DNA from: Bdellovibrionales bacterium
GTDB lineage: Bacteria; Bdellovibrionota; Bdellovibrionia; Bdellovibrionales; UBA1609
NCBI GenBank assembly: GCA_965204055.1
Contig: OZ241967.1
Span: 322,144-386,143 of the forward strand
Direction: 5' to 3'
Length of the DNA: 64,000 nucleotides
The position numbers and the translations under genes were made by a program. This document shows positions 1 through 64,000 of this stretch, one piece after another. Below the pieces are notes generated by a model. It saw only the letters and a program-made list of their open reading frames with translations, searched no databases and was not told where the DNA came from. The first letter of the stretch is position 1; each line of letters begins with the position of its first letter.

Positions 1-1022
1 CGGATGATGTGTCTATGCCTATATCTCCTCGTTTAGCTCTTGTTATTCAACCTGTGAATGAAGTAAAACTCAGAGCTTCTTGGGGTATGGGTTTTAGGGC
101 ACCTTCTTTAGTGGCGATTCATCAAAATGAAACCACCACGCATCCTTTTTCAATTGATTATGTGCAATGTCCTGAGTCATCTTATGACAAAGATGAACCG
201 AAATGTGGAAAATCTCAAAGGGTGTTAAAACTAAGTGGCAACAAGGAGTTAAAACCTGAAAACTTTCATTCTTTTAGCACGGGGCTTGTTCTTCAGCCTG
301 TTGAGCAACTGGCTTTTAATGTGGATTACTTTATAATCAGTAGAGAAAATGTTATAATGTTTTATAATGAAACTTTGGATGACAGTTTGAGAGATGTTTT
401 AAAATATGAACAACAGAACGGAGCGGAAGCTCTTAAAAAGAATTATGATATAACAATAGAAAGAAATAAAGATGGGGCGATTGCACAAGTAAAAGCAAAA
501 CCCTTTAATAGTTCGTATGATTTATCGCATGGTTTTAATTTGGGATTGGATATCTCTCCTATACCTATATGGGTAGGTTGGGACTTGGGTTTTCAATTAG
601 AGCATTCTCATATGATTTATAATGAATATCAAGCTTTTGAAGATTCTGATATTGAAGTCCCTATTCCTTACTATGGCGAAGGAGTGGCATGGGTTAGTAG
701 GCCACGCTGGAGAAATAGAGCAGTTCTTAGTGTAATGAATAAAGATATGGGTCACAATTTTCAATTAATCGTTCATAATATACCTGGACAACAACAGCTT
801 CCTGAGTCTAAAGCAGAGATGGACGACTATTGGCAATTAGACCTGGCAGGAAAAATCGCTTTAGGTAAAAAGACCAGTCTGACAGTAGGTATTCAAAATG
901 TGTTGGGATTAGATCGACCTGAAAACGATGAGAATAATACTGCTACTGGTTATGTGGACTCCTATCTTTACAGTCTCAGAGGAAGGACATTAAACGCAAG
1001 GGTGACCTATAACTTCCAATAA
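1..1022 (+). CDS. TonB-dependent outer-membrane receptor, C-terminal portion (5' end outside window)
   Basis: Open from the window edge (track ORF 9..1022). Beta-barrel-like sequence ending ...GRTLNARVTYNFQ. Lies directly upstream of a DUF3450/ExbB/ExbD/TonB cluster. Confidence 0.7.
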   Translation, partial: DDVSMPISPRLALVIQPVNEVKLRASWGMGFRAPSLVAIHQNETTTHPFSIDYVQCPESSYDKDEPKCGKSQRVLKLSGNKELKPENFHSFSTGLVLQPVEQLAFNVDYFIISRENVIMFYNETLDDSLRDVLKYEQQNGAEALKKNYDITIERNKDGAIAQVKAKPFNSSYDLSHGFNLGLDISPIPIWVGWDLGFQLEHSHMIYNEYQAFEDSDIEVPIPYYGEGVAWVSRPRWRNRAVLSVMNKDMGHNFQLIVHNIPGQQQLPESKAEMDDYWQLDLAGKIALGKKTSLTVGIQNVLGLDRPENDENNTATGYVDSYLYSLRGRTLNARVTYNFQ

Positions 1023-1050
1023 GAAATAACAAAAAAAGGTAGAGTGTTTT

Positions 1051-2334
1051 GTGAATGTATTTAAAACTGGGCTGGCTGTTCTCTTGGCAGTCAGCCCCTT
1101 TTTTTTGTCAGCCAATAAAAACCACAATCCAGGTGGATTAACTGCTTGCGAAAAACCTCTAATTAAGCAGGTGAGTTATCTGTTAAAAGAGCCATTAAAA
1201 GACTCATTTAAAAAAAGAGCTTCTTTGATTCTGGAAAATGAAAAAGCAAATTGTTATCTTCCTGCCCTGCAAAAGTGGGAATCCAGAGGGATAGCAAATC
1301 AGCCCCTGCAAAAGTGGGAATCCAGAGGGATAGCAAATCAGCCCCTGCAAAAGTGGGAATCCAAAGGGATAGCAAATCAAAGTAATTATCTGATCGCAAG
1401 CAATGAAGAAAAGCTCCAAAATGTGATCGAAGAGCAAATTAAAAACCATCAAAAAGCCACCCGCTCTCAAGAAAAAGTTTCTGCTTTAGCAGAGGAAACA
1501 GAAGATATTATAAACGAGTACGAAATAGTCCTGGGCCAAATTGAAAACACCCGAAGCTACAACACACAATTAAAAAAATTGATTGCCGATCAAAAATCAG
1601 AAATGACCTCTATCCGAACACAAATCATAGAGGTCAAGCAAACCAGTAAAAATATTATTCCCCTTATGCTAAAGATGATTAAAAGTCTGGAAAAATTTAT
1701 AACCCTGGATATTCCCTTTCTGTTAGAGGAAAGAAAAAAGCGGGTAGCAGAGATTAAAAAAATCATGGACCGGGCCAATATTTCTATATCGGAAAAATAC
1801 CGCAAACTTATGTCAGCCTATCAGATAGAAAATGAATACGGCAGAACTATAGAGGCCTATCAGGGTTTTCAGGATGTGGATGGAAAAAAAATAAGTGTCA
1901 ATTATCTGCGTGTGGGCCGTATCGCCCTTATTTACCAAAGCTTGGACAAAAAAAAACAAGCTTATTGGAACAAAAACAAAAAACAGTGGGTGGTTCTTCC
2001 CTCCCGATACAGTCGCTCAGTGGAAGAGGGGCTTAAGGTAGCCAGAAAGCAACAAGCCCCCACTTTATTAACTGTGCCTATTCCTGCCCCTATAAAAACA
2101 GCTATCGCCTCTGTAGAGAAAGAAGTAAGAGAGCAATCAGCAGAAGCTCAAGAGTCAAAAGAGAAATCAGCAGAAGAGCAAGAGTCAAAAGAGAAATCAG
2201 CAGAAGAGCAAGAGTCAAGCGAGCAAGCTCAAGAGTCAAAAGAGAAATCAGCAGAAGAGCAAGAGTCAAGCGAGCAAGCTCAAGAAGTAGGAGAGAAAGA
2301 GAAATCAGCAAAAAAGAAAGAGGTAGGTAAATAA
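1051..2334 (+). CDS. DUF3450-family periplasmic protein (TtpB-like, first gene of TonB2-type clusters)
   Basis: Signal peptide MNVFKTGLAVLLAVSPFFLSA. The core ...IPLMLKMIKSLEKFITLDIPFLLEERKKRV...EKYRKLMSAYQIENEYGRTIEAYQG...YLRVGRIALIYQSLD fits DUF3450. Contains 3 x 39-bp repeats (LQKWESRGIANQP, 1267-1383) and C-terminal ESKEKSAEEQ repeats. Confidence 0.8.
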   Translation: MNVFKTGLAVLLAVSPFFLSANKNHNPGGLTACEKPLIKQVSYLLKEPLKDSFKKRASLILENEKANCYLPALQKWESRGIANQPLQKWESRGIANQPLQKWESKGIANQSNYLIASNEEKLQNVIEEQIKNHQKATRSQEKVSALAEETEDIINEYEIVLGQIENTRSYNTQLKKLIADQKSEMTSIRTQIIEVKQTSKNIIPLMLKMIKSLEKFITLDIPFLLEERKKRVAEIKKIMDRANISISEKYRKLMSAYQIENEYGRTIEAYQGFQDVDGKKISVNYLRVGRIALIYQSLDKKKQAYWNKNKKQWVVLPSRYSRSVEEGLKVARKQQAPTLLTVPIPAPIKTAIASVEKEVREQSAEAQESKEKSAEEQESKEKSAEEQESSEQAQESKEKSAEEQESSEQAQEVGEKEKSAKKKEVGK

Positions 2335-2372
2335 ATAAATAAAAAAGGTAATAAGTAAAAAAGGTAATAAAT

Positions 2373-2494
2373 AGTTGGGTGTGAAAAAGTGTGTTGCAAT
2401 AAAGTAAACAGGATTTATTTTATCCCAAAATAGACGAGATTCCCGCTTTTGCGGGAATGACGGCGGGGACAAATGTGGTTTTGCACGGGCGACT
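2373..2494. mobile_element. MITE-like element (core type A) inside the TonB2 cluster
   Basis: Ends are AGTTGGGTGTGAAAAAG ... TTTTGCACGGGCGACT, an inverted repeat like the IS5 ends at 58396/60005. Flanked by AAAT on both sides. Internal hairpin GATTCCCGC-TTTT-GCGGGAATG. No ORF. Confidence 0.75.
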
Positions 2495-2533
2495 AAATAA
2501 CAAAAGATAAATAAATAACAAACAGGAACTATT

Positions 2534-3928
2534 ATGAAAAAATATATCTCTATTATTCGAACTTTTCTATTCCCTTTGATGTATCTGTCTTTTTTTATGA
2601 TTTGCCTGTTTTTGCCACTTATCTTATTTTCTGCTACAGCCAACACTTTAGATGATCTATTAAAAAAAGTTTTGGAAGAAAGACAATTTGAATCAAAAGA
2701 ATTTCAAAAAAGAGAACAGTTATTCAAAGAAAACAAAGATAACCGAAAAAGCCTTTTAATAAAAGCTAAAAAAGAACTAAAAAAAGAAGAACAAATCAGC
2801 CAACGTTTAACCTCTGAGTTTGAAAAAAACGAAAAAGAGCTAACTATATTAGAAAATGAACTAAATATCACAGTAGGGGTTTTAGGAGAGCTTTTTGGAG
2901 TGGTAAAACAAATCGCTGGAGATTTTCGAGGGCAAACCCTTAACTCTTTGGTCTCAGTAGAAATACCAGGACGCGAAAAGTTTGTAGAGACTGTCGCCAG
3001 CCGAAAAAAACTTCCCACTACTAAAGAGTTGCAGAGGCTTTGGTTTGAACTGCAAAGAGAAATGACAGAACAAGGGAGAGTGACCCAATTTCCGGCAGAA
3101 GTGATTACCTTAGATGGAAAAAAATCAAAACAAGCAGTGACCCGTGTAGGGGTATTTAACCTCATAAGCCAAGGAAAATATTTAAACCACCAAGGGAACT
3201 TAGCTCAAATTGTAGAACTACCTAAACAACCAGAACGGCACTTTACCCGTCACATTAAAAAAGTAGAAAAAGCTAAGGCCCACTCTTTTCCTGTGTTTGC
3301 TGTAGATCCTTCCAGAGGATCTTTGATCTCTATTCTTATTAGCGCGCCTGGTTTTTTGGAAAGAATTAAACAAGGTGGAGTGGTGGGCTTGCTGATTATT
3401 ATTATATTGCTTTTTGGGCTGGGTTTAGTGGTGGAGAGAACAATCGTTATTAGCAAAGAAGAGAAAAAAATTAAGGCACAACTCCTAAGTGCTGAACCAA
3501 AAGAAGATAACCCTGTGGGGCAAATTCTTTCCCTGTATGAAAAAAATAAGCTCTTGGATATGGAAACTTTGGAAATGAAATTAAACGAAATAGTAATTAA
3601 ATACCTACCTAAGGTGGAAAAAAGAATAGGTGTTATAAAATTACTTGCAGGGGTGTCTCCCCTTATGGGGCTTTTAGGTACAGTGATAGGGATGATTTTG
3701 ACTTTTCAGTCTATTACCCTGTTTGGCACAGGAGATCCTAAGCTTATGGCGGGAGGGATTTCACAAGCTTTGGTTACCACCATGCTGGGGTTGATTTGCG
3801 CTGTTCCCCTTCTACTTAGCCACAGTTTTATTTCCAGCCGATCCCAAAAAGTGGCACAAATATTGGAAGAACAAATTGCCGGATTGTTAGCTAAAAAACT
3901 GTTAGATAAAAAAAAGGGAGAGAAGTAA
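2534..3928 (+). CDS. Large MotA/TolQ/ExbB-family proton channel protein (TtpC-like)
   Basis: 464 aa. Coiled-coil N-terminal half, then TM helices with the ExbB signature (LLAGVSPLMGLLGTVIGMILTFQSI...GGISQALVTTMLGLICAVPLLL). Size and position after DUF3450 match TtpC of TonB2 systems. Confidence 0.8.
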   Translation: MKKYISIIRTFLFPLMYLSFFMICLFLPLILFSATANTLDDLLKKVLEERQFESKEFQKREQLFKENKDNRKSLLIKAKKELKKEEQISQRLTSEFEKNEKELTILENELNITVGVLGELFGVVKQIAGDFRGQTLNSLVSVEIPGREKFVETVASRKKLPTTKELQRLWFELQREMTEQGRVTQFPAEVITLDGKKSKQAVTRVGVFNLISQGKYLNHQGNLAQIVELPKQPERHFTRHIKKVEKAKAHSFPVFAVDPSRGSLISILISAPGFLERIKQGGVVGLLIIIILLFGLGLVVERTIVISKEEKKIKAQLLSAEPKEDNPVGQILSLYEKNKLLDMETLEMKLNEIVIKYLPKVEKRIGVIKLLAGVSPLMGLLGTVIGMILTFQSITLFGTGDPKLMAGGISQALVTTMLGLICAVPLLLSHSFISSRSQKVAQILEEQIAGLLAKKLLDKKKGEK

Positions 3929-3936
3929 AAAGGGAT

Positions 3937-4461
3937 ATGAATATAATTTATCATTTTTTTGAAACAATACAAAACTTTATGAGCCGGGGAGGCTGGGTTT
4001 TGTATTTAATTTTTTTTACTGTTTTTGTTCTATGGCTTTTAGCTATAGAAAGATTTTGGTATTTGCGATTTAATTTTAAAAAAGACTCAGAGGTTATCTT
4101 AAACAAATGGAAAAGCCATAAAAAAAACACCTTACTTTCTAAGATCCGAAAAGCCGACTTGTCTGCCTTAAATTTATTACTCAATAAAAATCTTTCTTTA
4201 ATTAAAACCCTTGTGGCTCTTTGTCCTCTTTTAGGTCTTTTAGGAACAGTTACAGGGATGATTGCCGTATTTGAAATAATGTCTGCTGTGGGAACAGGTA
4301 ATGCACGGCTCATGGCCAGTGGTGTTTCTATGGCCACTATCCCCACAATGGCGGGTATGGTGGGCGCGCTCTCCGGCATTTATATCAGCCGGGTATTGGA
4401 AAATCGAGTAAACAAGGAAAAACAAAAACTGGTTCATTTTCTAATTGAGGCAGAAACATGA
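3937..4461 (+). CDS. exbB: ExbB/TolQ proton channel subunit
   Basis: 174 aa with three TM segments. Motifs LCPLLGLLGTVTGMIAVFEIM and ASGVSMATIPTMAGMVGALSGI. Confidence 0.85.
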   Translation: MNIIYHFFETIQNFMSRGGWVLYLIFFTVFVLWLLAIERFWYLRFNFKKDSEVILNKWKSHKKNTLLSKIRKADLSALNLLLNKNLSLIKTLVALCPLLGLLGTVTGMIAVFEIMSAVGTGNARLMASGVSMATIPTMAGMVGALSGIYISRVLENRVNKEKQKLVHFLIEAET

Positions 4462-4524
4462 GAAGAATTTTTAAGAAGAGGGTTTTTGGTTATAAATTTT
4501 ATATTTTTCCTTAAAGGCAGAAAC

Positions 4525-4926
4525 ATGAGAAGAATTTTTAAGAAGAAAGAGGAAGAAAGTGGCATTGATTTAACCCCCATGTTGGATGTGGTTTTTATCA
4601 TGCTGATTTTTTTTATTGTTACTACCTCTTTTGTAAAAGAGTCCGGCATTGATGTAAGTCGTCCTTCTGCTAAGACGGCTAAAAAAAAACAAAGAGCCAC
4701 AATATTAGTGGCTATTAGCCAGTCTGGAGAAATATGGATCCAAAAAAGAAAAATAGATATTCGTTCTGTCCAAGCCAATATTGAAAGACTGCATGCAGAA
4801 AGCCCAGAAGGAACAGTAGTCATTCAGGCAGACAAAAGAGCAGAAACGGGTTTGTTAGTGGATGTGATGGATCAAGTGCGACTGGCAGGGGTAAAAAGTA
4901 TTGCTGTTTCTGCAAAAGCAAAATAA
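4525..4926 (+). CDS. exbD: ExbD/TolR biopolymer transport protein
   Basis: From ATG 4525, MRRIFKKKEEESGIDLTPMLDVVFIMLIFFIV... is a canonical ExbD N-terminus. The track ORF start at 4486 is an upstream extension through a duplicated junction. Confidence 0.85.
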   Translation: MRRIFKKKEEESGIDLTPMLDVVFIMLIFFIVTTSFVKESGIDVSRPSAKTAKKKQRATILVAISQSGEIWIQKRKIDIRSVQANIERLHAESPEGTVVIQADKRAETGLLVDVMDQVRLAGVKSIAVSAKAK

Positions 4927-4958
4927 TCTTTTTATGAATCCACTTCAGTTTAATAAGC

Positions 4959-5819
4959 TTATTCCAGGTGTGTTGCGTTATCCAAGACTTTTTGAAATTC
5001 TTTTTTAATAACTGACTCAGCATTCTTAAACTTTCTGTAAGTTTTATAAATAAAAAACAAAGAGAACAAAGGATGATTTTGACTTCCAAAAATGCGATAA
5101 TACTCCAGATCAATCACATAAACTTCTCCTTCTTTAGATACGATAAATTGAAAATCACTTGGAACCACCCCATATTTGATAAACAAATCTCTTAATTCCC
5201 TAAGCTTCCGATAAGTAGTGTTTGTGATGTTATAATTGAGATCAAGACCCTCGGAAAAATATCTACCCAGATGTTGTGGCTTAATTCTAAAAAAAGCCCC
5301 TTCTTGAAACTGGCTGACCATGTAAAACTTTCCATCTGAGGATTTTGTGATCCCCATAAACAAAGTGGGCACACCTCGACTTTTTAAACTGCGAAAGTTA
5401 TTTAATTCCCTTAGATGTTTTTTAACTATTATTATTTTCAGAAAAACTTTTTTGCCATTCCATTCTGCTGTTTTAAACCAACCATTATAAAAAAGTCTAC
5501 TATGAAAGACAGGAGTAAAATTCTGCACAGAGCTTAATTGATCAAAATCAATATCTGGCTTTATATGGCTGGTATCAGCTAAATAGTGTCTTCTGGAAAC
5601 TATTAGTTTTTTCTTACCTCCTCGCATTAAATAATCGTCTTTTTTCGGTCGTCCTCTTCTTAAATTAAATGTTTGGGAAATAGTGTTAAACGCATATTGA
5701 CAGGGATTAGAGGAATGAATTGTTGCATCAGACGACCCTGCCAATACAAAACAAAAACACAAAAAAACTGCACTCTTTATAAAAAGACCTGGGAACCATA
5801 ATAATTTTACTTGGAACAT
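4959..5819 (-). CDS. Secreted hypothetical protein, possible atypical kinase-like fold
   Basis: N-terminal signal peptide (FIKSAVFLCFCFVLAGSS). Weak kinase-like landmarks: NGKKVFLKII, LRELNNF, MVSQFQEG, PSDFQFIVSKEGEVYVIDLE. Opposite strand to the surrounding TonB genes. Confidence 0.6.
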   Translation of the reverse strand: MFQVKLLWFPGLFIKSAVFLCFCFVLAGSSDATIHSSNPCQYAFNTISQTFNLRRGRPKKDDYLMRGGKKKLIVSRRHYLADTSHIKPDIDFDQLSSVQNFTPVFHSRLFYNGWFKTAEWNGKKVFLKIIIVKKHLRELNNFRSLKSRGVPTLFMGITKSSDGKFYMVSQFQEGAFFRIKPQHLGRYFSEGLDLNYNITNTTYRKLRELRDLFIKYGVVPSDFQFIVSKEGEVYVIDLEYYRIFGSQNHPLFSLFFIYKTYRKFKNAESVIKKEFQKVLDNATHLE

Positions 5820-6307
5820 CTTGTTAAAACTCCTGATTTTTTTCTATGGGTATGAGGCTGATAGGCAGAGTGTCACAGTTTTAGCCATAAGTGTCACAGC
5901 TTTAGCCGTAGTATCCTATAGGAATGCCAAACAATTTTCCTCTTAAAAATAGAAAGAGTATATATATTAAGAGTCATTAAATATCAAGTTATTTAGGTCG
6001 TCCTTAATAAATAGGGCAGGTTTTATTTTGCTTCGCGGTAAGTATCAGCCAGGGCTTTTTCAAGACAGACTTTTTAGGGTGTGAAAAAAAATCTTCAACG
6101 CGTTGTGATTATTTGATTTTTTTATAATTTGCTTGGAAAATTGTTTAAGAAAAGACCTTAAACCGTATGTAAAATGTTCATTTATGGTTTGCTGGTCTTG
6201 TTTGATTCCCATTTTCATGAGGGTAGGATTTTTATGTTTCAGGGTATGATTTTCAACAAGAAAGGTCTTTTGAATTGGCTTCCTTTTAAGATTAGGCTGG
6301 TTAAAAA

Positions 6308-8467
6308 ATGAATATGTTACAACTTTTTATTCTTGTTTTTTTTCTCATTCTTTGCAGTTGTGGTGGAGATCCACTTGATGAACAAATAAATAATCAAGAA
6401 AACAGGGAAAAATCTCTTAAATATTTTAGCACAACAGCAGAAACAGAGAAAAAAAAATTAACAATGCGGAGGAATAAGAGCCAACAGAAAACAAGATCTT
6501 TAAACACGAGAGAAATCAACTTGGAGAGAAAACTACGGGAGCTGAACAACTTAGAAAAAAGCTTGCACAGTCGGGAACAGGATTTACAAAACAAAATGGA
6601 GGATTTTTCCAACCAGCAAATCGCGATAGACACACAAAGGGAAGCTTTAAACCAGGAGCAAGAGAATTTAGAAAGAAATAAGCAAACTTTAAAAGCGGAA
6701 CAAGAAAGTTTAGATAAAGAAATACAGGCCTTACGATCTGAGCAAGAGAGTTTAGATCAAGAAACAAAAGCTTTAACAGTGAGTCAGGCCAATGTGATTA
6801 AACAAACGGCGGAGTTAGATAGCCGGTCAGAGATTTTGCGACAAAGACAAAGGGAGTTAGAGGCAAAAGAGGTGGAGTTGCAAAGTCAGGCCGGGAGATT
6901 GAGCACCCAGGAGGTAGGGCTTAGCAAACAGAGGCAAGCTTTACGAGCTGAGCAAGAGAGTTTAGATCAAGAAACAAAAGCTTTACAAGAGAGTCAGGCC
7001 AATGTTGCTAAACAAGTAGCGGAATTAGATAGCCGGTCAGAGATTTTGCAACAAAGGCAAGCAGAGTTAGAGGCAAAAGAGGTGGAATTGCAAAGTCAAG
7101 TAGGGAGATTGAGCACTCAGGAGACGGAGCTGGCCAGGCATAAGCAAGCCTTACGAGCTGAGCAAGAGAGTTTAGATCAAGAAACAAAAGCTTTACGAGG
7201 GAGTCAGGCCAATGTTGCTAAACAAGTAGCGGAATTAGATAGCCGGTCAGAGATTTTGCAACAAAGGCAAGCAGAGTTAGAGGCAAAAGAGGTGGAGTTG
7301 CAAAGTCAAGTAGGGAGATTGAGCACTCAGGAGACGGAGCTGGCCAGGCATAAGCAAGCTTTACGAGCTGAGCAAGAGAGTTTAGATCAAGAAACAAAAG
7401 CTTTACAAGAGAGTCAGGCCAATGTTGCTAAACAAGTAGCGGAATTAGATAGCCGGTCAGAGATTTTGCAACAAAGACAAAGGGAGTTAGAGGCAAAAGA
7501 GGTGGAATTGCAAAGTCAGGCAAGGAGATTGAGCACTCAGGAGACGGAGCTGGCCAGGCATAAGCAAGCTTTACAGCAGGAAAAAACAGATTTAGAGGCA
7601 AAAGAAATAGAGTTACAAAGTTGGGCAGGGAGTTTGGACACGCGAGAGTCAGAGCTTCGGAGTCAGGTAGAGGGTTTGCGTGCGCAAAAAACTGAGTTTG
7701 TAGAGCAAGTGCAAACTTTAGAGGCAAAAACAGCAGAGCTAAACAGTAAAGAGACAGCACTACAAAATCAAACAGAAAGTTTGAGTATGCAAGAGGCGGA
7801 GCTTTCTAAGCAACAGCAAGCTTTAAAAGAAGCACAGGAAAAAGTAGAACAACAAAAACAGGAGAACAAACAAAAGCAAGCAGAATTAGAAGAACAAATA
7901 AAATTACTTGAAAGAATACAAAAAGCTATTGCAAATCATTTGGCAAAGCTGGCTGAAAAAGAGGAAGAAGAAATCACCCCAGAACCTACTTCCTCCATCG
8001 AGAGGGAATTAGACCCTGATCAGTATATTATTTCTCTACAGTTTGATGCGATAAAACATGAATTACCTACTATTCTATTAAAAACAAAAGAAGATGAACA
8101 TTCTTTTTTCTTCAAAAAAACGGGAGATTGCCTAAAACTGACAGAATCTCAATTTAAACATCTGGAAGTGATTATTATTGAAACAGTACCACCCCTCAAT
8201 GTTCCTGTTCGCTTTAATGTACTGTGCTCTTTTGTATGGAAGGAAACTATATGTTCAGTAGGCCATTACAGCATAGAAAAAGCAACAAATGACCAGGTTG
8301 ATGAAATGACAAAAAGAATTGCAATTATGAGAAGAACCCAATCTGAGACTCAAGATAACATAGACCATGAGGAGATTAAGAATGTGGACTATTTCCTTAC
8401 TCCTACACTAATACAGGAAATGAATGGCCTTTCTCTAAAAAACTGCAAAACTGTTCCTTCACAATAG
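6308..8467 (+). CDS. Coiled-coil repeat lipoprotein (719 aa)
   Basis: Lipobox-like FFLILCSC|GG. About 550 aa of Q/E/L-rich coiled coil including 4 x 210-bp tandem repeats. Cys-containing globular C-terminus of about 130 aa. Confidence 0.8.
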   Translation: MNMLQLFILVFFLILCSCGGDPLDEQINNQENREKSLKYFSTTAETEKKKLTMRRNKSQQKTRSLNTREINLERKLRELNNLEKSLHSREQDLQNKMEDFSNQQIAIDTQREALNQEQENLERNKQTLKAEQESLDKEIQALRSEQESLDQETKALTVSQANVIKQTAELDSRSEILRQRQRELEAKEVELQSQAGRLSTQEVGLSKQRQALRAEQESLDQETKALQESQANVAKQVAELDSRSEILQQRQAELEAKEVELQSQVGRLSTQETELARHKQALRAEQESLDQETKALRGSQANVAKQVAELDSRSEILQQRQAELEAKEVELQSQVGRLSTQETELARHKQALRAEQESLDQETKALQESQANVAKQVAELDSRSEILQQRQRELEAKEVELQSQARRLSTQETELARHKQALQQEKTDLEAKEIELQSWAGSLDTRESELRSQVEGLRAQKTEFVEQVQTLEAKTAELNSKETALQNQTESLSMQEAELSKQQQALKEAQEKVEQQKQENKQKQAELEEQIKLLERIQKAIANHLAKLAEKEEEEITPEPTSSIERELDPDQYIISLQFDAIKHELPTILLKTKEDEHSFFFKKTGDCLKLTESQFKHLEVIIIETVPPLNVPVRFNVLCSFVWKETICSVGHYSIEKATNDQVDEMTKRIAIMRRTQSETQDNIDHEEIKNVDYFLTPTLIQEMNGLSLKNCKTVPSQ
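6731..7570 (+). repeat. 4 x 210-bp (70-aa) in-frame tandem repeat
   Basis: TTACGA(G/T)CTGAGCAAGAGAGTTTAGATCAAGAAACAAAAGC recurs at 6731, 6941, 7151 and 7361, an exact 210-bp period. Confidence 0.9.
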
Positions 8468-8594
8468 ATTAAGTTATTATTGTTTTTTTCTTTTAAAAGA
8501 TATAAAGTCAAAAAAATAACAAATAAAGCACAGGTTTTCTTCTTAGTCATAATAAAGTAAAGTGTTGCTTGCCAGATAACAAAACGGGGTTTTT

Positions 8595-9236
8595 ATGAAA
8601 AATGCGATAATAGCACAAAATAAATTTGTGAAACTCAGTGCTTGCACAGGGCTGGCTTTTCTAACAGTTCTGGTTTTATTTTATTTTATGTCTGCTCTTA
8701 TTTCTCGTCCGTCTGACATAAAAAAACAAACAGAAGTAACCAGTTTAGTTGAATTTATAAGATCAAAACCTCGTGATTTCCTGGATGAAAAAAAACGCAA
8801 ACTACCCAAAAAAAAACCAAAAGAAATGAAACCTCCTAAAATGAAAAGACTTTCCTCCGTTTTACCTAAACCACAAAAAATGAACCCGAAAATGAATTTG
8901 CCAGATATCAAATCCCTTTTAAAATCAGGCGGACCAGCCGTAGGAGGGTTAGGATCAGTTATGGGTTCTGGTGTTATGCCCCTTGTGCGTATTGAGCCAC
9001 AATACCCCAGAAAAGCAGCTATGCAAGGTATAGAGGGTTGGGTTCTTTTGCAATTTGATATTACCCCTGCCGGGACTGTGAGTGATGTAAAAGTGCTGTC
9101 TGCAAAGCCTCCCAGAATCTTTAATCGAGAGGCAGTAAAAGCCTTGCGCAAATGGAAGTATCGCCCTAAAATAGAATATGGAAAACCTGTTGAACAAAAA
9201 GGTCTAAAAGTGCATTTGGATTTTAAACTGGAATAG
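8595..9236 (+). CDS. tonB: Energy transducer TonB
   Basis: N-terminal TM helix, Lys/Pro-rich spacer (KKRKLPKKKPKEMKPPKMK), and the C-terminal TonB domain EPQYPRKAAMQGIEGWVLLQFDITPAGTVSDVKVLSAKPPRIFNREAVKALRKWKYRP. Confidence 0.9.
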   Translation: MKNAIIAQNKFVKLSACTGLAFLTVLVLFYFMSALISRPSDIKKQTEVTSLVEFIRSKPRDFLDEKKRKLPKKKPKEMKPPKMKRLSSVLPKPQKMNPKMNLPDIKSLLKSGGPAVGGLGSVMGSGVMPLVRIEPQYPRKAAMQGIEGWVLLQFDITPAGTVSDVKVLSAKPPRIFNREAVKALRKWKYRPKIEYGKPVEQKGLKVHLDFKLE

Positions 9237-9297
9237 TTTTTTTTAGGATATATTTAAGCATACTAATTGCTCTTTATATGGAGGGTAAAAAAATAAA

Positions 9298-9792
9298 ATG
9301 AAAAAAATACATATCTTTTTTTTAGCCATATTCCTAATAATAGCAGGTTTTTTTGTCTGTTGTTTTCAAAATGATGAAAAATATTTAAAAAAGAGCACAA
9401 TAAAACTGCTGAACCTTATATCCCCCTCTGCTCTTTCGCAACCGGCTTTATTCAGAAAAATACATGAAATAACAAAGTATGTGCATTTTTCTGTGGAGTA
9501 TGAAGTCAAGGTAGATCAGTACTTTTATAAAGATCGCTCTTTAGCCAATTTACGCTCCTCTTTAGCCACTTATTTCAGCAGATCTCATAAAAATTGGAAT
9601 ATTGCTATCCCCTCTGCAAAAGAGTTAAATGTTAAAATATTTCAATCTAAAGAAAATAAAACAGCAGAAGTGGCTTTTCCTATCAAAGCCTCTGAAGGAG
9701 ATAAAAAGTTATCTTGTGAATCCCTTGTCCACTGGATAAAAGAAAAAAAATGGCTTATCCAAAAAGTAAAAGTGTTCTCTTGCTCCTACTGA
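9298..9792 (+). CDS. Hypothetical exported/membrane-anchored protein
   Basis: 164-aa ORF with a hydrophobic N-terminus (IFFLAIFLIIAGFFVCC). No recognisable motif. Confidence 0.55.
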   Translation: MKKIHIFFLAIFLIIAGFFVCCFQNDEKYLKKSTIKLLNLISPSALSQPALFRKIHEITKYVHFSVEYEVKVDQYFYKDRSLANLRSSLATYFSRSHKNWNIAIPSAKELNVKIFQSKENKTAEVAFPIKASEGDKKLSCESLVHWIKEKKWLIQKVKVFSCSY

Positions 9793-9812
9793 GTTGATTC
9801 TGAATAAAGAAT

Positions 9813-9958
9813 AGTCCGTGAAAAACCATACTGCAACAAAGTAAGCAGGACTTATTTTGCCATAAAATAGGCGAAATTCTCGCTCAAGGCAGGACTGCAA
9901 AGCCAAGTACTTGGCTTTGCAGTTTAGCGAGGGCGAACAAAGTTTATCACGCTCGACT
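9813..9958. mobile_element. MITE-like element (core type A)
   Basis: Ends AGTCCGTGAAAAACC ... TTTATCACGCTCGACT. Internal perfect palindrome CTGCAAAGCCAAGTACTTGGCTTTGCAG. Flanks are GAAT/ATTC, so there is no clean target duplication. Confidence 0.7.
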
Positions 9959-10068
9959 ATTCAGAAAAATGAAACAGAACCTGACTCAAAAAATCTTCTT
10001 TTATGTTGTTTTTAGAAAAAAATACTGCTATAAATAAGTAACTTTAAAGGAGATATGATCCAGGTAAG

Positions 10069-11520
10069 GTGTTTTTAATGATAAAAATAATTCTCTATCT
10101 TTTCTTTGTTTTGCTTGTTAGCTATTGCCCGGGGATGGAAAAACTTATCCATACACAATCAGCACCTCCACATAAAGAAAATAATACGCGACAGGTAGAT
10201 TCAGAATCTATGGGCAACAGCCAAGCGCAAAGTGCTAAAACGGCTGAAGTAAAAATACCAAAACAATGGGTTGATTTTAAAAAAGAACTCAAAAGCCGAA
10301 GAAACGCACTTACCTCTCCTATAGTTCAAAGGCGACTGGAGCGAATTTATAGAGTGATGGATCAAAAAGATTCCGAAGACAAAACTTTAAAGCTGATCAA
10401 TAAACTGGAAAATGTAGTCCAAAAACGGCCTTTTGAATTAGCGCGTCTTTACAAATTAAAAGCTCAGGTTTATCTCTCTAAAGAGGACTTGAAAAAAGCC
10501 ACTTTATATTACAATAAAGCTATGGATTTAAAAGTTCTCCCCTATAAAGAACATCTGTCTGTTATATACCACATGGCTACATTAAACCTGATGAATAACA
10601 AAGTAAAAAAAGCCTCTTATCTGATAAAACAATTATTTTATCTCTCCGATACCCCTTCTCCTTCTGCCTATATATTAAAAGCCTATATTCTAATAGAGAA
10701 AAAACAAAAAAAGCAGGCATTAGATATGGTAATGAAAGCTATTCAATCCACTTCTAAGCCTAAAGAACACTGGCTGGCTATGGCGGGTAGTTTGAATATA
10801 GAAATGGAAAGATATGTGCCTGCTGTGCGTTTTCTGACAGCACTTACTGCACTTAAGCCAAACAAAAAACAATATTGGAAAGGGCTTTCCAAGGTTTACT
10901 CAAATCTTGACAAGAACGATCGCGCGCTGGCTACTTTAGACTTAGCTTATAAACTGGAGTTTTTAGAAAACGAGCAGGAGATTTTACATCTGGCTGGCCT
11001 CCTTTTACACAAAGGACTTGCTTTTAAAGCGGGTCATTTAATTGAGAAATCCATAAAACTTAAAAAAATAAACCCCACTCAAAAAAACTATGAGGGATTA
11101 GGAGATTGTTGGATAGCGGCGGAAGAAACAGACAAAGCACTAACAGCTTACCAACATGCTTCTTCTTTTGCAAAAGACGGAAAAATATTTGCTAAATTAG
11201 GAGACATTTACATGAAAAATAAGAACTGGAAAAAAGCTCAGCAAAGCTGGACAAAAGCACTTGAAAAAGGCGGGATAAAACATCCAGAACAAATTTACAT
11301 TTCTCTTGGTGCTACACAGGCTTATTTAAAAGATTACAGCAAAGCTATAAAATCTTTTGAACAAGTTATTCATACTAAGGCAAAAGGGCAAGTCATAAAA
11401 ACGGCCAGGCAGTGGATTAATTATACCCAAACCCTTTTAGATAATTTTACTCAAGACATCAGCTCGTTTTCTGCTACTGCCCGCAAAGAATCACCCTCAT
11501 TCTCTCCTTTATCACAATAA
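10069..11520 (+). CDS. TPR-repeat protein (TtpD-like terminal gene of TonB2 clusters)
   Basis: N-terminal signal/TM segment, then multiple 34-aa TPR-like units (e.g. ARLYKLKAQVYLSKEDLKKATLYYNKAMDL, LGDIYMKNKNWKKAQQSWTKALE). The start could instead be ATG 10078. Confidence 0.8.
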   Translation: MFLMIKIILYLFFVLLVSYCPGMEKLIHTQSAPPHKENNTRQVDSESMGNSQAQSAKTAEVKIPKQWVDFKKELKSRRNALTSPIVQRRLERIYRVMDQKDSEDKTLKLINKLENVVQKRPFELARLYKLKAQVYLSKEDLKKATLYYNKAMDLKVLPYKEHLSVIYHMATLNLMNNKVKKASYLIKQLFYLSDTPSPSAYILKAYILIEKKQKKQALDMVMKAIQSTSKPKEHWLAMAGSLNIEMERYVPAVRFLTALTALKPNKKQYWKGLSKVYSNLDKNDRALATLDLAYKLEFLENEQEILHLAGLLLHKGLAFKAGHLIEKSIKLKKINPTQKNYEGLGDCWIAAEETDKALTAYQHASSFAKDGKIFAKLGDIYMKNKNWKKAQQSWTKALEKGGIKHPEQIYISLGATQAYLKDYSKAIKSFEQVIHTKAKGQVIKTARQWINYTQTLLDNFTQDISSFSATARKESPSFSPLSQ

Positions 11521-11551
11521 AATGAGGTAAAAATTTAAAACTACATAAAAT

Positions 11552-11580
11552 TTGACTTATTTTGTGTGATACACTAAACT
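11552..11580 (+). promoter_or_regulatory. Sigma70-type promoter of the repeated unit (also at 12039-12067 and 12547-12575)
   Basis: TTGACT - 17 nt - TAAACT, about 38 nt upstream of each start codon, followed by a GAGGGAG RBS. Confidence 0.6.
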
Positions 11581-11617
11581 GGTAGCAGAATAATCCTTTT
11601 TAAGAGGGAGAAAATTA

Positions 11618-11938
11618 ATGAAATGGATTAAGGACAGTGCAGGTTTGTTTGGCTTAGGTATTTTGCTGAGCGGGGTTTTTCTGTATGGATTAAGCACACA
11701 ACAAAAGATTATGGATGTAAGATTTGAGGCTGTTGATAAAGACATTCAGGAATTAAAGACAGATATTCAGGAATTAAAGACAGATATAGGCCGTTTAGAA
11801 GTTCAGTTAAATCAATTCATTATTTCTCTTGTAGGCAAGAAGAAGGCGATCATCTTAAAAAAGCAAGCGGAGGATTTGCTTGCAAAAAGCTCTCTTCCCT
11901 CCCGCTCTTCAGATAAAACACAGGTTCAGACAAAGTAA
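11618..11938 (+). CDS. Small single-pass membrane coiled-coil protein, copy 1 (106 aa)
   Basis: TM helix GLFGLGILLSGVFLYGL, then a heptad-repeat tail RFEAVDKDIQELKTDIQELKTDIGRLEVQLNQ. RBS GAGGGAG. Confidence 0.7.
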   Translation: MKWIKDSAGLFGLGILLSGVFLYGLSTQQKIMDVRFEAVDKDIQELKTDIQELKTDIGRLEVQLNQFIISLVGKKKAIILKKQAEDLLAKSSLPSRSSDKTQVQTK

Positions 11939-12104
11939 AAATGAATGTATGAAAAATGGTCTCTGCATAAACACAATAAAGAAATGGTCTCTGCATGAAC
12001 ACAATAAAATGAGGTAAAAATTTAAAACTGCATAAAATTTGACTTATTTTGTGTGATACACTAAACTGGTAGAAGAATAATCCTTTTTAAGAGGGAGAAA
12101 ATTA

Positions 12105-12446
12105 ATGAAATGGATTAAGGACAGTGCAGGTTTGTTTGGCTTAGGTATTTTGCTGAGTGGGGTTTTTCTGTATGGATTAAGCACACAACAAAAGATTATG
12201 GATGTAAGATTTGAGGCTGTTTCAGATCGGTTTGAGGTTGTTGATAAAGACATTCAGGAATTAAAGACAGATATTCAGGAATTAAAGACAGATATAGGCC
12301 GGTTAGAAGTTCAGTTAAATCAATTCATTATTTCTCTTGTAGGCAAGAAGAAGGCGATCATCTTAAAAAAGCAAGCGGAGGATTTGCTTGCAAAAAGCTC
12401 TCTTCCCTCCCGCTCTTCAGATAAAACACAGGTTCAGACAAAGTAA
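12105..12446 (+). CDS. Small single-pass membrane coiled-coil protein, copy 2 (113 aa)
   Basis: Same as copy 1 plus one extra SDRFE(A/V)V heptad. Confidence 0.7.
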   Translation: MKWIKDSAGLFGLGILLSGVFLYGLSTQQKIMDVRFEAVSDRFEVVDKDIQELKTDIQELKTDIGRLEVQLNQFIISLVGKKKAIILKKQAEDLLAKSSLPSRSSDKTQVQTK

Positions 12447-12612
12447 AAATGAATGTATGAAAAATGGTCTCTGCATAAACACAATAAAGAAATGGTCTCT
12501 GCATGAACACAATAAAATGAGGTAAAAATTTAAAACTGCATAAAATTTGACTTATTTTGTGTGATACACTAAACTGGTAGAAGAATAATCCTTTTTAAGA
12601 GGGAGAAAATTA

Positions 12613-12975
12613 ATGAAATGGATTAAGGACAGTGCAGGTTTGTTTGGCTTAGGTATTTTGCTGAGCGGGGTTTTTCTGTATGGATTAAGCACACAACAAA
12701 AGATTATGGATGTGAGGTTTGAGGCTGTTTCAGATCGGTTTGAGGCTGTTTCAGATCGGTTTGAGGTTGTTGATAAAGACATTCAGGAATTAAAGACAGA
12801 TATTCAGGAATTGAAGACAGATATAAGCCGTTTAGAAGTTCAATTAAATCAATTTATTATTTCTCTTGTAGGCAAGAAGAAGGCGATCATCCTAAAAAAG
12901 CAAGCGGAGGATTTGCTTGCAAAAAGCTCTCTTCCCTCCCGCTCTTCAGATAAAACACAGGTTCAGACAAAGTAA
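12613..12975 (+). CDS. Small single-pass membrane coiled-coil protein, copy 3 (120 aa)
   Basis: Same as copy 1 plus two extra SDRFEAV heptads. Confidence 0.7.
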   Translation: MKWIKDSAGLFGLGILLSGVFLYGLSTQQKIMDVRFEAVSDRFEAVSDRFEVVDKDIQELKTDIQELKTDISRLEVQLNQFIISLVGKKKAIILKKQAEDLLAKSSLPSRSSDKTQVQTK

Positions 12976-13106
12976 AAACGAGACATATATGAGAAATATT
13001 CATACGGAAGTATTTACAAATAGGTTCAGACAAAGTAAAAACAAGACATATATGAGAAATAGTTTGTATGGAGTAATAACCAATATAAATTTAAGAAAGG
13101 AGTTTT

Positions 13107-13781
13107 ATGATGAAAAAATTACATATATATATAATGATGGCTGTGTTTTTTATGAGTTTTTACGCTCAAGCAGAGTCTTCTTCCGTATCTGAGGTAAAAC
13201 AGCAATCAAACTCGCCAAACTGGCAAAATCGAAAAACTGGATTTTTTTCTGGTGGTGTAAGAAGTGAATTTACCCCATTGGATGAATTTACATACTATGG
13301 TTCTTCTGTAAATTTAAGATACGGACATTATATATCAAAGCACAGTTTTTTTGAAGCTGGTATTGATTCAAATTATTTATCTAAACCTATCTTTTTTCAT
13401 CTTAAATATGGATATGATTTGATAGAAATAGGGCGAACGATCCCTGGAATAGATATTTCTTTATTAGTAGGAGTAGAAAAAAGAAAAAATTTGGGATATC
13501 CTTCTTACCCTTATAAATATAAAAACATGAGTGAAGAAGAATATGTTAGAAGAGTAGAGGATTACGAAAAAAAATCAGAAGAAATAAGAACAGAAGAAAG
13601 CAAGGTGTCTTTAGCTGTTGGTTTTGCCGTGGGAATGTATGTTAAAACTTTTGTCTCTCGATCTGCCGCTTTGGTTTTAAGAGTAGGGGCCACGCACGAC
13701 ACCAGTTCAGGTTTAGAAGACTTTGATCTCTTAGATACCAGAATGTATATGGGCTTATCTGTCCGATGGTATTTATATTGA
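13107..13781 (+). CDS. Putative outer-membrane beta-barrel protein
   Basis: Signal peptide MMKKLHIYIMMAVFFMSFYAQA. Alternating hydrophobic strands. Aromatic C-terminus ...GLSVRWYLY. Confidence 0.6.
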   Translation: MMKKLHIYIMMAVFFMSFYAQAESSSVSEVKQQSNSPNWQNRKTGFFSGGVRSEFTPLDEFTYYGSSVNLRYGHYISKHSFFEAGIDSNYLSKPIFFHLKYGYDLIEIGRTIPGIDISLLVGVEKRKNLGYPSYPYKYKNMSEEEYVRRVEDYEKKSEEIRTEESKVSLAVGFAVGMYVKTFVSRSAALVLRVGATHDTSSGLEDFDLLDTRMYMGLSVRWYLY

Positions 13782-13855
13782 TATTATTAGGTAAAGATGG
13801 CAAGCTTATTTCTGTTAATGGTGAACCAGCTTGCTTGTCCATCTGATTAAGTAAA

Positions 13856-14362
13856 CTAATAAAGACTAATAATAAAAACCATTGCTCCTATTCCTATGAC
13901 CAACACCACTTTTCCTATTGTAACTGTTGGTGGAATCAGGACTAATATACCTCCTACAAGCAATGCTCCGGTAAGGTATTTTATAAGAGAGTGACAATTT
14001 TTGTCCCTAGAGTACATTCCACATGCTATATCTGTCATAAAATCTATTACTGTTGACATTATTTTTGATCCTGATTCAATAAAAGAGAGCTGGAAAACAG
14101 CATCGGTCTGTGTTATAAGAACCTGAAGAGCTTCTTGCTCTTCTAAGTTACACTCTCTTGTTCCTGAACTTTCTAAATTTATATGGCATTTTTCCTCTTC
14201 CTTATCTATAAAAGCAATGCCCTCTCTTGGGATAAGAGCTGTTGTTATTGCTTCCTGGGCAATAGTTAACGAACAAAATACTGAAAAAACAGATAATAAT
14301 AGACAAACTTTAAAAAGTCCGCGAGTTTTCTCAAAAGAAGGGGATAAAGCTTTAATGCTCAT
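13856..14362 (-). CDS. Hypothetical membrane protein
   Basis: 168-aa ORF with an N-terminal hydrophobic segment (VCLLLSVFSVFCSLTIA) and two C-terminal TM helices. Confidence 0.5.
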   Translation of the reverse strand: MSIKALSPSFEKTRGLFKVCLLLSVFSVFCSLTIAQEAITTALIPREGIAFIDKEEEKCHINLESSGTRECNLEEQEALQVLITQTDAVFQLSFIESGSKIMSTVIDFMTDIACGMYSRDKNCHSLIKYLTGALLVGGILVLIPPTVTIGKVVLVIGIGAMVFIISLY

Positions 14363-14420
14363 TTTTTTACCTCCGATGGTTACTTGTTATAATAATTGTT
14401 TTTTCTAAAAGCAACTTCTT

Positions 14421-14658
14421 TATAAGCCAGGCCATCGATCTATATACTTAACTTTTAATTCCATGAAAATATTACACTGATCCTGCACTGTTTTTTGAAT
14501 ATGCTTAATCGATATAAATCAGAAACATTAAAATCGCATAAAACTTGACATATTTTTGTGATATATTAAACTGATAGAAAGAATAATCCATGATAATGAT
14601 GGTGTGCTTTTTATGAGTTTTTACGCTCAAGCAGAATCTTTTTCTGTAGCTGAGATAA
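14421..14658. repeat. Mosaic of duplicated fragments (murB 3' end + small-gene promoter + OMP signal-peptide scrap)
   Basis: 14421-14512 resembles 15389-15480 (the murB 3' end). 14527-14590 resembles the promoter/leader at 11536-11600. 14593-14658 resembles 13131-13196 but has a premature TGA. Confidence 0.75.
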
Positions 14659-14861
14659 GGAGATTCTGTAGCTGAGATAAGGAGAAATTTATTAAGAAAG
14701 TATCCAAATTTTGGACTAAATCTTAGGAATGTGTTCCGCCAGAAACTCATAAGTATCGGAAATCACTCATTTATTACTTGTGGGTTGATTGAATTTGGGA
14801 TAATTAATAAAATTTATAAAAATCTTAAAGGTTTGGCAGGATTGTGCCGATAGGGGATAGT

Positions 14862-15272
14862 ATGAAAGCAATAATTCTTTTTTTCTTTAGTCTTTTAAGT
14901 GTGTCTTGCATGACCAATGGTCTTAATTCTCGGTCTTTGGCCAGTGTCGGATGTAATAAGGATAATTATCTGCATTATATTTATAGAGCAGGTATTTTTG
15001 CGTGTAATTTACGGAAGACGGATGTGCGCTATAGGAATTTTAAAGGAGCAGATTTACGCCAATCTATTGGACAAGGAACAGACTTCCGCTTGACAAATTT
15101 ATATGATGCGCGTTTTGAAGGGGCGGATTTACGGAATGCGGATTTTCGAGGGGCGGATTTGAGACAAGCAGATTTTAGCCATGCAAAAATGAAAGGTGCA
15201 AAAGTGAGTCCTGAACAAGCAAAGTTATTAAAAGCCCAAGGTTTAAGTGGATTTATAGTAATGGATTTATAG
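14862..15272 (+). CDS. Pentapeptide-repeat lipoprotein
   Basis: MKAIILFFFSLLSVSC lipoprotein-type signal. Tandem pentapeptides: FKGADLRQSIGQGTDFRLTNLYDARFEGADLRNADFRGADLRQADFSHAKMKGAKV. Confidence 0.8.
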   Translation: MKAIILFFFSLLSVSCMTNGLNSRSLASVGCNKDNYLHYIYRAGIFACNLRKTDVRYRNFKGADLRQSIGQGTDFRLTNLYDARFEGADLRNADFRGADLRQADFSHAKMKGAKVSPEQAKLLKAQGLSGFIVMDL

Positions 15273-15387
15273 TAAAAAAATAGATCGAATATTTTATTTT
15301 AAAAAGCCTGTTTTTGTCCAGTTTTAACCCCATCCCATTTTTTAAAACCGCATATAGTGCTCATTTTTTGACCTCCAACAACTTTTT

Positions 15388-16314
15388 TTATAAGCCAGAC
15401 CATCGGCCTATATACTTAATTTCTTGTTCTAAAAAAATGCTACATTTATCCTGCACCGTTTTTTGAATATGCTTAATCAATAGATGAATATCCATTGCGG
15501 TTGCCCCTCCCTTATTCAAAATAAAATTAGCATGCTTTTTAGAAACAACAGCTTGACCTATTTCATGCCCTTTTAATCCACATTGCTCAATAAGCGCACC
15601 TGATTTTTCTCCTGTTAAAGGATTTTTAAAAACAGAACCTGAGCTTGCAGATTGCAAAGGCTGGCTTTTTGCTCTGCTTAAAGCCATATCTTTTAAGCGC
15701 AGAGGCAGATCCAGTAAAGGCTCTATAGGCCAACTCATACCCACTTCATAAATTAAACCCGGTGCCCAACCCTGGCTTAAACGATACTCCCATTTTATGT
15801 CTTTACTGGGAATAAAAACAATTTTATCCACTCTAATAACCTTTATCCAATCTACAATGTCTTTAAATTCTCTTGGATCATTATTTTTCACCCTTGCTAT
15901 ACCAGCATTCATTACTACACCGCCCCCTACATCTCCTGGCAAACCACATAAAAATAAGGCAGGTGCTAATTGGTGTTTCAAAAAAAATTGCATAATCTTC
16001 GATTTAGAAACACCAGCTAAAGCACTAACACAAATCCGTCCCTTTTCCTCAAACACACGGCTGGTGTTAAGTTTTCGCAAACCCATAACTAAACCCTCCA
16101 CCCCTTGATCACTAATAAGAACATTTGTGCCTCCACTTAAAAAAGTAACCGGGAGGTTTTTATCTTTAGCCCATCGCAGATAGTAAAAAACTTCTTCTTG
16201 ATTTTTAGGTTCACAAAAAAAATCCGCTTTTCCTCCTACTTTCCAACTATTCAACCCGCAAAGGGGGTGATAGTGTTGCAGTTTTTGTGCATGAATGTTC
16301 ATATTGTTTTTCAC
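15388..16314 (-). CDS. murB: UDP-N-acetylenolpyruvoylglucosamine reductase
   Basis: FAD-binding motifs (GGKADFF, LSGGTNVLISD) and C-terminal SSGSVFKNP...AGALIEQCGLKG. Adjacent to murC. Confidence 0.9.
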   Translation of the reverse strand: MKNNMNIHAQKLQHYHPLCGLNSWKVGGKADFFCEPKNQEEVFYYLRWAKDKNLPVTFLSGGTNVLISDQGVEGLVMGLRKLNTSRVFEEKGRICVSALAGVSKSKIMQFFLKHQLAPALFLCGLPGDVGGGVVMNAGIARVKNNDPREFKDIVDWIKVIRVDKIVFIPSKDIKWEYRLSQGWAPGLIYEVGMSWPIEPLLDLPLRLKDMALSRAKSQPLQSASSGSVFKNPLTGEKSGALIEQCGLKGHEIGQAVVSKKHANFILNKGGATAMDIHLLIKHIQKTVQDKCSIFLEQEIKYIGRWSGL

Positions 16315-16371
16315 CTATCACTTATTCTTTTCACAAGAAACTATTTGCTTGTTTGTGCAACTCCTTACCCT

Positions 16372-17790
16372 CTATTCAGCCTTTTCTTTTTTTTGCAAAA
16401 AGCTCAATAGCTGTTCACCATATTTATATACAGAACCTGCGCCCATTGTAATAAACACATCCCCGGTTTTTAAAATTTGTGGAAACAGAGAAATAATTTT
16501 TTGCTCTGGGCAATATACACAAGAAGAATGTTTTATTTCTTTAGCTAATTTTTCAGAAGAGATACCTTTTAAAGCCTCCTCCCCCGCAGGATAAATATCG
16601 GTTAAAAACACCTGGGTTGCCTCTTTAAAGCAGGTTAAGAAAGGGGACCAACAATCTGCTGTTCTGGTAAAACGATGGGGTTGAAAAAGCACAACCAGTT
16701 TTTTATCCTTTCCAAATCGCTCACGAAAAGCAGAAAGCACGGCCTTAACCTCTGTAGGATGATGGGCATAATCATCGTAAAACTCTATGCCCTTAGCTAT
16801 TCCCTTCTTATGAAAGCGACGATCCACTCCCTTAAATTTATAAAAGCTCTGGCAACACTCCTTAAAGGAAAAACCCAAGGTCATAGCGGTTGCGCAAGCA
16901 GATAAAGTATTTAAAGCATTCATAGAACCAGGAAGAGGAGGGTGCAAAGTTCCTATTTCCTCTTCATTTACAAAAACTTTATATTTTGTGCCAGTTAGAT
17001 TTTGGTTTTGGTTTAGATGGGATGGTTTTTCCAATACAAAATGGTTATCTTTGTTAAAGCCATAAAAAATCACTTTCTGATCTATATTTGACAGTAAATC
17101 TCGTACCCCCTTTTGATCTCCGCATGCTACCACACAACCATAAAACGGAACTTTTAAAACAAAGCTTAAAAAGGCAGACTTTAGTTTTTCAAAAGAGCCG
17201 TAGTAATCTAAATGATCTCTATCAATATTGGTCACTACTGCTATTTCAGGAGATAAGCTTTTAAAACCTCCATCGCTTTCATCTGATTCTGCAATAAACC
17301 ACTCTCCTTTTCCCGGAAAAGCCGTGGATTGAAACAAATGAGATCGGCCTCCAATTACCACAGTAGGTTCTTTTTTATTATGAATAAAAATTTGTGCGAG
17401 CAGGTGAGTAGTGGTGGTCTTGCCATGTGTGCCTGCTACTACAAGCCCTCGCTTAAGCCTCATAATTTCTGCCAAAGCTTCTGATCTTTTAATAACAGGA
17501 AGTTTTAATTTTCTTCCCTCTTGAATTTCAATATTGTTTTCAGGAACTGCACTGGACTGAACTAATATCTCTGCCCCAGTCACATTTTCTTTTTTGTGAC
17601 CAATAGAAACCGCAATGCCTAAGCCCTTAAGCCTTTTAATTTGTTCATTTTCCGTCAGGTCACTTCCTGTGATAGAACTGCCAGAGTGATGTAGCAATTC
17701 GGCCAGACCACACATACCTATTCCACCAATACCCACAAAATGCACCCGGACACCTGAGGTAAAAAGTTCAGTTTGTTTCTGCATAATCAT
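16372..17790 (-). CDS. murC: UDP-N-acetylmuramate--L-alanine ligase
   Basis: VHFVGIGGIGMCGLAELL, the Mur ligase P-loop VAGTHGKTTTT, and DDYAHHPTE. Confidence 0.92.
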   Translation of the reverse strand: MIMQKQTELFTSGVRVHFVGIGGIGMCGLAELLHHSGSSITGSDLTENEQIKRLKGLGIAVSIGHKKENVTGAEILVQSSAVPENNIEIQEGRKLKLPVIKRSEALAEIMRLKRGLVVAGTHGKTTTTHLLAQIFIHNKKEPTVVIGGRSHLFQSTAFPGKGEWFIAESDESDGGFKSLSPEIAVVTNIDRDHLDYYGSFEKLKSAFLSFVLKVPFYGCVVACGDQKGVRDLLSNIDQKVIFYGFNKDNHFVLEKPSHLNQNQNLTGTKYKVFVNEEEIGTLHPPLPGSMNALNTLSACATAMTLGFSFKECCQSFYKFKGVDRRFHKKGIAKGIEFYDDYAHHPTEVKAVLSAFRERFGKDKKLVVLFQPHRFTRTADCWSPFLTCFKEATQVFLTDIYPAGEEALKGISSEKLAKEIKHSSCVYCPEQKIISLFPQILKTGDVFITMGAGSVYKYGEQLLSFLQKKEKAE

Positions 17791-17805
17791 CCCTTTATAA
17801 ATCTC

Positions 17806-19101
17806 TTATTTGTTAAAGCAAATATAATTTTTGCGCAAATAATGAGCCATGTTATCGGCCTTTGCTCCCAACTTCAGCTGATGAATACAGGTGGAGATAT
17901 GTTTTATTTTTTCAGGCTGATTCAGGAGTTTATTTAAAATTTCACCCAGTTTATGCTTGTTAAAATTTTTTTCCTCAATAAGGATAATAGCTGATTTTTG
18001 TTTCAAATTTTGCGCGTTTCTTAATTGGTGTTGATCGGCAGAGCTGGATAGGGGCACTAAAATACCTGCTCGCCCCACTACAGATAGCTCCGCTATAGCC
18101 CCCGCTCCCGCTCTTCCTATCACAATATCAGACCATTCGTAAAACTTATGAATCTCTTGTAAAAAAGGAAATACTCGGACCTGTTTACACTCAGTATATA
18201 ATTTTTTAAAATATTCAAATTCTTTTTCTCCTGTTTGGTGCACAAAAGCAAAACTTTTATTGTGTGAACAAACCTGTTTAGCAATATGAATCTCAGTTTT
18301 TTCCATAGAAGTAATAAACTCAGACACCACTTTGTTAATAAGAGATGATCCTTGACTGCCCCCTAATACCAAGATCCGAAGGGGACTGTCCGGCTTAGGC
18401 TTTGGAGATACTTTACATATCTGAGATCGAACAGGAAAAGGAAATTGAGTTTGTTTTTTCATACCCAAAGGGTATAACTTTTGCATTACTTTTGAGAAGA
18501 GTCTCTTAAGCTCTTTAGACTTGAGAGCTTGAGAACTTAAACCAGCTTGGTATAAATATTTTTTTGTTGAGGGAAATACCACTATCACTTCATTTACAAA
18601 ACGAGAAAGCCAGCGATTGGTTAAACCAGGCAGAGCATTAGGCTCAAAAATAACCGTTTTTTTACAAAGCAAAAAACCCGCTAACAACAAAGGCCCACTA
18701 ACGGCCCCTCCTGTGCCCACTAACAGAGTGGGTTTTACACGCAGGATCAGCCCTAAAGCCTTTAGCAACAAAAAAGGCAAAAAGATAATAGTTTTCCACC
18801 TTTCTTTTCGGCCCACATTTTTTCTTAATCGCCCTACAGGTAAATAGTGAATTTTATACCGATTTCGTGCTCGATCCCTATTTTCACAAGGGCTGGATTT
18901 GTCTTTTTTTGATTTTTTGCTTACTACCTGGCTCGCGCTTTGATCCACTAAAGAATACATACTTTTTTCTAAAGAAGAAGAACCGCTTACAAACTCTATT
19001 TGCAGTTTATTGTCTTGAGCAAGCAAACTTTCTGCTAAGGAAAGGGCTGGCAAAATATGCCCCCCTGTTCCACCTGCGGAAATTAATATTTTTTTATACA
19101 C
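17806..19101 (-). CDS. murG: Undecaprenyl-PP-MurNAc-pentapeptide GlcNAc transferase, with two lineage-specific insertions
   Basis: GGTGGHILPALSLAE, GTGGAVSGP, EPNALPGLTNRWL, RAGAGAIAEL. At 431 aa it is longer than the usual 355-370 aa, with basic inserts near aa 50-85 and 190-235. Confidence 0.88.
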   Translation of the reverse strand: MYKKILISAGGTGGHILPALSLAESLLAQDNKLQIEFVSGSSSLEKSMYSLVDQSASQVVSKKSKKDKSSPCENRDRARNRYKIHYLPVGRLRKNVGRKERWKTIIFLPFLLLKALGLILRVKPTLLVGTGGAVSGPLLLAGFLLCKKTVIFEPNALPGLTNRWLSRFVNEVIVVFPSTKKYLYQAGLSSQALKSKELKRLFSKVMQKLYPLGMKKQTQFPFPVRSQICKVSPKPKPDSPLRILVLGGSQGSSLINKVVSEFITSMEKTEIHIAKQVCSHNKSFAFVHQTGEKEFEYFKKLYTECKQVRVFPFLQEIHKFYEWSDIVIGRAGAGAIAELSVVGRAGILVPLSSSADQHQLRNAQNLKQKSAIILIEEKNFNKHKLGEILNKLLNQPEKIKHISTCIHQLKLGAKADNMAHYLRKNYICFNK

Positions 19102-19162
19102 AATACCTGTATCCCTTTAGTTTAAAAAGTTTCGGACAGCCATAGTCAAACGATCTTATACT

Positions 19163-19207
19163 TTTCTTTGTTTCTTTGTTTCTTTGTTTCTTTGTTTCTT
19201 TGTTTCT
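19163..19207. repeat. Octanucleotide SSR (TTTCTTTG) x 5.5
   Basis: Perfect copies at 19163-19202 plus a partial copy. Lies between the fadJ-like stop (19215) and the murG start (19101). Confidence 0.9.
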
Positions 19208-19214
19208 ACTTATC

Positions 19215-21566
19215 TCATGCACTGGTTCCTTTTAGGGTGTAAAAACCTGTTTCGGCTTTTTTTAATAAAGCAGATGAGGGGTGAAAACGTTTTCCATGTC
19301 TTTCTGAAAAATTTTTCAAACCCGCAATCACACTTTTTAAACTAATTTCATCAGCATACTTAAGCAAGCCTCCTCGGAAAGCAGGAAAACCAACTCCCAA
19401 AGTCAAAGCTAGATCTAATTCAGCAGGTGTGTTCACCACTTGATCTTCCAATACCAGGGCAGATTCGTTTATCATGCGGTAAAGCCCTCTTTCCAAAGAT
19501 TCTGGTTCAGATATTTTTTTGGAAGAGGGTTTTAAGTTTAAGTCCTGATAAATCAGATTATTAACACCAGCCACTTTTAACTTATTATTGTAAATGTAAA
19601 ATCCGTTTTTGTTTTTCTTTCCCAAAAATATGGGCCTTATTTTTAAGGCTTGTTTTGGAAAATGCAAATCCAGTTCGCTGGATGGAAAGGATTTTATCAA
19701 TTTCAAGCATATATCCAAACCCAATTCATCCATGAGTCGAAAAGGCCCCATAGAAAACCCATACGAGTTGTATATCTGATCAATTTGTGGAATGCTGGCT
19801 CCTTCATATAACATCCATAAAGCTTCTGACATTAAAGGTAGAAAAAGCCGGTGAATTAAAAACCCTGGTTTATCTTTTACTATAAAAGGGATTTTTCCTA
19901 TTCGAGTAGTCCAGTAAAGTGCAGAGGTAATGGTGGAGTCGCTGGTTTGCTCTCCGCGCACAATTTCCACCAAGGAAGTTTGATACGCAGGATAAAAAAA
20001 GTGCAATCCAAAAAAGCGGGTGGGATCAGGATGGGCTTTTGCCAACTCAGTAATACGGAAAGAAGAAGTGTTGGTAGCAAATAGACATGTGCTGGAGAGA
20101 TGTTGAGCTGTTTCTGCAATGACTTTCTTTTTAATTTCCAGATCTTCTACTACAGTTTCGATAACCAGATCCACATTTTGAAAACCAGAGTAATCCAGCT
20201 GAGGTCTTATTTTTCGGAATCGTATTTTATTTTCATTAACAGAACTGATGAGTGTGTTATAACTTTGTTTGTTGCTGGGTTGTGTTTTTATATTGGGTAT
20301 AAAAGTGTAGTTATTTTTAAAAGTTAAGGGATGGTGATTCTTAATGGGTGTGCTTTTTTCATCATTTGTTTTTTCGCTTAAAAATTTTTTGAGTAAAGAA
20401 CTTAACCAGTTTGTTTGTGTTTGCTTGTTCCATATAGAGTGTATAGATTTAAGAGCAGAAGTAAGAGAAGGGGGGTGAATATCCTTTAAGAGGACGGGAA
20501 TATGGCCCTTTGTTAGATAATGGGTGATACCTTCTCCCATAATTCCTGCACCCACAACGGCTACTTTTTGAATTTTCTTCTGCGGAAAGATTTTATTTGT
20601 TGTGGGTATTGGTGTATTTGTTGTGGGTGTGGGGTTAACTTTGATCGCTTGTAGGTCTTTTTTCTGACGATGAGTATTGTCCAAGGAAATGAGATGTCTG
20701 GTTACCGAAGAAACAGTGAGATCACAAAAACTGTTGCTTTCCTCTTTGAGAGCCGTTTTTAAAAATTTTGCCGGGTAGGTTTTTTTTATAACCTCCAAAG
20801 CTTTTAAAGGAGCAGGGTAGAAACCTTTTGTTTCTGTGAGAATCTTTTTTTTTGTTCTATGATAGAGAATTTGTTGGTTCATAGGTATTTCAAAAAATTT
20901 ATCTATGAGACGAAGAGGTTTATATTTTCGTGGGGGTTTAGGAGGGATCTGTCCTCTGGCAATTTGTTCCGCCAGAGCGCGTGCTTGTTTTTCTACATCT
21001 AAAGGGTGAACTATATAATCCATTAGCCGGATATGGTAAGCTGAGCGAGCAGAAATAATTTGGCTTTCTAAAATCATTTTCAAAGCTTTTTGAACACCTA
21101 TCAGTCTGGGTAGTCTGATACAGCCTCCAAAACCGGGAATGAGTCCAAAATGAATTTCAGGGAAACCAAAAACAGTATCTTTATTAAAAGTAGCTATGCG
21201 ATAATCACAGGTTAGTGCTAGCTCCAGCTGGTGGCCCAAACAAGCTCCGTGGATGGTTGAAATCCAAGATACATTCGCGCTCTCAATGAGGTTAAATAGT
21301 TCATGCGCTTCATCTAATAATCTTTCCCATTTTTCTCGATCAGGGTTTTTTTTTAACGCTTTTATAAAAGTAGATTCGAAAAACATTTCAGGATTCTGAG
21401 TGTTTTTAAATATAAGTAGAGCTATATGAACAGAAGGGCTTTTGATAATTTTTTGTATATAAGATCTAAATTTCTGCCGTTCTTCATTAGATAGGATAAG
21501 AGGGTGGTTTTGATCCCATTCCAACACTGCCAGATTCTTTTCCATTTTTAGGTTCATGTTTTTCAC
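19215..21566 (-). CDS. Bifunctional enoyl-CoA hydratase / 3-hydroxyacyl-CoA dehydrogenase (FadJ/FadB type)
   Basis: N-terminal crotonase fold (GACLGHQLELALTCDYRIA...FGFPEIHFGLIPGFGG). NAD-binding KVAVVGAGIMGEGI. C-terminal 3HCDH domains. Contains Thr/Pro-rich and Asn-rich inserts. Confidence 0.85.
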   Translation of the reverse strand: MKNMNLKMEKNLAVLEWDQNHPLILSNEERQKFRSYIQKIIKSPSVHIALLIFKNTQNPEMFFESTFIKALKKNPDREKWERLLDEAHELFNLIESANVSWISTIHGACLGHQLELALTCDYRIATFNKDTVFGFPEIHFGLIPGFGGCIRLPRLIGVQKALKMILESQIISARSAYHIRLMDYIVHPLDVEKQARALAEQIARGQIPPKPPRKYKPLRLIDKFFEIPMNQQILYHRTKKKILTETKGFYPAPLKALEVIKKTYPAKFLKTALKEESNSFCDLTVSSVTRHLISLDNTHRQKKDLQAIKVNPTPTTNTPIPTTNKIFPQKKIQKVAVVGAGIMGEGITHYLTKGHIPVLLKDIHPPSLTSALKSIHSIWNKQTQTNWLSSLLKKFLSEKTNDEKSTPIKNHHPLTFKNNYTFIPNIKTQPSNKQSYNTLISSVNENKIRFRKIRPQLDYSGFQNVDLVIETVVEDLEIKKKVIAETAQHLSSTCLFATNTSSFRITELAKAHPDPTRFFGLHFFYPAYQTSLVEIVRGEQTSDSTITSALYWTTRIGKIPFIVKDKPGFLIHRLFLPLMSEALWMLYEGASIPQIDQIYNSYGFSMGPFRLMDELGLDICLKLIKSFPSSELDLHFPKQALKIRPIFLGKKNKNGFYIYNNKLKVAGVNNLIYQDLNLKPSSKKISEPESLERGLYRMINESALVLEDQVVNTPAELDLALTLGVGFPAFRGGLLKYADEISLKSVIAGLKNFSERHGKRFHPSSALLKKAETGFYTLKGTSA

Positions 21567-21614
21567 AGTTATTCCAAATAAATTTTTTATTTTTTTAGGG
21601 ATGGTCCTATTTTG

Positions 21615-22556
21615 TTAAATTTGTGGTGCTGGTGTATGGGGAGTGTTCTCTGGAATAGGGGTTTGTGTAGGAATGTTAGGGTTAGAGGTGCTGGAAGAAC
21701 CTTCTTCAGCTCCACTTTTAGCGGAATCAGCCTCACTCCCTTTCTGGCCTTTTTTATTAGATCCATTGTCTGTGCTATCTTCGCCATTTCCATTGCTATA
21801 AGAAACCTGTAAATAACCTGGCAAATCTTTTGAATGTTTGTAATTCAAAAAAGCCCAATTTTCACAGGAGCTGGAAAATTGTTTCGCAAAAGCAGTTACC
21901 CCTAAAATAAGATCTTTTTTATTTGCCTCCTCATTATTTTCTTCTGTTGGATGGGTAGAATCATCATCTTCGCTATTTTCTTCTTCGTTCTCGCTATTTT
22001 CTGTGTCCTTTCCAGAAACAGCCCGATTCAAGTCTTCTAACTTGGTTCCTTTTTTAATAAAAGATAGTTCAGTAATTTTGCTTTTTTCGTTAATAGTCAC
22101 ATCAAATATATTGTATTCTTTATCCTTGATAATCATCGAAGAATCGGTAAACTTAAAGGACTGCCTTTCTTCGTAATAAAAAATCCCATTCTTATCTGGT
22201 TTGACTGTTTTAGGATGGAAAAGCAAGAGAGACTCCGCTTCCGGTTTATCCTGATGGTTGCTGACCTGCACCAATAAGGGGATGGCTGATTTTTTTAATT
22301 TATTATTTACTGTTTGATCGTTCAAAAAGCGAATACACACATAGAGATAAAACCCTCGTTCTGCGTAGGAGCTGTCCAAGTCACTAAGATCTGTTGTGAC
22401 AAAAAAACCTTCTATCTTTTCTGATTCTTTTTTAAGATCAATTAACTGCCCTTTTGACAAAGGGGGAAATGGATATAAAATTTCCGTTTTTTCTTCCTCT
22501 TCCTCAGAACAGCTAATAAATAGAAAAAATAAAATAAAAATCAATTTTCGTCTCAT
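21615..22556 (-). CDS. Acidic low-complexity lipoprotein
   Basis: Start moved to MRRKLIFILFFLFISC (lipobox), preceded by an AAGGA RBS. The track ORF start at 22598 runs into the upstream repeat array. Acidic EENSEDDD stretch and a Ser/Pro-rich tail. Confidence 0.65.
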   Translation of the reverse strand: MRRKLIFILFFLFISCSEEEEEKTEILYPFPPLSKGQLIDLKKESEKIEGFFVTTDLSDLDSSYAERGFYLYVCIRFLNDQTVNNKLKKSAIPLLVQVSNHQDKPEAESLLLFHPKTVKPDKNGIFYYEERQSFKFTDSSMIIKDKEYNIFDVTINEKSKITELSFIKKGTKLEDLNRAVSGKDTENSENEEENSEDDDSTHPTEENNEEANKKDLILGVTAFAKQFSSSCENWAFLNYKHSKDLPGYLQVSYSNGNGEDSTDNGSNKKGQKGSEADSAKSGAEEGSSSTSNPNIPTQTPIPENTPHTPAPQI

Positions 22557-22560
22557 TTTT

Positions 22561-22793
22561 GTCCTTAATAATAGTGGTTTCATAAAATCCTTTTTCACTC
22601 CATTTGTGCAAAGTGATGGGTGAAGTCCTTAATAATAGTGGTTTCATAAAACCCTTTTTCGCTCCATTTGTGCAAAGTGATGGGTGAAGTCCTTAATAAT
22701 AGTGGTTTCATAAAACCCTTTTTCGCTCCATTTGTGCAAAGTGATGGGTGAAGTCCTTAATAATAGTGGTTTCATAAAACCCTTTTTCACTCC
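22561..22793. repeat. 64-bp tandem repeat x 3.6
   Basis: Units at 22561, 22625, 22689 and 22753. Copies 2 and 3 are identical; copy 1 differs at 2 positions. The array begins 4 nt upstream of the lipoprotein ATG. Confidence 0.92.
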
Positions 22794-22797
22794 CTCT

Positions 22798-22879
22798 AAA
22801 CTGCGTTTTTTTCATTTTTTCTAAACAACACGGGCAATAAACTGCGTTTTTTTCATTTTTTCTAAACAACACGGGCAAT
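22798..22879. repeat. 41-bp tandem repeat x 2
   Basis: AAACTGCGTTTTTTTCATTTTTTCTAAACAACACGGGCAAT at 22798-22838 and 22839-22879. Confidence 0.9.
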
Positions 22880-23017
22880 CTACCTATCAGTCCCTTGAAA
22901 GCGGGAATTTATATGCTACTTTAGAGAGAACCGTTTTTAGTATTTTAGATTTGAAACTGTAAAAATTCAAATCAAACAGTATATTTTACGCAAAACAACA
23001 CAGCCAATTTCCCTAAA

Positions 23018-23182
23018 TAGTCGGTCGGGAAAAAGCCCTGGCTTATACCCCCCGCGCGACGAGTTAGGCCCTTGAACACGTCGCGTAGAAGACGCGGGTG
23101 TGGCAAAATGCATGTCTGAGACCGAGCGGTGGGTATGAGTCAGGGCACGGATACAATCAAATAAACTTTTTCACGGAGAACT
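23018..23182. mobile_element. MITE-like element (GC-rich core type C)
   Basis: Ends AGTCGGTCGGGAAAAAG ... CTTTTTCACGGAGAACT. The core ...CGCGTAGAAGACGCGGG... is related in reverse orientation to 61574-61750. Flanks AAAT/AATT. Confidence 0.65.
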
Positions 23183-23237
23183 AATTGGTGGCCTTTGAAA
23201 AACCCTTTCACCTTCAAATGTAGTGTTCAAAAGGGGC

Positions 23238-24962
23238 TTAAGCTGAAAAATCCTTTCTCATTTCCTTGAAAAAAGAATAACAGATCAAACAAAGCAAAAT
23301 AGAAAAAGGAAAAGCCATAATAATCACCAACAACTCTAAAGACTTCATTCCGCCGAAGTAAATTATTGTCATAGCCAACACCCCTTCTAATAAAACCCAA
23401 TAAATTTTGCTAAATAAGGCAGTTTTGAACCAAATTGGTTTTTCCTCGTGTGTCGTGGGAGGCATTTTTAATAGCTTCTTTTCTTCCAATGATGATTCTT
23501 CATGATGAGTTGGAAAATCGGGATTTTTAAACTGGGTCTGAGTAGTATGAGCAATACAATGCACAACATAAGAGGCGGAATCCGATGAGGTGACAAAAAA
23601 CACCACTATAGCCAGTAGTGCGATTAGGGAAGTTGTTTTTGTGAATGGCAGATGTTTAAAAAACTCAAAAATTATCGTAGAATATTCTGTTTGTAAAAGA
23701 GGCTTTAGATCCATAGTCCCATCAATATGACCTTGAATAGCTGTCCCACCAAAAACTACAAACCAAAAACAGGATAGGACAGTAGGCACAACAAGAGAAC
23801 CTATTACAAACTGTTGAATAGTGCGCCCTTCGGAAATACGAGCGATAAATAACCCCACAAAAGGGGCCCAAGCCATCCACCAGGCCCAATAGAGGATCGT
23901 CCATTGAGCGCGCCACTCTGCCGACCCCAGAGAGTTAACATAAGTCATACTGCTAACCAAGTTTTGCAGATAAGCTCCAGAATACTCTACAAAGGAGTTG
24001 AGTAGAAACACTGTAGGACCGGTAAAAAGAATAAACAGAAGGAGTAAAATACAAATAAAAATATTTAATTCACTAAGTCGGCGTATACCTTTATTTAAAC
24101 CAGAAAGTAAGGATAAACCCGCCATCAGAGTAATAACACAAATAATGCCACTTTGAACAGACTGAGAATAAGACCAGCCAAATAGCTCTTTTAGGCCAGA
24201 GTTGATTTGCAAAGAACCTCTGCCCAAAGTAGTAGCTACGCCAAATAAAATAACAGTTATAGATAAAACATCTACAGAAGTGCTTATTATTGTTTTTATT
24301 TTTTCTTTTATCTGTCCCGGATTTGAGTTTTTTTGCATTGTGTCGTTTTTTTGCACAGACAATTCTTGTAAAGATAAAGGTTTTTGTTGTTTCAGACTCT
24401 TCGCATTTTCCGAATCAGCTCCTTTTATAGGGTAAAGCATAGAGGAAATCCGCAGTGGTAGATTTTTATGAAAGAAAAAATAGGCAATGGCTAAACCCAT
24501 AATGGTATAAACTGTCCAACCAGAAAAACCCCAATGTAAAAAAACAAGCTGAAATGACAAAGTAAGAGATTCTGCTGTGCCTCCTTTCCCTGTATGAGGG
24601 TAAAAGTAATGGTAAAGGGGTTCGTATACTCCAGAAAATATTAACCCTGTCCCCATTCCTGCACTAAAAAGCATGGCTATCCAAGTAAAGTTGTTATATC
24701 GAGCTGTTGTTGTTTTCCCCAAACGCACTTTCCTATAAGGGCCAAAAGCCAAATAAAGACAAGCGCAAAAAAAACAAAAAATCAGCAAAACATAAAACCA
24801 AGAAATATTGAGCACGAAAATACTTTGAACCCAGGACAAAGAATTAAGAAAGAACTTTGGAGTTGTAATTGCGAAAACCAAGATAAAAGAAATTAGAAAA
24901 GAAGAACCGATGAGTATAGGATTCCAAAATATTTTTTTTATTTCCTTAAATAAGTTTTTCAT
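23238..24962 (-). CDS. BCCT-family (betaine/carnitine/choline) transporter
   Basis: 12-TM layout and the signature WTILYWAWWMAWAPFVGLFIARISEGRTI. Hydrophilic insert near aa 180-225. Confidence 0.88.
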   Translation of the reverse strand: MKNLFKEIKKIFWNPILIGSSFLISFILVFAITTPKFFLNSLSWVQSIFVLNISWFYVLLIFCFFCACLYLAFGPYRKVRLGKTTTARYNNFTWIAMLFSAGMGTGLIFSGVYEPLYHYFYPHTGKGGTAESLTLSFQLVFLHWGFSGWTVYTIMGLAIAYFFFHKNLPLRISSMLYPIKGADSENAKSLKQQKPLSLQELSVQKNDTMQKNSNPGQIKEKIKTIISTSVDVLSITVILFGVATTLGRGSLQINSGLKELFGWSYSQSVQSGIICVITLMAGLSLLSGLNKGIRRLSELNIFICILLLLFILFTGPTVFLLNSFVEYSGAYLQNLVSSMTYVNSLGSAEWRAQWTILYWAWWMAWAPFVGLFIARISEGRTIQQFVIGSLVVPTVLSCFWFVVFGGTAIQGHIDGTMDLKPLLQTEYSTIIFEFFKHLPFTKTTSLIALLAIVVFFVTSSDSASYVVHCIAHTTQTQFKNPDFPTHHEESSLEEKKLLKMPPTTHEEKPIWFKTALFSKIYWVLLEGVLAMTIIYFGGMKSLELLVIIMAFPFSILLCLICYSFFKEMRKDFSA

Positions 24963-25246
24963 AGATACTAAAACTTTGACTTTGTCCCCGTTACAGCCTG
25001 TTGATTTCTGGTAAATGGTTCTGATGTATCACAGCTTTTTTCTGGAAACAAGATCCTCTTTGGAGAGATTTTGCTTAAATCAGTTATACTAAAGTTCAGG
25101 TTACATAATTTGATTTTAGAGGTGCCTCCCATCGATGATAGCATTAAATTTAGATTGTGTTCAGTTAAGGAGCAAAATTGGATTTTATAGCAAAATTCTT
25201 TTCATCTTTTTTATTTGTAGCTGTTTTTGAGTTAAGAATCTAAGGG

Positions 25247-25438
25247 GTGGTTGTCAGTTATAACAAAAAAACAGTGCTTCTTGTTCAGGATAATGGAAAC
25301 AAGATAAAAGTGGCTCGATCCCGTATTCCCCAATATTACAAACTCAAAACAGGAATAAGAGTGCATGCTACCTTTGATAGCAAAAACCTGTTAGAAAAAA
25401 TTAGGAAGCAGGAAAAGGAGAAAAAAACGAAAAATTAG
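25247..25438 (+). CDS. Small hypothetical protein (63 aa, GTG start)
   Basis: ORF only. Its stop abuts the 32-bp repeat array. No motif. Confidence 0.3.
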   Translation: MVVSYNKKTVLLVQDNGNKIKVARSRIPQYYKLKTGIRVHATFDSKNLLEKIRKQEKEKKTKN

Positions 25439-25530
25439 TGGTAATTCCGCTGGTTTTTAGGTAAAATTAGTGGCAATACCGCTGGTTTTTAGGTAAAATT
25501 AGTGGCAATACCGCTGGTTTTTAGGTAAAA
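25437..25530 (+). repeat. 32-bp direct repeat x 3 (promoter-like units)
   Basis: AGTGG(T/C)AAT(T/A)CCGCTGGTTTTTAGGTAAAATT at 25437, 25469 and 25501. Each unit reads TGGCAA - 17 nt - TAAAAT. Confidence 0.9.
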
Positions 25531-25564
25531 AGTGGTATCGTCTCTATTACTAAAGGAACCTCTT

Positions 25565-26716
25565 ATGGACATAAAGCGGATTTTGGATCTGAGAGCTTTA
25601 TTGAAAAAAAAGTCCTTTTTTCTTTTTGGGCCACGACAGGTAGGGAAAAGCTATTTGATTCAACAACAATTAAAAAACTCAGCCCTTGTCATCAATTTGT
25701 TGGACAGTGAATTGAACTACAGACTTCAACAGGAACCTTCTTACCTGAAAGCTTTAATCAATAACAAGACAAAGAAACAAAAATATGTTGTTATTGATGA
25801 AATCCAAAAAATACCTGAGCTGTTAAATTTGGTACATTTGCTTATTGAAGAAAAAAAAATACATTTTTTGTTAACAGGAAGCAGTTTCAGAAAATTAAAA
25901 AGAAAAAATGTTAACCTGTTAGCAGGACGAGCATGGAATGCAGAGCTATTTCCTCTTGTTCATATCGAAACCCCTCGGGTTTCCCTTGAGAAAAGACTAC
26001 TTTATGGTTCTTTGCCTTATGTGTACTTGAGTCCGGAACCTTGGGAAGAACTAAAAGCTTATGTCTCTAATTACTTAATGCTGGAGGTTCAGACAGAGGG
26101 GTTGGCCAGAAAACTTCTAAACTTTCATAGTTTTTTAAAAGGTTCTGCTTTAAGCAACACACAAATTTTAAATTTTGCCAAAATAGGAAATGATTATGGT
26201 CTTTCTGCCAGCAGTGTCAGGGATTATTATGATGTTTTGCAGGATCTTCTTTTAGGTTTTATGGTTACACCCTGGAGAAAATCCAGGAAAAGAAAAGCCA
26301 TCAGTAAGTCCAAATTTTATTTTTTTGATACAGGTCTTGTGCACGCGCTGTGCGGAACACGGGTGCTCAATGAGCACTCTGATCTTTATGGAAGAAGCTT
26401 TGAAAACTTTATTGCCAATGAGCTTAAAGCCTATTTAAGTTACTTCAGAAAAGAGGACCCTTTGTGCTTTTGGCAGTCCACTTATGGGCACGAAGTGGAT
26501 TTTATTATCGGGGATCATAGTGCCATAGAGATCAAATCTTCCAAAAGAATATCCCAAACTCATTTCAAAATGTTAAAAATATTGTCTGAGGAACATACTT
26601 TTAAGAATCGCCTGTTGGTGAGTCGGGACAGGATACAAGCTGACTTTGATGGCCTTGTTAGTTTGCACTGGGAGACCTTTTTGAAAAAACTGTGGAATCA
26701 TGAAATCGTGCCCTAA
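25565..26716 (+). CDS. AAA+ ATPase with DUF4143-type C-terminal PD-(D/E)xK-like domain (paralogue A)
   Basis: FLFGPRQVGKS (Walker A), VVIDEIQKIPE (Walker B), LTGSSFRKLK, C-terminal GHEVDFIIGDHSAIEIKSS. ATG 25565 is preferred over the track GTG at 25532. Confidence 0.8.
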   Translation: MDIKRILDLRALLKKKSFFLFGPRQVGKSYLIQQQLKNSALVINLLDSELNYRLQQEPSYLKALINNKTKKQKYVVIDEIQKIPELLNLVHLLIEEKKIHFLLTGSSFRKLKRKNVNLLAGRAWNAELFPLVHIETPRVSLEKRLLYGSLPYVYLSPEPWEELKAYVSNYLMLEVQTEGLARKLLNFHSFLKGSALSNTQILNFAKIGNDYGLSASSVRDYYDVLQDLLLGFMVTPWRKSRKRKAISKSKFYFFDTGLVHALCGTRVLNEHSDLYGRSFENFIANELKAYLSYFRKEDPLCFWQSTYGHEVDFIIGDHSAIEIKSSKRISQTHFKMLKILSEEHTFKNRLLVSRDRIQADFDGLVSLHWETFLKKLWNHEIVP

Positions 26717-26891
26717 AAAGTGTTATTTTGTGATATAAAGCATCTATACATATCGGCACAGACTGAATCAAAAAATGAACATGATCCCCATTCTAAACCT
26801 ATCTCTATACTGACTTATTCAGGACCAACTAAATAGGTTTAAAATATATCAGCAAGCAAAATTAAAGACATTGCCAAAGCCATGAAAAAAA

Positions 26892-27509
26892 TTAAGCTTT
26901 TTTAGCAGTAGCTTCTTTTTTAGCAGTAGCTACTTCTTTAATTTTATCCTCTTTTTTAAGACGAACCTCCAAAAGTTTTCTATAAAAAACCAGTTTCTTA
27001 GAGGCTTGCCTTGTTTTTATATAAAAAGCTAAAACCTTTTTTCCCCAGTCATCTTTTGGTAAACTATCCTCATTTTTTTTGATAAATTCTTCCAAGTCTA
27101 CATTATACTTCTTAGAAATACCCTCATATTTTCTTTTCCAAAATTTGTGTCTTTTTTCCTGTCTCTCAAGATTTCTGATTATATGAAGTATTGCCTCCGT
27201 AGTTAGTTGCTTTTTTTTAGTTTTCTTTTTTTTGTTCAATACGGGTTTTGATTCAGTTACGGGTTTTGATTCAGTTACGGGTTTTGATTCAGTTACGGGT
27301 TTTGATTCAGTTACGGGTTTTGTTTCTTTTTTATCCTCCATTAGCTTTGATTTAACCACGGGTTTTAGTTCAACCACGAGTTTTGATTCAGCACCCATTT
27401 TTGTTTCTTTTTTATCCTCCATTGGTTTTGGTTCAACATCCATTTTAGGTCTAACACGATGATATGAAGAGACTGGTTGGTTGTTTTGAATATCAACAAT
27501 TCTTTTCAT
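26892..27509 (-). CDS. Lysine-rich hypothetical protein with KPVTES repeats
   Basis: 205 aa. 18-bp tandem repeat x 4.5 at 27241-27330. Basic C-terminus ...ATAKKEATAKKA. Confidence 0.6.
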   Translation of the reverse strand: MKRIVDIQNNQPVSSYHRVRPKMDVEPKPMEDKKETKMGAESKLVVELKPVVKSKLMEDKKETKPVTESKPVTESKPVTESKPVTESKPVLNKKKKTKKKQLTTEAILHIIRNLERQEKRHKFWKRKYEGISKKYNVDLEEFIKKNEDSLPKDDWGKKVLAFYIKTRQASKKLVFYRKLLEVRLKKEDKIKEVATAKKEATAKKA

Positions 27510-27702
27510 ACTACCTCCTATTTTTTTGTTTAATGGTTTGGTTGTCTTGCTTTATAAATAAGTACTCCCATAAAAGTCAAGGGTGGCAAAAAAAAATAAA
27601 AGAAGAGAACTGCTGTTCAGAGTGCTAAATTTTATCACAAATAGAAAATCACATCTTGTAATAAAATAACGCATAATGCTAAAAACTATTAGTAAGTTTT
27701 GA

Positions 27703-27731
27703 TTGCAGAACCATCTCCTAAGTGATACAAT
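27703..27731 (+). promoter_or_regulatory. Promoter module P1 (TTGCAG-17-TACAAT) with conserved spacer ATCTCCTAAGTGA
   Basis: -35 at 27703-27708 and -10 at 27726-27731. The same module recurs at 27771 and 29350. Confidence 0.55.
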
Positions 27732-27770
27732 GTTCCAATTTTCTGCACTTTAATGTATTTGCTGTTTTGG

Positions 27771-27799
27771 TTGTAGGGCTATCTCCTAAGTGATAAAAT
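27771..27799 (+). promoter_or_regulatory. Promoter module P2 (TTGTAG-17-TAAAAT), same spacer
   Basis: -35 at 27771-27776 and -10 at 27794-27799. Lies about 100 nt upstream of the Dam-like gene. Confidence 0.55.
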
Positions 27800-27895
27800 A
27801 TAAGCGACATATACGACACAAAACCCCACTAAAGCTATGTAAAAACTTTGTTTTTGGGGTTTATCGAGATTGATGGAATATTTTGAAAAAGGCCT

Positions 27896-29011
27896 GTGAA
27901 TAAGTATATACTGGTCTTTCCATCTTTTTTTGAGGGGGTAAATGTGGCAAAAAGAAAGGACCTTTTAGAGGCCACCAAGGAGCTAGAAAAAGCTCAAATT
28001 GTTATTAGGAAAATCCAGGATCCCATTCAGGCAATGGAGGCCAAAATCATGTTGGCCACCCTTCAAAATCTTTTCTATAAGCGGTGGGAGTTTAAAAATG
28101 CTTTTAAAGCCAGTGAATTGTGGGTTGAGGCCGATCGCAAGCTTTTTACAATGCTTTCTCAGCCTGGGCGGAGTCTTGCAGAGCTTTCAAAATCTTTAGG
28201 AGCTACCTTTAGTGCTCTTCAGAACCTTAAATATGATTTAAAGCGAGCTTATGATAAATCGGAGGAGGAGCTTCAGAGTTTAAAGAAAAAGGCTTTTGAT
28301 TTGGGAGTTTTATTAACTCGTCAGTTTTTTATTCAGCATGGGAAGGGTGTTTTTAGCACCGGTGAACAGGAATGGTATACGCCTCCGTGGGTATATGAGA
28401 GGGCAAGGCATATTATGGGCAGTATTGATTTAGACCCAGCCAGTTCTAAAGAGGCTCAAAATATGGGGAATAAGGCTAAGCGGTATTTCACAAAAGAGGA
28501 TTCTGCCTTAAAGAAGGAGTGGGGGATTTGTGGGAATGTTTTTATTAATCCACCTCATACATTAGATAATGGAAAAAGCGGGGCGATTGCTTTTTTAAAA
28601 AAGCTCATGTCTTCCCATTATAGACAGGCTATCCTTGTCCTTTTAGAGGATTCAGGCACAAGTTACGGACAACTTTTGTGGCCTATTTGTTCTGCCGTGT
28701 TTATTCCAAAAGGAAAATTACATTTTATTTTCGAAGGAGAAGAAGAAGTTGGAAAATCTACAACCTGGTCGACATTGGTTTTTGGAATAGGTGTTGATAC
28801 CTTAAAGTTTTGGCTGGCTTTTAAGGATTTTGGGGAGGTGGTAAGTAAATATAAACATGCCAACCAGCTTTATGTTGAGGCGGAGGAGCGGAGTAAAGCA
28901 CTTAAGCTTTGGCTTAAAAAACTTGAGACATTGCCAAAGCGTCCTCTTGAGACATTGCCAAAGCGTCCTGTGGATCAGATTCAAAAGCCTAAATCATTAG
29001 CACAGCTATGA
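27896..29011 (+). CDS. Phage-type DNA N6-adenine methyltransferase-like protein (Dam, PF05869-like) with NPPH variant motif
   Basis: EWYTPPWVYERARHIMGSIDLDPASS...KRYFTKEDSALKKEWGICGNVFINPPH follows the phage Dam family pattern. About 150 aa of helical N-terminal extension. C-terminal LETLPKRP x 2. The start is uncertain (GTG 27896 or GTG 27941). Confidence 0.7.
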   Translation: MNKYILVFPSFFEGVNVAKRKDLLEATKELEKAQIVIRKIQDPIQAMEAKIMLATLQNLFYKRWEFKNAFKASELWVEADRKLFTMLSQPGRSLAELSKSLGATFSALQNLKYDLKRAYDKSEEELQSLKKKAFDLGVLLTRQFFIQHGKGVFSTGEQEWYTPPWVYERARHIMGSIDLDPASSKEAQNMGNKAKRYFTKEDSALKKEWGICGNVFINPPHTLDNGKSGAIAFLKKLMSSHYRQAILVLLEDSGTSYGQLLWPICSAVFIPKGKLHFIFEGEEEVGKSTTWSTLVFGIGVDTLKFWLAFKDFGEVVSKYKHANQLYVEAEERSKALKLWLKKLETLPKRPLETLPKRPVDQIQKPKSLAQL

Positions 29012-29046
29012 AAAGTGTTGTCATATTTTTTCTTATTACTTTATTT

Positions 29047-29203
29047 ACTTCTCCGTGATAAACCCCATTCATCTCTAAACTGAAAAGCCAAGTTGTTTGG
29101 CCAACTGCAAAGCCAAGTACTTGGCTTTGCAGACCCTTGAAAGCGGGTATCCAGAACCTAAACTGAAAGCCTAAAAGGCTTTCAGCCTTTTTCAAGTAGG
29201 AAT
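29047..29203. mobile_element. MITE-like element (hybrid A/B core, degenerate right end)
   Basis: Left end ACTTCTCCGTGATAAAC. Contains CTGCAAAGCCAAGTACTTGGCTTTGCAG and GAAAGCGGGTATCC. Right end CTTTTTCAAGTAGGAAT. Confidence 0.55.
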
Positions 29204-29349
29204 CCAATCAAAATCTTGGCTGACAGTCCATACAAAAACTGCCTTGTTATGTCTTTTTGATTGTGAGTTGTTTAAAACCCTGCTCAAATGTCTACAAAGC
29301 TCTTATCAGAGCCTATTCCTTAATACAGACCCTAATAATTTGTATTTGA

Positions 29350-29378
29350 TTGCAGGACAATCTCCTAAGTGATAAAAC
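29350..29378 (+). promoter_or_regulatory. Promoter module P3 (TTGCAG-17-TAAAAC), same spacer
   Basis: -35 at 29350-29355 and -10 at 29373-29378. Lies about 310 nt upstream of the ATPase gene, with a MITE in between. Confidence 0.5.
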
Positions 29379-29540
29379 ACCAGTGGTTAAAACACGCCGA
29401 GGAACAGGATTGACTTGAGACCACTGTCAGCCCTGAATACTCGTATAAAAAAAGGTTTTTATTACTTTTATCTGTAAAATCTTAAAAATAGCTTAATTAT
29501 TGACGATGAGTAAATTAAAGGGTTAAAAGTAGGTAACCTT

Positions 29541-29662
29541 AATTCCCTGTGAAACTGGTTCTTGCAACAAAGTAAACAGGGCTGATTTTGCCCTAAAACG
29601 GACGAGATTCCCTCTTCAGGTGCGGGACTGATAAAAAAATAAAGGGTTGTTCACGGGGGAAT
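29541..29662. mobile_element. MITE-like element (core type A, degenerate ends)
   Basis: AATTCCCTGTGAAACTGG...GCAACAAAGTAAACAGGGCTGATTTTGCCC...GGTTGTTCACGGGGGAAT. Sits in the 5' leader of the 29688 gene. Confidence 0.55.
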
Positions 29663-29687
29663 AATCAGTAAAAAGGTAGAAATTCAA

Positions 29688-31193
29688 ATGGAATTTAAAG
29701 TAAAAATTGATAATATTGGCAAATTGAACAAAGCTAATCTTTTGGTGCGCCCTTTAACTGTGTTGGCCGGACCTAATAATACCGGAAAAAGCTTTTTCTC
29801 CAAAACCCTTTACTCTGTTTTTTCTTCTCTAAATACTGAGCCTGTAATGGCGGAAATGGAGTATCACTTAAGACCATTGCAAAAATTATCAGAAAGAATG
29901 ATATTTTTTATAGAGAGAAGAACCAGTATAGAGAGAAGAATCAGTACAGGGACCAGATTGAAAGAGCCTGGAAAAGAAGACAACCAAATACAATCAATAA
30001 AAAAACAGATAAAAGGTTTACGCAAACTTTTTATCAATAAACCAGTTTGTCATTCTATGGAAGATTACCCTAAAGCTATAGAGTTTTTAGATAGAGCTAT
30101 TAATTTATATATGCCTCTATTGTCTGCCTTTGAAGACTTGATTAAAAATTCCGATCAGAAAAGTGAAATGCTTAGTAGTAACATGAACATGCTTCGCGAA
30201 ATGGAAAAAAATATTGCCTCTTTAAAAGTAATTAGACAATCTCCAGTAGAAAAAATATTTTCTGATGGTTTTAACAGGATTTTGAATAACAATCTAAACG
30301 GAAATTTTCAAATTCCTTACCTGGAAAAATTGATAAGGGATCCACAAAAACCAGCCATCATCGATATTGAAGAAATAGGTAAAATAACTATTGATAGAAA
30401 TATACCTACAAGCGACATTGACTCTGAAAAACATAATTTTTCTGAGGATTCTAAGGAAAAGACCCATAAGCACTTAGCAAAAAGCCGTAGGTACTTAGAA
30501 AGAATTGTAGCAGGTGGCTTTAAATTTAGTGCGAAAATTTCTTTTTCTGGATTTGCAAAATTGCAGGATAAATCAAAAACTATATATCTGGAATCTCCCT
30601 CACATTGGAAATTGCGTAATGCTTTGTTGCGTGTGCATCATCCCGGGATTTTTTCTTATAGCAGAAGAAAAAGCTTGTTGGTTCCAAAATATTTTAATGA
30701 TTTAAACTTTATGCTTATGGAGGAGTTATCGGGTGATATAGCTTTCCCAGAAATATTTGAAAGACTAACTAAAGAGCTTATTAAAGGTAAAATTTCTGCT
30801 ACTGAATCCGGTGATCTGCAATTTAGGGAGAGCAAAACAGGAAAGTCACACAGCCTTCCTCTAACAGCTACAGGCATTGTGCAGTTTGGCTTATTAGCTT
30901 TATTGATAGAGAAAAAAGTGTTGGATAAAGGGACTGTCCTTTTTATTGATGAACCTGAAACTAATCTGCATCCTGCCTGGCAAGTGGAAATGATGCGAGT
31001 CCTTTTTGAGCTGGCAAAAGCGGGAGGACATGTAATATTGGCTACTCATAGTGTGGATATGTTAAAATGGTTAGAGGTGCATTTAAAAAACCATCCTGAA
31101 GACATGAAGTTAATTTCCTTGAATCAAATGGTTGCTCAAGAAGATGGCACAGCCTCTGTAGAGCATTCTGATGAAGATGTGTCGGTTTTTTGA
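29688..31193 (+). CDS. ABC-type (AAA_21/AAA_15-like) ATPase, stand-alone
   Basis: Walker A LAGPNNTGKS, about 330 aa of helical insert, signature-like LPLTATGIVQFG, Walker B/D-loop VLFIDEPETNLHP, H-loop LATHS. Ends at tandem TGA TGA. Confidence 0.8.
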   Translation: MEFKVKIDNIGKLNKANLLVRPLTVLAGPNNTGKSFFSKTLYSVFSSLNTEPVMAEMEYHLRPLQKLSERMIFFIERRTSIERRISTGTRLKEPGKEDNQIQSIKKQIKGLRKLFINKPVCHSMEDYPKAIEFLDRAINLYMPLLSAFEDLIKNSDQKSEMLSSNMNMLREMEKNIASLKVIRQSPVEKIFSDGFNRILNNNLNGNFQIPYLEKLIRDPQKPAIIDIEEIGKITIDRNIPTSDIDSEKHNFSEDSKEKTHKHLAKSRRYLERIVAGGFKFSAKISFSGFAKLQDKSKTIYLESPSHWKLRNALLRVHHPGIFSYSRRKSLLVPKYFNDLNFMLMEELSGDIAFPEIFERLTKELIKGKISATESGDLQFRESKTGKSHSLPLTATGIVQFGLLALLIEKKVLDKGTVLFIDEPETNLHPAWQVEMMRVLFELAKAGGHVILATHSVDMLKWLEVHLKNHPEDMKLISLNQMVAQEDGTASVEHSDEDVSVF

Positions 31194-31400
31194 TGAAATT
31201 CGCTCTATTTTGGTAAAAAAATCTATGGAGCGGTGGCCTATTTAAAGCTTTATCAATCCGCAGACATATATGCTATGAGAAAAGGGTTGTTTGGGCTACG
31301 GGGAACAGGGGACAGCGCGCGTATTATCAATAATGAAAATTTTAAACCAGTGGATTTTTCCTCTGTCAGCTAAAAACAACAATAAAGGGTTTTATTCAAA

Positions 31401-31919
31401 ATGAATGCAGGACAATTTTATTATGTTCATAATGTGCTGGGGGTATCTACTGTTATTCAGCCTGAGGGGGTTCGTTCAGCCTATCGCCTGCATAATAATT
31501 CTATAGAAAAACCTGATTTTATATTTTTTTGCGAACAAATAAAAACTGTAGAAGATAAAATATTGATCCAAAAAATCGCAAAAGCTATTGGTTCTTCCAG
31601 AGAATTAATTATAGAGGTTTTAAATAGAAGTGGTTTTATATCTAAAAATGGCACTATATTGGATAACCTTCTCACTCGTATTCTCCCTAAAGGTTTTGTC
31701 ATTTTTGGACAAAGCTTATCTCAGTATTTGATAGGCAATCGGGCAGGAAACTCGGACGGAAAAATTAGTCGGTTACTATTTTTAAGCACGCAAGAAACTT
31801 TGTCTGTTCCCGGATGTGTGTTAAGTCCACTAAATAATTTTACGGGTTTGAACTCAGCAGAAGTGCAAAAAACAAAACAACATGCGTGGACTATCCTCAA
31901 GAAAGTTTTTCCACAATAA
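31401..31919 (+). CDS. Hypothetical protein (172 aa), candidate partner of the ATPase
   Basis: ORF with no diagnostic motif. Its layout is loosely reminiscent of small alpha/beta proteins such as DNA pol III psi (very weak). Confidence 0.5.
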   Translation: MNAGQFYYVHNVLGVSTVIQPEGVRSAYRLHNNSIEKPDFIFFCEQIKTVEDKILIQKIAKAIGSSRELIIEVLNRSGFISKNGTILDNLLTRILPKGFVIFGQSLSQYLIGNRAGNSDGKISRLLFLSTQETLSVPGCVLSPLNNFTGLNSAEVQKTKQHAWTILKKVFPQ

Positions 31920-32113
31920 ATCATACCATCCTGATTTATATAATTATGTTTGTATTGAGGAAATTAGGCGAGCCTGTTGGGATTACTGTGGAGCAGGTAT
32001 AGGGCATTGCACTTTGGAGCTTTTTTGTATCGCAAACTCCTGTGCATATTATTCAAAACCATTGGAATTTAAAGAAGTGCGGAGGTGAACAAGGTTTTTC
32101 ACTAACCACTACT

Positions 32114-33274
32114 TTACTCTAAAAAAATAGATTTGAGGGCGGTTTTCCAAAATAAACACTCTATCCCCTGGATCCTCTTGTCGGTTTTATCCTGTGACCA
32201 CACTTGAGCTTGGTGGTTTTCCGGCCAGTCTTTTTTTAAACGAGATAATGTTTTAACATGTTTTTCCTGAATACTGTTTGTAGACTTAATTTCCACCAGA
32301 AGATCCGGTTTTCCAGGTCTTTCCATAATCAGATCCACCTCTTGCCCCTCTTTAGTTCTTAAGTGGTAAAAATTAAAGTCTTTTCTGGAGTATTCATTCA
32401 AGTAAAAGCATTCCAATATCATTCTATGCTCAAAGGCGTCTCTATAAGCATGAGTCCTTTCCATAAGCGGGATGTTGACTTGTTTGTCTAAAGCTCTCTT
32501 GACACCTGTATCAAAAAAATAAAACTTAGGAGATAAAACATGCTGTTTGCGAAAAGATCTATGATAAGCAGGAAGGAAAAAACCTAAGAGGGTGTCTTCT
32601 AAAACAGAAAAATAATTTTTAACGGTTTTGCTATCTGCCCTTATATCTCCTGCGATATGGGAATAGTTGACAATTTTTCCGTTTTGTTGGCTTGCCACCC
32701 TAAGAAAATCTCGAAAAGGATTTAATTTCCTGATAATTTGTTCCAAAACAATTTCTTCTTTTAAATAGGTTTGCGTATAGCTTTTTAAAAAATCTATTTT
32801 ATCCTGCTTTGTTTTTTTGTTCAAAGTTTCCGGCAAAGAACCAAACTCTAATATATCGTGGATGCTTGTGTTCGCGCTTAATTCAAAAACGGAAAAAGGG
32901 AATAGATAATAGGAAAAAGCTCGACCAGCCAACAGATTGCCAGAACCTCGTTTTAATTTACGCGCGCTGGAACCTGTTAAAACAAATTGAATATGAGGTT
33001 TTTCGCGCATTAATTTTTGCACAATATCCAACAGCTTAGGCACTTTTTGAATTTCATCAATAACCACCTTTTTATAGTGTTTTTGATTTAAGATCAAAAG
33101 TAATTCATCTGGGTTTTGAGAAAACTTTTCCTCTTCCTCATAAAGCAAAAGATCTATCCACAAAGTATTGGGAGAGCGATACCGGCTTTCTATAAGAGTA
33201 GATTTTCCAGTTCCTCTGGCTCCAAATAGGAAAAAGCTGTTATTTGAGTTAAGTTCAGGCATTCTCTGTATCAT
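32114..33274 (-). CDS. AAA+ ATPase with DUF4143-type C-terminal domain (paralogue B)
   Basis: FLFGARGTGKS, VVIDEIQKVPK, LTGSSARKLKR, C-terminal GQEVDLIMERPGKPDLLVEIKS. Confidence 0.8.
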   Translation of the reverse strand: MIQRMPELNSNNSFFLFGARGTGKSTLIESRYRSPNTLWIDLLLYEEEEKFSQNPDELLLILNQKHYKKVVIDEIQKVPKLLDIVQKLMREKPHIQFVLTGSSARKLKRGSGNLLAGRAFSYYLFPFSVFELSANTSIHDILEFGSLPETLNKKTKQDKIDFLKSYTQTYLKEEIVLEQIIRKLNPFRDFLRVASQQNGKIVNYSHIAGDIRADSKTVKNYFSVLEDTLLGFFLPAYHRSFRKQHVLSPKFYFFDTGVKRALDKQVNIPLMERTHAYRDAFEHRMILECFYLNEYSRKDFNFYHLRTKEGQEVDLIMERPGKPDLLVEIKSTNSIQEKHVKTLSRLKKDWPENHQAQVWSQDKTDKRIQGIECLFWKTALKSIFLE

Positions 33275-33571
33275 ATTCCTAAATTATCGGCTGTTTTTGG
33301 AATATAGTCCACTTTTTTTATACTTTTTTCTTCATTATCTCATCTTTTAGCAATCAGAATGGAATGGAAAAAGAGAAAAAACATACCAGGTAAGACAAGT
33401 AAAACTTGCTTTACAAAAAGTTAAAAGAAATAAATAGGGAGAAAACATGAAAGAAATTAAAAAACTAATCAACCAGTATTCCTATCATATTGTGTATAAT
33501 ATTTAATTTATAATAAACAAACTGTAAAAAACGGCTATCCTCTATCAAAAGGAAGAGAAAGAGTTGATACT

Positions 33572-33835
33572 TTACTTCTTAAGGCCCAAGCATTTTTGGT
33601 AATCTGTGTCGCATTGCTTGAGTTTTTGATTAAAATTTCCTGCAGACCAATTAGGATCGGTAAGCATTTTTTTCACACAGGCGGAATCCCCTACACCACA
33701 AGAAGATTTATTGGCTTGACTGTTACACTCTGTTTGTTCTTTGTTGCACTTATCCAACACATCATCAGGCACTGAGGAAGAACATCCTAAAAAAAACAGT
33801 CCAATAAAAAACAAGAGTACGAAGATGAATTTCAT
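33572..33835 (-). CDS. Small Cys-rich lipoprotein
   Basis: MKFIFVLLFFIGLFFLGC lipobox. Eight Cys residues in the mature part. The track ORF start at 33922 is judged an extension. Confidence 0.55.
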   Translation of the reverse strand: MKFIFVLLFFIGLFFLGCSSSVPDDVLDKCNKEQTECNSQANKSSCGVGDSACVKKMLTDPNWSAGNFNQKLKQCDTDYQKCLGLKK

Positions 33836-33939
33836 TTGTGCTCCCTTTGTGTCTCCTGCTGGTTTTTTATTGTGCCAACTAATTAGCCGGTCCTGCATAT
33901 CTACCAGAGCAGGAAAAAGCATTTATTCAGGATGATGAA

Positions 33940-34713
33940 CTACATATATTGCTCAAAATGTAAAAACACCTCGTAAAGCCATTTATGTTGACCTCCACAT
34001 TGGTAATCCCCCTGGCCCCCTTGAGCTCCTTCACACCGATCTTCGTTGTATTTAAAAAGCCTCCAATAAGTGTCATATCGATCGGGGTCTGGATCCCATC
34101 CTCCCCGGTCATGCCAATCCAAAGCTAACCGGCTGTAAGCTCGATAAAGCCCTTTTTGTCCTGCATCTAAGTAAAGGTGATAAGCTATATCCGTGTTGCG
34201 AGACACACCAATACCTTCCTTATAAAAGTGAGCCAACCGGGCTTGAGATCGAAGAGAACCTTTGTCACTCAACACCGCTTGCTGGCAATATTCAAAAGCT
34301 TTAGTCAGATCTTTTTCGATACCATCTGTATCGTGTAATCCTCCGTATAAGTAAATAAGACATTGTTGATGAAGGGCAGGGACATATTCTTGTTCCGCAG
34401 ATGCATTATACCACTTAATAGCTGACTTAGTTTCTGATTGGCTGGCAAAAAAAGCACCATAAACATACATAGCTTTTTCGTGTCCCTTTTCGCTGGCTAT
34501 TTTAATATATTTTTCCCCATTTTCCCTGTCATCAACATGGAAATGGGCCAAAGCCAGCTGATAAGCAGACTCCGCATTGCCCCCTTCCGCAGAGGATATA
34601 AGGTTTTGTGTAATAGATTTGACCTGAGCGTCTATCCGCCGTGCACTACTTATAGAGTCCAATGTGTAGGCAGAAAAACAAAGGAAAAACAAAAGTAAAG
34701 AAAAAAACTGCAT
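33940..34713 (-). CDS. Sel1-like repeat (SLR) protein, secreted
   Basis: GGAGGGG RBS, then MQFFSLLLFFLCFSAYT. Repeated SLR units (AESAYQLALAHFHVDD, GHEKAMYVYGAFF, AIKWYNASAEQEY, ARLAHFYKEGIGV, AYHLYLDAGQKG). Confidence 0.75.
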   Translation of the reverse strand: MQFFSLLLFFLCFSAYTLDSISSARRIDAQVKSITQNLISSAEGGNAESAYQLALAHFHVDDRENGEKYIKIASEKGHEKAMYVYGAFFASQSETKSAIKWYNASAEQEYVPALHQQCLIYLYGGLHDTDGIEKDLTKAFEYCQQAVLSDKGSLRSQARLAHFYKEGIGVSRNTDIAYHLYLDAGQKGLYRAYSRLALDWHDRGGWDPDPDRYDTYWRLFKYNEDRCEGAQGGQGDYQCGGQHKWLYEVFLHFEQYM

Positions 34714-34884
34714 AACAACCCCTCCTTTTTTATGAGTATATTGGCAAATGGCCAAATATAAAAATTTCATTAAAGTTTTTATAGACTCTTGCGACTAAGG
34801 TCGTGGTGCTCTGCCGGTTGTCCACACAAGTAATATAACCAGTATAAAACTATAGTTTTTTTTATAATTCAATTTTATTATTAT

Positions 34885-34922
34885 CTCCCCCTTGGGCCTT
34901 GTGGCCACTGGGGGGAGTTTTT
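34885..34922 (+). terminator. GC-rich hairpin followed by a T-run (terminator-like)
   Basis: CTCCCCC-TTGGGCCTTGTGGCCACT-GGGGGAG then TTTTT. Its orientation relative to the flanking minus-strand genes is odd. Confidence 0.3.
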
Positions 34923-34981
34923 CTTATTGTGGAATAACCCTTATAATTTATCTTCCCGGAATAATCAGCCAGACGATTTTG

Positions 34982-35317
34982 TTATTTGTTTTTTATTAGA
35001 TGATCAAATAGCTTATCAAGACGACTATCTATCTTATTAAAGCGATTATTCATATCATTAAAGCGATTATTCATATCATTAAAGCGATTATTCATATCAT
35101 TAAAGCGATTATTCATATCATTTTCTATCTTATTAAAGCGATTATTCATATCATTGGTAAGGTGATCAATTTTCTTATTTGTGTCTGTAATATGATTATT
35201 AAGATGTTTTTCTACATAATTTATTTTTTGTCCCATTTTAACAAGATAAATTATAATAAACACAATCCCGATAGGGATAGATTGATCAAAAAAAGCTGAT
35301 ATGTCTGATAAGCTCAT
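34982..35317 (-). CDS. Small membrane coiled-coil protein with DMNNRFN heptad repeats
   Basis: TM helix IPIGIVFIIIYLV, then 5 x DMNNRFN. Four perfect 21-bp units at 35037-35120. Confidence 0.65.
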   Translation of the reverse strand: MSLSDISAFFDQSIPIGIVFIIIYLVKMGQKINYVEKHLNNHITDTNKKIDHLTNDMNNRFNKIENDMNNRFNDMNNRFNDMNNRFNDMNNRFNKIDSRLDKLFDHLIKNK

Positions 35318-35519
35318 ATTTTCATTAAAACATTATATATCCTAAAAGTAAAAGAAAAAGTTAGGGATGTTCTGAAATAGCCCCCCGGTCGAGCGCGTGC
35401 TGGTCTTCTTATTTTTTTGCTCCAGCAAATAGGTCTATTTTTACCCAGTTCTCAGATTAAAATCTTTTTTTATCCAATTTTACAGTTATTTAATTTTTAG
35501 AAGTCAAGATGTCATTTTG

Positions 35520-36704
35520 TTAAAAAAGCTCATTTTTCCAAAGTTTTTTCATAAATAGGGAATAAGGCAAAATCTCTATCCCCTGTGTTTTGTCGTTCTT
35601 GGTAAAGCTTTCTGATTCACTTAAAAGTCGAGGCTGAGGTTCTAAACAAACAACAAATCTTTTTTTTAAAGAAGGATATTCTTTTTGGACCTCTTTCAGT
35701 CCTTTTAAATCATGGGAGACAATCTTTTTTTTGGCTTTGGCTTCAATAGCAGTATCCATATTTCCAATAATAAAATCCACCTCTATTCCGTTACTCAATC
35801 TCCAATAAGAAAAATGACAATTCAACTCTTGATAGCTCAGATAAGCTCTTAGTTCATGGTGAACCCAGTTTTCAAAAGCTTTGCCGAAAAAAGGATTGCC
35901 CGGCTGTAAATCCAATCTCCTGGCGAGATGATTAACAATACCCACATCACAAAAATAAAATTTAGGTATAGATCTGGTTCTTCTTTTAGGCTTTTTCCTG
36001 TAACAAGGTAGAAAGGAACCTATTAAAGTATCTCTAAGAATGTAAAAATAATTTTTTGCTGTAACAGCTGAAATACCGCATTCTCTGGCAATATTTGTAA
36101 AACTCACCGGCTCTGTGTCCGATAGAGCTGATAACTCTAAAAAATCATTAAAGACAGAAAAATTTTGAATAAAGCCCTCGTGTGCAATCTCTTCCCGTAA
36201 ATAATCATCACAGTAACTTTTTAGAGCACGTTTCGGGTTTTTAGTGGCAAAAATTCCAGGGAGATAGCCGTTGTTTAACCTATCATTTAAAGAAAAATCT
36301 GACTTTAATTCTGAAGAAACAAAGCCAAATAGTTCAAAACGATCAGCGCGACCTCCCAATAAATTAATGTGCCCCTGTTTAAGACGTTTCGCACTGGAAC
36401 CACAAAGCCCAAACACTAATTTTTTATTTTCAATAAGCCAATGCACTTCATTCAGCAGTTCCGGTACTTTTTGGATTTCATCAATAATAATAAGAGATTT
36501 TTTAAACTGGGGGGAAGAAAGCTCTTGCCTGAGAAGAGAGGGGGTTTTCTTATATCGCACAAATTTATCTGTGTTCAGCAGATCAATGAAAAAAGCATGG
36601 GGATAAACAACCTTAAGAAGGGAGCTTTTTCCTGTTTGCCGTGCCCCCCATAGAAAAAAACTGCGGGAGGGTTTTTTATCCAAAATCAATTTCCGGGTGT
36701 ACAT
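35520..36704 (-). CDS. AAA+ ATPase with DUF4143-type C-terminal domain (paralogue C)
   Basis: FLWGARQTGKS, IIIDEIQKVPE, LCGSSAKRLKQ, C-terminal GIEVDFIIGNMDTAIEAKA. Confidence 0.8.
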   Translation of the reverse strand: MYTRKLILDKKPSRSFFLWGARQTGKSSLLKVVYPHAFFIDLLNTDKFVRYKKTPSLLRQELSSPQFKKSLIIIDEIQKVPELLNEVHWLIENKKLVFGLCGSSAKRLKQGHINLLGGRADRFELFGFVSSELKSDFSLNDRLNNGYLPGIFATKNPKRALKSYCDDYLREEIAHEGFIQNFSVFNDFLELSALSDTEPVSFTNIARECGISAVTAKNYFYILRDTLIGSFLPCYRKKPKRRTRSIPKFYFCDVGIVNHLARRLDLQPGNPFFGKAFENWVHHELRAYLSYQELNCHFSYWRLSNGIEVDFIIGNMDTAIEAKAKKKIVSHDLKGLKEVQKEYPSLKKRFVVCLEPQPRLLSESESFTKNDKTQGIEILPYSLFMKKLWKNELF

Positions 36705-36850
36705 ACAAATCTTTATACAATGATTTTGTGCAAAAACAAATCATTATTTTATTATTACATGAAAAAATAAAATAACACTTTAAAAAAACACCAAGAGGAG
36801 ATTTTATCAAAAAACTGGTTTTTTAACTAGCTTTTTTGATGAAAAACTTT

Positions 36851-37440
36851 TCAAAAGCGGTTTTTAAGCTTTTTAATCTCTTCTTCAGAAAGCCCAGTGA
36901 TTTCAGAAATAAAGGAAATATCCAATTTTTTCTGCATCATATTTAAAGCTACTTTTTGCATACCTTCCTGTCTGCCTTTTTCTAAGCCTTCATCAAAGGC
37001 GTAAGCTTTCTCTGCCTTCTGAAAGAAACTTCTCCCGTGCTTCCTCTTCCCGGCGCAAAACCTCATCTTGTGATAAGTCCCTTAAATGTTCTACCGCTCT
37101 TTTCATCTCCTCCCCTTTGTTTGATAAAATCTCACATTCCCTCACACTTATACTGTCAGATTTCTTTAAAATATAACACCATAAGTCACGAAAATCAAAC
37201 ATATTGTTAAGCTCTGATAAATATTCCCTCTGAAATCGGCTTAACTCCACAAATACTATCCGTAAATCATCACTTAATCCAAAATGAGGCGGATCATCCA
37301 ACCGCAAAGAAAAAGAATTGATAAAATACCTTCTTTCTCTTTGGTTCTTGAGTAACGATTTTTTGCCACCAGATACTTTAAACTGCTCTGGCTTAAATAC
37401 ATCAAAGTCTGTAAAAATGAGAGAATAAACAGGTTCACTT
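36851..37440 (-). pseudogene. Rpn/YhgA-like PD-(D/E)xK recombination-promoting nuclease (putative transposase), truncated and frameshifted
   Basis: Two overlapping ORFs. One carries ...IVFVELSRF...DFRDLWCYILK...; the other carries the family-typical tail AFDEGLEKGRQEGMQKVALNMMQKKLDISFISEITGLSEEEIKKLK. The N-terminal nuclease core is missing. Confidence 0.6.
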
Positions 37441-37602
37441 AATCAAAGGTTTGTCATGGGATCAGGTAAAGGTGATAAGCGGAAATATAGATCAATAACT
37501 CACTTAATCAGTGGTTTTTCGTGGGGGACTGTATATAGAAAGCTTGATTTTAGTTTGAAATCCAAGTAAATTACTACTTATTTCCTTTATGTGAGGTATA
37601 TT

Positions 37603-38517
37603 ATGACTGAACAGGTAAAAAAAATACTGGATTTTTACAAGTCAGAAAACCCAGGAGTGATAAATAATTTAAGCCGGATTTTAAATCATGGCTACTTGGG
37701 CGGAACAGGTAAAATGGTTATTTTGCCTGTAGATCAGGGTTTTGAGCATGGCCCGGTTCTTAGTTTTTCAGAAAACCAAGCTGGTTATGATCCTCATTAT
37801 CATTTTAAGCTATCTATATCTGGCGGTTGCAATGCTTATGCCACCCCGTTGGGTTTTTTACGGGCAGGCGCAAGGGAGTTTGCCGGACAAATTCCTCTTA
37901 TCTTAAAAGTCAACAATTCTGATAGCCTTTACAAAGATTCCGCTGGTCCTGCTCCGGCGTTAACCTCTTCGGTGGAGTCTGCTTTGGAGTTAGGCTGTGT
38001 GGCAGTGGGTTGGACTATTTATCCCGGAAGCGAGCAAAGAAAACAAATGTATGAGGAAGTAGCTCGCGCATCTGAACAGGCCAGGAAATACGGCCTTGTG
38101 GTAGTAATTTGGTCTTACCCCAGAGGAAAAGGAGTAAGCAAACAAGGGGAAACGGCTTTAGATGTGGTGGCTTACTCTGCTCATATTGCATCTCAGTTAG
38201 GGGCGCATATTATTAAAGTAAAACCTCCCTCAAGTTATATTGAAAATGCTCAAGCCAAAGATAAACTGAAAGATAAAAACATAACCACGCTTTCTGATCG
38301 CGTTCGTTATGTAGTTCAATCCGCTTTTAATGGAAAAAGAATTGTGATTTTTAGTGGGGGTCCAGCTAAAGAAAAAGAAATGTTTATTAAAGAGATTAAG
38401 GAATTAGCCAAGGGGGGGTCTTTCGGCAGTATTGTAGGGCGTAATGCTTTTAAACGACCTTTTGATAAAGCAGTTAGCCTGCTTAAGGAAATAATGGATA
38501 TTTACAAAACCACCTAA
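37603..38517 (+). CDS. Class I fructose-bisphosphate aldolase (DhnA/archaeal type, DeoC/LacD superfamily)
   Basis: MVILPVDQGFEHGP, Schiff-base lysine context GAHIIKVKPP, FSGGP...GGSFGSIVGRN. Confidence 0.8.
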   Translation: MTEQVKKILDFYKSENPGVINNLSRILNHGYLGGTGKMVILPVDQGFEHGPVLSFSENQAGYDPHYHFKLSISGGCNAYATPLGFLRAGAREFAGQIPLILKVNNSDSLYKDSAGPAPALTSSVESALELGCVAVGWTIYPGSEQRKQMYEEVARASEQARKYGLVVVIWSYPRGKGVSKQGETALDVVAYSAHIASQLGAHIIKVKPPSSYIENAQAKDKLKDKNITTLSDRVRYVVQSAFNGKRIVIFSGGPAKEKEMFIKEIKELAKGGSFGSIVGRNAFKRPFDKAVSLLKEIMDIYKTT

Positions 38518-38541
38518 AACCTTTAACAGTGATCTCTCCAG

Positions 38542-38802
38542 TTAATGAGTTAATTTTTGAGGAAGTAGATATTTTAAACATTTTCTTAGCTTTGGATCAT
38601 CTGATCTATAATACTTCCCATTAATTTTAAAGTATTTATATTTCTTTTCTTTTTCATCAATATTTTTAGTCTCAGGCACCATATTCTGAATAATACAATT
38701 TTTCTCTTCTCTTGTTAAAATAAGAGGTTCATCAATAATATAATCTTTTTTACAAGCAGAAAACAATAAAAAAACCACAACCCATCTCATTTTAATCATC
38801 AA
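38542..38802 (-). CDS. Small hypothetical lipoprotein
   Basis: MMIKMRWVVVFLLFSAC signal/lipobox. 86 aa. Confidence 0.5.
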   Translation of the reverse strand: MMIKMRWVVVFLLFSACKKDYIIDEPLILTREEKNCIIQNMVPETKNIDEKEKKYKYFKINGKYYRSDDPKLRKCLKYLLPQKLTH

Positions 38803-39507
38803 CTCCTATCAAAATGGGCAAAAGGTTACTCCTTATATCAAAGTTATGGTTATTAAAAAACCTTTCAATGTCTTTGTGTGATGGATAAACTCTTTTCCCT
38901 CGATTAGTACAAGGAAACATAATATTAGCTGAATCCCAAGTATGCTTTAAACCAATAGCATGGCCTAACTCATGCGTCGCAATCGTTAGAAAGTCCATTT
39001 TATTACGATCCACTTCTTTGGGCCAATTCCAGTTGTTGTTTGAAGGGTTTTGTTCCTCAAAATGCCATACTCGATCAGTATTCATATTTATATATACCCC
39101 TTTAATTGTATCAGACACCCAGTACCATTTATTTGATTTGGAAGTAACTTCTCTGATGTCCATATTATATAAGAAGATTCCTTATAATCTGAATAATTAC
39201 CAGTTACAATAAAATAAGAAAATAATTTTTGAGGATATTCTCCTGGTTTTTTTAAATACTTTTCTAAGTAAGTTCTGTAAACTTTATTCCAAATCATTGT
39301 CGCGTAAATATACATTGTTGCTTTTTTCTCCCCTATTCTGGAATCAATAACTACAGGAATTGGAAATAAAGGATAGTGCCAATTCTCTGGCTGATCAGTG
39401 ATTAAGTTCTTTACATCACATTGCTCATTACCTCCACCTCCTATATTTATAGTTTCAGCGTCCACAAATGAAACCCATATAAGAATAAAGGCAATGTATT
39501 TTCTCAT
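38792..39507 (-). pseudogene. Matrixin-like (M10) zinc metalloprotease split by a frameshift
   Basis: The upstream ORF (39088-39507) supplies the signal peptide and pro-region. The downstream ORF (38792-39163) supplies HELGHAIGLKH. The two overlap in different frames near TATATAATATGG (about 39160). Confidence 0.6.
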
Positions 39508-39587
39508 TTCTAACCAGTTTGATTTTGCTTATAAATTTTATAGATTGTTTTTCGTGTCATAACTGTTTTGTTTTACATTTGATTTAT

Positions 39588-39755
39588 TTAAAATTTAATA
39601 TAGGCCCCTCCTCCCAGTTTTTTTATCAGTTTGCTTTTTAGATATTGATGGATAGACTGGGGGCTGATATTATGTGATTCAAACCAAGAGCGTGTATGGA
39701 TGGCCTCATCCTGCCAGTTCAGAAACAATCGGTTTTTTATCGGTTTTCTTTTCAT
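39588..39755 (-). pseudogene. AbiEi-type antitoxin N-terminal fragment (55 codons)
   Basis: MKRKPIKNRLFLNWQDEAIHTRSWFESHNISPQSIHQYLKSKLIKKLGGGAYIKF resembles the N-terminal wHTH of AbiEi_3-like proteins (...SGWL.KLG.GVY). The rest of the gene is absent. Confidence 0.45.
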
Positions 39756-39930
39756 AGGTTATATCCTTGTATAGTTTAAATATATCACAAAAAATCAATA
39801 AATAGTATATAAAATGTAGAAAAAATAAACTTTTTACTTAATTTCAGAAAAAAAGTGCTCTGTTTTGCCCGTCTATAGTCTAATGCGATCGCAGACAAAG
39901 AACCACGGCTTTAGCCGTGGTAGTCTATAT

Positions 39931-40073
39931 AGTGAAACGTGAAAAAGTATGTTATTTTGACTGGATTCTCCTTTGAAAAATGCTAAAAGTCCGTTGGGCT
40001 TTCATTTTAGGTTCTGGATACCCGCTTTCGCGGGTATGACAGCGAAGGAGAATGAGGTTTATCACGGAGGACT
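39931..40073. mobile_element. MITE-like element (core type B)
   Basis: Ends AGTGAAACGTGAAAAAG ... GGTTTATCACGGAGGACT. Perfect 4-bp flanks ATAT/ATAT. Hairpin GGATACCCGC-TTTC-GCGGGTATG. Confidence 0.75.
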
Positions 40074-40208
40074 ATATAATTCAGGTTTTTTTGATTTTTT
40101 TTAAGCAAGATCTTTATAGCTATTTCAAAAAGGCCGATACAGTTCACATTGTGGAGATATCTCAAGGAAATTCATCTCTTTAGGAAAGAGTATTAAGGGA
40201 GGTATATA

Positions 40209-40343
40209 ATGGATATTATTGGTGCTTTGTCAACAAGTAATTTTTTAAATGAAACAGATGTGAGAGAAGACTTTGTAAGTCCATTACTTAAAGCTTTAGG
40301 TTACTCGATTAGACATCTTCTTAATTTACTTGTAGTAGGTTAA
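40209..40343 (+). pseudogene. HsdR_N-like (type I restriction enzyme R N-terminal domain) scrap, 44 codons
   Basis: MDIIGALSTSNFLNETDVREDFVSPLLKALGYS... matches the typical start of the HsdR_N domain (sE.dvr..fi.PlL.aLGy), then terminates. Confidence 0.4.
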
Positions 40344-40384
40344 AGGAGAAGGATTTTAAATTCTAAAGTTAAAGGAAGTAAAAA

Positions 40385-41860
40385 ATGAGTATAGAAAAAA
40401 AAGAAAATATTTTAAAAGAAGAAAAGAAAAGAAAGTTAAATCTGCTTTTAGAAAAAAACCTCAACCCCTATCCTCACAATTTTAAGCGCGCCCAGGTAAG
40501 CTCTCAAATTAAAACCCAGTATGCGCATTTAAAACCGGGTGAGTCCGCAGAAGAGCCAACAAAAACCGCTGGTCGGTTAATGCTTAAAAGAAGTATGGGT
40601 AAAGTGGCCTTTTTCAATATTCAAGATCAAGAGGGAGATTTGCAGTGCTATCTTAAGATTCAAGAGTTAGATAAACAGTCCGCTCAGTTTTTTTCTTTGG
40701 TGGATATTGGAGATATTGTAGGAATGCAGGGGACTGTGTTTCGTACTAAAAGAGGGGAGCTGACTTTGCGCTGTTCGGAATTTCAAATTTTGTGTAAAAG
40801 CCTGGAACCTCTTCCTGAAAAATATCATGGTGTAGAAGATAAAGAACTAAAATACCGCCGAAGGTATTTAGATTTGATTATGAATCCTGATTCTAAAAAA
40901 GTGTTTCTTATTCGATCAAAAGTGATAAAGGAAATTCGTGCCTTTATGGATAAGCGGGGTTTTTTAGAGGTGGATACCCCTGTTCTTCAACCTCTTTATG
41001 GTGGGGCGGAGGCCCGGCCTTTTTCTACTCATCATCACGCTTTGGACTCTCATTTATATTTAAAAATATCTCCTGAGCTTTACCTAAAACGATTGATTAT
41101 AGGTGGGTTTGAGAAAGTTTACGAGTTAGGAAAAAACTTTAGAAACGAGGGCATTGATCGCTCCCACAACCCAGAGTTTATGATGTTAGAATATTACGAA
41201 GCTTACACAGATTATTTGGATCAGATGAAGCAGTTTGAAGAATTAGTTTGCCATGTAGTTAAAAATGTCCGGGGCAGTTTAAAGTTTGAGTATCAAGGCC
41301 GGGTTTTAGACTTTACTCCTCCTTGGAAAAGGATTAATGTATTAGAGGGGATTACACAACACGCTGGTTTTTCTTTAGAGAAAATGAGTAATAAAGAATT
41401 ATTTGATAAAATAAAATCCCTGGGGTCAGATATGGAAAAAGAAACCAGCCGGGGAGCTATGATTATGGAGGCTTTTGAGTTAACTGTAGAAAAGCATATT
41501 TGGCATCCGGTGTTTATTACTGATTTTCCGAAAGACATATCCCCTTTAACCAAAGAGCACAGGAGCGAAAAAGATCTGGTAGAACGATTTGAGCCGTATG
41601 TAGCAGGTATGGAATTAGGTAATGCCTATACAGAGTTAAACGATCCAGTGGATCAAAGAAACAGATTAGAGGAGCAAGAGAGAAAAAGAAAGTTAAATAA
41701 AGAGGCCCATGCTATGGATTATGAGTTTGCTCGTGCAGTGGATACAGGTATGCCTCCCACAGGGGGTGTGGGTTTGGGGGTAGAGCGTCTCATTCTTTTA
41801 TTGGCTGATCAACGTAGTATTAGAGACATTATTTTATTCCCCACTTTAAAATCTCTTTAA
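40385..41860 (+). CDS. lysS: Lysine--tRNA ligase (class II)
   Basis: OB-fold N-domain, class II motifs (FLEVDTPVLQ, FRNEGIDRSHNPEFMMLEYY, GGVGLGVERL). 491 aa. Confidence 0.93.
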   Translation: MSIEKKENILKEEKKRKLNLLLEKNLNPYPHNFKRAQVSSQIKTQYAHLKPGESAEEPTKTAGRLMLKRSMGKVAFFNIQDQEGDLQCYLKIQELDKQSAQFFSLVDIGDIVGMQGTVFRTKRGELTLRCSEFQILCKSLEPLPEKYHGVEDKELKYRRRYLDLIMNPDSKKVFLIRSKVIKEIRAFMDKRGFLEVDTPVLQPLYGGAEARPFSTHHHALDSHLYLKISPELYLKRLIIGGFEKVYELGKNFRNEGIDRSHNPEFMMLEYYEAYTDYLDQMKQFEELVCHVVKNVRGSLKFEYQGRVLDFTPPWKRINVLEGITQHAGFSLEKMSNKELFDKIKSLGSDMEKETSRGAMIMEAFELTVEKHIWHPVFITDFPKDISPLTKEHRSEKDLVERFEPYVAGMELGNAYTELNDPVDQRNRLEEQERKRKLNKEAHAMDYEFARAVDTGMPPTGGVGLGVERLILLLADQRSIRDIILFPTLKSL

Positions 41861-41878
41861 ATTAAAGTGCAGGTAAAG

Positions 41879-43438
41879 ATGAAAAAGAAATATAAAAAAT
41901 CAAAGCTGGAAAAAGAACCTATAGAAAAAAAACTGTGGCGGTCCGCAGATAGCTTGAGAAAAAATATTGATGCCGCTGAATACAAGCATATTGTGCTGGG
42001 GTTAATTTTCCTAAAATATATTTCTGATTCTTTTGAGGCCCTTTACAGTAAACTTAAAAAAGCACGAGGTAAATACGCAAAGGCTGATTTAGAAGATCGG
42101 GACGAATACAAGGCAGAAAATGTTTTTTTTGTGCCTCCTTTAGCTCGTTGGTCTTATTTACGCTCTCGTGCTAAAATGCCAGAAATTGGTCGGGACATTG
42201 ATTCAGCAATGTCTGCCATTGAAAAAGATAACCCTGCATTAAAAAATGTTCTTCCAAAGGTATATGCTAAAGGTAACTTAGATCCGATAAGCCTTGGGAA
42301 ACTTATTGATGAGCTGAGCAATATTGATATGGAGTCTGCTAAAAATCACAGTGCAGATATTTTAGGCCATGTGTTTGAATATTTTTTAGGTCAATTTGGC
42401 CTGGCAGAGGGTAAAAAGGGTGGGCAGTTTTACACCCCTCGCTCTGTTGTAAAACTTTTGGTGGAAATGCTTAAGCCTTACAAGGGTAAGGTGTTTGATC
42501 CTTGCGCAGGAACAGGCGGTATGTTTGTGCAGTCGGAAGAATTTATTAAAGAGCATCAGGGGCGCATTAATGATATTTCCATTTACGGACAGGAGAGCAA
42601 CCAAACCACTTGGCGACTATCTAAGATGAACTTGGCTATTCGTGGGATTGAAAGTTCAAAGGTAAAATGGAACAGTGAAGGTTCTTTTTTGAAAAACGCT
42701 CACCCGGATTTAAAAGCGGATTACATTATTGCTAACCCACCTTTTAACGACAGCAGTTGGGGCCAGGCTTTGCTTAAACAGGATGGACGGTGGAAGTATG
42801 GTTTGCCACCAGAGGGGAATGCTAATTTTGCCTGGATCCAGCATTTTATTCATCATTTAAAACCTCCGGCAGAAAATCAACCAGGTGGTCAAGCGGGCTT
42901 TGTGATGGCTAAAGGTTCTTTAACTTCTAAATCTTCAAACGAAGATAAAATCCGAAAAAACATGGTCGAAGATCATCTTATAGACTGCATTGTAAATTTG
43001 CCTGCAAAACTTTTTTTAAACACTCAAATTCCTGCATCTCTTTGGTTTTTAAGAAGGGGGAAAACTTATCGTCGAGATCAAATTCTTTTTATTGACGCCA
43101 GAAATAAGGGGCGTCTTATCAACCGCCGAAACCGCGTGTTGGACGATGAGGATATTCATAAAATTGCTCATGTATATCGTAGCTGGTTAGCAGAAGGGGA
43201 GAGTCCTTTACTTTACACAGATGAACCAGGTTTTTGTGCTTCTGTTTCTATTCAAAAGATCCGGGAGTTAGATTACATTTTAAGTCCGGGTCGTTATGTA
43301 GGGTTACCGGAGGAAGACGATGACTTTAATTTTGCAGAAAAATTTACAGAATTAAAGGGCCGTTTAGATCAGCAAATGAAGGAGGAGGCAAAATTAAACA
43401 GTCGCATTAAAAAAAACCTCTCTCGCATTGATATATGA
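41879..43438 (+). CDS. hsdM: Type I restriction-modification methyltransferase subunit
   Basis: HsdM N-domain (LWRSADSLRKNIDAAEYKHIVLGLIFLKYISD), GQFYTPRSVVKLLVEML, DPCAGTGGMF, catalytic IIANPPFN. Starts 18 nt after the lysS stop. Confidence 0.9.
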   Translation: MKKKYKKSKLEKEPIEKKLWRSADSLRKNIDAAEYKHIVLGLIFLKYISDSFEALYSKLKKARGKYAKADLEDRDEYKAENVFFVPPLARWSYLRSRAKMPEIGRDIDSAMSAIEKDNPALKNVLPKVYAKGNLDPISLGKLIDELSNIDMESAKNHSADILGHVFEYFLGQFGLAEGKKGGQFYTPRSVVKLLVEMLKPYKGKVFDPCAGTGGMFVQSEEFIKEHQGRINDISIYGQESNQTTWRLSKMNLAIRGIESSKVKWNSEGSFLKNAHPDLKADYIIANPPFNDSSWGQALLKQDGRWKYGLPPEGNANFAWIQHFIHHLKPPAENQPGGQAGFVMAKGSLTSKSSNEDKIRKNMVEDHLIDCIVNLPAKLFLNTQIPASLWFLRRGKTYRRDQILFIDARNKGRLINRRNRVLDDEDIHKIAHVYRSWLAEGESPLLYTDEPGFCASVSIQKIRELDYILSPGRYVGLPEEDDDFNFAEKFTELKGRLDQQMKEEAKLNSRIKKNLSRIDI

Positions 43439-43462
43439 TGTCCCGCTCGGTTTAAAAAACCC

Positions 43463-43491
43463 TTGACTTTTTATACTTAAAAGGATATAAT
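43463..43491 (+). promoter_or_regulatory. Consensus sigma70 promoter (TTGACT-17-TATAAT)
   Basis: -35 at 43463-43468 and -10 at 43486-43491. Followed by a leader of about 165 nt before the 43660 gene. Confidence 0.6.
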
Positions 43492-43659
43492 GTTTACTGT
43501 TTTATTTTGACTCTCAGTGTTATAGAAATAGGATTTCTGTTTTTTTTGAGTATTAGCTATAAAGTGGAAATCCCTTAATCAGACAGCTAAATTTCAAACT
43601 GGTTGGGTTTGATGAAGCTATAAAAGGTAGGGGTTGCAAACCAATAAAAAAATTAAGAG

Positions 43660-44220
43660 GTGGTAATGACTTTAGCCAGTAAAAAATTAAAAGAGCTTAT
43701 TGATGAAGCAACATCTAAAAAATCCGGAGTGGACTGGGATAGGGTTTTAGTGGAATGGAAAAGCCATGTCCACCATTTGTATAAACAAGTTGAAATCTGG
43801 ATAAGAAAGTCAGGTGCGTTTAATAAAATACAATTGGATAAGCGGGAAATAACAATTTCTGAAAACCACATTGGTTCTTATCAAATAGATCAGCTGATAT
43901 GGACAGTAGGTGGTCATATTATCAACTTTATTCCTCAAGGAAGATTGATTATAGGTGCCAAAGGTAGGGTGGACATCATTTGTGGTAGCCGAAAAGCACT
44001 TCTTTTGCTGTTGAGCAAAGATGGGCAACCCTCTATAAAAACCCAGGAGTTTAATACAGAACTTGAATATGAAAAGTACAAAGAGCGCGAAAGCAAAAAG
44101 ATAAAAAAACACAGATCACAAGATCTGGTATGGAAAATCTCAAGGCAAATACCAACAACTGGGGTAAGTCTCTTTACTGAAAATGAATTTACAGAAGTTT
44201 TTGAACAACTGATTGCTTAG
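43660..44220 (+). CDS. Hypothetical protein embedded in the hsd locus (186 aa)
   Basis: ORF with a GAGGTGG RBS. No recognisable motif. Confidence 0.6.
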   Translation: MVMTLASKKLKELIDEATSKKSGVDWDRVLVEWKSHVHHLYKQVEIWIRKSGAFNKIQLDKREITISENHIGSYQIDQLIWTVGGHIINFIPQGRLIIGAKGRVDIICGSRKALLLLLSKDGQPSIKTQEFNTELEYEKYKERESKKIKKHRSQDLVWKISRQIPTTGVSLFTENEFTEVFEQLIA

Positions 44221-44330
44221 GATGAGTGTACTCTGGTTTTAACAACCTTTAGTCACTTTTTATTTCAATACTTTATTTTATAATAACAGGAATACGGTAT
44301 AATTAATTTAAGCAAATGGAATAGGTTGGA

Positions 44331-44882
44331 ATGATAAAAATAAATATATTTTATGATATAAATAGTTGTTATATTCATTCTCGATTAGCTTTAACCCGGC
44401 TTGAGAGAACAATAAAAACGCGCCCTGATGATATAAATGAATTACAGGACTTTTTAGGTATGACTGAAAATGAAGCCAGACAGTATTTTCAAAAATTACA
44501 AGATGAATTGGAAACAGCGTATGTTTTTAAAATTGTGTCTGCTATGGAAGCAGTTTTTAGGCAGGATTTTAATAAACGGGTGAGAAAACGAAAACTAAGC
44601 CAAGAACCAAATAAAAGTTTTAAAAAAATATTTAAAAAAAAAGCCACCCTTAGCAGAGTTCATTTGAAAGAAGATATATTGGAAATATGGAAAAAGAAGG
44701 TGCATGGTGTACATAAACCCACTATTTCCAAATTTTATGAACTTATAAATTATCGCCATTGGATAGCGCATGGGCAATATTGGTTATATCAGCAAAAAAA
44801 ATTTGATATACCATCAACTATAACAATTGTAACAAGTGTATTTAATGAGTGCCGACGTGTAGCACCTGATTTTAGTCATTAA
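44331..44882 (+). CDS. Predicted HEPN-domain protein (RiboL-PSP/Swt1-like)
   Basis: C-terminal Rx4H motif in ELINYRHWIAHGQYW. All-helical look. Located between hsdM and hsdS. Confidence 0.55.
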   Translation: MIKINIFYDINSCYIHSRLALTRLERTIKTRPDDINELQDFLGMTENEARQYFQKLQDELETAYVFKIVSAMEAVFRQDFNKRVRKRKLSQEPNKSFKKIFKKKATLSRVHLKEDILEIWKKKVHGVHKPTISKFYELINYRHWIAHGQYWLYQQKKFDIPSTITIVTSVFNECRRVAPDFSH

Positions 44883-44892
44883 GGAAGAGCAA

Positions 44893-45309
44893 ATGAGCAA
44901 TATCAATTATGAAAAACTAAAAAAATCTCTTGAGAAATTGGAAGAACAATATGAAAATTTTCTCACATTGGATAAAAAAAATATATCCGATCTTGATAAA
45001 GAGGCTATTAAAGAATCTGTTATACATAGGTTTGAAGTTTGCTATGACATTTTTTTTAAAAGTTTGAAAAAATATCTCCAGAAAGAAGGATTAACTGTGG
45101 ACTCAAGTGCCCCAAGAGCTATCCTTCGTAAAGCTAATGAAAGCGGTTTGATAGATCAGGAAACATTAGATAATTGGTTTGCCCATATTGAGTTAAGAAT
45201 AGGAACAGCTCACGACTACAGTTTAGAGAAAGCAGAACAAGCTTTAAGAAAAATAAGTGATTTTATTGAAGATGTGAAAGATATTTACAAAGTGATGTGT
45301 TCTTTATAA
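44893..45309 (+). CDS. HEPN-domain protein, HI0074 family (nucleotidyltransferase substrate-binding protein)
   Basis: ESVIHRFEVCYDIFFKSLKKYL and the Rx4H motif ELRIGTAHDYS. 138 aa. Followed by an MNT domain. Confidence 0.75.
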   Translation: MSNINYEKLKKSLEKLEEQYENFLTLDKKNISDLDKEAIKESVIHRFEVCYDIFFKSLKKYLQKEGLTVDSSAPRAILRKANESGLIDQETLDNWFAHIELRIGTAHDYSLEKAEQALRKISDFIEDVKDIYKVMCSL

Positions 45310-45338
45310 TTTCAAGTACTATTAGGAATAAAAATAAA

Positions 45339-47444
45339 ATGGTTAAAGAGAATTTAATAGATCTGGATAGAAAGCAACTTAAGCTTTTACAGGCAATCAT
45401 TAAAACTTGTATTCCCGGTAAAACAGTTTGGGCTTATGGTTCTCGTGTTTTTTGGAAAGCAAGAGAAAACTCTGATTTGGATTTAGCTGTTTTTGGTTGT
45501 TCTTCCAGGCAAATATATAATTTTAAGGAGGCTTTAGAGGAAAGCAATTTGTTAGTTTCTGTTGATGTAATGGACTGGGAAAGTATACCTGAAAGCTTTA
45601 AAGTCAATATCAAAAAAAAATATGTAGTTTTACAGAAAAGCGAAGATATATTAGACTCACAGGAAAACAATATTGAAATTTCTATTAGCCGGGAGCATGC
45701 AGTTTATGCCAGAGATATAGAAAAATGTTTTGGTGTATTGAATGTAAAAGTCCAGCCTAATTTTTGTCGAAAGTCAATAGACGAGCTTCCGATGAAGATT
45801 ATAATTTTTCTTACAGAAGTAGTTGTTACAGGTGCATTCTGGGAGTTACTAAAGGCAGGAATTAAAAAAGTTTTCAAAAACTTTAATCAAGTTAATATGG
45901 ATATTGATGATAATAGGCCAAATAAGAATCCTAATATAATGCGCTATACAATAGATAGTGATGGAAATGTTTTTGTATATGCGGATTCTTCTGAAAAAAT
46001 AAAAGAATATTCATATATAAAAACCATTGATGATTTATTAGAACATTTGAAAAATCAAGCTTCACAAAGCAAGTCCGCTTCAGGAGGCAAGTCATCTTCT
46101 GGAAACATGTTATCCTCAGGAAGTAAGTTATCTTCAGGGAGCCAGCCATCTTTAAGAAGTTTGTCATTCCCGCGAAGGCGGGAATCCAGTCAAAAAAAAA
46201 TTTTCTCTGGATTGACTGATCAACCTATGTTAAAAGGCTGGCGCAAAGTGAAACTTAAGGAAATAATTAACTTAATAGGAGGAGGTACACCTAAGACTAA
46301 TATACCGGAATATTGGAATGGAAATATTCCATGGCTTTCAGTGACAGATTTTAATACGGGCAGAAAATATGTGTATAGCACTGAAAAATATATTACCAAT
46401 CTTGGGTTACAAAAAAGCAATACAAAAATCCTTAATAAAGATGACATTATTATTTCTGCAAGAGGAACTGTAGGGGTTGTTTCTATGACAGGAAAAGAAA
46501 TGGCCTTTAATCAATCATGTTATGGAATAAGGGCTAAAGATGAATCGTTTAATGAATATATTTACTACTTGTTAAAAAATACCGTAAATCAGCTACAACA
46601 TATTTCTCATGGTGGGGTGTTTGATACAATTACAAGAGATACCTTTAATAAAGTTGAAGTGCCTCTTCCTCCACTTCTTGAGCAAAAAGCGATTGCAGAG
46701 GTCTTGTCCAGTTTGGATGATAAAATTGAACTATTGCATGAGCAAAACAAAACTTTGGAAGAAATAGCTCAAACCCTTTTCCGCAAGTGGTTTATCCAGG
46801 ACGCCAACCCCCATTGGCCACAAAAACCTTTAGATGAATTGCTAAGTACAATCGAGTCTGGTTCACGGCCAAAAGGAGGAATTAATCCAGAGTTAAAACA
46901 AGGGATACCTAATATAGGGGCTGAAAGCATAAATGGTATAGGAAGATTTGACTTTTCAAAAACAAAATATGTAACAGATGAATTTTTTAAAAATATGAAA
47001 AAAGGGGTTGTAAAAGATTATGATGTTCTAATCTATAAAGATGGTGCTTATATTGGCAAAAAAGCAATGTTTGGCAACGGATTTCCTTTTAAGAAAATGG
47101 CTGTCAATGAGCATGTTTTTATTTTAAGAACCAACAGTAAAGCAGATCAATTTTTTCTTTATTTTTCACTGGAACAGAAAAAGTTATCAAAACTAAATGC
47201 TAATTCCGCCCAACCGGGCTTAAATCAAAAATCTATGAAGTCTCTTAAGATCATTATCCCACAAAAAGATATAATAAATAATTTTCAGAATACTGTTAAG
47301 CCGTGGATTGATAAGATACTTTTTAACAGTAATCAAATCAGAAATCTTGCAGATCTTCGCAACACCCTCCTACCCAAGCTAATAACCGGTCAAGTCCGAG
47401 TAACTTTTAAAAATAAAAAAACACAAATAAGTTCATCTTGTTAA
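45339..47444 (+). CDS. hsdS: Minimal nucleotidyltransferase (MNT) domain continuous with a type I specificity subunit (apparent MNT-linker-HsdS fusion)
   Basis: MNT motif GSRVFWKARENSDLDLAVFG...VDVMDW. No stop codon up to TAA 47444. Ser/Gly linker from 6 x 18-bp repeats (46069-46176). HsdS part begins at MLKGWRKVKLKEIINLIGGGTPKT (46227), with central LPPLLEQKAIAEVLSSLDDKIELL and C-terminal LADLRNTLLPKLITGQVRV. Confidence 0.65.
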   Translation: MVKENLIDLDRKQLKLLQAIIKTCIPGKTVWAYGSRVFWKARENSDLDLAVFGCSSRQIYNFKEALEESNLLVSVDVMDWESIPESFKVNIKKKYVVLQKSEDILDSQENNIEISISREHAVYARDIEKCFGVLNVKVQPNFCRKSIDELPMKIIIFLTEVVVTGAFWELLKAGIKKVFKNFNQVNMDIDDNRPNKNPNIMRYTIDSDGNVFVYADSSEKIKEYSYIKTIDDLLEHLKNQASQSKSASGGKSSSGNMLSSGSKLSSGSQPSLRSLSFPRRRESSQKKIFSGLTDQPMLKGWRKVKLKEIINLIGGGTPKTNIPEYWNGNIPWLSVTDFNTGRKYVYSTEKYITNLGLQKSNTKILNKDDIIISARGTVGVVSMTGKEMAFNQSCYGIRAKDESFNEYIYYLLKNTVNQLQHISHGGVFDTITRDTFNKVEVPLPPLLEQKAIAEVLSSLDDKIELLHEQNKTLEEIAQTLFRKWFIQDANPHWPQKPLDELLSTIESGSRPKGGINPELKQGIPNIGAESINGIGRFDFSKTKYVTDEFFKNMKKGVVKDYDVLIYKDGAYIGKKAMFGNGFPFKKMAVNEHVFILRTNSKADQFFLYFSLEQKKLSKLNANSAQPGLNQKSMKSLKIIIPQKDIINNFQNTVKPWIDKILFNSNQIRNLADLRNTLLPKLITGQVRVTFKNKKTQISSSC

Positions 47445-47472
47445 AACTAATAAACCGTCAAGTGGAGGTAAA

Positions 47473-48291
47473 GTGTCATCATTAAAAATGCACGAGAAAA
47501 CTATTTTTGAAAAATTATTTAATCGTGATGGATATGTCCTTAATTTTACTGATAGAACTTTTGCTGAGTTCTTTAGAGAACATAGAATAAACATTGAAGA
47601 CAATAAATATCATATTAACGGTAGATCAAAAATGAAGAGGCTTAGGGCTTTTTGGGAAATTGAGTCAGACAAAACTGTTGGTCAAGTACTACAATCCTTG
47701 CTTGAATATGCTTGCAATATAGACAGTGTTAGCCCTGATGCTAAGGACAATGCTATGAAAATAGTTTCACGATTATTACAAAAAGAAAATCGAGAACAAA
47801 TCACAGAACAGGAACCGGAGGATATTTTTCTAAAACAAGAATTTAAAGACATTGCTATTGAGAAACTGAATCTAAATATTGAGATGCAAGAAGTGATTAA
47901 AATGAGAATAGAAGAAATTAAAAAATGTTTAAAGTTAAAAGCATCACTGGCAACAATTTTTTTATGTGGAAGCACTCTTGAGGGGATACTACTTTCCGTT
48001 GCAGAAAATCATGCTGATAAATTTAAAACCATAGCTAAAGATAAAAAATGGAAAGTTTTACCATTTCATAAATGGACTCTTGGTAATCTTATTGATGTTT
48101 CTAAAGGAATTGGATTATTACATGAAGACGTAAAAAACTTTAGTCATTCATTAAGAAAGTTTAGGAATTACATTCATCCATATCAACAAGCTGTTGAAAA
48201 TTTTAACCCAGATGAAAATACTGCTAAACTATGTTGGCAAGTTTTAAAAGTAGCCATTGTTCAAATAAGTAAAAATAGCAAAATAAGATAA
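47473..48291 (+). CDS. AbiJ-like protein: AbiJ-NTD-like N-terminus + HEPN-type C-terminus
   Basis: GGAGG RBS. N-terminus FEKLFNRDGYVLNFTDRTFAEFFREHRINIEDNKY...KRLRAFW. C-terminal motif LRKFRNYIHP (Rx6H). Confidence 0.5.
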   Translation: MSSLKMHEKTIFEKLFNRDGYVLNFTDRTFAEFFREHRINIEDNKYHINGRSKMKRLRAFWEIESDKTVGQVLQSLLEYACNIDSVSPDAKDNAMKIVSRLLQKENREQITEQEPEDIFLKQEFKDIAIEKLNLNIEMQEVIKMRIEEIKKCLKLKASLATIFLCGSTLEGILLSVAENHADKFKTIAKDKKWKVLPFHKWTLGNLIDVSKGIGLLHEDVKNFSHSLRKFRNYIHPYQQAVENFNPDENTAKLCWQVLKVAIVQISKNSKIR

Positions 48292-48295
48292 AAAA

Positions 48296-48616
48296 TCAAG
48301 AGACATCAAATGTTAAATCAATTTCAGAGTAAATGTGGGTCAGATACTGAACCAGTTTTTCAACAGTAAATTCGTCAAAATGGTAATGTAAAATTTTATT
48401 CATTAATTCTGGTTCTATATTTACTTTTTGAGCCAGAGCTTTAAGGGTTAGCTTATGAGTGTTTTTATAGATCATAAATTTTTCACAAATTCGAAATTTT
48501 ACTCGATCTATCGCACTGGCTGATCTTGAAAGAGGACGAGAGGCAATATTATTTTCTAAAAGCTCTCTATTTGCTTTTAATTCTGTTTGTGATGGAAACT
48601 TTTGCATATTACACAA
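48296..48616 (-). CDS. HTH (XRE/HTH_37-like) putative antitoxin
   Basis: KLTLKALAQKVNIEPELMNKILHYHFDEFTVEKLVQYL resembles HigA2/HTH_37 antitoxins. Downstream of a small toxin-like gene. Confidence 0.5.
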   Translation of the reverse strand: MCNMQKFPSQTELKANRELLENNIASRPLSRSASAIDRVKFRICEKFMIYKNTHKLTLKALAQKVNIEPELMNKILHYHFDEFTVEKLVQYLTHIYSEIDLTFDVS

Positions 48617-48709
48617 CTCACTTTATTTGAAGGTTTATTTTTTTATTTTAATTTGACTTAACTTAACTTAAAATGTTTATTACTATTTTTTTCTTATCTG
48701 CTCTTTTAA

Positions 48710-49009
48710 TCATTTGCTTTTAATTCTAAAAGCATTTATTACCCTTAAAAAATCATCATAAATATACAGCAACAAAATCAATCGATAAGGTTTGTCTTTA
48801 TAGACAACTGGTTCAATGACAAGATATTGAAAACCATCTTTTTCTTTATCTATAGGAAAGTGTCCTCCGTTTAATTGTCGAACTAACAAAAGAATTAGCC
48901 AGTCGTTGATTTCAGGGTGTTTTAATTTGTAATGTTGATCAATAATTACTCTTTTTATTTGTCGGTTGTTAATTTTTAAGCTAAGTGGATATTCTCTGCG
49001 TTCCGACAT
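48710..49009 (-). CDS. DUF4258-like putative toxin
   Basis: 99 aa. IDQHYKLKHPEI...KPYRLILLLYIYDDFLRVINAFR recalls the DUF4258/BrnT-type small RNase fold. Paired with an HTH gene. Confidence 0.4.
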   Translation of the reverse strand: MSERREYPLSLKINNRQIKRVIIDQHYKLKHPEINDWLILLLVRQLNGGHFPIDKEKDGFQYLVIEPVVYKDKPYRLILLLYIYDDFLRVINAFRIKSK

Positions 49010-49555
49010 GCTTATATGTGTAATACACTACTTCCCCCCCTGTCAACCTATTTGTTTTAATCAGATTCAGATTCAAATTCAGAAATTATAAACCAGATTC
49101 CCGATTTCACAGGAATGATAATCTCAATTTTATATGATTATAAGGTATTCCTGACTTCCGCATTTTAGAGATGGTTTGAGAAAGGTCCAGTAAAAAAAAG
49201 CTTATCATTCCATTGAGTTATATTTTTTTAAAATCAGGACAAAATGTAGTGGCCATTGTAGTGGACAAGCCCTCTTAATGCTCTTATAACGAACCCATGT
49301 TTGTTAGAGCTGTCAAAAAAAATAATGACCACCGTTACAATATGCGACATTTGTTTTTTGTCCCGCGCGCGTCTTCTGTCCGTGGTGTGTTTAAAGCCTT
49401 TTTGTGGGGCTTTATTTGCAAAATAAAGATGGGCAACCTCAAAAAAACTACTTTTTTTTAATCAATTTTCTAAAGTTTTCTCTCACTAAGCCGATAAGTG
49501 ATGTATGAAAGTATAGTTCCTTAATACATACTAAAGAGAAACAAGGAGTGAAAAA

Positions 49556-51370
49556 GTGAGAAAAAACCCATTTTACCCCCCCCCCCCCCCGCACCGCGTC
49601 ATTCTTAGGGTTCTTAAGAGGGCCTTGTTTAACAAAAAAGGCATTGGACTAATGGAAACCCTGATGGTTAGTGCTTTAGGCTTAACCATCAGCTATGGCG
49701 TTTTTAAAGTGAATGAAGTTTCTATGTACACCGCAAAGGTAGTCAATAGTAATTTGGATCAGAAGGATTTAAGAGGCACTATTTATAAAACTTTAGGTAA
49801 TAAAGAGGCTTGCGTTCATAACTTAAAGAAGCCGGCCAGCTCTTCCCCAAAAACTTCTATAACTTCTTTACAGGCCAAGAGTGGGGCAAATTGGATTAAC
49901 TTAATTAACAGTCAAGCAAATCAAAACCTATTTAAAAATAGTTTAAGAATCCAGAAATTTGAATTTAAAAATAGCAAAGATTTTATTATTCATTACAGCA
50001 AAGAGGGTTTAGGTAGGCACGAGACTTTGGCCAAGTCAGATGGGACAAAGGGAGTTTGCACTAAAACAGACACCACAGATTGTTACTCCGTAGAGTGTAA
50101 AATAGATTTTTCCTGTAGTAATAATGATTGTGATGGGTCTGGTGATAGGTGCTCACTTTTAGATTGCACAGGCGGGGCAGAAGGGGGCGGTGGTGCAAAC
50201 TGCTATCAAGTGGATAACACAGGGCCAGATAAAGCTAAAACCCTTATTGGTTGTGGTGGAGCGCACAAAGCCAAAGGAGAAAAGGTCACTGTTTTAGGTT
50301 TTGGCGCGGGTAAAGTTAACGAGGGCGATAATAACACTTTTTTAGGAGCTTATGCGGGATATAGAAACACCAGTGGGGACCGTAATGTTTTTGTAGGGGA
50401 AGTGGCCGGGAAGGTTAACACCAAAGGGAAACAAAACACTTTTATAGGTGTTGCCAGTGGGCATAAAAACCTCACTGGGGCTTATAATACTTTTGTAGGG
50501 ACATGGGCCGGGGCAAGCAATGTCACAGGGACAGATAACACCTTTATTGGACAAGATGCGGGCAGACACAACACGTCAAATTTTAACACTTTTGTTGGAA
50601 AAAAAGCTGGCCTTAACAATGCGGGTGGGGGGGGTAATACTTTTATAGGAGAAAGGGCAGGAGAGAGTAACAATTCTGGTTACCACAACACTTTTATTGG
50701 TTCTGGTGCAGGTTTAACCCATAAAACAGGGCACGATAACATTGTTATAGGGAGACATGTAAAGCTTGATTCAGCCACTGGTAGTAACCAGATTAACATT
50801 GGTAACATAATAAAGGCTGGTTCAGGTTTCTTACAAATATGCGATAGCACCGGAAATAACTGCTTAAAAATAAGTAAAGCAGGGCTTAAATGTGATGAGA
50901 ATCATTACTTTAGAGGGATAGATAATGACGGCAATCCTATGTGTCATTCTTTACATACAGTAAGATTTTCTGGTCATTGTGGGGGAAATCAATATCTTTA
51001 TGGAATATCAAGCTCTAATAGGCCGATGTGCAGAAATCTCCCCTCTGGTGGTGGTGGTGGCACACCCGGACCAGCCGGGCCACGCGGACCAGCCGGACCA
51101 GCCGGACCACAAGGACCACAAGGACCTCCTGGTGAAGCAGGAACAACCGCTGAATTAAAACGGAAAGTTTTAGGAAATACCAGTTGTCCAAGTGGACAAA
51201 TATTTCAAAACAGGTTTGATGCTAATGGAAATATGGTATGTATAACAAGAGCGCAAAAATGTAGTAATGATGGTGGTAGATGGTGTATGAGAAGAAATAG
51301 ATGTCTTTATTGCTCGCCTTGGGAAATTACGGATATGAGTGAGTGTAGATGTTTTGATAATAGTAGATAG
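49556..51370 (+). CDS. Prepilin-leader protein with tail-fibre-like repeats, collagen run and Cys-rich C-terminus
   Basis: AAGGAG RBS 7 nt before GTG 49556. Leader ...ALFNKKG|IGLMETLMVSALGLTISYGVF, with Glu at +5. About 9.5 x 17-aa NTF(I/V)GxxAGxxNxxG units (50333-50810). GTPGPAGPRGPAGPAGPQGPQGPPGEAG. Confidence 0.8.
   Translation: MRKNPFYPPPPPHRVILRVLKRALFNKKGIGLMETLMVSALGLTISYGVFKVNEVSMYTAKVVNSNLDQKDLRGTIYKTLGNKEACVHNLKKPASSSPKTSITSLQAKSGANWINLINSQANQNLFKNSLRIQKFEFKNSKDFIIHYSKEGLGRHETLAKSDGTKGVCTKTDTTDCYSVECKIDFSCSNNDCDGSGDRCSLLDCTGGAEGGGGANCYQVDNTGPDKAKTLIGCGGAHKAKGEKVTVLGFGAGKVNEGDNNTFLGAYAGYRNTSGDRNVFVGEVAGKVNTKGKQNTFIGVASGHKNLTGAYNTFVGTWAGASNVTGTDNTFIGQDAGRHNTSNFNTFVGKKAGLNNAGGGGNTFIGERAGESNNSGYHNTFIGSGAGLTHKTGHDNIVIGRHVKLDSATGSNQINIGNIIKAGSGFLQICDSTGNNCLKISKAGLKCDENHYFRGIDNDGNPMCHSLHTVRFSGHCGGNQYLYGISSSNRPMCRNLPSGGGGGTPGPAGPRGPAGPAGPQGPQGPPGEAGTTAELKRKVLGNTSCPSGQIFQNRFDANGNMVCITRAQKCSNDGGRWCMRRNRCLYCSPWEITDMSECRCFDNSR
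49576..49590 (+). repeat. Poly-C tract (15 nt) inside the 5' end of the ORF
   Basis: Fifteen consecutive C at 49576-49590, encoding YPPPPP 20 nt after the start codon. A G8 run lies at 50627-50634 in the same gene. Confidence 0.95.
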
Positions 51371-51534
51371 AAAATAAGATTTAAGCTTTGCTTTCCAGCT
51401 TTTCAATGCGCTTTTCCAGTTTTTCTATATAATCCAAACGATTGTCCAATATTTTTTCAATCGTTTTAAACTCTTCAGCATGCAACAATGATCTTGGACT
51501 TGGGATTGTGGCTGTGGCGGGGGTCCAGGTAATC

Positions 51535-51650
51535 AAAACGGAAATACTTATTGTCCTTAGCATACTGGGGATAGTCGGCGGGATAGCGACTATTTCATAT
51601 AAAGGTTATAATTTAAGTGTTCAAAAGAAAGATTTAAAACTATCAGGGGA
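51535..51650 (+). pseudogene. Type IV pilin N-terminal helix fragment, truncated by IS fragment
   Basis: VIKTEILIVLSILGIVGGIATISYKGY aligns with the pilin consensus FTLIELLIVIAIIGILAAIAIPQY, but lacks a proper Gly-1 and leader. It abuts IS-derived sequence at about 51651. Confidence 0.4.
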
Positions 51651-52126
51651 GCCGGCCCTTTCTGATGTGCAAAGTTTAACAGGAGTTTGTTTAAAGCGAG
51701 TGTTTGTAGATAAAGGCTATAGGGGGGAGAAGCATCATCCTGAAGGATTGGAGGTTAATGTAAGCGGTCAGAGACCATCACCCAGTCGTTATCATCGCCG
51801 TTTGGCACGTCGAAGGAACAGTGTAGAGGCAGTGATAGGTCATTTGAAGGGGGATTGTCGTATGGAGAGGAATTTTTTACATGGTGAGCTGGGTGATGGA
51901 GTGAATGCTTTACTTTCTGGAAGTGGATACAATATAAGGAGATTGATAAGAGAAGTAAATGGGTTGCCTTCTTTTTTTGTTCTTTTTATCAAGAGGTTTT
52001 TTACTATGTTATTTTGTTTTTCGGCAAAGCCTTAAGTGGTGAGGGTCCAAGCGTTATCGTCCCGAACAAGCTTAAGGTTTTGCAGACCACAGCTTAAACT
52101 TAAAAGAGGTTTTTTCACGACCGATT
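51651..52126 (+). mobile_element. 3' fragment of the IS5-family element (last ~125 codons of the transposase + right end)
   Basis: Near-identical to 59505-60005 (PALSDVQSLTGVCLKRVFVDKGYRG...), with a small internal deletion. Ends ...GGTTTTTTCACGACCGATT. Confidence 0.85.
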
Positions 52127-52191
52127 TTTTAGTTTGCCAACGATTTGTTTTTTCAGTTTAGCGGACCAAAAGATTTATCACAGATGGGCAA

Positions 52192-52740
52192 TTATTGATT
52201 AGACACATATTGAATGGTAATGTTTTTTGCGTGGGTAGCCCACTTTCTTTCTATATCTTCTGCAGTTATGGGCTGGGGTGTAAAAATACGAAGTGTGGGC
52301 CGGTTTAGGGAATGCCATATTTGATAGGCCCCACTCAGCCATTCCGGGGTATAGGGCAACTCCACAGTCCATAGATTGGGAAAGTAAAACGAACTTTCTA
52401 CTAATATAGGATGGGATTTAGGGGAGGTAGGGAAATCAGGGTAAATGGACTTTGTGAGGCTTTTCCAATTTGAAATCTCAGGGGCTTTTTGCTTTTTTTC
52501 TTTATAGGGGGGCAAGTTTTTTAATTGCTCTTTTAATTCCTTATAGGTTTTTTCTAAACTCGCGCGCGCCTCCGTAGAAATGCTTTTTATTTTTTGGGAT
52601 TTGATTTTTCGCATAAGAAAACCCGTATGCCAGTCTATTTTATAGCTCCAAGAGCTATGCTCAGGATCACTAACAATCCATAAGTCTGCTCCACTTTTAA
52701 AAGCTTGAGCAGGAGAAATAGTTTTCATAAAAGGGTTCAT
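52192..52740 (-). CDS. Hypothetical protein co-transcribed with nusB
   Basis: 182-aa ORF. Its start overlaps the nusB stop by 4 nt. Confidence 0.55.
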   Translation of the reverse strand: MNPFMKTISPAQAFKSGADLWIVSDPEHSSWSYKIDWHTGFLMRKIKSQKIKSISTEARASLEKTYKELKEQLKNLPPYKEKKQKAPEISNWKSLTKSIYPDFPTSPKSHPILVESSFYFPNLWTVELPYTPEWLSGAYQIWHSLNRPTLRIFTPQPITAEDIERKWATHAKNITIQYVSNQ

Positions 52741-53285
52741 ATTCTTTTTGATAAGGTGTCTAAAATTCCATTTATAAATTTTGTAGAGTTTTCTGTGCCG
52801 TAGATTTTGGCCATTTCCATTGCTTCATTAATACATACTTTAAAAGGCACAGGAGGAGTGGAGCAAAGCATTTCATAAACGGCTATCCGCATAATGTTTA
52901 AATCTATAAGGGAAATTCTTTCCATTTTCCAAGACTGGCTGGTTTGTTTAATAAGGCTATCGATTTTTTTTTGGTGTGTTTTTATCCCATTTAATAAAGT
53001 GTGTGCGTAGTTTTGTGTGGCCTTGTTTATAGAGGGGGTATTTATATCCTTTTGGTGTAAAATATAAGGTTTACTTTTAGAATTTTCTAAGAGGGAAATA
53101 TTAATTGTTTTTTTAGAAAATTCAGTAAGTTTATCTGGATCATTAAGATTTTCTGTAGAATGATTAAACTCTTTTTCGTAAAGAGTTTTTAAAGTGAACT
53201 CCCGTGCCTGGCTTTTGTCCGTTCGATGTGATGAAGACGACTTTAAGGCATCCTCTTTCTCTTGTTTTTTTTCTCTTGTTTCCAT
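52737..53285 (-). CDS. nusB: Transcription antitermination factor NusB (with N-terminal extension and insert)
   Basis: AREFTLKTLYEKEF...; C-terminal WKMERISLIDLNIMRIAVYEML...INEAMEMAKIYGTENSTKFINGILD. Confidence 0.8.
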   Translation of the reverse strand: METREKKQEKEDALKSSSSHRTDKSQAREFTLKTLYEKEFNHSTENLNDPDKLTEFSKKTINISLLENSKSKPYILHQKDINTPSINKATQNYAHTLLNGIKTHQKKIDSLIKQTSQSWKMERISLIDLNIMRIAVYEMLCSTPPVPFKVCINEAMEMAKIYGTENSTKFINGILDTLSKRI

Positions 53286-53324
53286 TTTATTATGTCCTAT
53301 ATTTTATTTATTATATTATAAAAT

Positions 53325-54059
53325 TTAAAGGTGATTGTCCAGACCTAATTGCACTATTAAGCCCGATCGGAATTGTTGTTTTAAACGGGCCTTAGCCCCC
53401 CATTGGAAATAAAGCCTGTGATGGCCTGCTTTAGGCCCAATAATATGCGTGAATAAAAGCCGGGCTTCTAATGCCCATTTTTCCATTTTAAAAGAGAAAT
53501 TAAGAGGAACAGAAACCCCCGCCAAAAACTCAACATGAAAAAGACGCAAGTCATGGCTGGTGGGGTATCGGATTCCCGCCAAGGTGTGTATTCTACTATT
53601 ATAGTTTTGTTTAAAGAGAGATTCATAATGAAAAGAAAAAATAATGGGAATTTTAGTGCTTCCCCATTTTTCTCTTCGGTAATTGAGGTAAGCAGTAAAA
53701 GGGTAGGCTGTGGTCTCAAAAGGGTAAAAAGACTCAATCAGGGTAAGTCCTATTCCAAAATCTAAAAAATGATGGAGGGGCCTTTCACGCTCTATAAAAT
53801 ACTTTTGTGCTTTTTTGTAGTAATTAGTTTTAGCCACCACAGTCGTGCTTTTTTCTTGGTCAGTAGCAGAAAAGTTTTTGAAATAACTTGCTTGGCTTGT
53901 TTGAGAGAGCGAGGGAGGAGGGGCAAAACCACTTTGAAAGGTATTAGCTTGCGTCCTCATCAGTGGACGACCAGCAACAGTAGCATGAAAAGTCAGGAAC
54001 AAAAAGGGCAAGAAGAGTAAATATTTTAATAAAATCATTATGGGACTAATATTTACCAT
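53325..54059 (-). CDS. Hypothetical exported (outer-membrane-like) protein
   Basis: Signal peptide ILLKYLLFLPFLFLTFHATVA. Beta-rich alternating pattern. Confidence 0.55.
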   Translation of the reverse strand: MVNISPIMILLKYLLFLPFLFLTFHATVAGRPLMRTQANTFQSGFAPPPSLSQTSQASYFKNFSATDQEKSTTVVAKTNYYKKAQKYFIERERPLHHFLDFGIGLTLIESFYPFETTAYPFTAYLNYRREKWGSTKIPIIFSFHYESLFKQNYNSRIHTLAGIRYPTSHDLRLFHVEFLAGVSVPLNFSFKMEKWALEARLLFTHIIGPKAGHHRLYFQWGAKARLKQQFRSGLIVQLGLDNHL

Positions 54060-54098
54060 ATTTTATATGCCTCGGTAAAGACTCAAAAGACTTTAGGA

Positions 54099-55454
54099 CT
54101 ACTGGGGTTTAGAAAACAAAACCCCTTGCCCTTTTGGAGGGCCTATTAGCTCATCTTCCCGCATAGCCCACTTTCCATTTAGCAGAACCGCCACAGGCCA
54201 TCCCGTTGTTTCCTGATTTTCAAAAGGAGACCAACTACATTTAGAGGCCAACCACTTTTGGGTGATTTTTCGTGTTTTCTTTAAATCTACCAAGGTAAGG
54301 TTGGCTTTAAAGCCTTCCCGAATCAGGCCCTGGTTTTTTATGCCGTAGTAACGATAGGGGTGTACGGCTATTAGTTCTGTAAGCCTTTTTAAGCTGAGCT
54401 GTTTTGCATGAACATGGTTCAGCATTAAGGTCAGCATGGTTTGCGTGCCAGGCATGCCCGCAGGAGAATGAGGATAAGTTTTTTGCTTTTCCTGGAGGGT
54501 GTGGGGTGCGTGGTCCGAACCTAACATAGTCACTACACCGGACTTAACCCCTTGCCAAAGGGCTTGGCGATGTCTTTCTTCCCGGATGGGGGGGTTCATT
54601 TGCGCCAAAGTGCCTAAGCGATCATAACACTCCGGGGCTTTAAGGGTAAGGTGTTGAGGGGTAACTTCTACAGTAGCGTGTGCTTTTTGTTGAGAAAGAA
54701 ACTGTATTTCCTCTTCTGTAGTGACATGCAAGATATGCACCTGTCGCTGGTGTGTCCTGGCCAGCTCTACAATTTTTTTTGTGGAGATAAGGGCCGACTC
54801 CGGATCTCTCCATTCCGGGTGCAGATGGACTTTTCCTGGTTCTGATAGCACGATTTTTTTTCTCTCTCTTAAGCGATTTTCGTCTTCACTGTGGATAGCT
54901 ATTTTTTGGGGCACAGTTTTAAGGACTAAGTTTAATTTATCTGGTTCATGCAGTAAGAGAGAGCCTGTAGAGCTTCCCATAAAGATTTTAACCCCAGGGC
55001 AATGTTGTTCTTGAGCAAGGGAGGGAAGGTTCTGAATATTCTCTGGGGAGGCACCAATAAAAAAAGCAAAATCACACCAAGAGACCTCTTGTGCTTTTTT
55101 TAATTTATAGTGTAAAGCCTCTTTGGTGACAGTGGGGGGGTGTGTGTTGGGCATTTCAAAAAAAGTGGTCAAGCCACCTAAGAGGGCCGATCGACTTCCT
55201 GACTCTATATCTTCTTTATGCTCCATACCCGGTTCACGAAAGTGCACTTGAGTATCAATAAGACCTGGCAAAATATGTAATCCATCTGCTTTAAAAATTT
55301 GTTTCGCATTTTGTGTTTTTAAAGAACCAATTTTTAGGATGTGCCCTTTGGCGATACCTATGTCTTGAGACTCCTCCACCAGTGTGTAAGGATCGCTTGG
55401 GTGAGAAAGCAACGCGCTTCCCCCTTTTATAATAAGATCAAAATATGTGTTCAT
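54099..55454 (-). CDS. pyrC: Dihydroorotase (long, multifunctional-complex type)
   Basis: GLIDTQVHFREPG, VKIFMGSSTG, IAIHSEDE, HILHVTT, GSDHAPH. Confidence 0.88.
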   Translation of the reverse strand: MNTYFDLIIKGGSALLSHPSDPYTLVEESQDIGIAKGHILKIGSLKTQNAKQIFKADGLHILPGLIDTQVHFREPGMEHKEDIESGSRSALLGGLTTFFEMPNTHPPTVTKEALHYKLKKAQEVSWCDFAFFIGASPENIQNLPSLAQEQHCPGVKIFMGSSTGSLLLHEPDKLNLVLKTVPQKIAIHSEDENRLRERKKIVLSEPGKVHLHPEWRDPESALISTKKIVELARTHQRQVHILHVTTEEEIQFLSQQKAHATVEVTPQHLTLKAPECYDRLGTLAQMNPPIREERHRQALWQGVKSGVVTMLGSDHAPHTLQEKQKTYPHSPAGMPGTQTMLTLMLNHVHAKQLSLKRLTELIAVHPYRYYGIKNQGLIREGFKANLTLVDLKKTRKITQKWLASKCSWSPFENQETTGWPVAVLLNGKWAMREDELIGPPKGQGVLFSKPQ

Positions 55455-55717
55455 TTGGTTGAGAAAGATAGTAACTGATTCAACTTAATTGTAATTTCTT
55501 TTACTTCTGTTTGAATTTCTTTTACTTCTGCTTTCATTTCTTTTACTTCTGCTTCAATACGTACTTGATTGTCTTTTAGTGGTTCAATTTTTGCGCTTAA
55601 CATGGCATTAACTCCCTTTAAAAGGAAGGCTTGAAAAGCTAATAAAAAAACACCGCCTGTCAATAAAACAGCTATTAAACTAAACAATATTGGTAATAAA
55701 CTTAAAATGGTTTCCAT
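55451..55717 (-). CDS. Small membrane coiled-coil protein with EVKE heptad repeats
   Basis: GGAGGTG RBS, then METILSLLPILFSLIAVLLTGGVFLLAF. Tail EAEVKEMKAEVKEIQTEVKEITIK (3 x 21 bp at 55493-55555). Overlaps the pyrC start by 4 nt. Confidence 0.65.
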   Translation of the reverse strand: METILSLLPILFSLIAVLLTGGVFLLAFQAFLLKGVNAMLSAKIEPLKDNQVRIEAEVKEMKAEVKEIQTEVKEITIKLNQLLSFSTK

Positions 55718-55876
55718 AAAACACCTCCAGCATTTATCACAATATATCATACTCTCTAAAGAGTCAAGTGTTATTGAACTTTAATTGTTCTTTGCTTGTT
55801 ATTGGGAAAAATTAGGTTAAGTTATTGATATTACTTGTTTTAAAGGGGTGTCAAGTGAAAAACAACGGTGCTAAAT

Positions 55877-56021
55877 AGTAGAGCGTGAAAAAATCTGTTG
55901 CAATAAAGTAAACAGGATTTATTTTATCCTAAAACAGGCGAGATTCCCGCTCAAGGCGGGACTGTAAAGCCAAGTACTTGGCTTTACAGTTGGAGATGAA
56001 CAGGGTTTATCACGGGCGACT
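55877..56021. mobile_element. MITE-like element (core type A)
   Basis: Ends AGTAGAGCGTGAAAAAA ... GGTTTATCACGGGCGACT. Perfect 4-bp flanks AAAT/AAAT. Palindrome CTGTAAAGCCAAGTACTTGGCTTTACAG. Confidence 0.8.
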
Positions 56022-56067
56022 AAATATTAAAAAAATGCAAAAGTCAGGTGTTCAAAATCTTGCACTT

Positions 56068-56997
56068 TTAAAAAAAACCTCTCTCTAATGCCTTTTTTTC
56101 ATTAATATTTTGTAAGGCTATCATATTGCGAATGTGTGTTACGATCTTCATAATTACCTCGGAATTTATAGGGTGTGCTTTTATTTGCTCTATATAAGTG
56201 TTCCTATATTTTTTTCTCCCTAATGTGGTGTTAAAGTGTTCTCGTATATTAGCCGATATTCTTTTTGCTTTTCTTAAAATTAAAACTAAATCGATATCTG
56301 TAACAGAAGTGTCAATGGGTGGCATATCTAGCCATTCACAAACTAAAAAGTATTTAGATCCTATTACCATCTTTTTTAAATCTGTAGCTGTAGAGAGTGC
56401 TTCCTGAAACATTGTTTTGTCAAGATTAGTTTTGCATTCCGTCGCAATAAAGCTCAAATGTGTTTTAATCTCAGATGAATCGGAGTAGTCAGAATTGTGT
56501 GACACTTTTAAAAATAATTTTTTAGATATTGAAAAATCTTGATCTTTTTCTTTGGCATATAAACTCGCCCCAGTATAAATACCAGAGATATTTGATTTAA
56601 ACTGTAAATTGGAAAGAGATTTAATGGGGCCTATTATCACTTGTTTTTGATCAAAATTTCCAATAATGGACGGATGAACTAATCTTGGTAAAAATTCCTC
56701 TATTACACTGCTACCCAGTTTCATTTGACCTTTTTGGCGATATAGAAAATCATTTTTTGAATCATAAATAAGATCAACATCTATATTATTTTTATATTTA
56801 TTAAGAGCTTCAACGAGCAGATAAATTTTTTCATATACGGTGATTTTTTTTATATTGTAAATTGTTTCAATTTCAGATATCCATTTTTTATACAGTGTAC
56901 AAGCTTTTTTTAAACGTTGTACTTCAGTTGAGGGCACTTTTTTATTTTTTATTGTTGCTATTAATTTGTCTTTATGGGTAGTGGGGTATTTAATCAT
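56068..56997 (-). CDS. Putative type II restriction endonuclease
   Basis: 309-aa ORF 26 nt downstream of a DNA methyltransferase gene. Weak PD-(D/E)xK candidate (DQDF ... IATECKT). No other family motif recognised. Confidence 0.5.
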   Translation of the reverse strand: MIKYPTTHKDKLIATIKNKKVPSTEVQRLKKACTLYKKWISEIETIYNIKKITVYEKIYLLVEALNKYKNNIDVDLIYDSKNDFLYRQKGQMKLGSSVIEEFLPRLVHPSIIGNFDQKQVIIGPIKSLSNLQFKSNISGIYTGASLYAKEKDQDFSISKKLFLKVSHNSDYSDSSEIKTHLSFIATECKTNLDKTMFQEALSTATDLKKMVIGSKYFLVCEWLDMPPIDTSVTDIDLVLILRKAKRISANIREHFNTTLGRKKYRNTYIEQIKAHPINSEVIMKIVTHIRNMIALQNINEKKALERGFF

Positions 56998-57023
56998 TGT
57001 TTATCCTTTTTATAGCATAAAAA

Positions 57024-58271
57024 TTATAGTATAAAAAACGGTTCTTGTAAAAATTCTTTTGGCCTCTGATATATAGGGGAACAGTTTATTAGATCGATTG
57101 ATTTAATGGCATCAGATAGAAATTTTTGTTCTTCTTTAGGCACACGATTGTTTGCTTCTATTAATGTGTAATAAGCAATTTGTCTGGGATCAATATTGTA
57201 TTTTAAAGACGTAGTTGGATTCTCAATTATTAATATATCTTCTTTTATTGATTTACCATAGCGATTTTTAAAACATCTTTCGTGTCGACATTTAATATTA
57301 AAGCTGAATACCTGTTTAGCAATGTTGGAGATAATTTCGCTATTAAAAAAAATGGTTTTTTTTATAGTGGATTCACGGCCAACTATAAAAATTAATTTAG
57401 CTTTAGGCTTGCAAACTCTACCTAATTCATACATTACCATTGCCATGTCTAAACAGTATTGTATGACTGTAAGATATCTGTTATTTCTGTGTTTTCGGTT
57501 TGATCCTATTTCAGATTTTGCAATTGATAAAATATTCCATCCCATTGCTTCTATAGAAGCTCTTTTTTGTTGATGATAATTAAATACATTAATGTATGGT
57601 GGAGATGTGATTACTAGATCAATAGAATTTTTTTCAAGTGGTATTTTCCGACAATCACTATTGAATATTCTGATCTCAGTTTTAGTATAAGGTAGATTAA
57701 TAATCAAAAGTTTTAATTTATGCCAAATATGTCGAGCTTTTTTTGTAGTTAATTGGTTTTCTTTAGGATCAATTAGAACCAGATAAGTTTCCAGGACTAA
57801 TAAGGCTTCTGGGGTCTTTATATCATCAATCACTTTTTTCAGTTTAGAAAACAGATCAAACGAGTTTGTGTCAGAAGTATGGAATGATTTATTAAATAAA
57901 GGCATGTCTTCAAAGATAATTAAGTTAATTTTGTTTTCAATATTCATAATGTATTTTTTTCTGTTTTCTACGGTAATACGAGTGAGAAGATAAATTTGAG
58001 CTATTTTTATAGCCGCAGGGTTTAGTTCAATACCTATTGCATTTAACTTCATTAGAACAGCTTCATATAAAACTGTGCCACTTCCCATAAAAGGATCTAA
58101 TATTCTATCAGTTTTATAAGAGTAAGTTTCTAATAAAAACTGTATTAGTTGGGGTGAAAACTGGCCTTTCCAAGGTAAGAAGTTAGTTCTTTCCTTGTTT
58201 ACTATATCCAGTTTTTCTTGAGAAATAGTTATATTATCACAGTTTATTGTTTTTAGTTTAATTGTTTCCAT
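57024..58271 (-). CDS. DNA amino-methyltransferase (N4-C or N6-A), motif order I then IV
   Basis: AdoMet motif ILDPFMGSGTVLYEA and catalytic LVITSPPYINVFNY. Confidence 0.75.
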   Translation of the reverse strand: METIKLKTINCDNITISQEKLDIVNKERTNFLPWKGQFSPQLIQFLLETYSYKTDRILDPFMGSGTVLYEAVLMKLNAIGIELNPAAIKIAQIYLLTRITVENRKKYIMNIENKINLIIFEDMPLFNKSFHTSDTNSFDLFSKLKKVIDDIKTPEALLVLETYLVLIDPKENQLTTKKARHIWHKLKLLIINLPYTKTEIRIFNSDCRKIPLEKNSIDLVITSPPYINVFNYHQQKRASIEAMGWNILSIAKSEIGSNRKHRNNRYLTVIQYCLDMAMVMYELGRVCKPKAKLIFIVGRESTIKKTIFFNSEIISNIAKQVFSFNIKCRHERCFKNRYGKSIKEDILIIENPTTSLKYNIDPRQIAYYTLIEANNRVPKEEQKFLSDAIKSIDLINCSPIYQRPKEFLQEPFFIL

Positions 58272-58395
58272 AAGTGCTCTTTTTTGATATTCATCTTCAG
58301 GACTGACTGTATTTAAAGATAAACTGTTTTAAAGGGGTGTCAAGTGAAAAACAACGGTGCTAAATATTAAAAAATAAGGCTGTTTATTGATATTT

Positions 58396-60005
58396 AGTCG
58401 GTCGTGAAAAAGCAGTTAACGCATTGTTATCACTTGATTTTTTTATAAAATGTTTGGAAAATAATTGCACTAAAAGTCCTAAGTATAGGACTTTTAGTTT
58501 TCCATAAACCTCTTATTTTCTTGCAAAATTAAGGAAAGGAAAAAGCACCATGATCCCAAGGAATAATCCTCACAGCGGGCAATATAATCTGTTTAAAAAA
58601 AGAACAGACGAGGTAGCCCATAAAGATCACCCTCTGGTCATTTTATCAAGAGCCTTTAATTGGGATATGTTTGATAAGTCTTTTGGGGAGAAGTTTCACC
58701 CTGATAACGGACGTCCCGGTCTTGCTACCCGTTTAATGGTTAGGTCTTCATTACATCAAGTATGCCTATAATTTAAGCGATGAGGTTTTAATAGAGAGAT
58801 TTAAAGAAAATCCCCAGTGGCAGTATTTTTGTGGTTTAGAGTATTACACAAACAAAGCTCCTTGTGATCGGAGTTCTTTAACCCGTTGGAGGCAGAGGAT
58901 GGGAGAGGATAAGCTTAAGCTGTTATTGCAAGAGACGATAGAAGTAGCTAAAAGAGGGGGTTTGTTGAAGAGGGGGGAGCTCAAGACCGTTGTAGTAGAT
59001 ACAACCATTATGGAGAAAGCCATAGCTTTTCCAACAGACAGCCGTCTTTACTTTAAGTCTTTGCAGTCTTTGGTTCGTTTTTGTAAGAAGTCAGGGATTA
59101 AGCTAAGACAGACTTACAAGAGGAAGTCAAAAAAGAGTTTATTTAAGCAGGCCCGATTAGCCCACTTGAGACGATTTCGTCAGGCCCAAAGGGAACAAAG
59201 GAGGTTAAAAACTTACTTAGGTCGTGTGATGAGAGATATTCAAAGGAAGTGTCCCTCTTGGAAGGATAATGTTCGTTTGCGCAAGCTATTGGAGATAAGC
59301 CAAGCGGTGTTTGAGCAAAAAAGAAGTGATCAGGATAAAGTGTATAGTGTTCATGCTCCAGAGGTGAAGTGTTATTCTAAGGGAAAAGCCCATAAGCGGT
59401 ATGAGTTTGGCAGTAAAGTGAGTGTGGTTGTTTCTGCAAAGACTTGCTGGGTATTGGGAGTTAAGTCCTTTACAGAGAGTGTGCACGATGTATTAACATT
59501 AAAGCCTGCGCTATCTGATGTGCAAAGTTTAACGGGAGTTTGTTTAAAGCGAGTGTTTGTAGATAAAGGCTATAGAGGGAAGAAGCATCATCCTGAAGGA
59601 TTGGAGGTTAATGTAAGCGGTCAGAGACCATCACCCAGTCGTTATCATCGCCGTTTGGCACGTCGAAGGAACAGTGTAGAGGCAGTGATAGGTCATTTGA
59701 AGGGGGATTGTCGTATGGAGAGGAATTTTTTACATGGTGAGCTGGGTGATGGAGTGAATGCTCTACTTTCTGGAAGTGGATACAATATAAGGAGATTGAT
59801 AAGAGAAGTAAATGGGTTGCCTTCTTTTTTTGTTCTTTTTATCAAGAGGTTTTTTACTATGTTATTTTGTTTGTCGGCAAAGCCTTAAGCGGTGAGGGTC
59901 CAAGCGTCCAACGAGAAGCCCTATCCGTAGGGCTTCTCGCCCGAACAAGCTTAAGGTTTTGCAGACCACAGCTTAAACTTAAAAGAGGGTTTATCACGTG
60001 CGACT
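58396..60005 (+). mobile_element. IS5-family insertion sequence (1610 bp) with 4-bp ATTT target-site duplication
   Basis: IRL AGTCGGTCGTGAAAAAGC; IRR (complement) AGTCGCACGTGATAAACC. ATTT at 58392-58395 and 60006-60009. Encodes a DUF772 + DDE transposase. Confidence 0.85.
58550..59888 (+). pseudogene. IS5-family transposase, interrupted by a +1 frameshift near 58742
   Basis: ORF1 ...GRPGLATRLMV and, one base later, GLHYIKYAYNLSDEVLIERFKENPQWQYFCG... (DUF772 motif), continuing into the track ORF 58899-59888 (VDKGYRG, RRRNSVEAVIGHLK). Confidence 0.75.
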
Positions 60006-60065
60006 ATTTAGTAATAAGCTGATCCCTTACGGTTTGCGGAGCATATTGACGATCAAGGTCTAAGT

Positions 60066-61502
60066 TTATTGATATTCAGTAATTAGCTGATCCCTTACGG
60101 CTTGTGCATAAGCTAAAGCTTGGTGGTATTGGGCATTAATCCTGGTTTTTTCCATTTTTGAAACCAAAGAAAGCTCTTTTGCGGAAATAAGTTCAAATAC
60201 ACTCAGCCGGCCTTGCAAAAAAGCTTTTCGTATTTCTTTGTAAGAGCGTGCCCTAAGCTTATGTATTTTTTCGGAACTGCTAAGGGCAGAATGCAAAGCC
60301 AATAGGTTTTTTTGTGTTCTGTTGATAAGCCGGTTAAATTCTTTTTCTGTAATTTTTGTTTGTAACTCAGAGGCAAAAACTGCTTGCTCATTAATGTCAA
60401 TGCGCTGACTCCTAACTCGTGAAGAGGGCAGAGGGTAGCTGAACTTTATTCCAAAAGAATGATTTTGGTTTTTTCTTTCGGTCAGCCCCTCAAAAGCAGA
60501 TGAAAAGTTTGTGTCGTATCCGCCTATCTCATAAGAACCAAATAATTTGAGTGTGGGCCAAGTATTGGATTTTTGAATTTCAAGCTTTTGCTTTTGAATA
60601 AAAAGGTTTTTTTGCATTAGTAAAACTTTTCTGGGTGTTTGTTTCAAACTGCTACTTAAAACAGGAAGGGAAGGGAGTTTGTTTTGCAGGACAAAATGAA
60701 CAGGGATATTTTCTTCCTGAATATTTAAGAGATTAAGTAATTTTTTAAGTTGTTCGGCATAATCTGTTTTTTGCAAAATCAGCTCTTGTTTTGTTTTTTC
60801 CTGTTCCGCCAGTATTTGACCAAGTTCTCCTGGTCTCACATATCCGTATTGGCTTTTTTCCTTTGTGATACGAGCCAGTTCGTTATAGTCTTTTTTTTTT
60901 GCGATTTTTAACTCAAGTGAAAGATAACTAATATAAGTGGTCCAAAATTGTTGAATAGCCTGAAGGATTAAGTCTTCTGTTTTTTCCAACAGTTTTAAGT
61001 TTTGTGATATTGCTTGTGCATTTGCTATGTTGAGTCTCATTCTATCTGCATAACCAAAAATATTTCTTAAGATGTCTTGTTCCACTTCCAATCCTAATTT
61101 TTGCCGGAAAGTGGTGTCTGGAGAGGTGCTTATTTTTTTAAACTCCGGGTTAAAGTCTTTTTCAAATTGAAAGTGGGAATATTGTATTTTTATGTAAGTA
61201 CCAGTGAGAAACTTTTTTTCCACACCGGAGAAAATAGTCCAGCTTTTTTGAAAAGGGTTTTCAAAAAAATTTAAAGTGTTTTGCTCCTCTGAATTAAAAC
61301 GAGCTTGTGCAAACAAGTGCCAATCTAAAAAAGCCTCTGACTCTATAAGATTTTGCTCACTGGCTTTTTGTTCAGTTTTGATTTTTTGATACTCTAAAGA
61401 ATTTTGTAGGACCGCCTTCACCACTGAATTTTGAGAGAGACTGAGAGAGTAAGAAAAAAGGGGAGTAGCACTAAAAAAAAGAGAAATAACGGACTTTTTC
61501 AT
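60066..61502 (-). CDS. TolC-family outer-membrane efflux protein
   Basis: Signal peptide. 478 aa with a two-repeat helical/beta layout. The N-terminal LSLSQNSVVKAVLQNSLEYQ pattern is typical of OEP family members. Confidence 0.65.
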   Translation of the reverse strand: MKKSVISLFFSATPLFSYSLSLSQNSVVKAVLQNSLEYQKIKTEQKASEQNLIESEAFLDWHLFAQARFNSEEQNTLNFFENPFQKSWTIFSGVEKKFLTGTYIKIQYSHFQFEKDFNPEFKKISTSPDTTFRQKLGLEVEQDILRNIFGYADRMRLNIANAQAISQNLKLLEKTEDLILQAIQQFWTTYISYLSLELKIAKKKDYNELARITKEKSQYGYVRPGELGQILAEQEKTKQELILQKTDYAEQLKKLLNLLNIQEENIPVHFVLQNKLPSLPVLSSSLKQTPRKVLLMQKNLFIQKQKLEIQKSNTWPTLKLFGSYEIGGYDTNFSSAFEGLTERKNQNHSFGIKFSYPLPSSRVRSQRIDINEQAVFASELQTKITEKEFNRLINRTQKNLLALHSALSSSEKIHKLRARSYKEIRKAFLQGRLSVFELISAKELSLVSKMEKTRINAQYHQALAYAQAVRDQLITEYQ

Positions 61503-61573
61503 AAGTAACTATTTTAGTCCAGGGTATAAAAAAATTCAAGTTTCAGATGGGCAAAGCCGACAATATACTTAAT

Positions 61574-61750
61574 AGCCTGTGAAAAAGCTCTTGCCCATAC
61601 TCAATGTTCGGTCTCAAACAGGTGTTTTGCCAAGCCCGCGTCTTGCAGACGCGACATGCTCAAGGGTTTAACTTGCTTCGCGGTAAATATGGGCAAAAGC
61701 ACTTTACTTGTTGAGCATATAGATCAGGAATGACGGTTTTTCGCGAGAAT
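61574..61750. mobile_element. MITE-like element (GC-rich core type C)
   Basis: Ends AGCCTGTGAAAAAGC ... GGTTTTTCGCGAGAAT. The core ...CCCGCGTCTTGCAGACGCGAC... is the inverse of the 23018-23182 core. Confidence 0.6.
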
Positions 61751-61770
61751 AATAAACCAAAGGAGAAATA

Positions 61771-62895
61771 GTGAGTCAGGATAATCAGGGTAGTGTTTTT
61801 GAGTCTGCCATTAAAAACTTTTTATCCCCTATATGGGGTCTTCTTAAGGATGAAAGTGTGACAGAGGTAATGATTAACCGGCACGATGAAATCTGGGTTG
61901 AAAAAGCTGGAAAGGTGCATAAATCAGACGCTCATTTTCCTGATGAGGATTCTGTGCGTGCGGCGGCTAATAATATAGCTCAAAGTGTAGGCCGGAGAAT
62001 TGATGACAAAAATCCCCGTTTAGATGCTCGTCTCCCTAATGGTTATCGTATTCATGCTGTTATTCCCCCTTGTGCCAGAAAGGGAACCACTATAGCTATT
62101 CGTAAATTTTCCACCACGCAGTTTACTTTTGAGGATTATATTCGTTTTGGCACAATGACCCTGGATGTGGCTCGTTTTTTAGATATTTGTATGAAGCTTG
62201 GGAAAAATGTTTTGGTTAGTGGAGGCACGGGTTCTGGAAAAACTACTTTGCTTTCCGTTTTGTGCAACCGGATCCCTAAAGGGCAAAGAATTATCGTGAT
62301 AGAGGATTCCAGTGAATTGCAAATAGAATACGAGCATGTTGTGTTTTTTGAAACCCGCATGGCCAATGAAATAGGAGAAGGGGAAGTGAATATTCAAGAT
62401 CTGTTAAAAAGCTCTCTTCGTTTAAGACCGGACAGGATTATTGTGGGGGAAGTGCGAGGTGGTGAGGCTTTAGAATTAGTGCAGGCTATGAACACTGGGC
62501 ACAAAGGATGTCTGGGAACTGTGCATGCTAATTCCCCGCATGATGCCATTGTTCGGCTGGAGGCTTTGGCTCAGGGGGCGGACTCGCAACTGAGTGAAAA
62601 AGCTTTGCAACACCAAATCAGCTCTGCCATAGATGTTATTGTGCAGATCTCTCGATACCCAGATGGTTCCCGCCGTATTGGATCTGTTGCGGAGGTTTTA
62701 GGGGTGAATGACAAAGGAGTGTATCAGGTAAGAGCTATGTACTCTTTAGATCGTTTGGTAAAACAAGCTGATGGCCGTTATGCTGGTGTTATTCAACCTA
62801 CGGGGGAAGAACCCAGCTTTATGAAAGAAATAATAGATCATCAGTTTAATTTTCCAAGAGAAAAATTTAAAAAACAGCTTCGCAAAGCCAGCTAA
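61771..62895 (+). CDS. CpaF/TadA-VirB11-type secretion ATPase
   Basis: Walker A SGGTGSGKTT, Walker B IIVIEDSSEL, RPDRIIVGEVRGGEA, TGHKGCLGTVHANS. Confidence 0.8.
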   Translation: MSQDNQGSVFESAIKNFLSPIWGLLKDESVTEVMINRHDEIWVEKAGKVHKSDAHFPDEDSVRAAANNIAQSVGRRIDDKNPRLDARLPNGYRIHAVIPPCARKGTTIAIRKFSTTQFTFEDYIRFGTMTLDVARFLDICMKLGKNVLVSGGTGSGKTTLLSVLCNRIPKGQRIIVIEDSSELQIEYEHVVFFETRMANEIGEGEVNIQDLLKSSLRLRPDRIIVGEVRGGEALELVQAMNTGHKGCLGTVHANSPHDAIVRLEALAQGADSQLSEKALQHQISSAIDVIVQISRYPDGSRRIGSVAEVLGVNDKGVYQVRAMYSLDRLVKQADGRYAGVIQPTGEEPSFMKEIIDHQFNFPREKFKKQLRKAS

Positions 62896-62899
62896 ACTA

Positions 62900-63067
62900 T
62901 GGAATATTGATAAATCTATTCAGGTGTTAGCCTCTACAAGTACAGACAAGAAAAACCTGTGTTTTGATGAGCGAGTGCGGTATATTCTGGAAAATACAAA
63001 AAAAGCAGGCGTTATAGCACTAACTTTTACCAATAAAGTGATAGAAGAGATGAGAAAAAGACTCTGA
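62900..63067 (+). pseudogene. UvrD/Rep-type helicase N-terminal scrap
   Basis: ...VLASTSTDKKNLCFDERVRYILENTKKAGVIALTFTNKVIEEMRKRL*. Motif Ia (ALTFTNK...EM..R) is intact and Walker A is degenerate (ASTSTDKK for GAGSGKT). 55 codons only. Confidence 0.5.
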
Positions 63068-63102
63068 TTCAGTGTGTCCGTGGTACTCTTTACTTTTGAG
63101 AG

Positions 63103-63801
63103 GTGGTTTTTATGTTATCTGACTTTTGTAGAAGAATACATAATACTGTTTCGTATTTTAGACCTTTGTTTGTGGTGTTTTTTTTATCAGCTTCTATTTG
63201 TGTAAGTTGTTGGACAGACCCTTCTTCTGAAAGTAGCTTGATAAATGCTGATTCCGTAAGTGCCTCTATAGACGCTGATTCTAATAAAGAAAAATATTAT
63301 TTTTTTTGTGACTATTGGGGTGTGCCTTTAATAGATAAAACTAATCATTCCCACACTACTTTTGACCGGGTTTTTTCTTATGAAAAATTTCCTGTTGGTT
63401 TTAAAGCTGATTTTAAAGAGTCCACTTTGCAACCCGTTAAAGAAAAGCAGAAATTTTTATATACTTCTTTTTCTGCTGGACAAGTTTGTGCTGAATGCGC
63501 TCATTGGAAAGTTTTTAATGTCTATCGGTTTAATAGGGAAACTGGGACCCTTACCCACTCTTTTGTTTATTATACCCCGAAAGAAGATTATGAAAACAAA
63601 CTTACAGAGCAGAAAAACAATCCGTATGCTATTCCTTATAGCCAAGGGCCTTTGGAATTTATAGAAAGGGATAAATCCACACCAGCAAATTATGTCCAAT
63701 TTGGTTTTGACAAAAGTGAATGGCGTTGTCAGGAAATATCTCTCCTTAGATACCAATGGAAACGGATCATTTTAGGGATATTACGCTCTCTTGCTATATA
63801 A
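63103..63801 (+). CDS. Hypothetical exported protein
   Basis: 232-aa ORF with a hydrophobic N-terminus (FRPLFVVFFLSASICVSC, lipobox-like). Confidence 0.5.
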   Translation: MVFMLSDFCRRIHNTVSYFRPLFVVFFLSASICVSCWTDPSSESSLINADSVSASIDADSNKEKYYFFCDYWGVPLIDKTNHSHTTFDRVFSYEKFPVGFKADFKESTLQPVKEKQKFLYTSFSAGQVCAECAHWKVFNVYRFNRETGTLTHSFVYYTPKEDYENKLTEQKNNPYAIPYSQGPLEFIERDKSTPANYVQFGFDKSEWRCQEISLLRYQWKRIILGILRSLAI

Positions 63802-63811
63802 AAACCTAATT

Positions 63812-63890
63812 AGTGGCCCGTGAAAGAGGGTGTTATTTTGACTGGATGCTCACTTGAAAAACGTTGAAAGCCTTTTAGGCTTTCATTGTT
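63812..63890. mobile_element. Truncated MITE-like element (core type B)
   Basis: Left end AGTGGCCCGTGAAAGAGG, and a core GTTATTTTGACTGGATGCTCACTTGAAAAACG...GGCTTTCATT matching 39950-40010. The right half is missing. Confidence 0.55.
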
Positions 63891-64000
63891 TCTCACTTTA
63901 GTTAAATTTTATTTTGTCCTCTTTTAAAGGCTTTGTGTGAAATATTTACACTCCTGATTATTTGTCCTTGTTTTTTTATAATTTAACAGGTTTTTTTATT

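Follow-up and report, generated by a model that had tools for sequence, protein, structure and literature searches.

Introduction

One gene in this stretch of DNA begins like a type IV pilin and ends in modules of the kind found in phage tail fibres, and the question it raises is what such a protein would do for the cell. It might be part of a pilus, a surface fibre that borrows a pilin-type helix for anchoring, an ordinary secreted adhesin, a phage gene, or a gene in decay. The window, by which we mean the whole 64 kb stretch that was analysed, encodes a protein of 604 amino acid residues at 49556..51370 on the + strand. An earlier note had divided this protein into six elements, as follows: a class III (prepilin-type) signal, a pilin-like Cys-rich region, tandem repeats of the tail-fibre type, three Cys modules, a collagen-like run, and a Cys-rich C-terminus. 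All six are found in the ORF. Their positions, and those of the flanking features, are given in Table 1.

Table 1. Features of the gene and its immediate surroundings, in window coordinates.
Feature	Position	Strand	Remarks
Upstream conserved block	49488..49548	+	-10-like TATAGT, then Shine-Dalgarno AAGGAG at 49543-49548
Leader peptide	49556..49642	+	GTG start; 29 aa, basic, MRKNPFYPPPPPHRVILRVLKRALFNKKG, Gly-1 at end
Poly-C tract C15	49576..49590	+	within leader coding region; encodes PPPPP
Mature N-terminus, hydrophobic α1-N	49643..49711	+	IGLMETLMVSALGLTISYGVFKV, Glu at +5; family alignments A1, A4
Family-defining pilin-like N-domain	49643..50257	+	aa 30-234, ~205 aa
Tandem repeat stalk (predicted)	50282..50815	+	~10 units of 17 aa, NTF(I/V/L)GxxAGxxNTxGxx
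Cys-bounded modules	50840..51031	+	C429-C436; C446-C463 CDENHYFRGIDNDGNPMC; C475-C492 CGGNQYLYGISSSNRPMC
Collagen-like run	51059..51148	+	GTPGPAGPRGPAGPAGPQGPQGPPGEAGTT, aa 502-531, ten Gly-X-Y triplets
Third Cys module, C-terminal tip and stop	51185..51370	+	C544-C562, then aa 563-604
Companion type IV pilin relic	51538..51642	+	105 nt; 92% nt identity to L052 pilin gene, 86% to L051
IS5-family transposase C-terminal fragment	51655..52035	+	NCBIfam transpos_IS5_1, E 1.6e-22, profile positions 316-418 of 419

The Reading Frame and Its Leader

The start codon is the GTG at 49556, which follows its Shine-Dalgarno sequence at a spacing of 7 nt. In a DNA alignment of four orthologous loci, the segment from GCCGATAAG through the Shine-Dalgarno sequence is almost invariant; the -10-like box reads TATAGT in the window copy and TATAAT or CATAAT in relatives. 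A consensus promoter scan did not call the -10-like box of this upstream block, which we regard as a putative promoter.

Residues 1-29 form the leader, which ends in NKKG. The leader residues encoded 3′ of the poly-C tract are conserved among loci, and no conserved start codon was found between the tract and Gly-1 in the loci compared. A shorter leader, starting from a TTG at -6 (MFNKKG|), was considered and rejected; its Shine-Dalgarno spacing would be 2-3 nt, and neither L052 nor L053 conserves the codon. The database gene call for this protein, P0001, has 572 residues and carries no signal because its called start, Met33, sits inside the pilin helix. Family leaders run from 29 to more than 100 residues, and open leaders reach 184 residues among the 161 family proteins surveyed. 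Such leaders are longer than those of characterised prepilins, which counts against a pilus-tip reading.

The Pilin-like N-Domain

Following the NKKG of the leader, the protein continues with IGLMETLMVSALGLTISYGVF, which places a Glu at +5 at the head of a hydrophobic stretch of about 20 residues, the pattern of a class III signal. Read directly, the sequence has no lipobox Cys, and no Ala-X-Ala-type site follows this stretch. The N-domain as a whole consists of a long α1 helix followed by a Cys-rich β-sheet head that ends in CY.VD...KTLIGCG. The domain holds 10 of the 24 Cys residues of the protein. An AF2 model (pLDDT 85, pTM 0.75) has a helix of about 50 residues, from 32 to 81, and then six strands.

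Two observations on the window protein count against its being a pilin. At E<=1 it has no match to the Pfam model N_methyl (PF07963) or to TIGR02532, nor indeed to any Pfam or NCBIfam model, and its residues +1 to +4 are IGLM, unlike the usual F-T-L-I. The relatives speak for a pilin. All 37 that align over the whole N-domain have Gly-1, and 90% or more keep Glu+5; 24 of the 37 match PF07963, the best at 6e-7, and 19 match TIGR02532. Seven Cys residues are invariant in the 12 relatives with Glu+5 (alignment A1), and four are invariant in 14 of 14 sequences in alignment A3. In the larger set of 161 family proteins, the pattern G|xxxxE occurs within the called ORF in 99, and +5 is Gly or Ser instead of Glu in 13. 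The retention of Gly-1, Glu+5, and the invariant Cys residues argues for purifying selection in the family.

A family profile searched against PDB sequences at E<=1 gave ten matches, all of them type IV pilins, including TcpA and CofA. The alignments start at mature residue 1 and cover α1 only, and the sole match below 1e-3 is Geobacter PilA-N, at 5e-4. No significant match in the PDB, pilins included, was obtained by Foldseek with the AF2 model of the N-domain (best E 0.17), and Pfam has no model for the domain. Together, the conservation, the N_methyl and TIGR02532 matches of the relatives, and the restriction of the PDB matches to type IV pilins support the earlier assignment of the N-terminus as a signal of the prepilin type (class III), as opposed to the Sec or lipoprotein type.

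An exhaustive profile search with the N-domain gathered 123 clusters at E<1e-30, which make up the family. It is in such a search that the family becomes visible; a word-indexed search with the N-domain profile returned only five fragments, from a Glu5-less subfamily. Pattern scans for the N-domain (closer alignment A2) found none in GTDB representative genomes, IMG/VR, or JGI metagenome contigs, a result that is weak evidence of absence because only two short peptide patterns were used.

Repeats, Cys Modules, Collagen Run, and Tip

The repeat region extends from about residue 243 to 420. By regular-expression count, nine 17-residue units fit N-[TVI]-[FV]-[ILV]-G at residues 260-411, with degenerate units on either side. 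The earlier likening of these repeats to phage tail fibres is borne out by several searches. Against PHROGs, the repeats match phage tail-spike and virion proteins with E values from 1e-11 to 6e-16; by tblastn they share 33-40% identity with tail-fibre and tail structural proteins of phages; and an AF2 model of the repeats has a match in BFVD (E 1.2e-6, TMq 0.78). The repeats have homologues in tail-fibre, tailspike, and endosialidase-type proteins of phages. More than 1500 database proteins match them. The AF2 model (pLDDT 79, pTM 0.82) has one strand every 17 residues. No counterpart of the 17-residue repeat was recovered among solved structures: the repeat profile found no homologue among PDB sequences, and Foldseek found no significant match in the PDB for the repeat model. 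The repeats are predicted to form a β-solenoid stalk like those of phage tail fibres or tailspikes. The monomer model is a self-contained, single-chain solenoid, which counts against a trimer.

The three Cys modules described earlier, at residues 446-463, 475-492, and 544-562, are present as quoted, as is the Cys-rich C-terminus, where the last 42 residues (563-604) hold six Cys. A module of the form C..Y[FL].G[FI]...C is found in 65 of the 161 family proteins. The modules are presumably closed by disulfide bonds.

Between the second and third of these modules lies the collagen-like run, and its ten Gly-X-Y triplets are perfect, as had been claimed. The run is uninterrupted and Pro-rich, as a collagen-like segment should be, and part of its coding sequence is a tandem repeat of 9 nt (51063-51126). 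It matches tail-fibre PHROGs. The Pfam Collagen model was not reported on the window protein, and phmmer of the window protein against the PDB gave weak collagen matches only, which we regard as noise. The run is rare and variable in the family: just 4 of the 161 proteins have one, and in the paralog P0002 it has only six triplets, versus ten in the window copy. We consider it a putative trimerisation element.

The C-terminal tip of the window copy is shared with P0002 only. The window protein has no Peptidase_S74 domain. In the family, 25 of the 161 proteins carry the Peptidase_S74 motif at the C-terminus, all 25 of them with fibre repeats, and 45 of the 161 have no fibre repeats.

A Poly-C Tract and Mosaic Paralogs

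Apart from the C15 tract in the leader coding region, no G or C run in the 64 kb window reaches 9 nt. The tract separates the start codon from the pilin domain, so that its length sets the reading frame, and the window copy is in the ON frame. All eight loci examined, like two further paralogs, have a tract of C10 to C21 at the 5′ end of the gene; these length differences are differences between genomes or loci. The Shine-Dalgarno sequence and start codon are conserved upstream of the tract, and nine database ORFs translate through it as poly-Pro. Of six loci resolved base by base, four have a tract that puts the upstream start codon in the wrong frame. Tract lengths, and with them the ON/OFF calls, are unreliable to within 1-2 nt, because these are apparent long-read assemblies, in which homopolymers may be miscalled. 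Contig names such as contig_37 and ctg22163_58x_c suggest the long-read origin. Several relatives and paralogs are also frame-broken at a T10 tract, where the relatives share a suspiciously uniform -1 error.

The position of the tract within the leader coding region suggests phase variation, and C15 is a candidate slipped-strand switch that probably turns the gene ON and OFF. A role as a promoter spacer, as in Bordetella fim, was considered and set aside; the tract lies 3′ of the -10-like box, the Shine-Dalgarno sequence, and the start codon. A DNA pattern of the poly-C cassette had no match in JGI metagenome contigs.

Each genome carries two to five dispersed paralogs, each with a pilin-type N-terminus. 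The paralogs within a genome are recombinant mosaics. Thus P0003 is identical to P0002 over alignment columns 1-160 and to P0001 over columns 161-400, and its tail is P0004-like. The earlier description had omitted the poly-C switch, the paralog mosaicism, the companion pilin described below, and the Bdellovibrionales origin, and these change what is of main interest in the gene.

Genomic Neighbourhood

In three related loci, L051, L052, and L053, the next gene downstream is of the prepilin type, and the L053 copy overlaps the stop codon of the family gene. In L001 a similar pilin gene is located 2.3 kb upstream. The intact homologue of this companion begins MKNKKG|YTLxEIL... and passes TIGR02532. 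In the window the companion is reduced to a relic, truncated by the IS5 fragment, and since the companion pilin has thus been destroyed here, the locus may be decaying. No pil, tad, or gsp operon is found around the family gene, either in the window or in the loci of relatives, which counts against a pilus reading. The earlier note had proposed a search for a pilus context; it gives an adjoining pilin gene in three loci and no adjacent assembly genes.

Within the 64 kb window there is no prepilin peptidase gene; in L054, a small Peptidase_A24 gene adjoins the family gene. Secretion ATPase genes are found nearby in L055 and in the window. The one at 61771 was considered as a PilT, and NCBIfam places it nearest TadA/VirB11, not PilB or PilT.

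The gene is chromosomal, and its other neighbours are housekeeping and defence genes (lysS, nusB, an amidohydrolase gene, and a type I R-M system). The window's LysRS shares 86% identity with its counterpart in a Bdellovibrionales MAG, which points to a host of that order. Phage structural, packaging, and lysis genes are absent from the 64 kb. The earlier note had allowed that homologues might always lie in prophage tail modules; there is no prophage context here, and the pattern scan of IMG/VR did not find the N-domain. Genes for Rpn-like PD-(D/E)XK proteins are adjacent to the cassette.

Comparison with Known Systems

TcpB of the V. cholerae TCP is the same kind of protein as CofB of ETEC CFA/III, and both retain Glu5 and have long leaders. 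CofB consists of a pilin N-domain followed by β-rich C-terminal domains, forms a homotrimer at the pilus tip, and has been proposed to be the first-assembled tip complex, which initiates the pilus and has an adhesive function (PMC6048534). The window protein has in common with CofB and TcpB a pilin-like N-domain joined to further C-terminal modules. The C-terminal modules differ, being tail-fibre repeats, collagen, and Cys modules (S74 in relatives) instead of a β-repeat and an H-type lectin. The window gene also lies outside a pilus operon and has many paralogs with poly-C tracts, and for its product a trimer at the tip is an assignment by analogy. Neither CofB nor TcpB appeared in the PDB sequence searches or in Foldseek; only the major pilins TcpA and CofA did, over α1. 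The modular pilins PilB and PilC of S. sanguinis likewise have a functional module grafted on a pilin module.

The S74-bearing relatives have a precedent in the databases. A 2021 survey lists 29 N_methyl-Peptidase_S74 proteins (IPR012902-IPR030392) and seven more with YadA-head repeats between the two domains (PMC8179133). The S74-bearing relatives described here are built in this way; the listed proteins have been catalogued only, with none characterised. The survey read S74 as a peptidase (PMC8179133); in the place of S74, the window copy carries collagen and Cys modules, and it has no N_methyl match. The earlier note took a trimerising module on a pilin helix to be an arrangement not known from characterised pilins or pseudopilins. 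The implied novelty finds no support, given CofB (PMC6048534) and the listed N_methyl-S74 proteins (PMC8179133); a fibre on a pilin-type N-terminus is a variant within known precedents.

Closest in taxonomy are the MAT fibres of Bdellovibrio bacteriovorus, described by Caulton et al. 2024 as phage-like β-helical fibres with S74 and non-S74 subfamilies (PMC10769870). They are surface and vesicle proteins whose tip domains are swapped and which have many paralogs in each genome, and they are described with a signal peptide and, after it, a β-rich N-domain of about 130 residues (PMC10769870). The authors raise a possible interplay with type IV pili (PMC10769870). The family described here comes from the same bacterial order and shares with the MATs a constant N-domain without a PDB homologue, a phage-like fibre, S74 or other tips, and many paralogs. 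Unlike the MATs as described, the window protein has a class III signal, a pilin helix of about 50 residues, and a Cys-rich head, and a poly-C switch has not been reported for MATs.

Phage fibres with an intramolecular chaperone, such as the K1F endosialidase and the T5 L-shaped fibre, and collagen-containing tail fibres share the repeat type, by sequence in the case of phage tail proteins and by predicted structure in that of viral proteins, and the S74 motif SxxxxKKNI is found in relatives of the window gene. Unlike the genes for phage fibres, the window gene is cellular and chromosomal, and its pilin N-terminus takes the place of a virion-attachment domain.

Phase variation by homopolymers is known elsewhere. 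In Neisseria pilC the reading frame depends on the length of a poly-G run within the part that encodes the signal peptide, and Bordetella fim undergoes poly-C phase variation. The likeness to pilC is close, in that the homopolymer lies in the signal coding region of the gene for a pilus-associated adhesin. The present family differs from both examples in belonging to other protein families and another phylum and in having a tract of 10-21 nt on each paralog examined, with switching suggested by lengths that differ between loci.

A Model for the Gene Product, and Its Alternatives

We suggest, with confidence a little above even, that the gene product is a modular minor pilin of an uncultured Bdellovibrionales bacterium, phase-variable and acting as a putative trimeric pilus-tip adhesin. 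Its trimeric state, tip location, processing, and adhesin function are proposed features. The family as a whole would most likely present exchangeable adhesive fibres on pili. The model is as follows. Translation would begin at GTG 49556 and pass through C15, across which the frame is continuous. Slippage in the tract during replication would toggle the protein on and off. Given Gly-1, Glu+5, and the hydrophobic helix, prepilin peptidase would cleave after Gly29, and the hydrophobic α1-N helix would be retained in the inner membrane. The C-terminal part would trimerise, with the collagen run serving as a registration element in the window copy and an auto-cleaving S74 intramolecular chaperone taking its place in relatives. 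By analogy with CofB and TcpB, the trimer would consist of the first-assembled subunits and sit on the end of a type IV filament, where the exposed tip domain would bind a surface, probably that of prey cells. The paralogs swap segments by recombination, as their mosaicism shows, and each has its own poly-C tract; therefore, a cell could vary the fibre that it displays.

A rather unlikely alternative, though one to be taken seriously, is that the pilin-type N-terminus serves only for inner-membrane anchoring and export and that the fibre stands on the surface or on vesicles, outside any pilus. Export could then be by a T2SS-like piston, or the protein could be a pilus-dependent secreted substrate. 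The MAT fibres follow the same logic on surface and vesicles, with a constant N-domain, a fibre, S74 or non-S74 tips, and paralogs (PMC10769870), and the lack of a pilus operon near the gene, the 45 family members without fibre repeats, and the 13 with Gly or Ser at +5 fit this alternative as well. Yet most members retain both Glu+5 and an α1 helix of about 50 residues, and this speaks against it because filament packing needs both and anchoring alone would not. The pilin gene immediately downstream in three loci, in one case overlapping the stop codon, points in the same direction, as does the description of the MATs with a signal peptide and a β-rich domain and no pilin helix. It is improbable, in our view, that the gene is instead a contingency gene fallen silent or into decay, a non-functional remnant in a variable region ridden with IS elements, and that the poly-C differences are sequencing artefacts. 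The 105-nt remnant of the companion pilin abutting the IS5 fragment, the T10 frame breaks in several relatives and paralogs, the four of six frame-resolved loci that are out of frame at the poly-C, and the tendency of the apparent long-read assemblies to miscall homopolymers would agree with decay. Against these stand an unbroken 604-codon ORF whose start codon, in the same frame, has a strong Shine-Dalgarno sequence before it, the invariant Cys and Gly-1 and near-invariant Glu+5, which indicate purifying selection in the family, and the conservation of the tract and its flanks in eight of eight loci across genomes, which mere decay would not preserve.

That the protein is an ordinary Sec-secreted or lipoprotein adhesin with an accidental likeness to prepilins is very improbable. 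The window protein's lack of an N_methyl or TIGR02532 match, and a database gene start inside the hydrophobic stretch, would be expected of such an adhesin; an invariant Gly-1 and a nearly invariant Glu+5 across a deep family, N_methyl matches in 24 of 37 relatives, PDB matches exclusively to pilins, and the lack of a lipobox Cys or an Ala-X-Ala-type site would not. This alternative had been raised in the earlier note as one that would overturn the pilin reading, and the conservation and the N_methyl matches of the relatives speak against it. We give still less credence to a prophage or phage-derived tail fibre gene whose product serves in a virion or tailocin. It is favoured by matches of the repeats and the collagen run to PHROGs for tail fibres and tailspikes and to annotated phage proteins, but the 64 kb window has no phage structural, packaging, or lysis genes, the pattern scan did not find the N-domain in IMG/VR, and the two to five paralogs per genome are dispersed, with pilin-type N-termini.

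Implications

Type IV pili are reported to be required for Bdellovibrio predation. Phage-like MAT fibres recognise prey, and their authors leave open how they are anchored and whether they cooperate with pili (PMC10769870). A fibre of the MAT-like kind fused to a pilin N-terminus offers a concrete, testable model for display at the pilus tip. It is tempting to go further and propose, tentatively and as something we think may well be wrong, that in a lineage of uncultured small-genome Bdellovibrionales a phage-type receptor-binding homotrimer, fused to a pilin, caps a retractable type IV filament, and that several such cassettes, each gated by its own poly-C tract within an unusually long translated leader and reshuffled among paralogs, possibly with the help of the Rpn-like PD-(D/E)XK proteins, act as a programmable means of setting prey or host range. 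If true, such a retractable fibre would suggest how MAT fibres are anchored and a physical link between them and type IV pili.

The N_methyl-S74 "peptidase" pilins of the databases would, on the minor-pilin model, be reinterpreted as trimeric fibre pilins. The poly-C tracts, found at every locus examined, and the mosaic paralogs would be, as far as is known, the first hint of contingency-locus variation of prey- or host-recognition proteins in the phylum. The family escapes Pfam and NCBIfam, and its signal is routinely clipped in database proteins because gene callers start after the poly-C tract.

Architecture of the window protein

A script check of the ORF at 49556–51370 (+), 604 codons long, bears out the earlier note's account of it: the ORF is real, and all six listed elements are present, from a leader and Cys-rich N-terminal region through 17-residue repeats, Cys-bounded modules and a collagen-like run to a Cys-rich tail (see the table). 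The start codon is GTG, with an AAGGAG Shine–Dalgarno sequence 7 nt upstream. The window protein has no match in Pfam or NCBIfam. In PHROGs, the 17-residue repeats match tail-spike and virion proteins (E 6e-16 to 2e-11), and the collagen run matches tail-fibre families. The collagen-coding DNA is itself a 9-nt tandem repeat, and the paralog P0002 has only six Gly-X-Y triplets. Thus, the length of the collagen run probably changes by in-frame slippage.

Features of the window and of the related loci (L numbers). Locations without an L number are residues of the window ORF (aa) or window positions.
Feature	Location	Strand	Remarks
Leader	aa 1–29	+	ends NKKG; mature part opens IGLMETLMVSALGLTISYGVF, Glu at +5
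N-terminal region	to aa 234	+	10 Cys
17-aa N-T-F-(I/V/L)-G units	aa 260–411	+	nine regular, degenerate units either side
Cys-bounded modules	ORF 49556–51370	+	three, all those quoted by the earlier note
Gly-X-Y triplets	aa 502–531	+	ten
C-terminal tail	ORF 49556–51370	+	6 Cys
Collagen-coding tandem repeat	51063–51126		CCGGACCAG and variants
Poly-C, window	49576–49590		C15, codons 8–12 (PPPPP)
Poly-C, related loci			L051 C12; L052 C14; L053 C10; L054 C21; L055 C16; L001 C15; L002 C19; further L001/L002 paralogs C15 and C20
GCACYGCGTCAT	49591–49603		directly 3′ of poly-C
T10 tract	L051 about 5200–5330; L055 about 7480–7600		at peptide GFFFG; also in P0003, P0004
Companion pilin relic	51538–51642		105 nt
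IS5-family transposase fragment	51655–52035		C-terminal part, E 1.6e-22
ORF holding relic and fragment	51442–52035
T2SSE-family ATPase	61771–62895	+	374 aa
ORF after the ATPase	63103–63801		no family match
Peptidase_A24 gene	L054 7381–7863	−	160 aa
Rpn-like genes	L001 13035–14051; L002 13193–14167; L051 6783–8012; L055 1200–2303 and 3834–5243
Type I restriction-modification locus	41867–47444	+	hsdM 41867–43438; hsdS-like 45297–47444
HEPN/NTase-substrate-binding pair	44331–45309
AAA_14 + DUF4143 ATPases	25532–26716 (+); 32114–33274 (−); 35520–36704 (−)		three paralogs within 11 kb
Dam-like methylase	27896–29011
AAA_15/AAA_21 ATPase	29688–31193
Bpu10I-type endonuclease and methylase	56068–58271	−	endonuclease 56068–56997; methylase 57024–58271

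The N-domain is pilin-like

Homology searches found four paralogs, P0002 to P0005, on the window's own contig of 2.31 Mb (52–88% identity), and further relatives whose alignment covers the N-terminal 230 residues. Class III signals of textbook form occur in these relatives (for example KG/FSLIEIL, RG/IGLIETL and KG/FSLLELL), the last in a protein with a precomputed Pfam N_methyl match. In an alignment of 12 N-domains, Gly−1, Glu+5 and seven Cys are invariant. At E < 1e-30 the N-domain profile matched 123 clusters in an exhaustive search of 1.84 billion cluster representatives, and at E < 1e-10 it matched 282. The class III motif lies inside the called ORF in 112 of 161 family proteins, with Glu at +5 in 99 and Gly or Ser in 13. 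In an alignment of 37 N-domains, Pfam N_methyl matched 24 and TIGR02532 matched 19; the window copy matches neither. The class III signal claimed for this ORF is therefore borne out by the homology of its relatives rather than by its own score.

Searched against the PDB, the family profile gives ten matches at E ≤ 1, every one a type IV pilin; the alignments start at mature residue 1 and follow α1. Geobacter PilA-N, TcpA, PilE1 and CofA are among the ten, and PilA-N is the sole match below 1e-3 (5e-4). The AF2 model built from the 37-sequence alignment is confident (pLDDT 85, pTM 0.75) and has a helix at residues 32–81 followed by six strands. Foldseek found no significant PDB match to this model, so a known pilin fold cannot be claimed for the head of the N-domain. 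From the sequence comparisons we conclude that the window protein probably begins with a prepilin-type signal and a pilin α1 helix.

Modules after the N-domain and mosaicism

What follows the N-domain varies among the 161 family proteins inspected. Tail-fibre repeats are found in 71, and 25 carry the Peptidase_S74 (S74) intramolecular-chaperone motif with a coiled coil, invariably alongside tail-fibre repeats. Cys-bounded C..Y(F/L).G(F/I)...C modules occur in 65, long Cys-rich arrays without fibre repeats in 45, and a collagen run in only four. The likeness to tail fibres claimed for the 17-residue repeats stands, as they match annotated phage tail-fibre, tail structural, endosialidase and virion proteins at 33–40% identity. 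Their AF2 monomer model is a β-solenoid with one strand per 17 residues (pLDDT 79, pTM 0.82). Against predicted viral structures its best match has E 1.2e-6 and TMq 0.78, and among the matches is a phage protein whose name refers to an intramolecular chaperone auto-processing domain; against the PDB, the repeats gave no significant match by sequence profile or by fold.

The paralogs in the window's genome are recombinant. In their alignment, columns 1–160 of P0003 are identical to P0002 and columns 161–400 to P0001, the database version of the window protein (572 aa, starting at Met33); a P0004-like tail follows.

A conserved poly-C tract in the leader

The C15 tract, which the earlier note missed, is the only run of at least nine G or C in the whole 64 kb. 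A poly-C tract is present in all seven related loci examined, either upstream of the called gene or just within it. That the tract exists and is conserved is certain. In four orthologous loci, the tract is preceded by near-invariant DNA with a −10-like TATAAT box, a Shine–Dalgarno sequence and a start codon. Since all three precede the tract, a role as promoter spacer is ruled out, and the tract lies in a translated leader. Nine database ORFs run through poly-Pro directly into the pilin motif, and family leaders of up to 184 residues stay open in an AT-rich genome, which argues for their translation. The 13 bp directly 3′ of the tract (GCACYGCGTCAT) are kept in six of eight loci (window, L051, L052, L053, L054 and L002) although they are read in two frames (PHRVI versus APRH or ALRHKW); their conservation is at the DNA level.

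The tract is in frame with the upstream start codon in the window and in the second L002 paralog, and in L051 via an alternative GTG. It is out of frame in L052, L053, L054 and L055, and on a hand count it seems to be so in the first L002 gene too. As a consequence of the frame state, gene callers start family proteins within the pilin helix (METLMV..., MGLIEIL...). In Neisseria, pilC has a poly-G tract within the signal-peptide coding region, and the poly-C tract of the window gene is placed likewise.

A T10 tract closes the called ORF in L051, L055, P0003 and P0004. Past it, the +2 frame runs on for 210–450 residues with Cys-rich repeats, and the break is uniformly −1 in the relatives. T10 could be either a second homopolymer switch or a systematic under-calling of homopolymers in the assemblies, whose contig names presumably point to long-read sequencing. 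Given these likely long-read assemblies and the uniform break, individual in-frame or out-of-frame calls are unreliable.

Neighbouring genes and the pilus link

In L051, L052 and L053, a small prepilin-type gene (MKNKKG/YTLxEIL..., TIGR02532 above cutoff) lies directly 3′ of the family gene, and in L053 it overlaps the family gene's stop codon. A similar gene lies 2.3 kb upstream of the family gene in L001. The window retains a relic of this companion, 92% identical in nucleotides to the intact L052 gene and with both ends lost; an IS5-family transposase fragment cuts it, and both lie in one ORF. In L054, a small prepilin-peptidase-like gene adjoins dnaA, with about 850 nt between it and the family gene, and has a C10 run within it (poly-G on the coding strand). 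A secretion ATPase gene follows the family gene of L055 at 1.2 kb. The window ATPase, about 10 kb downstream, is nearest the TadA/CpaF/VirB11 type, not PilT/PilB (TIGR03819, 321 bits, below cutoff). No complete pilus operon adjoins the family gene in the window or the related loci. Rpn-like PD-(D/E)XK genes (Transposase_31 or PDDEXK_2) adjoin family genes in four of the seven related loci and are absent from the window; such genes might help to shuffle the mosaic paralogs.

Known systems and a proposed assembly

The earlier note implied that trimerising modules on a pilin helix were without precedent among characterised pilins. This is overstated: in CofB, a pilin N-domain carries C-terminal domains that form a homotrimer, which is the initiator complex at the tip (PMC6048534), and TcpB is reportedly similar. 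The note's anatomy largely holds. In a survey of modular pilins, 29 N_methyl–Peptidase_S74 proteins are listed, plus another seven with YadA-head repeats in between, and S74 is read as a peptidase (PMC8179133). Bdellovibrio bacteriovorus uses 21 mosaic adhesive trimer (MAT) fibres, in which a constant N-domain is combined with an S74 or a non-S74 tip; their authors suggest that the fibres may act together with type IV pili (PMC10769870). In the literature searched, neither this N-domain family nor its poly-C tracts are described, nor are tail fibres fused to pilins in Bdellovibrionota. The points of interest are a pilin–fibre fusion in a Bdellovibrio relative, a putative family-wide homopolymer switch, and cassette mosaicism.

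A modular minor pilin is the best-supported reading of the window protein. We propose that a prepilin peptidase would cut at Gly29, leaving α1 to anchor the protein in the inner membrane. The C-terminal part would then trimerise, through collagen here and through the S74 chaperone in relatives. The trimer may be the first complex to assemble into a type IV filament, sitting at its tip and displaying a variable binding tip. Slippage in the poly-C tract would gate expression, and recombination among paralogs would widen the repertoire. Of this scheme, the conserved motifs, the homologies, the tract with its frame logic, the synteny and the mosaicism are demonstrated, whereas processing, trimerisation, tip location, binding target and switching are inferred. 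Prey is a plausible binding target for the order Bdellovibrionales.

Chromosomal setting

A prophage setting, named in the earlier note among the grounds for refuting its reading, is not supported: phage genes are absent from the window, which is ordinary Gram-negative chromosome with TonB-receptor and ExbB genes, murC, murG, fadB, lysS, nusB and a TolC-like gene. Its LysRS shares 86% identity with that of a MAG labelled Bdellovibrionales, and the next ~25 best loci are from Bdellovibrionales/Pseudobdellovibrionaceae MAGs. The host is therefore placed among the uncultured Bdellovibrionales; its genome is of low GC and about 2.3 Mb.

The window also holds several restriction-modification and toxin-antitoxin systems. 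In the type I locus, a HEPN/NTase-substrate-binding pair is inserted between hsdM and the hsdS-like gene, which has a Pol-beta-type nucleotidyltransferase domain at its N-terminus. The AAA_14 + DUF4143 genes, with the Dam-like methylase and AAA_15/AAA_21 ATPase genes among them, may be a defence island. The Bpu10I-type restriction endonuclease gene adjoins a DNA methylase gene in the window's lowest-GC stretch (29%).
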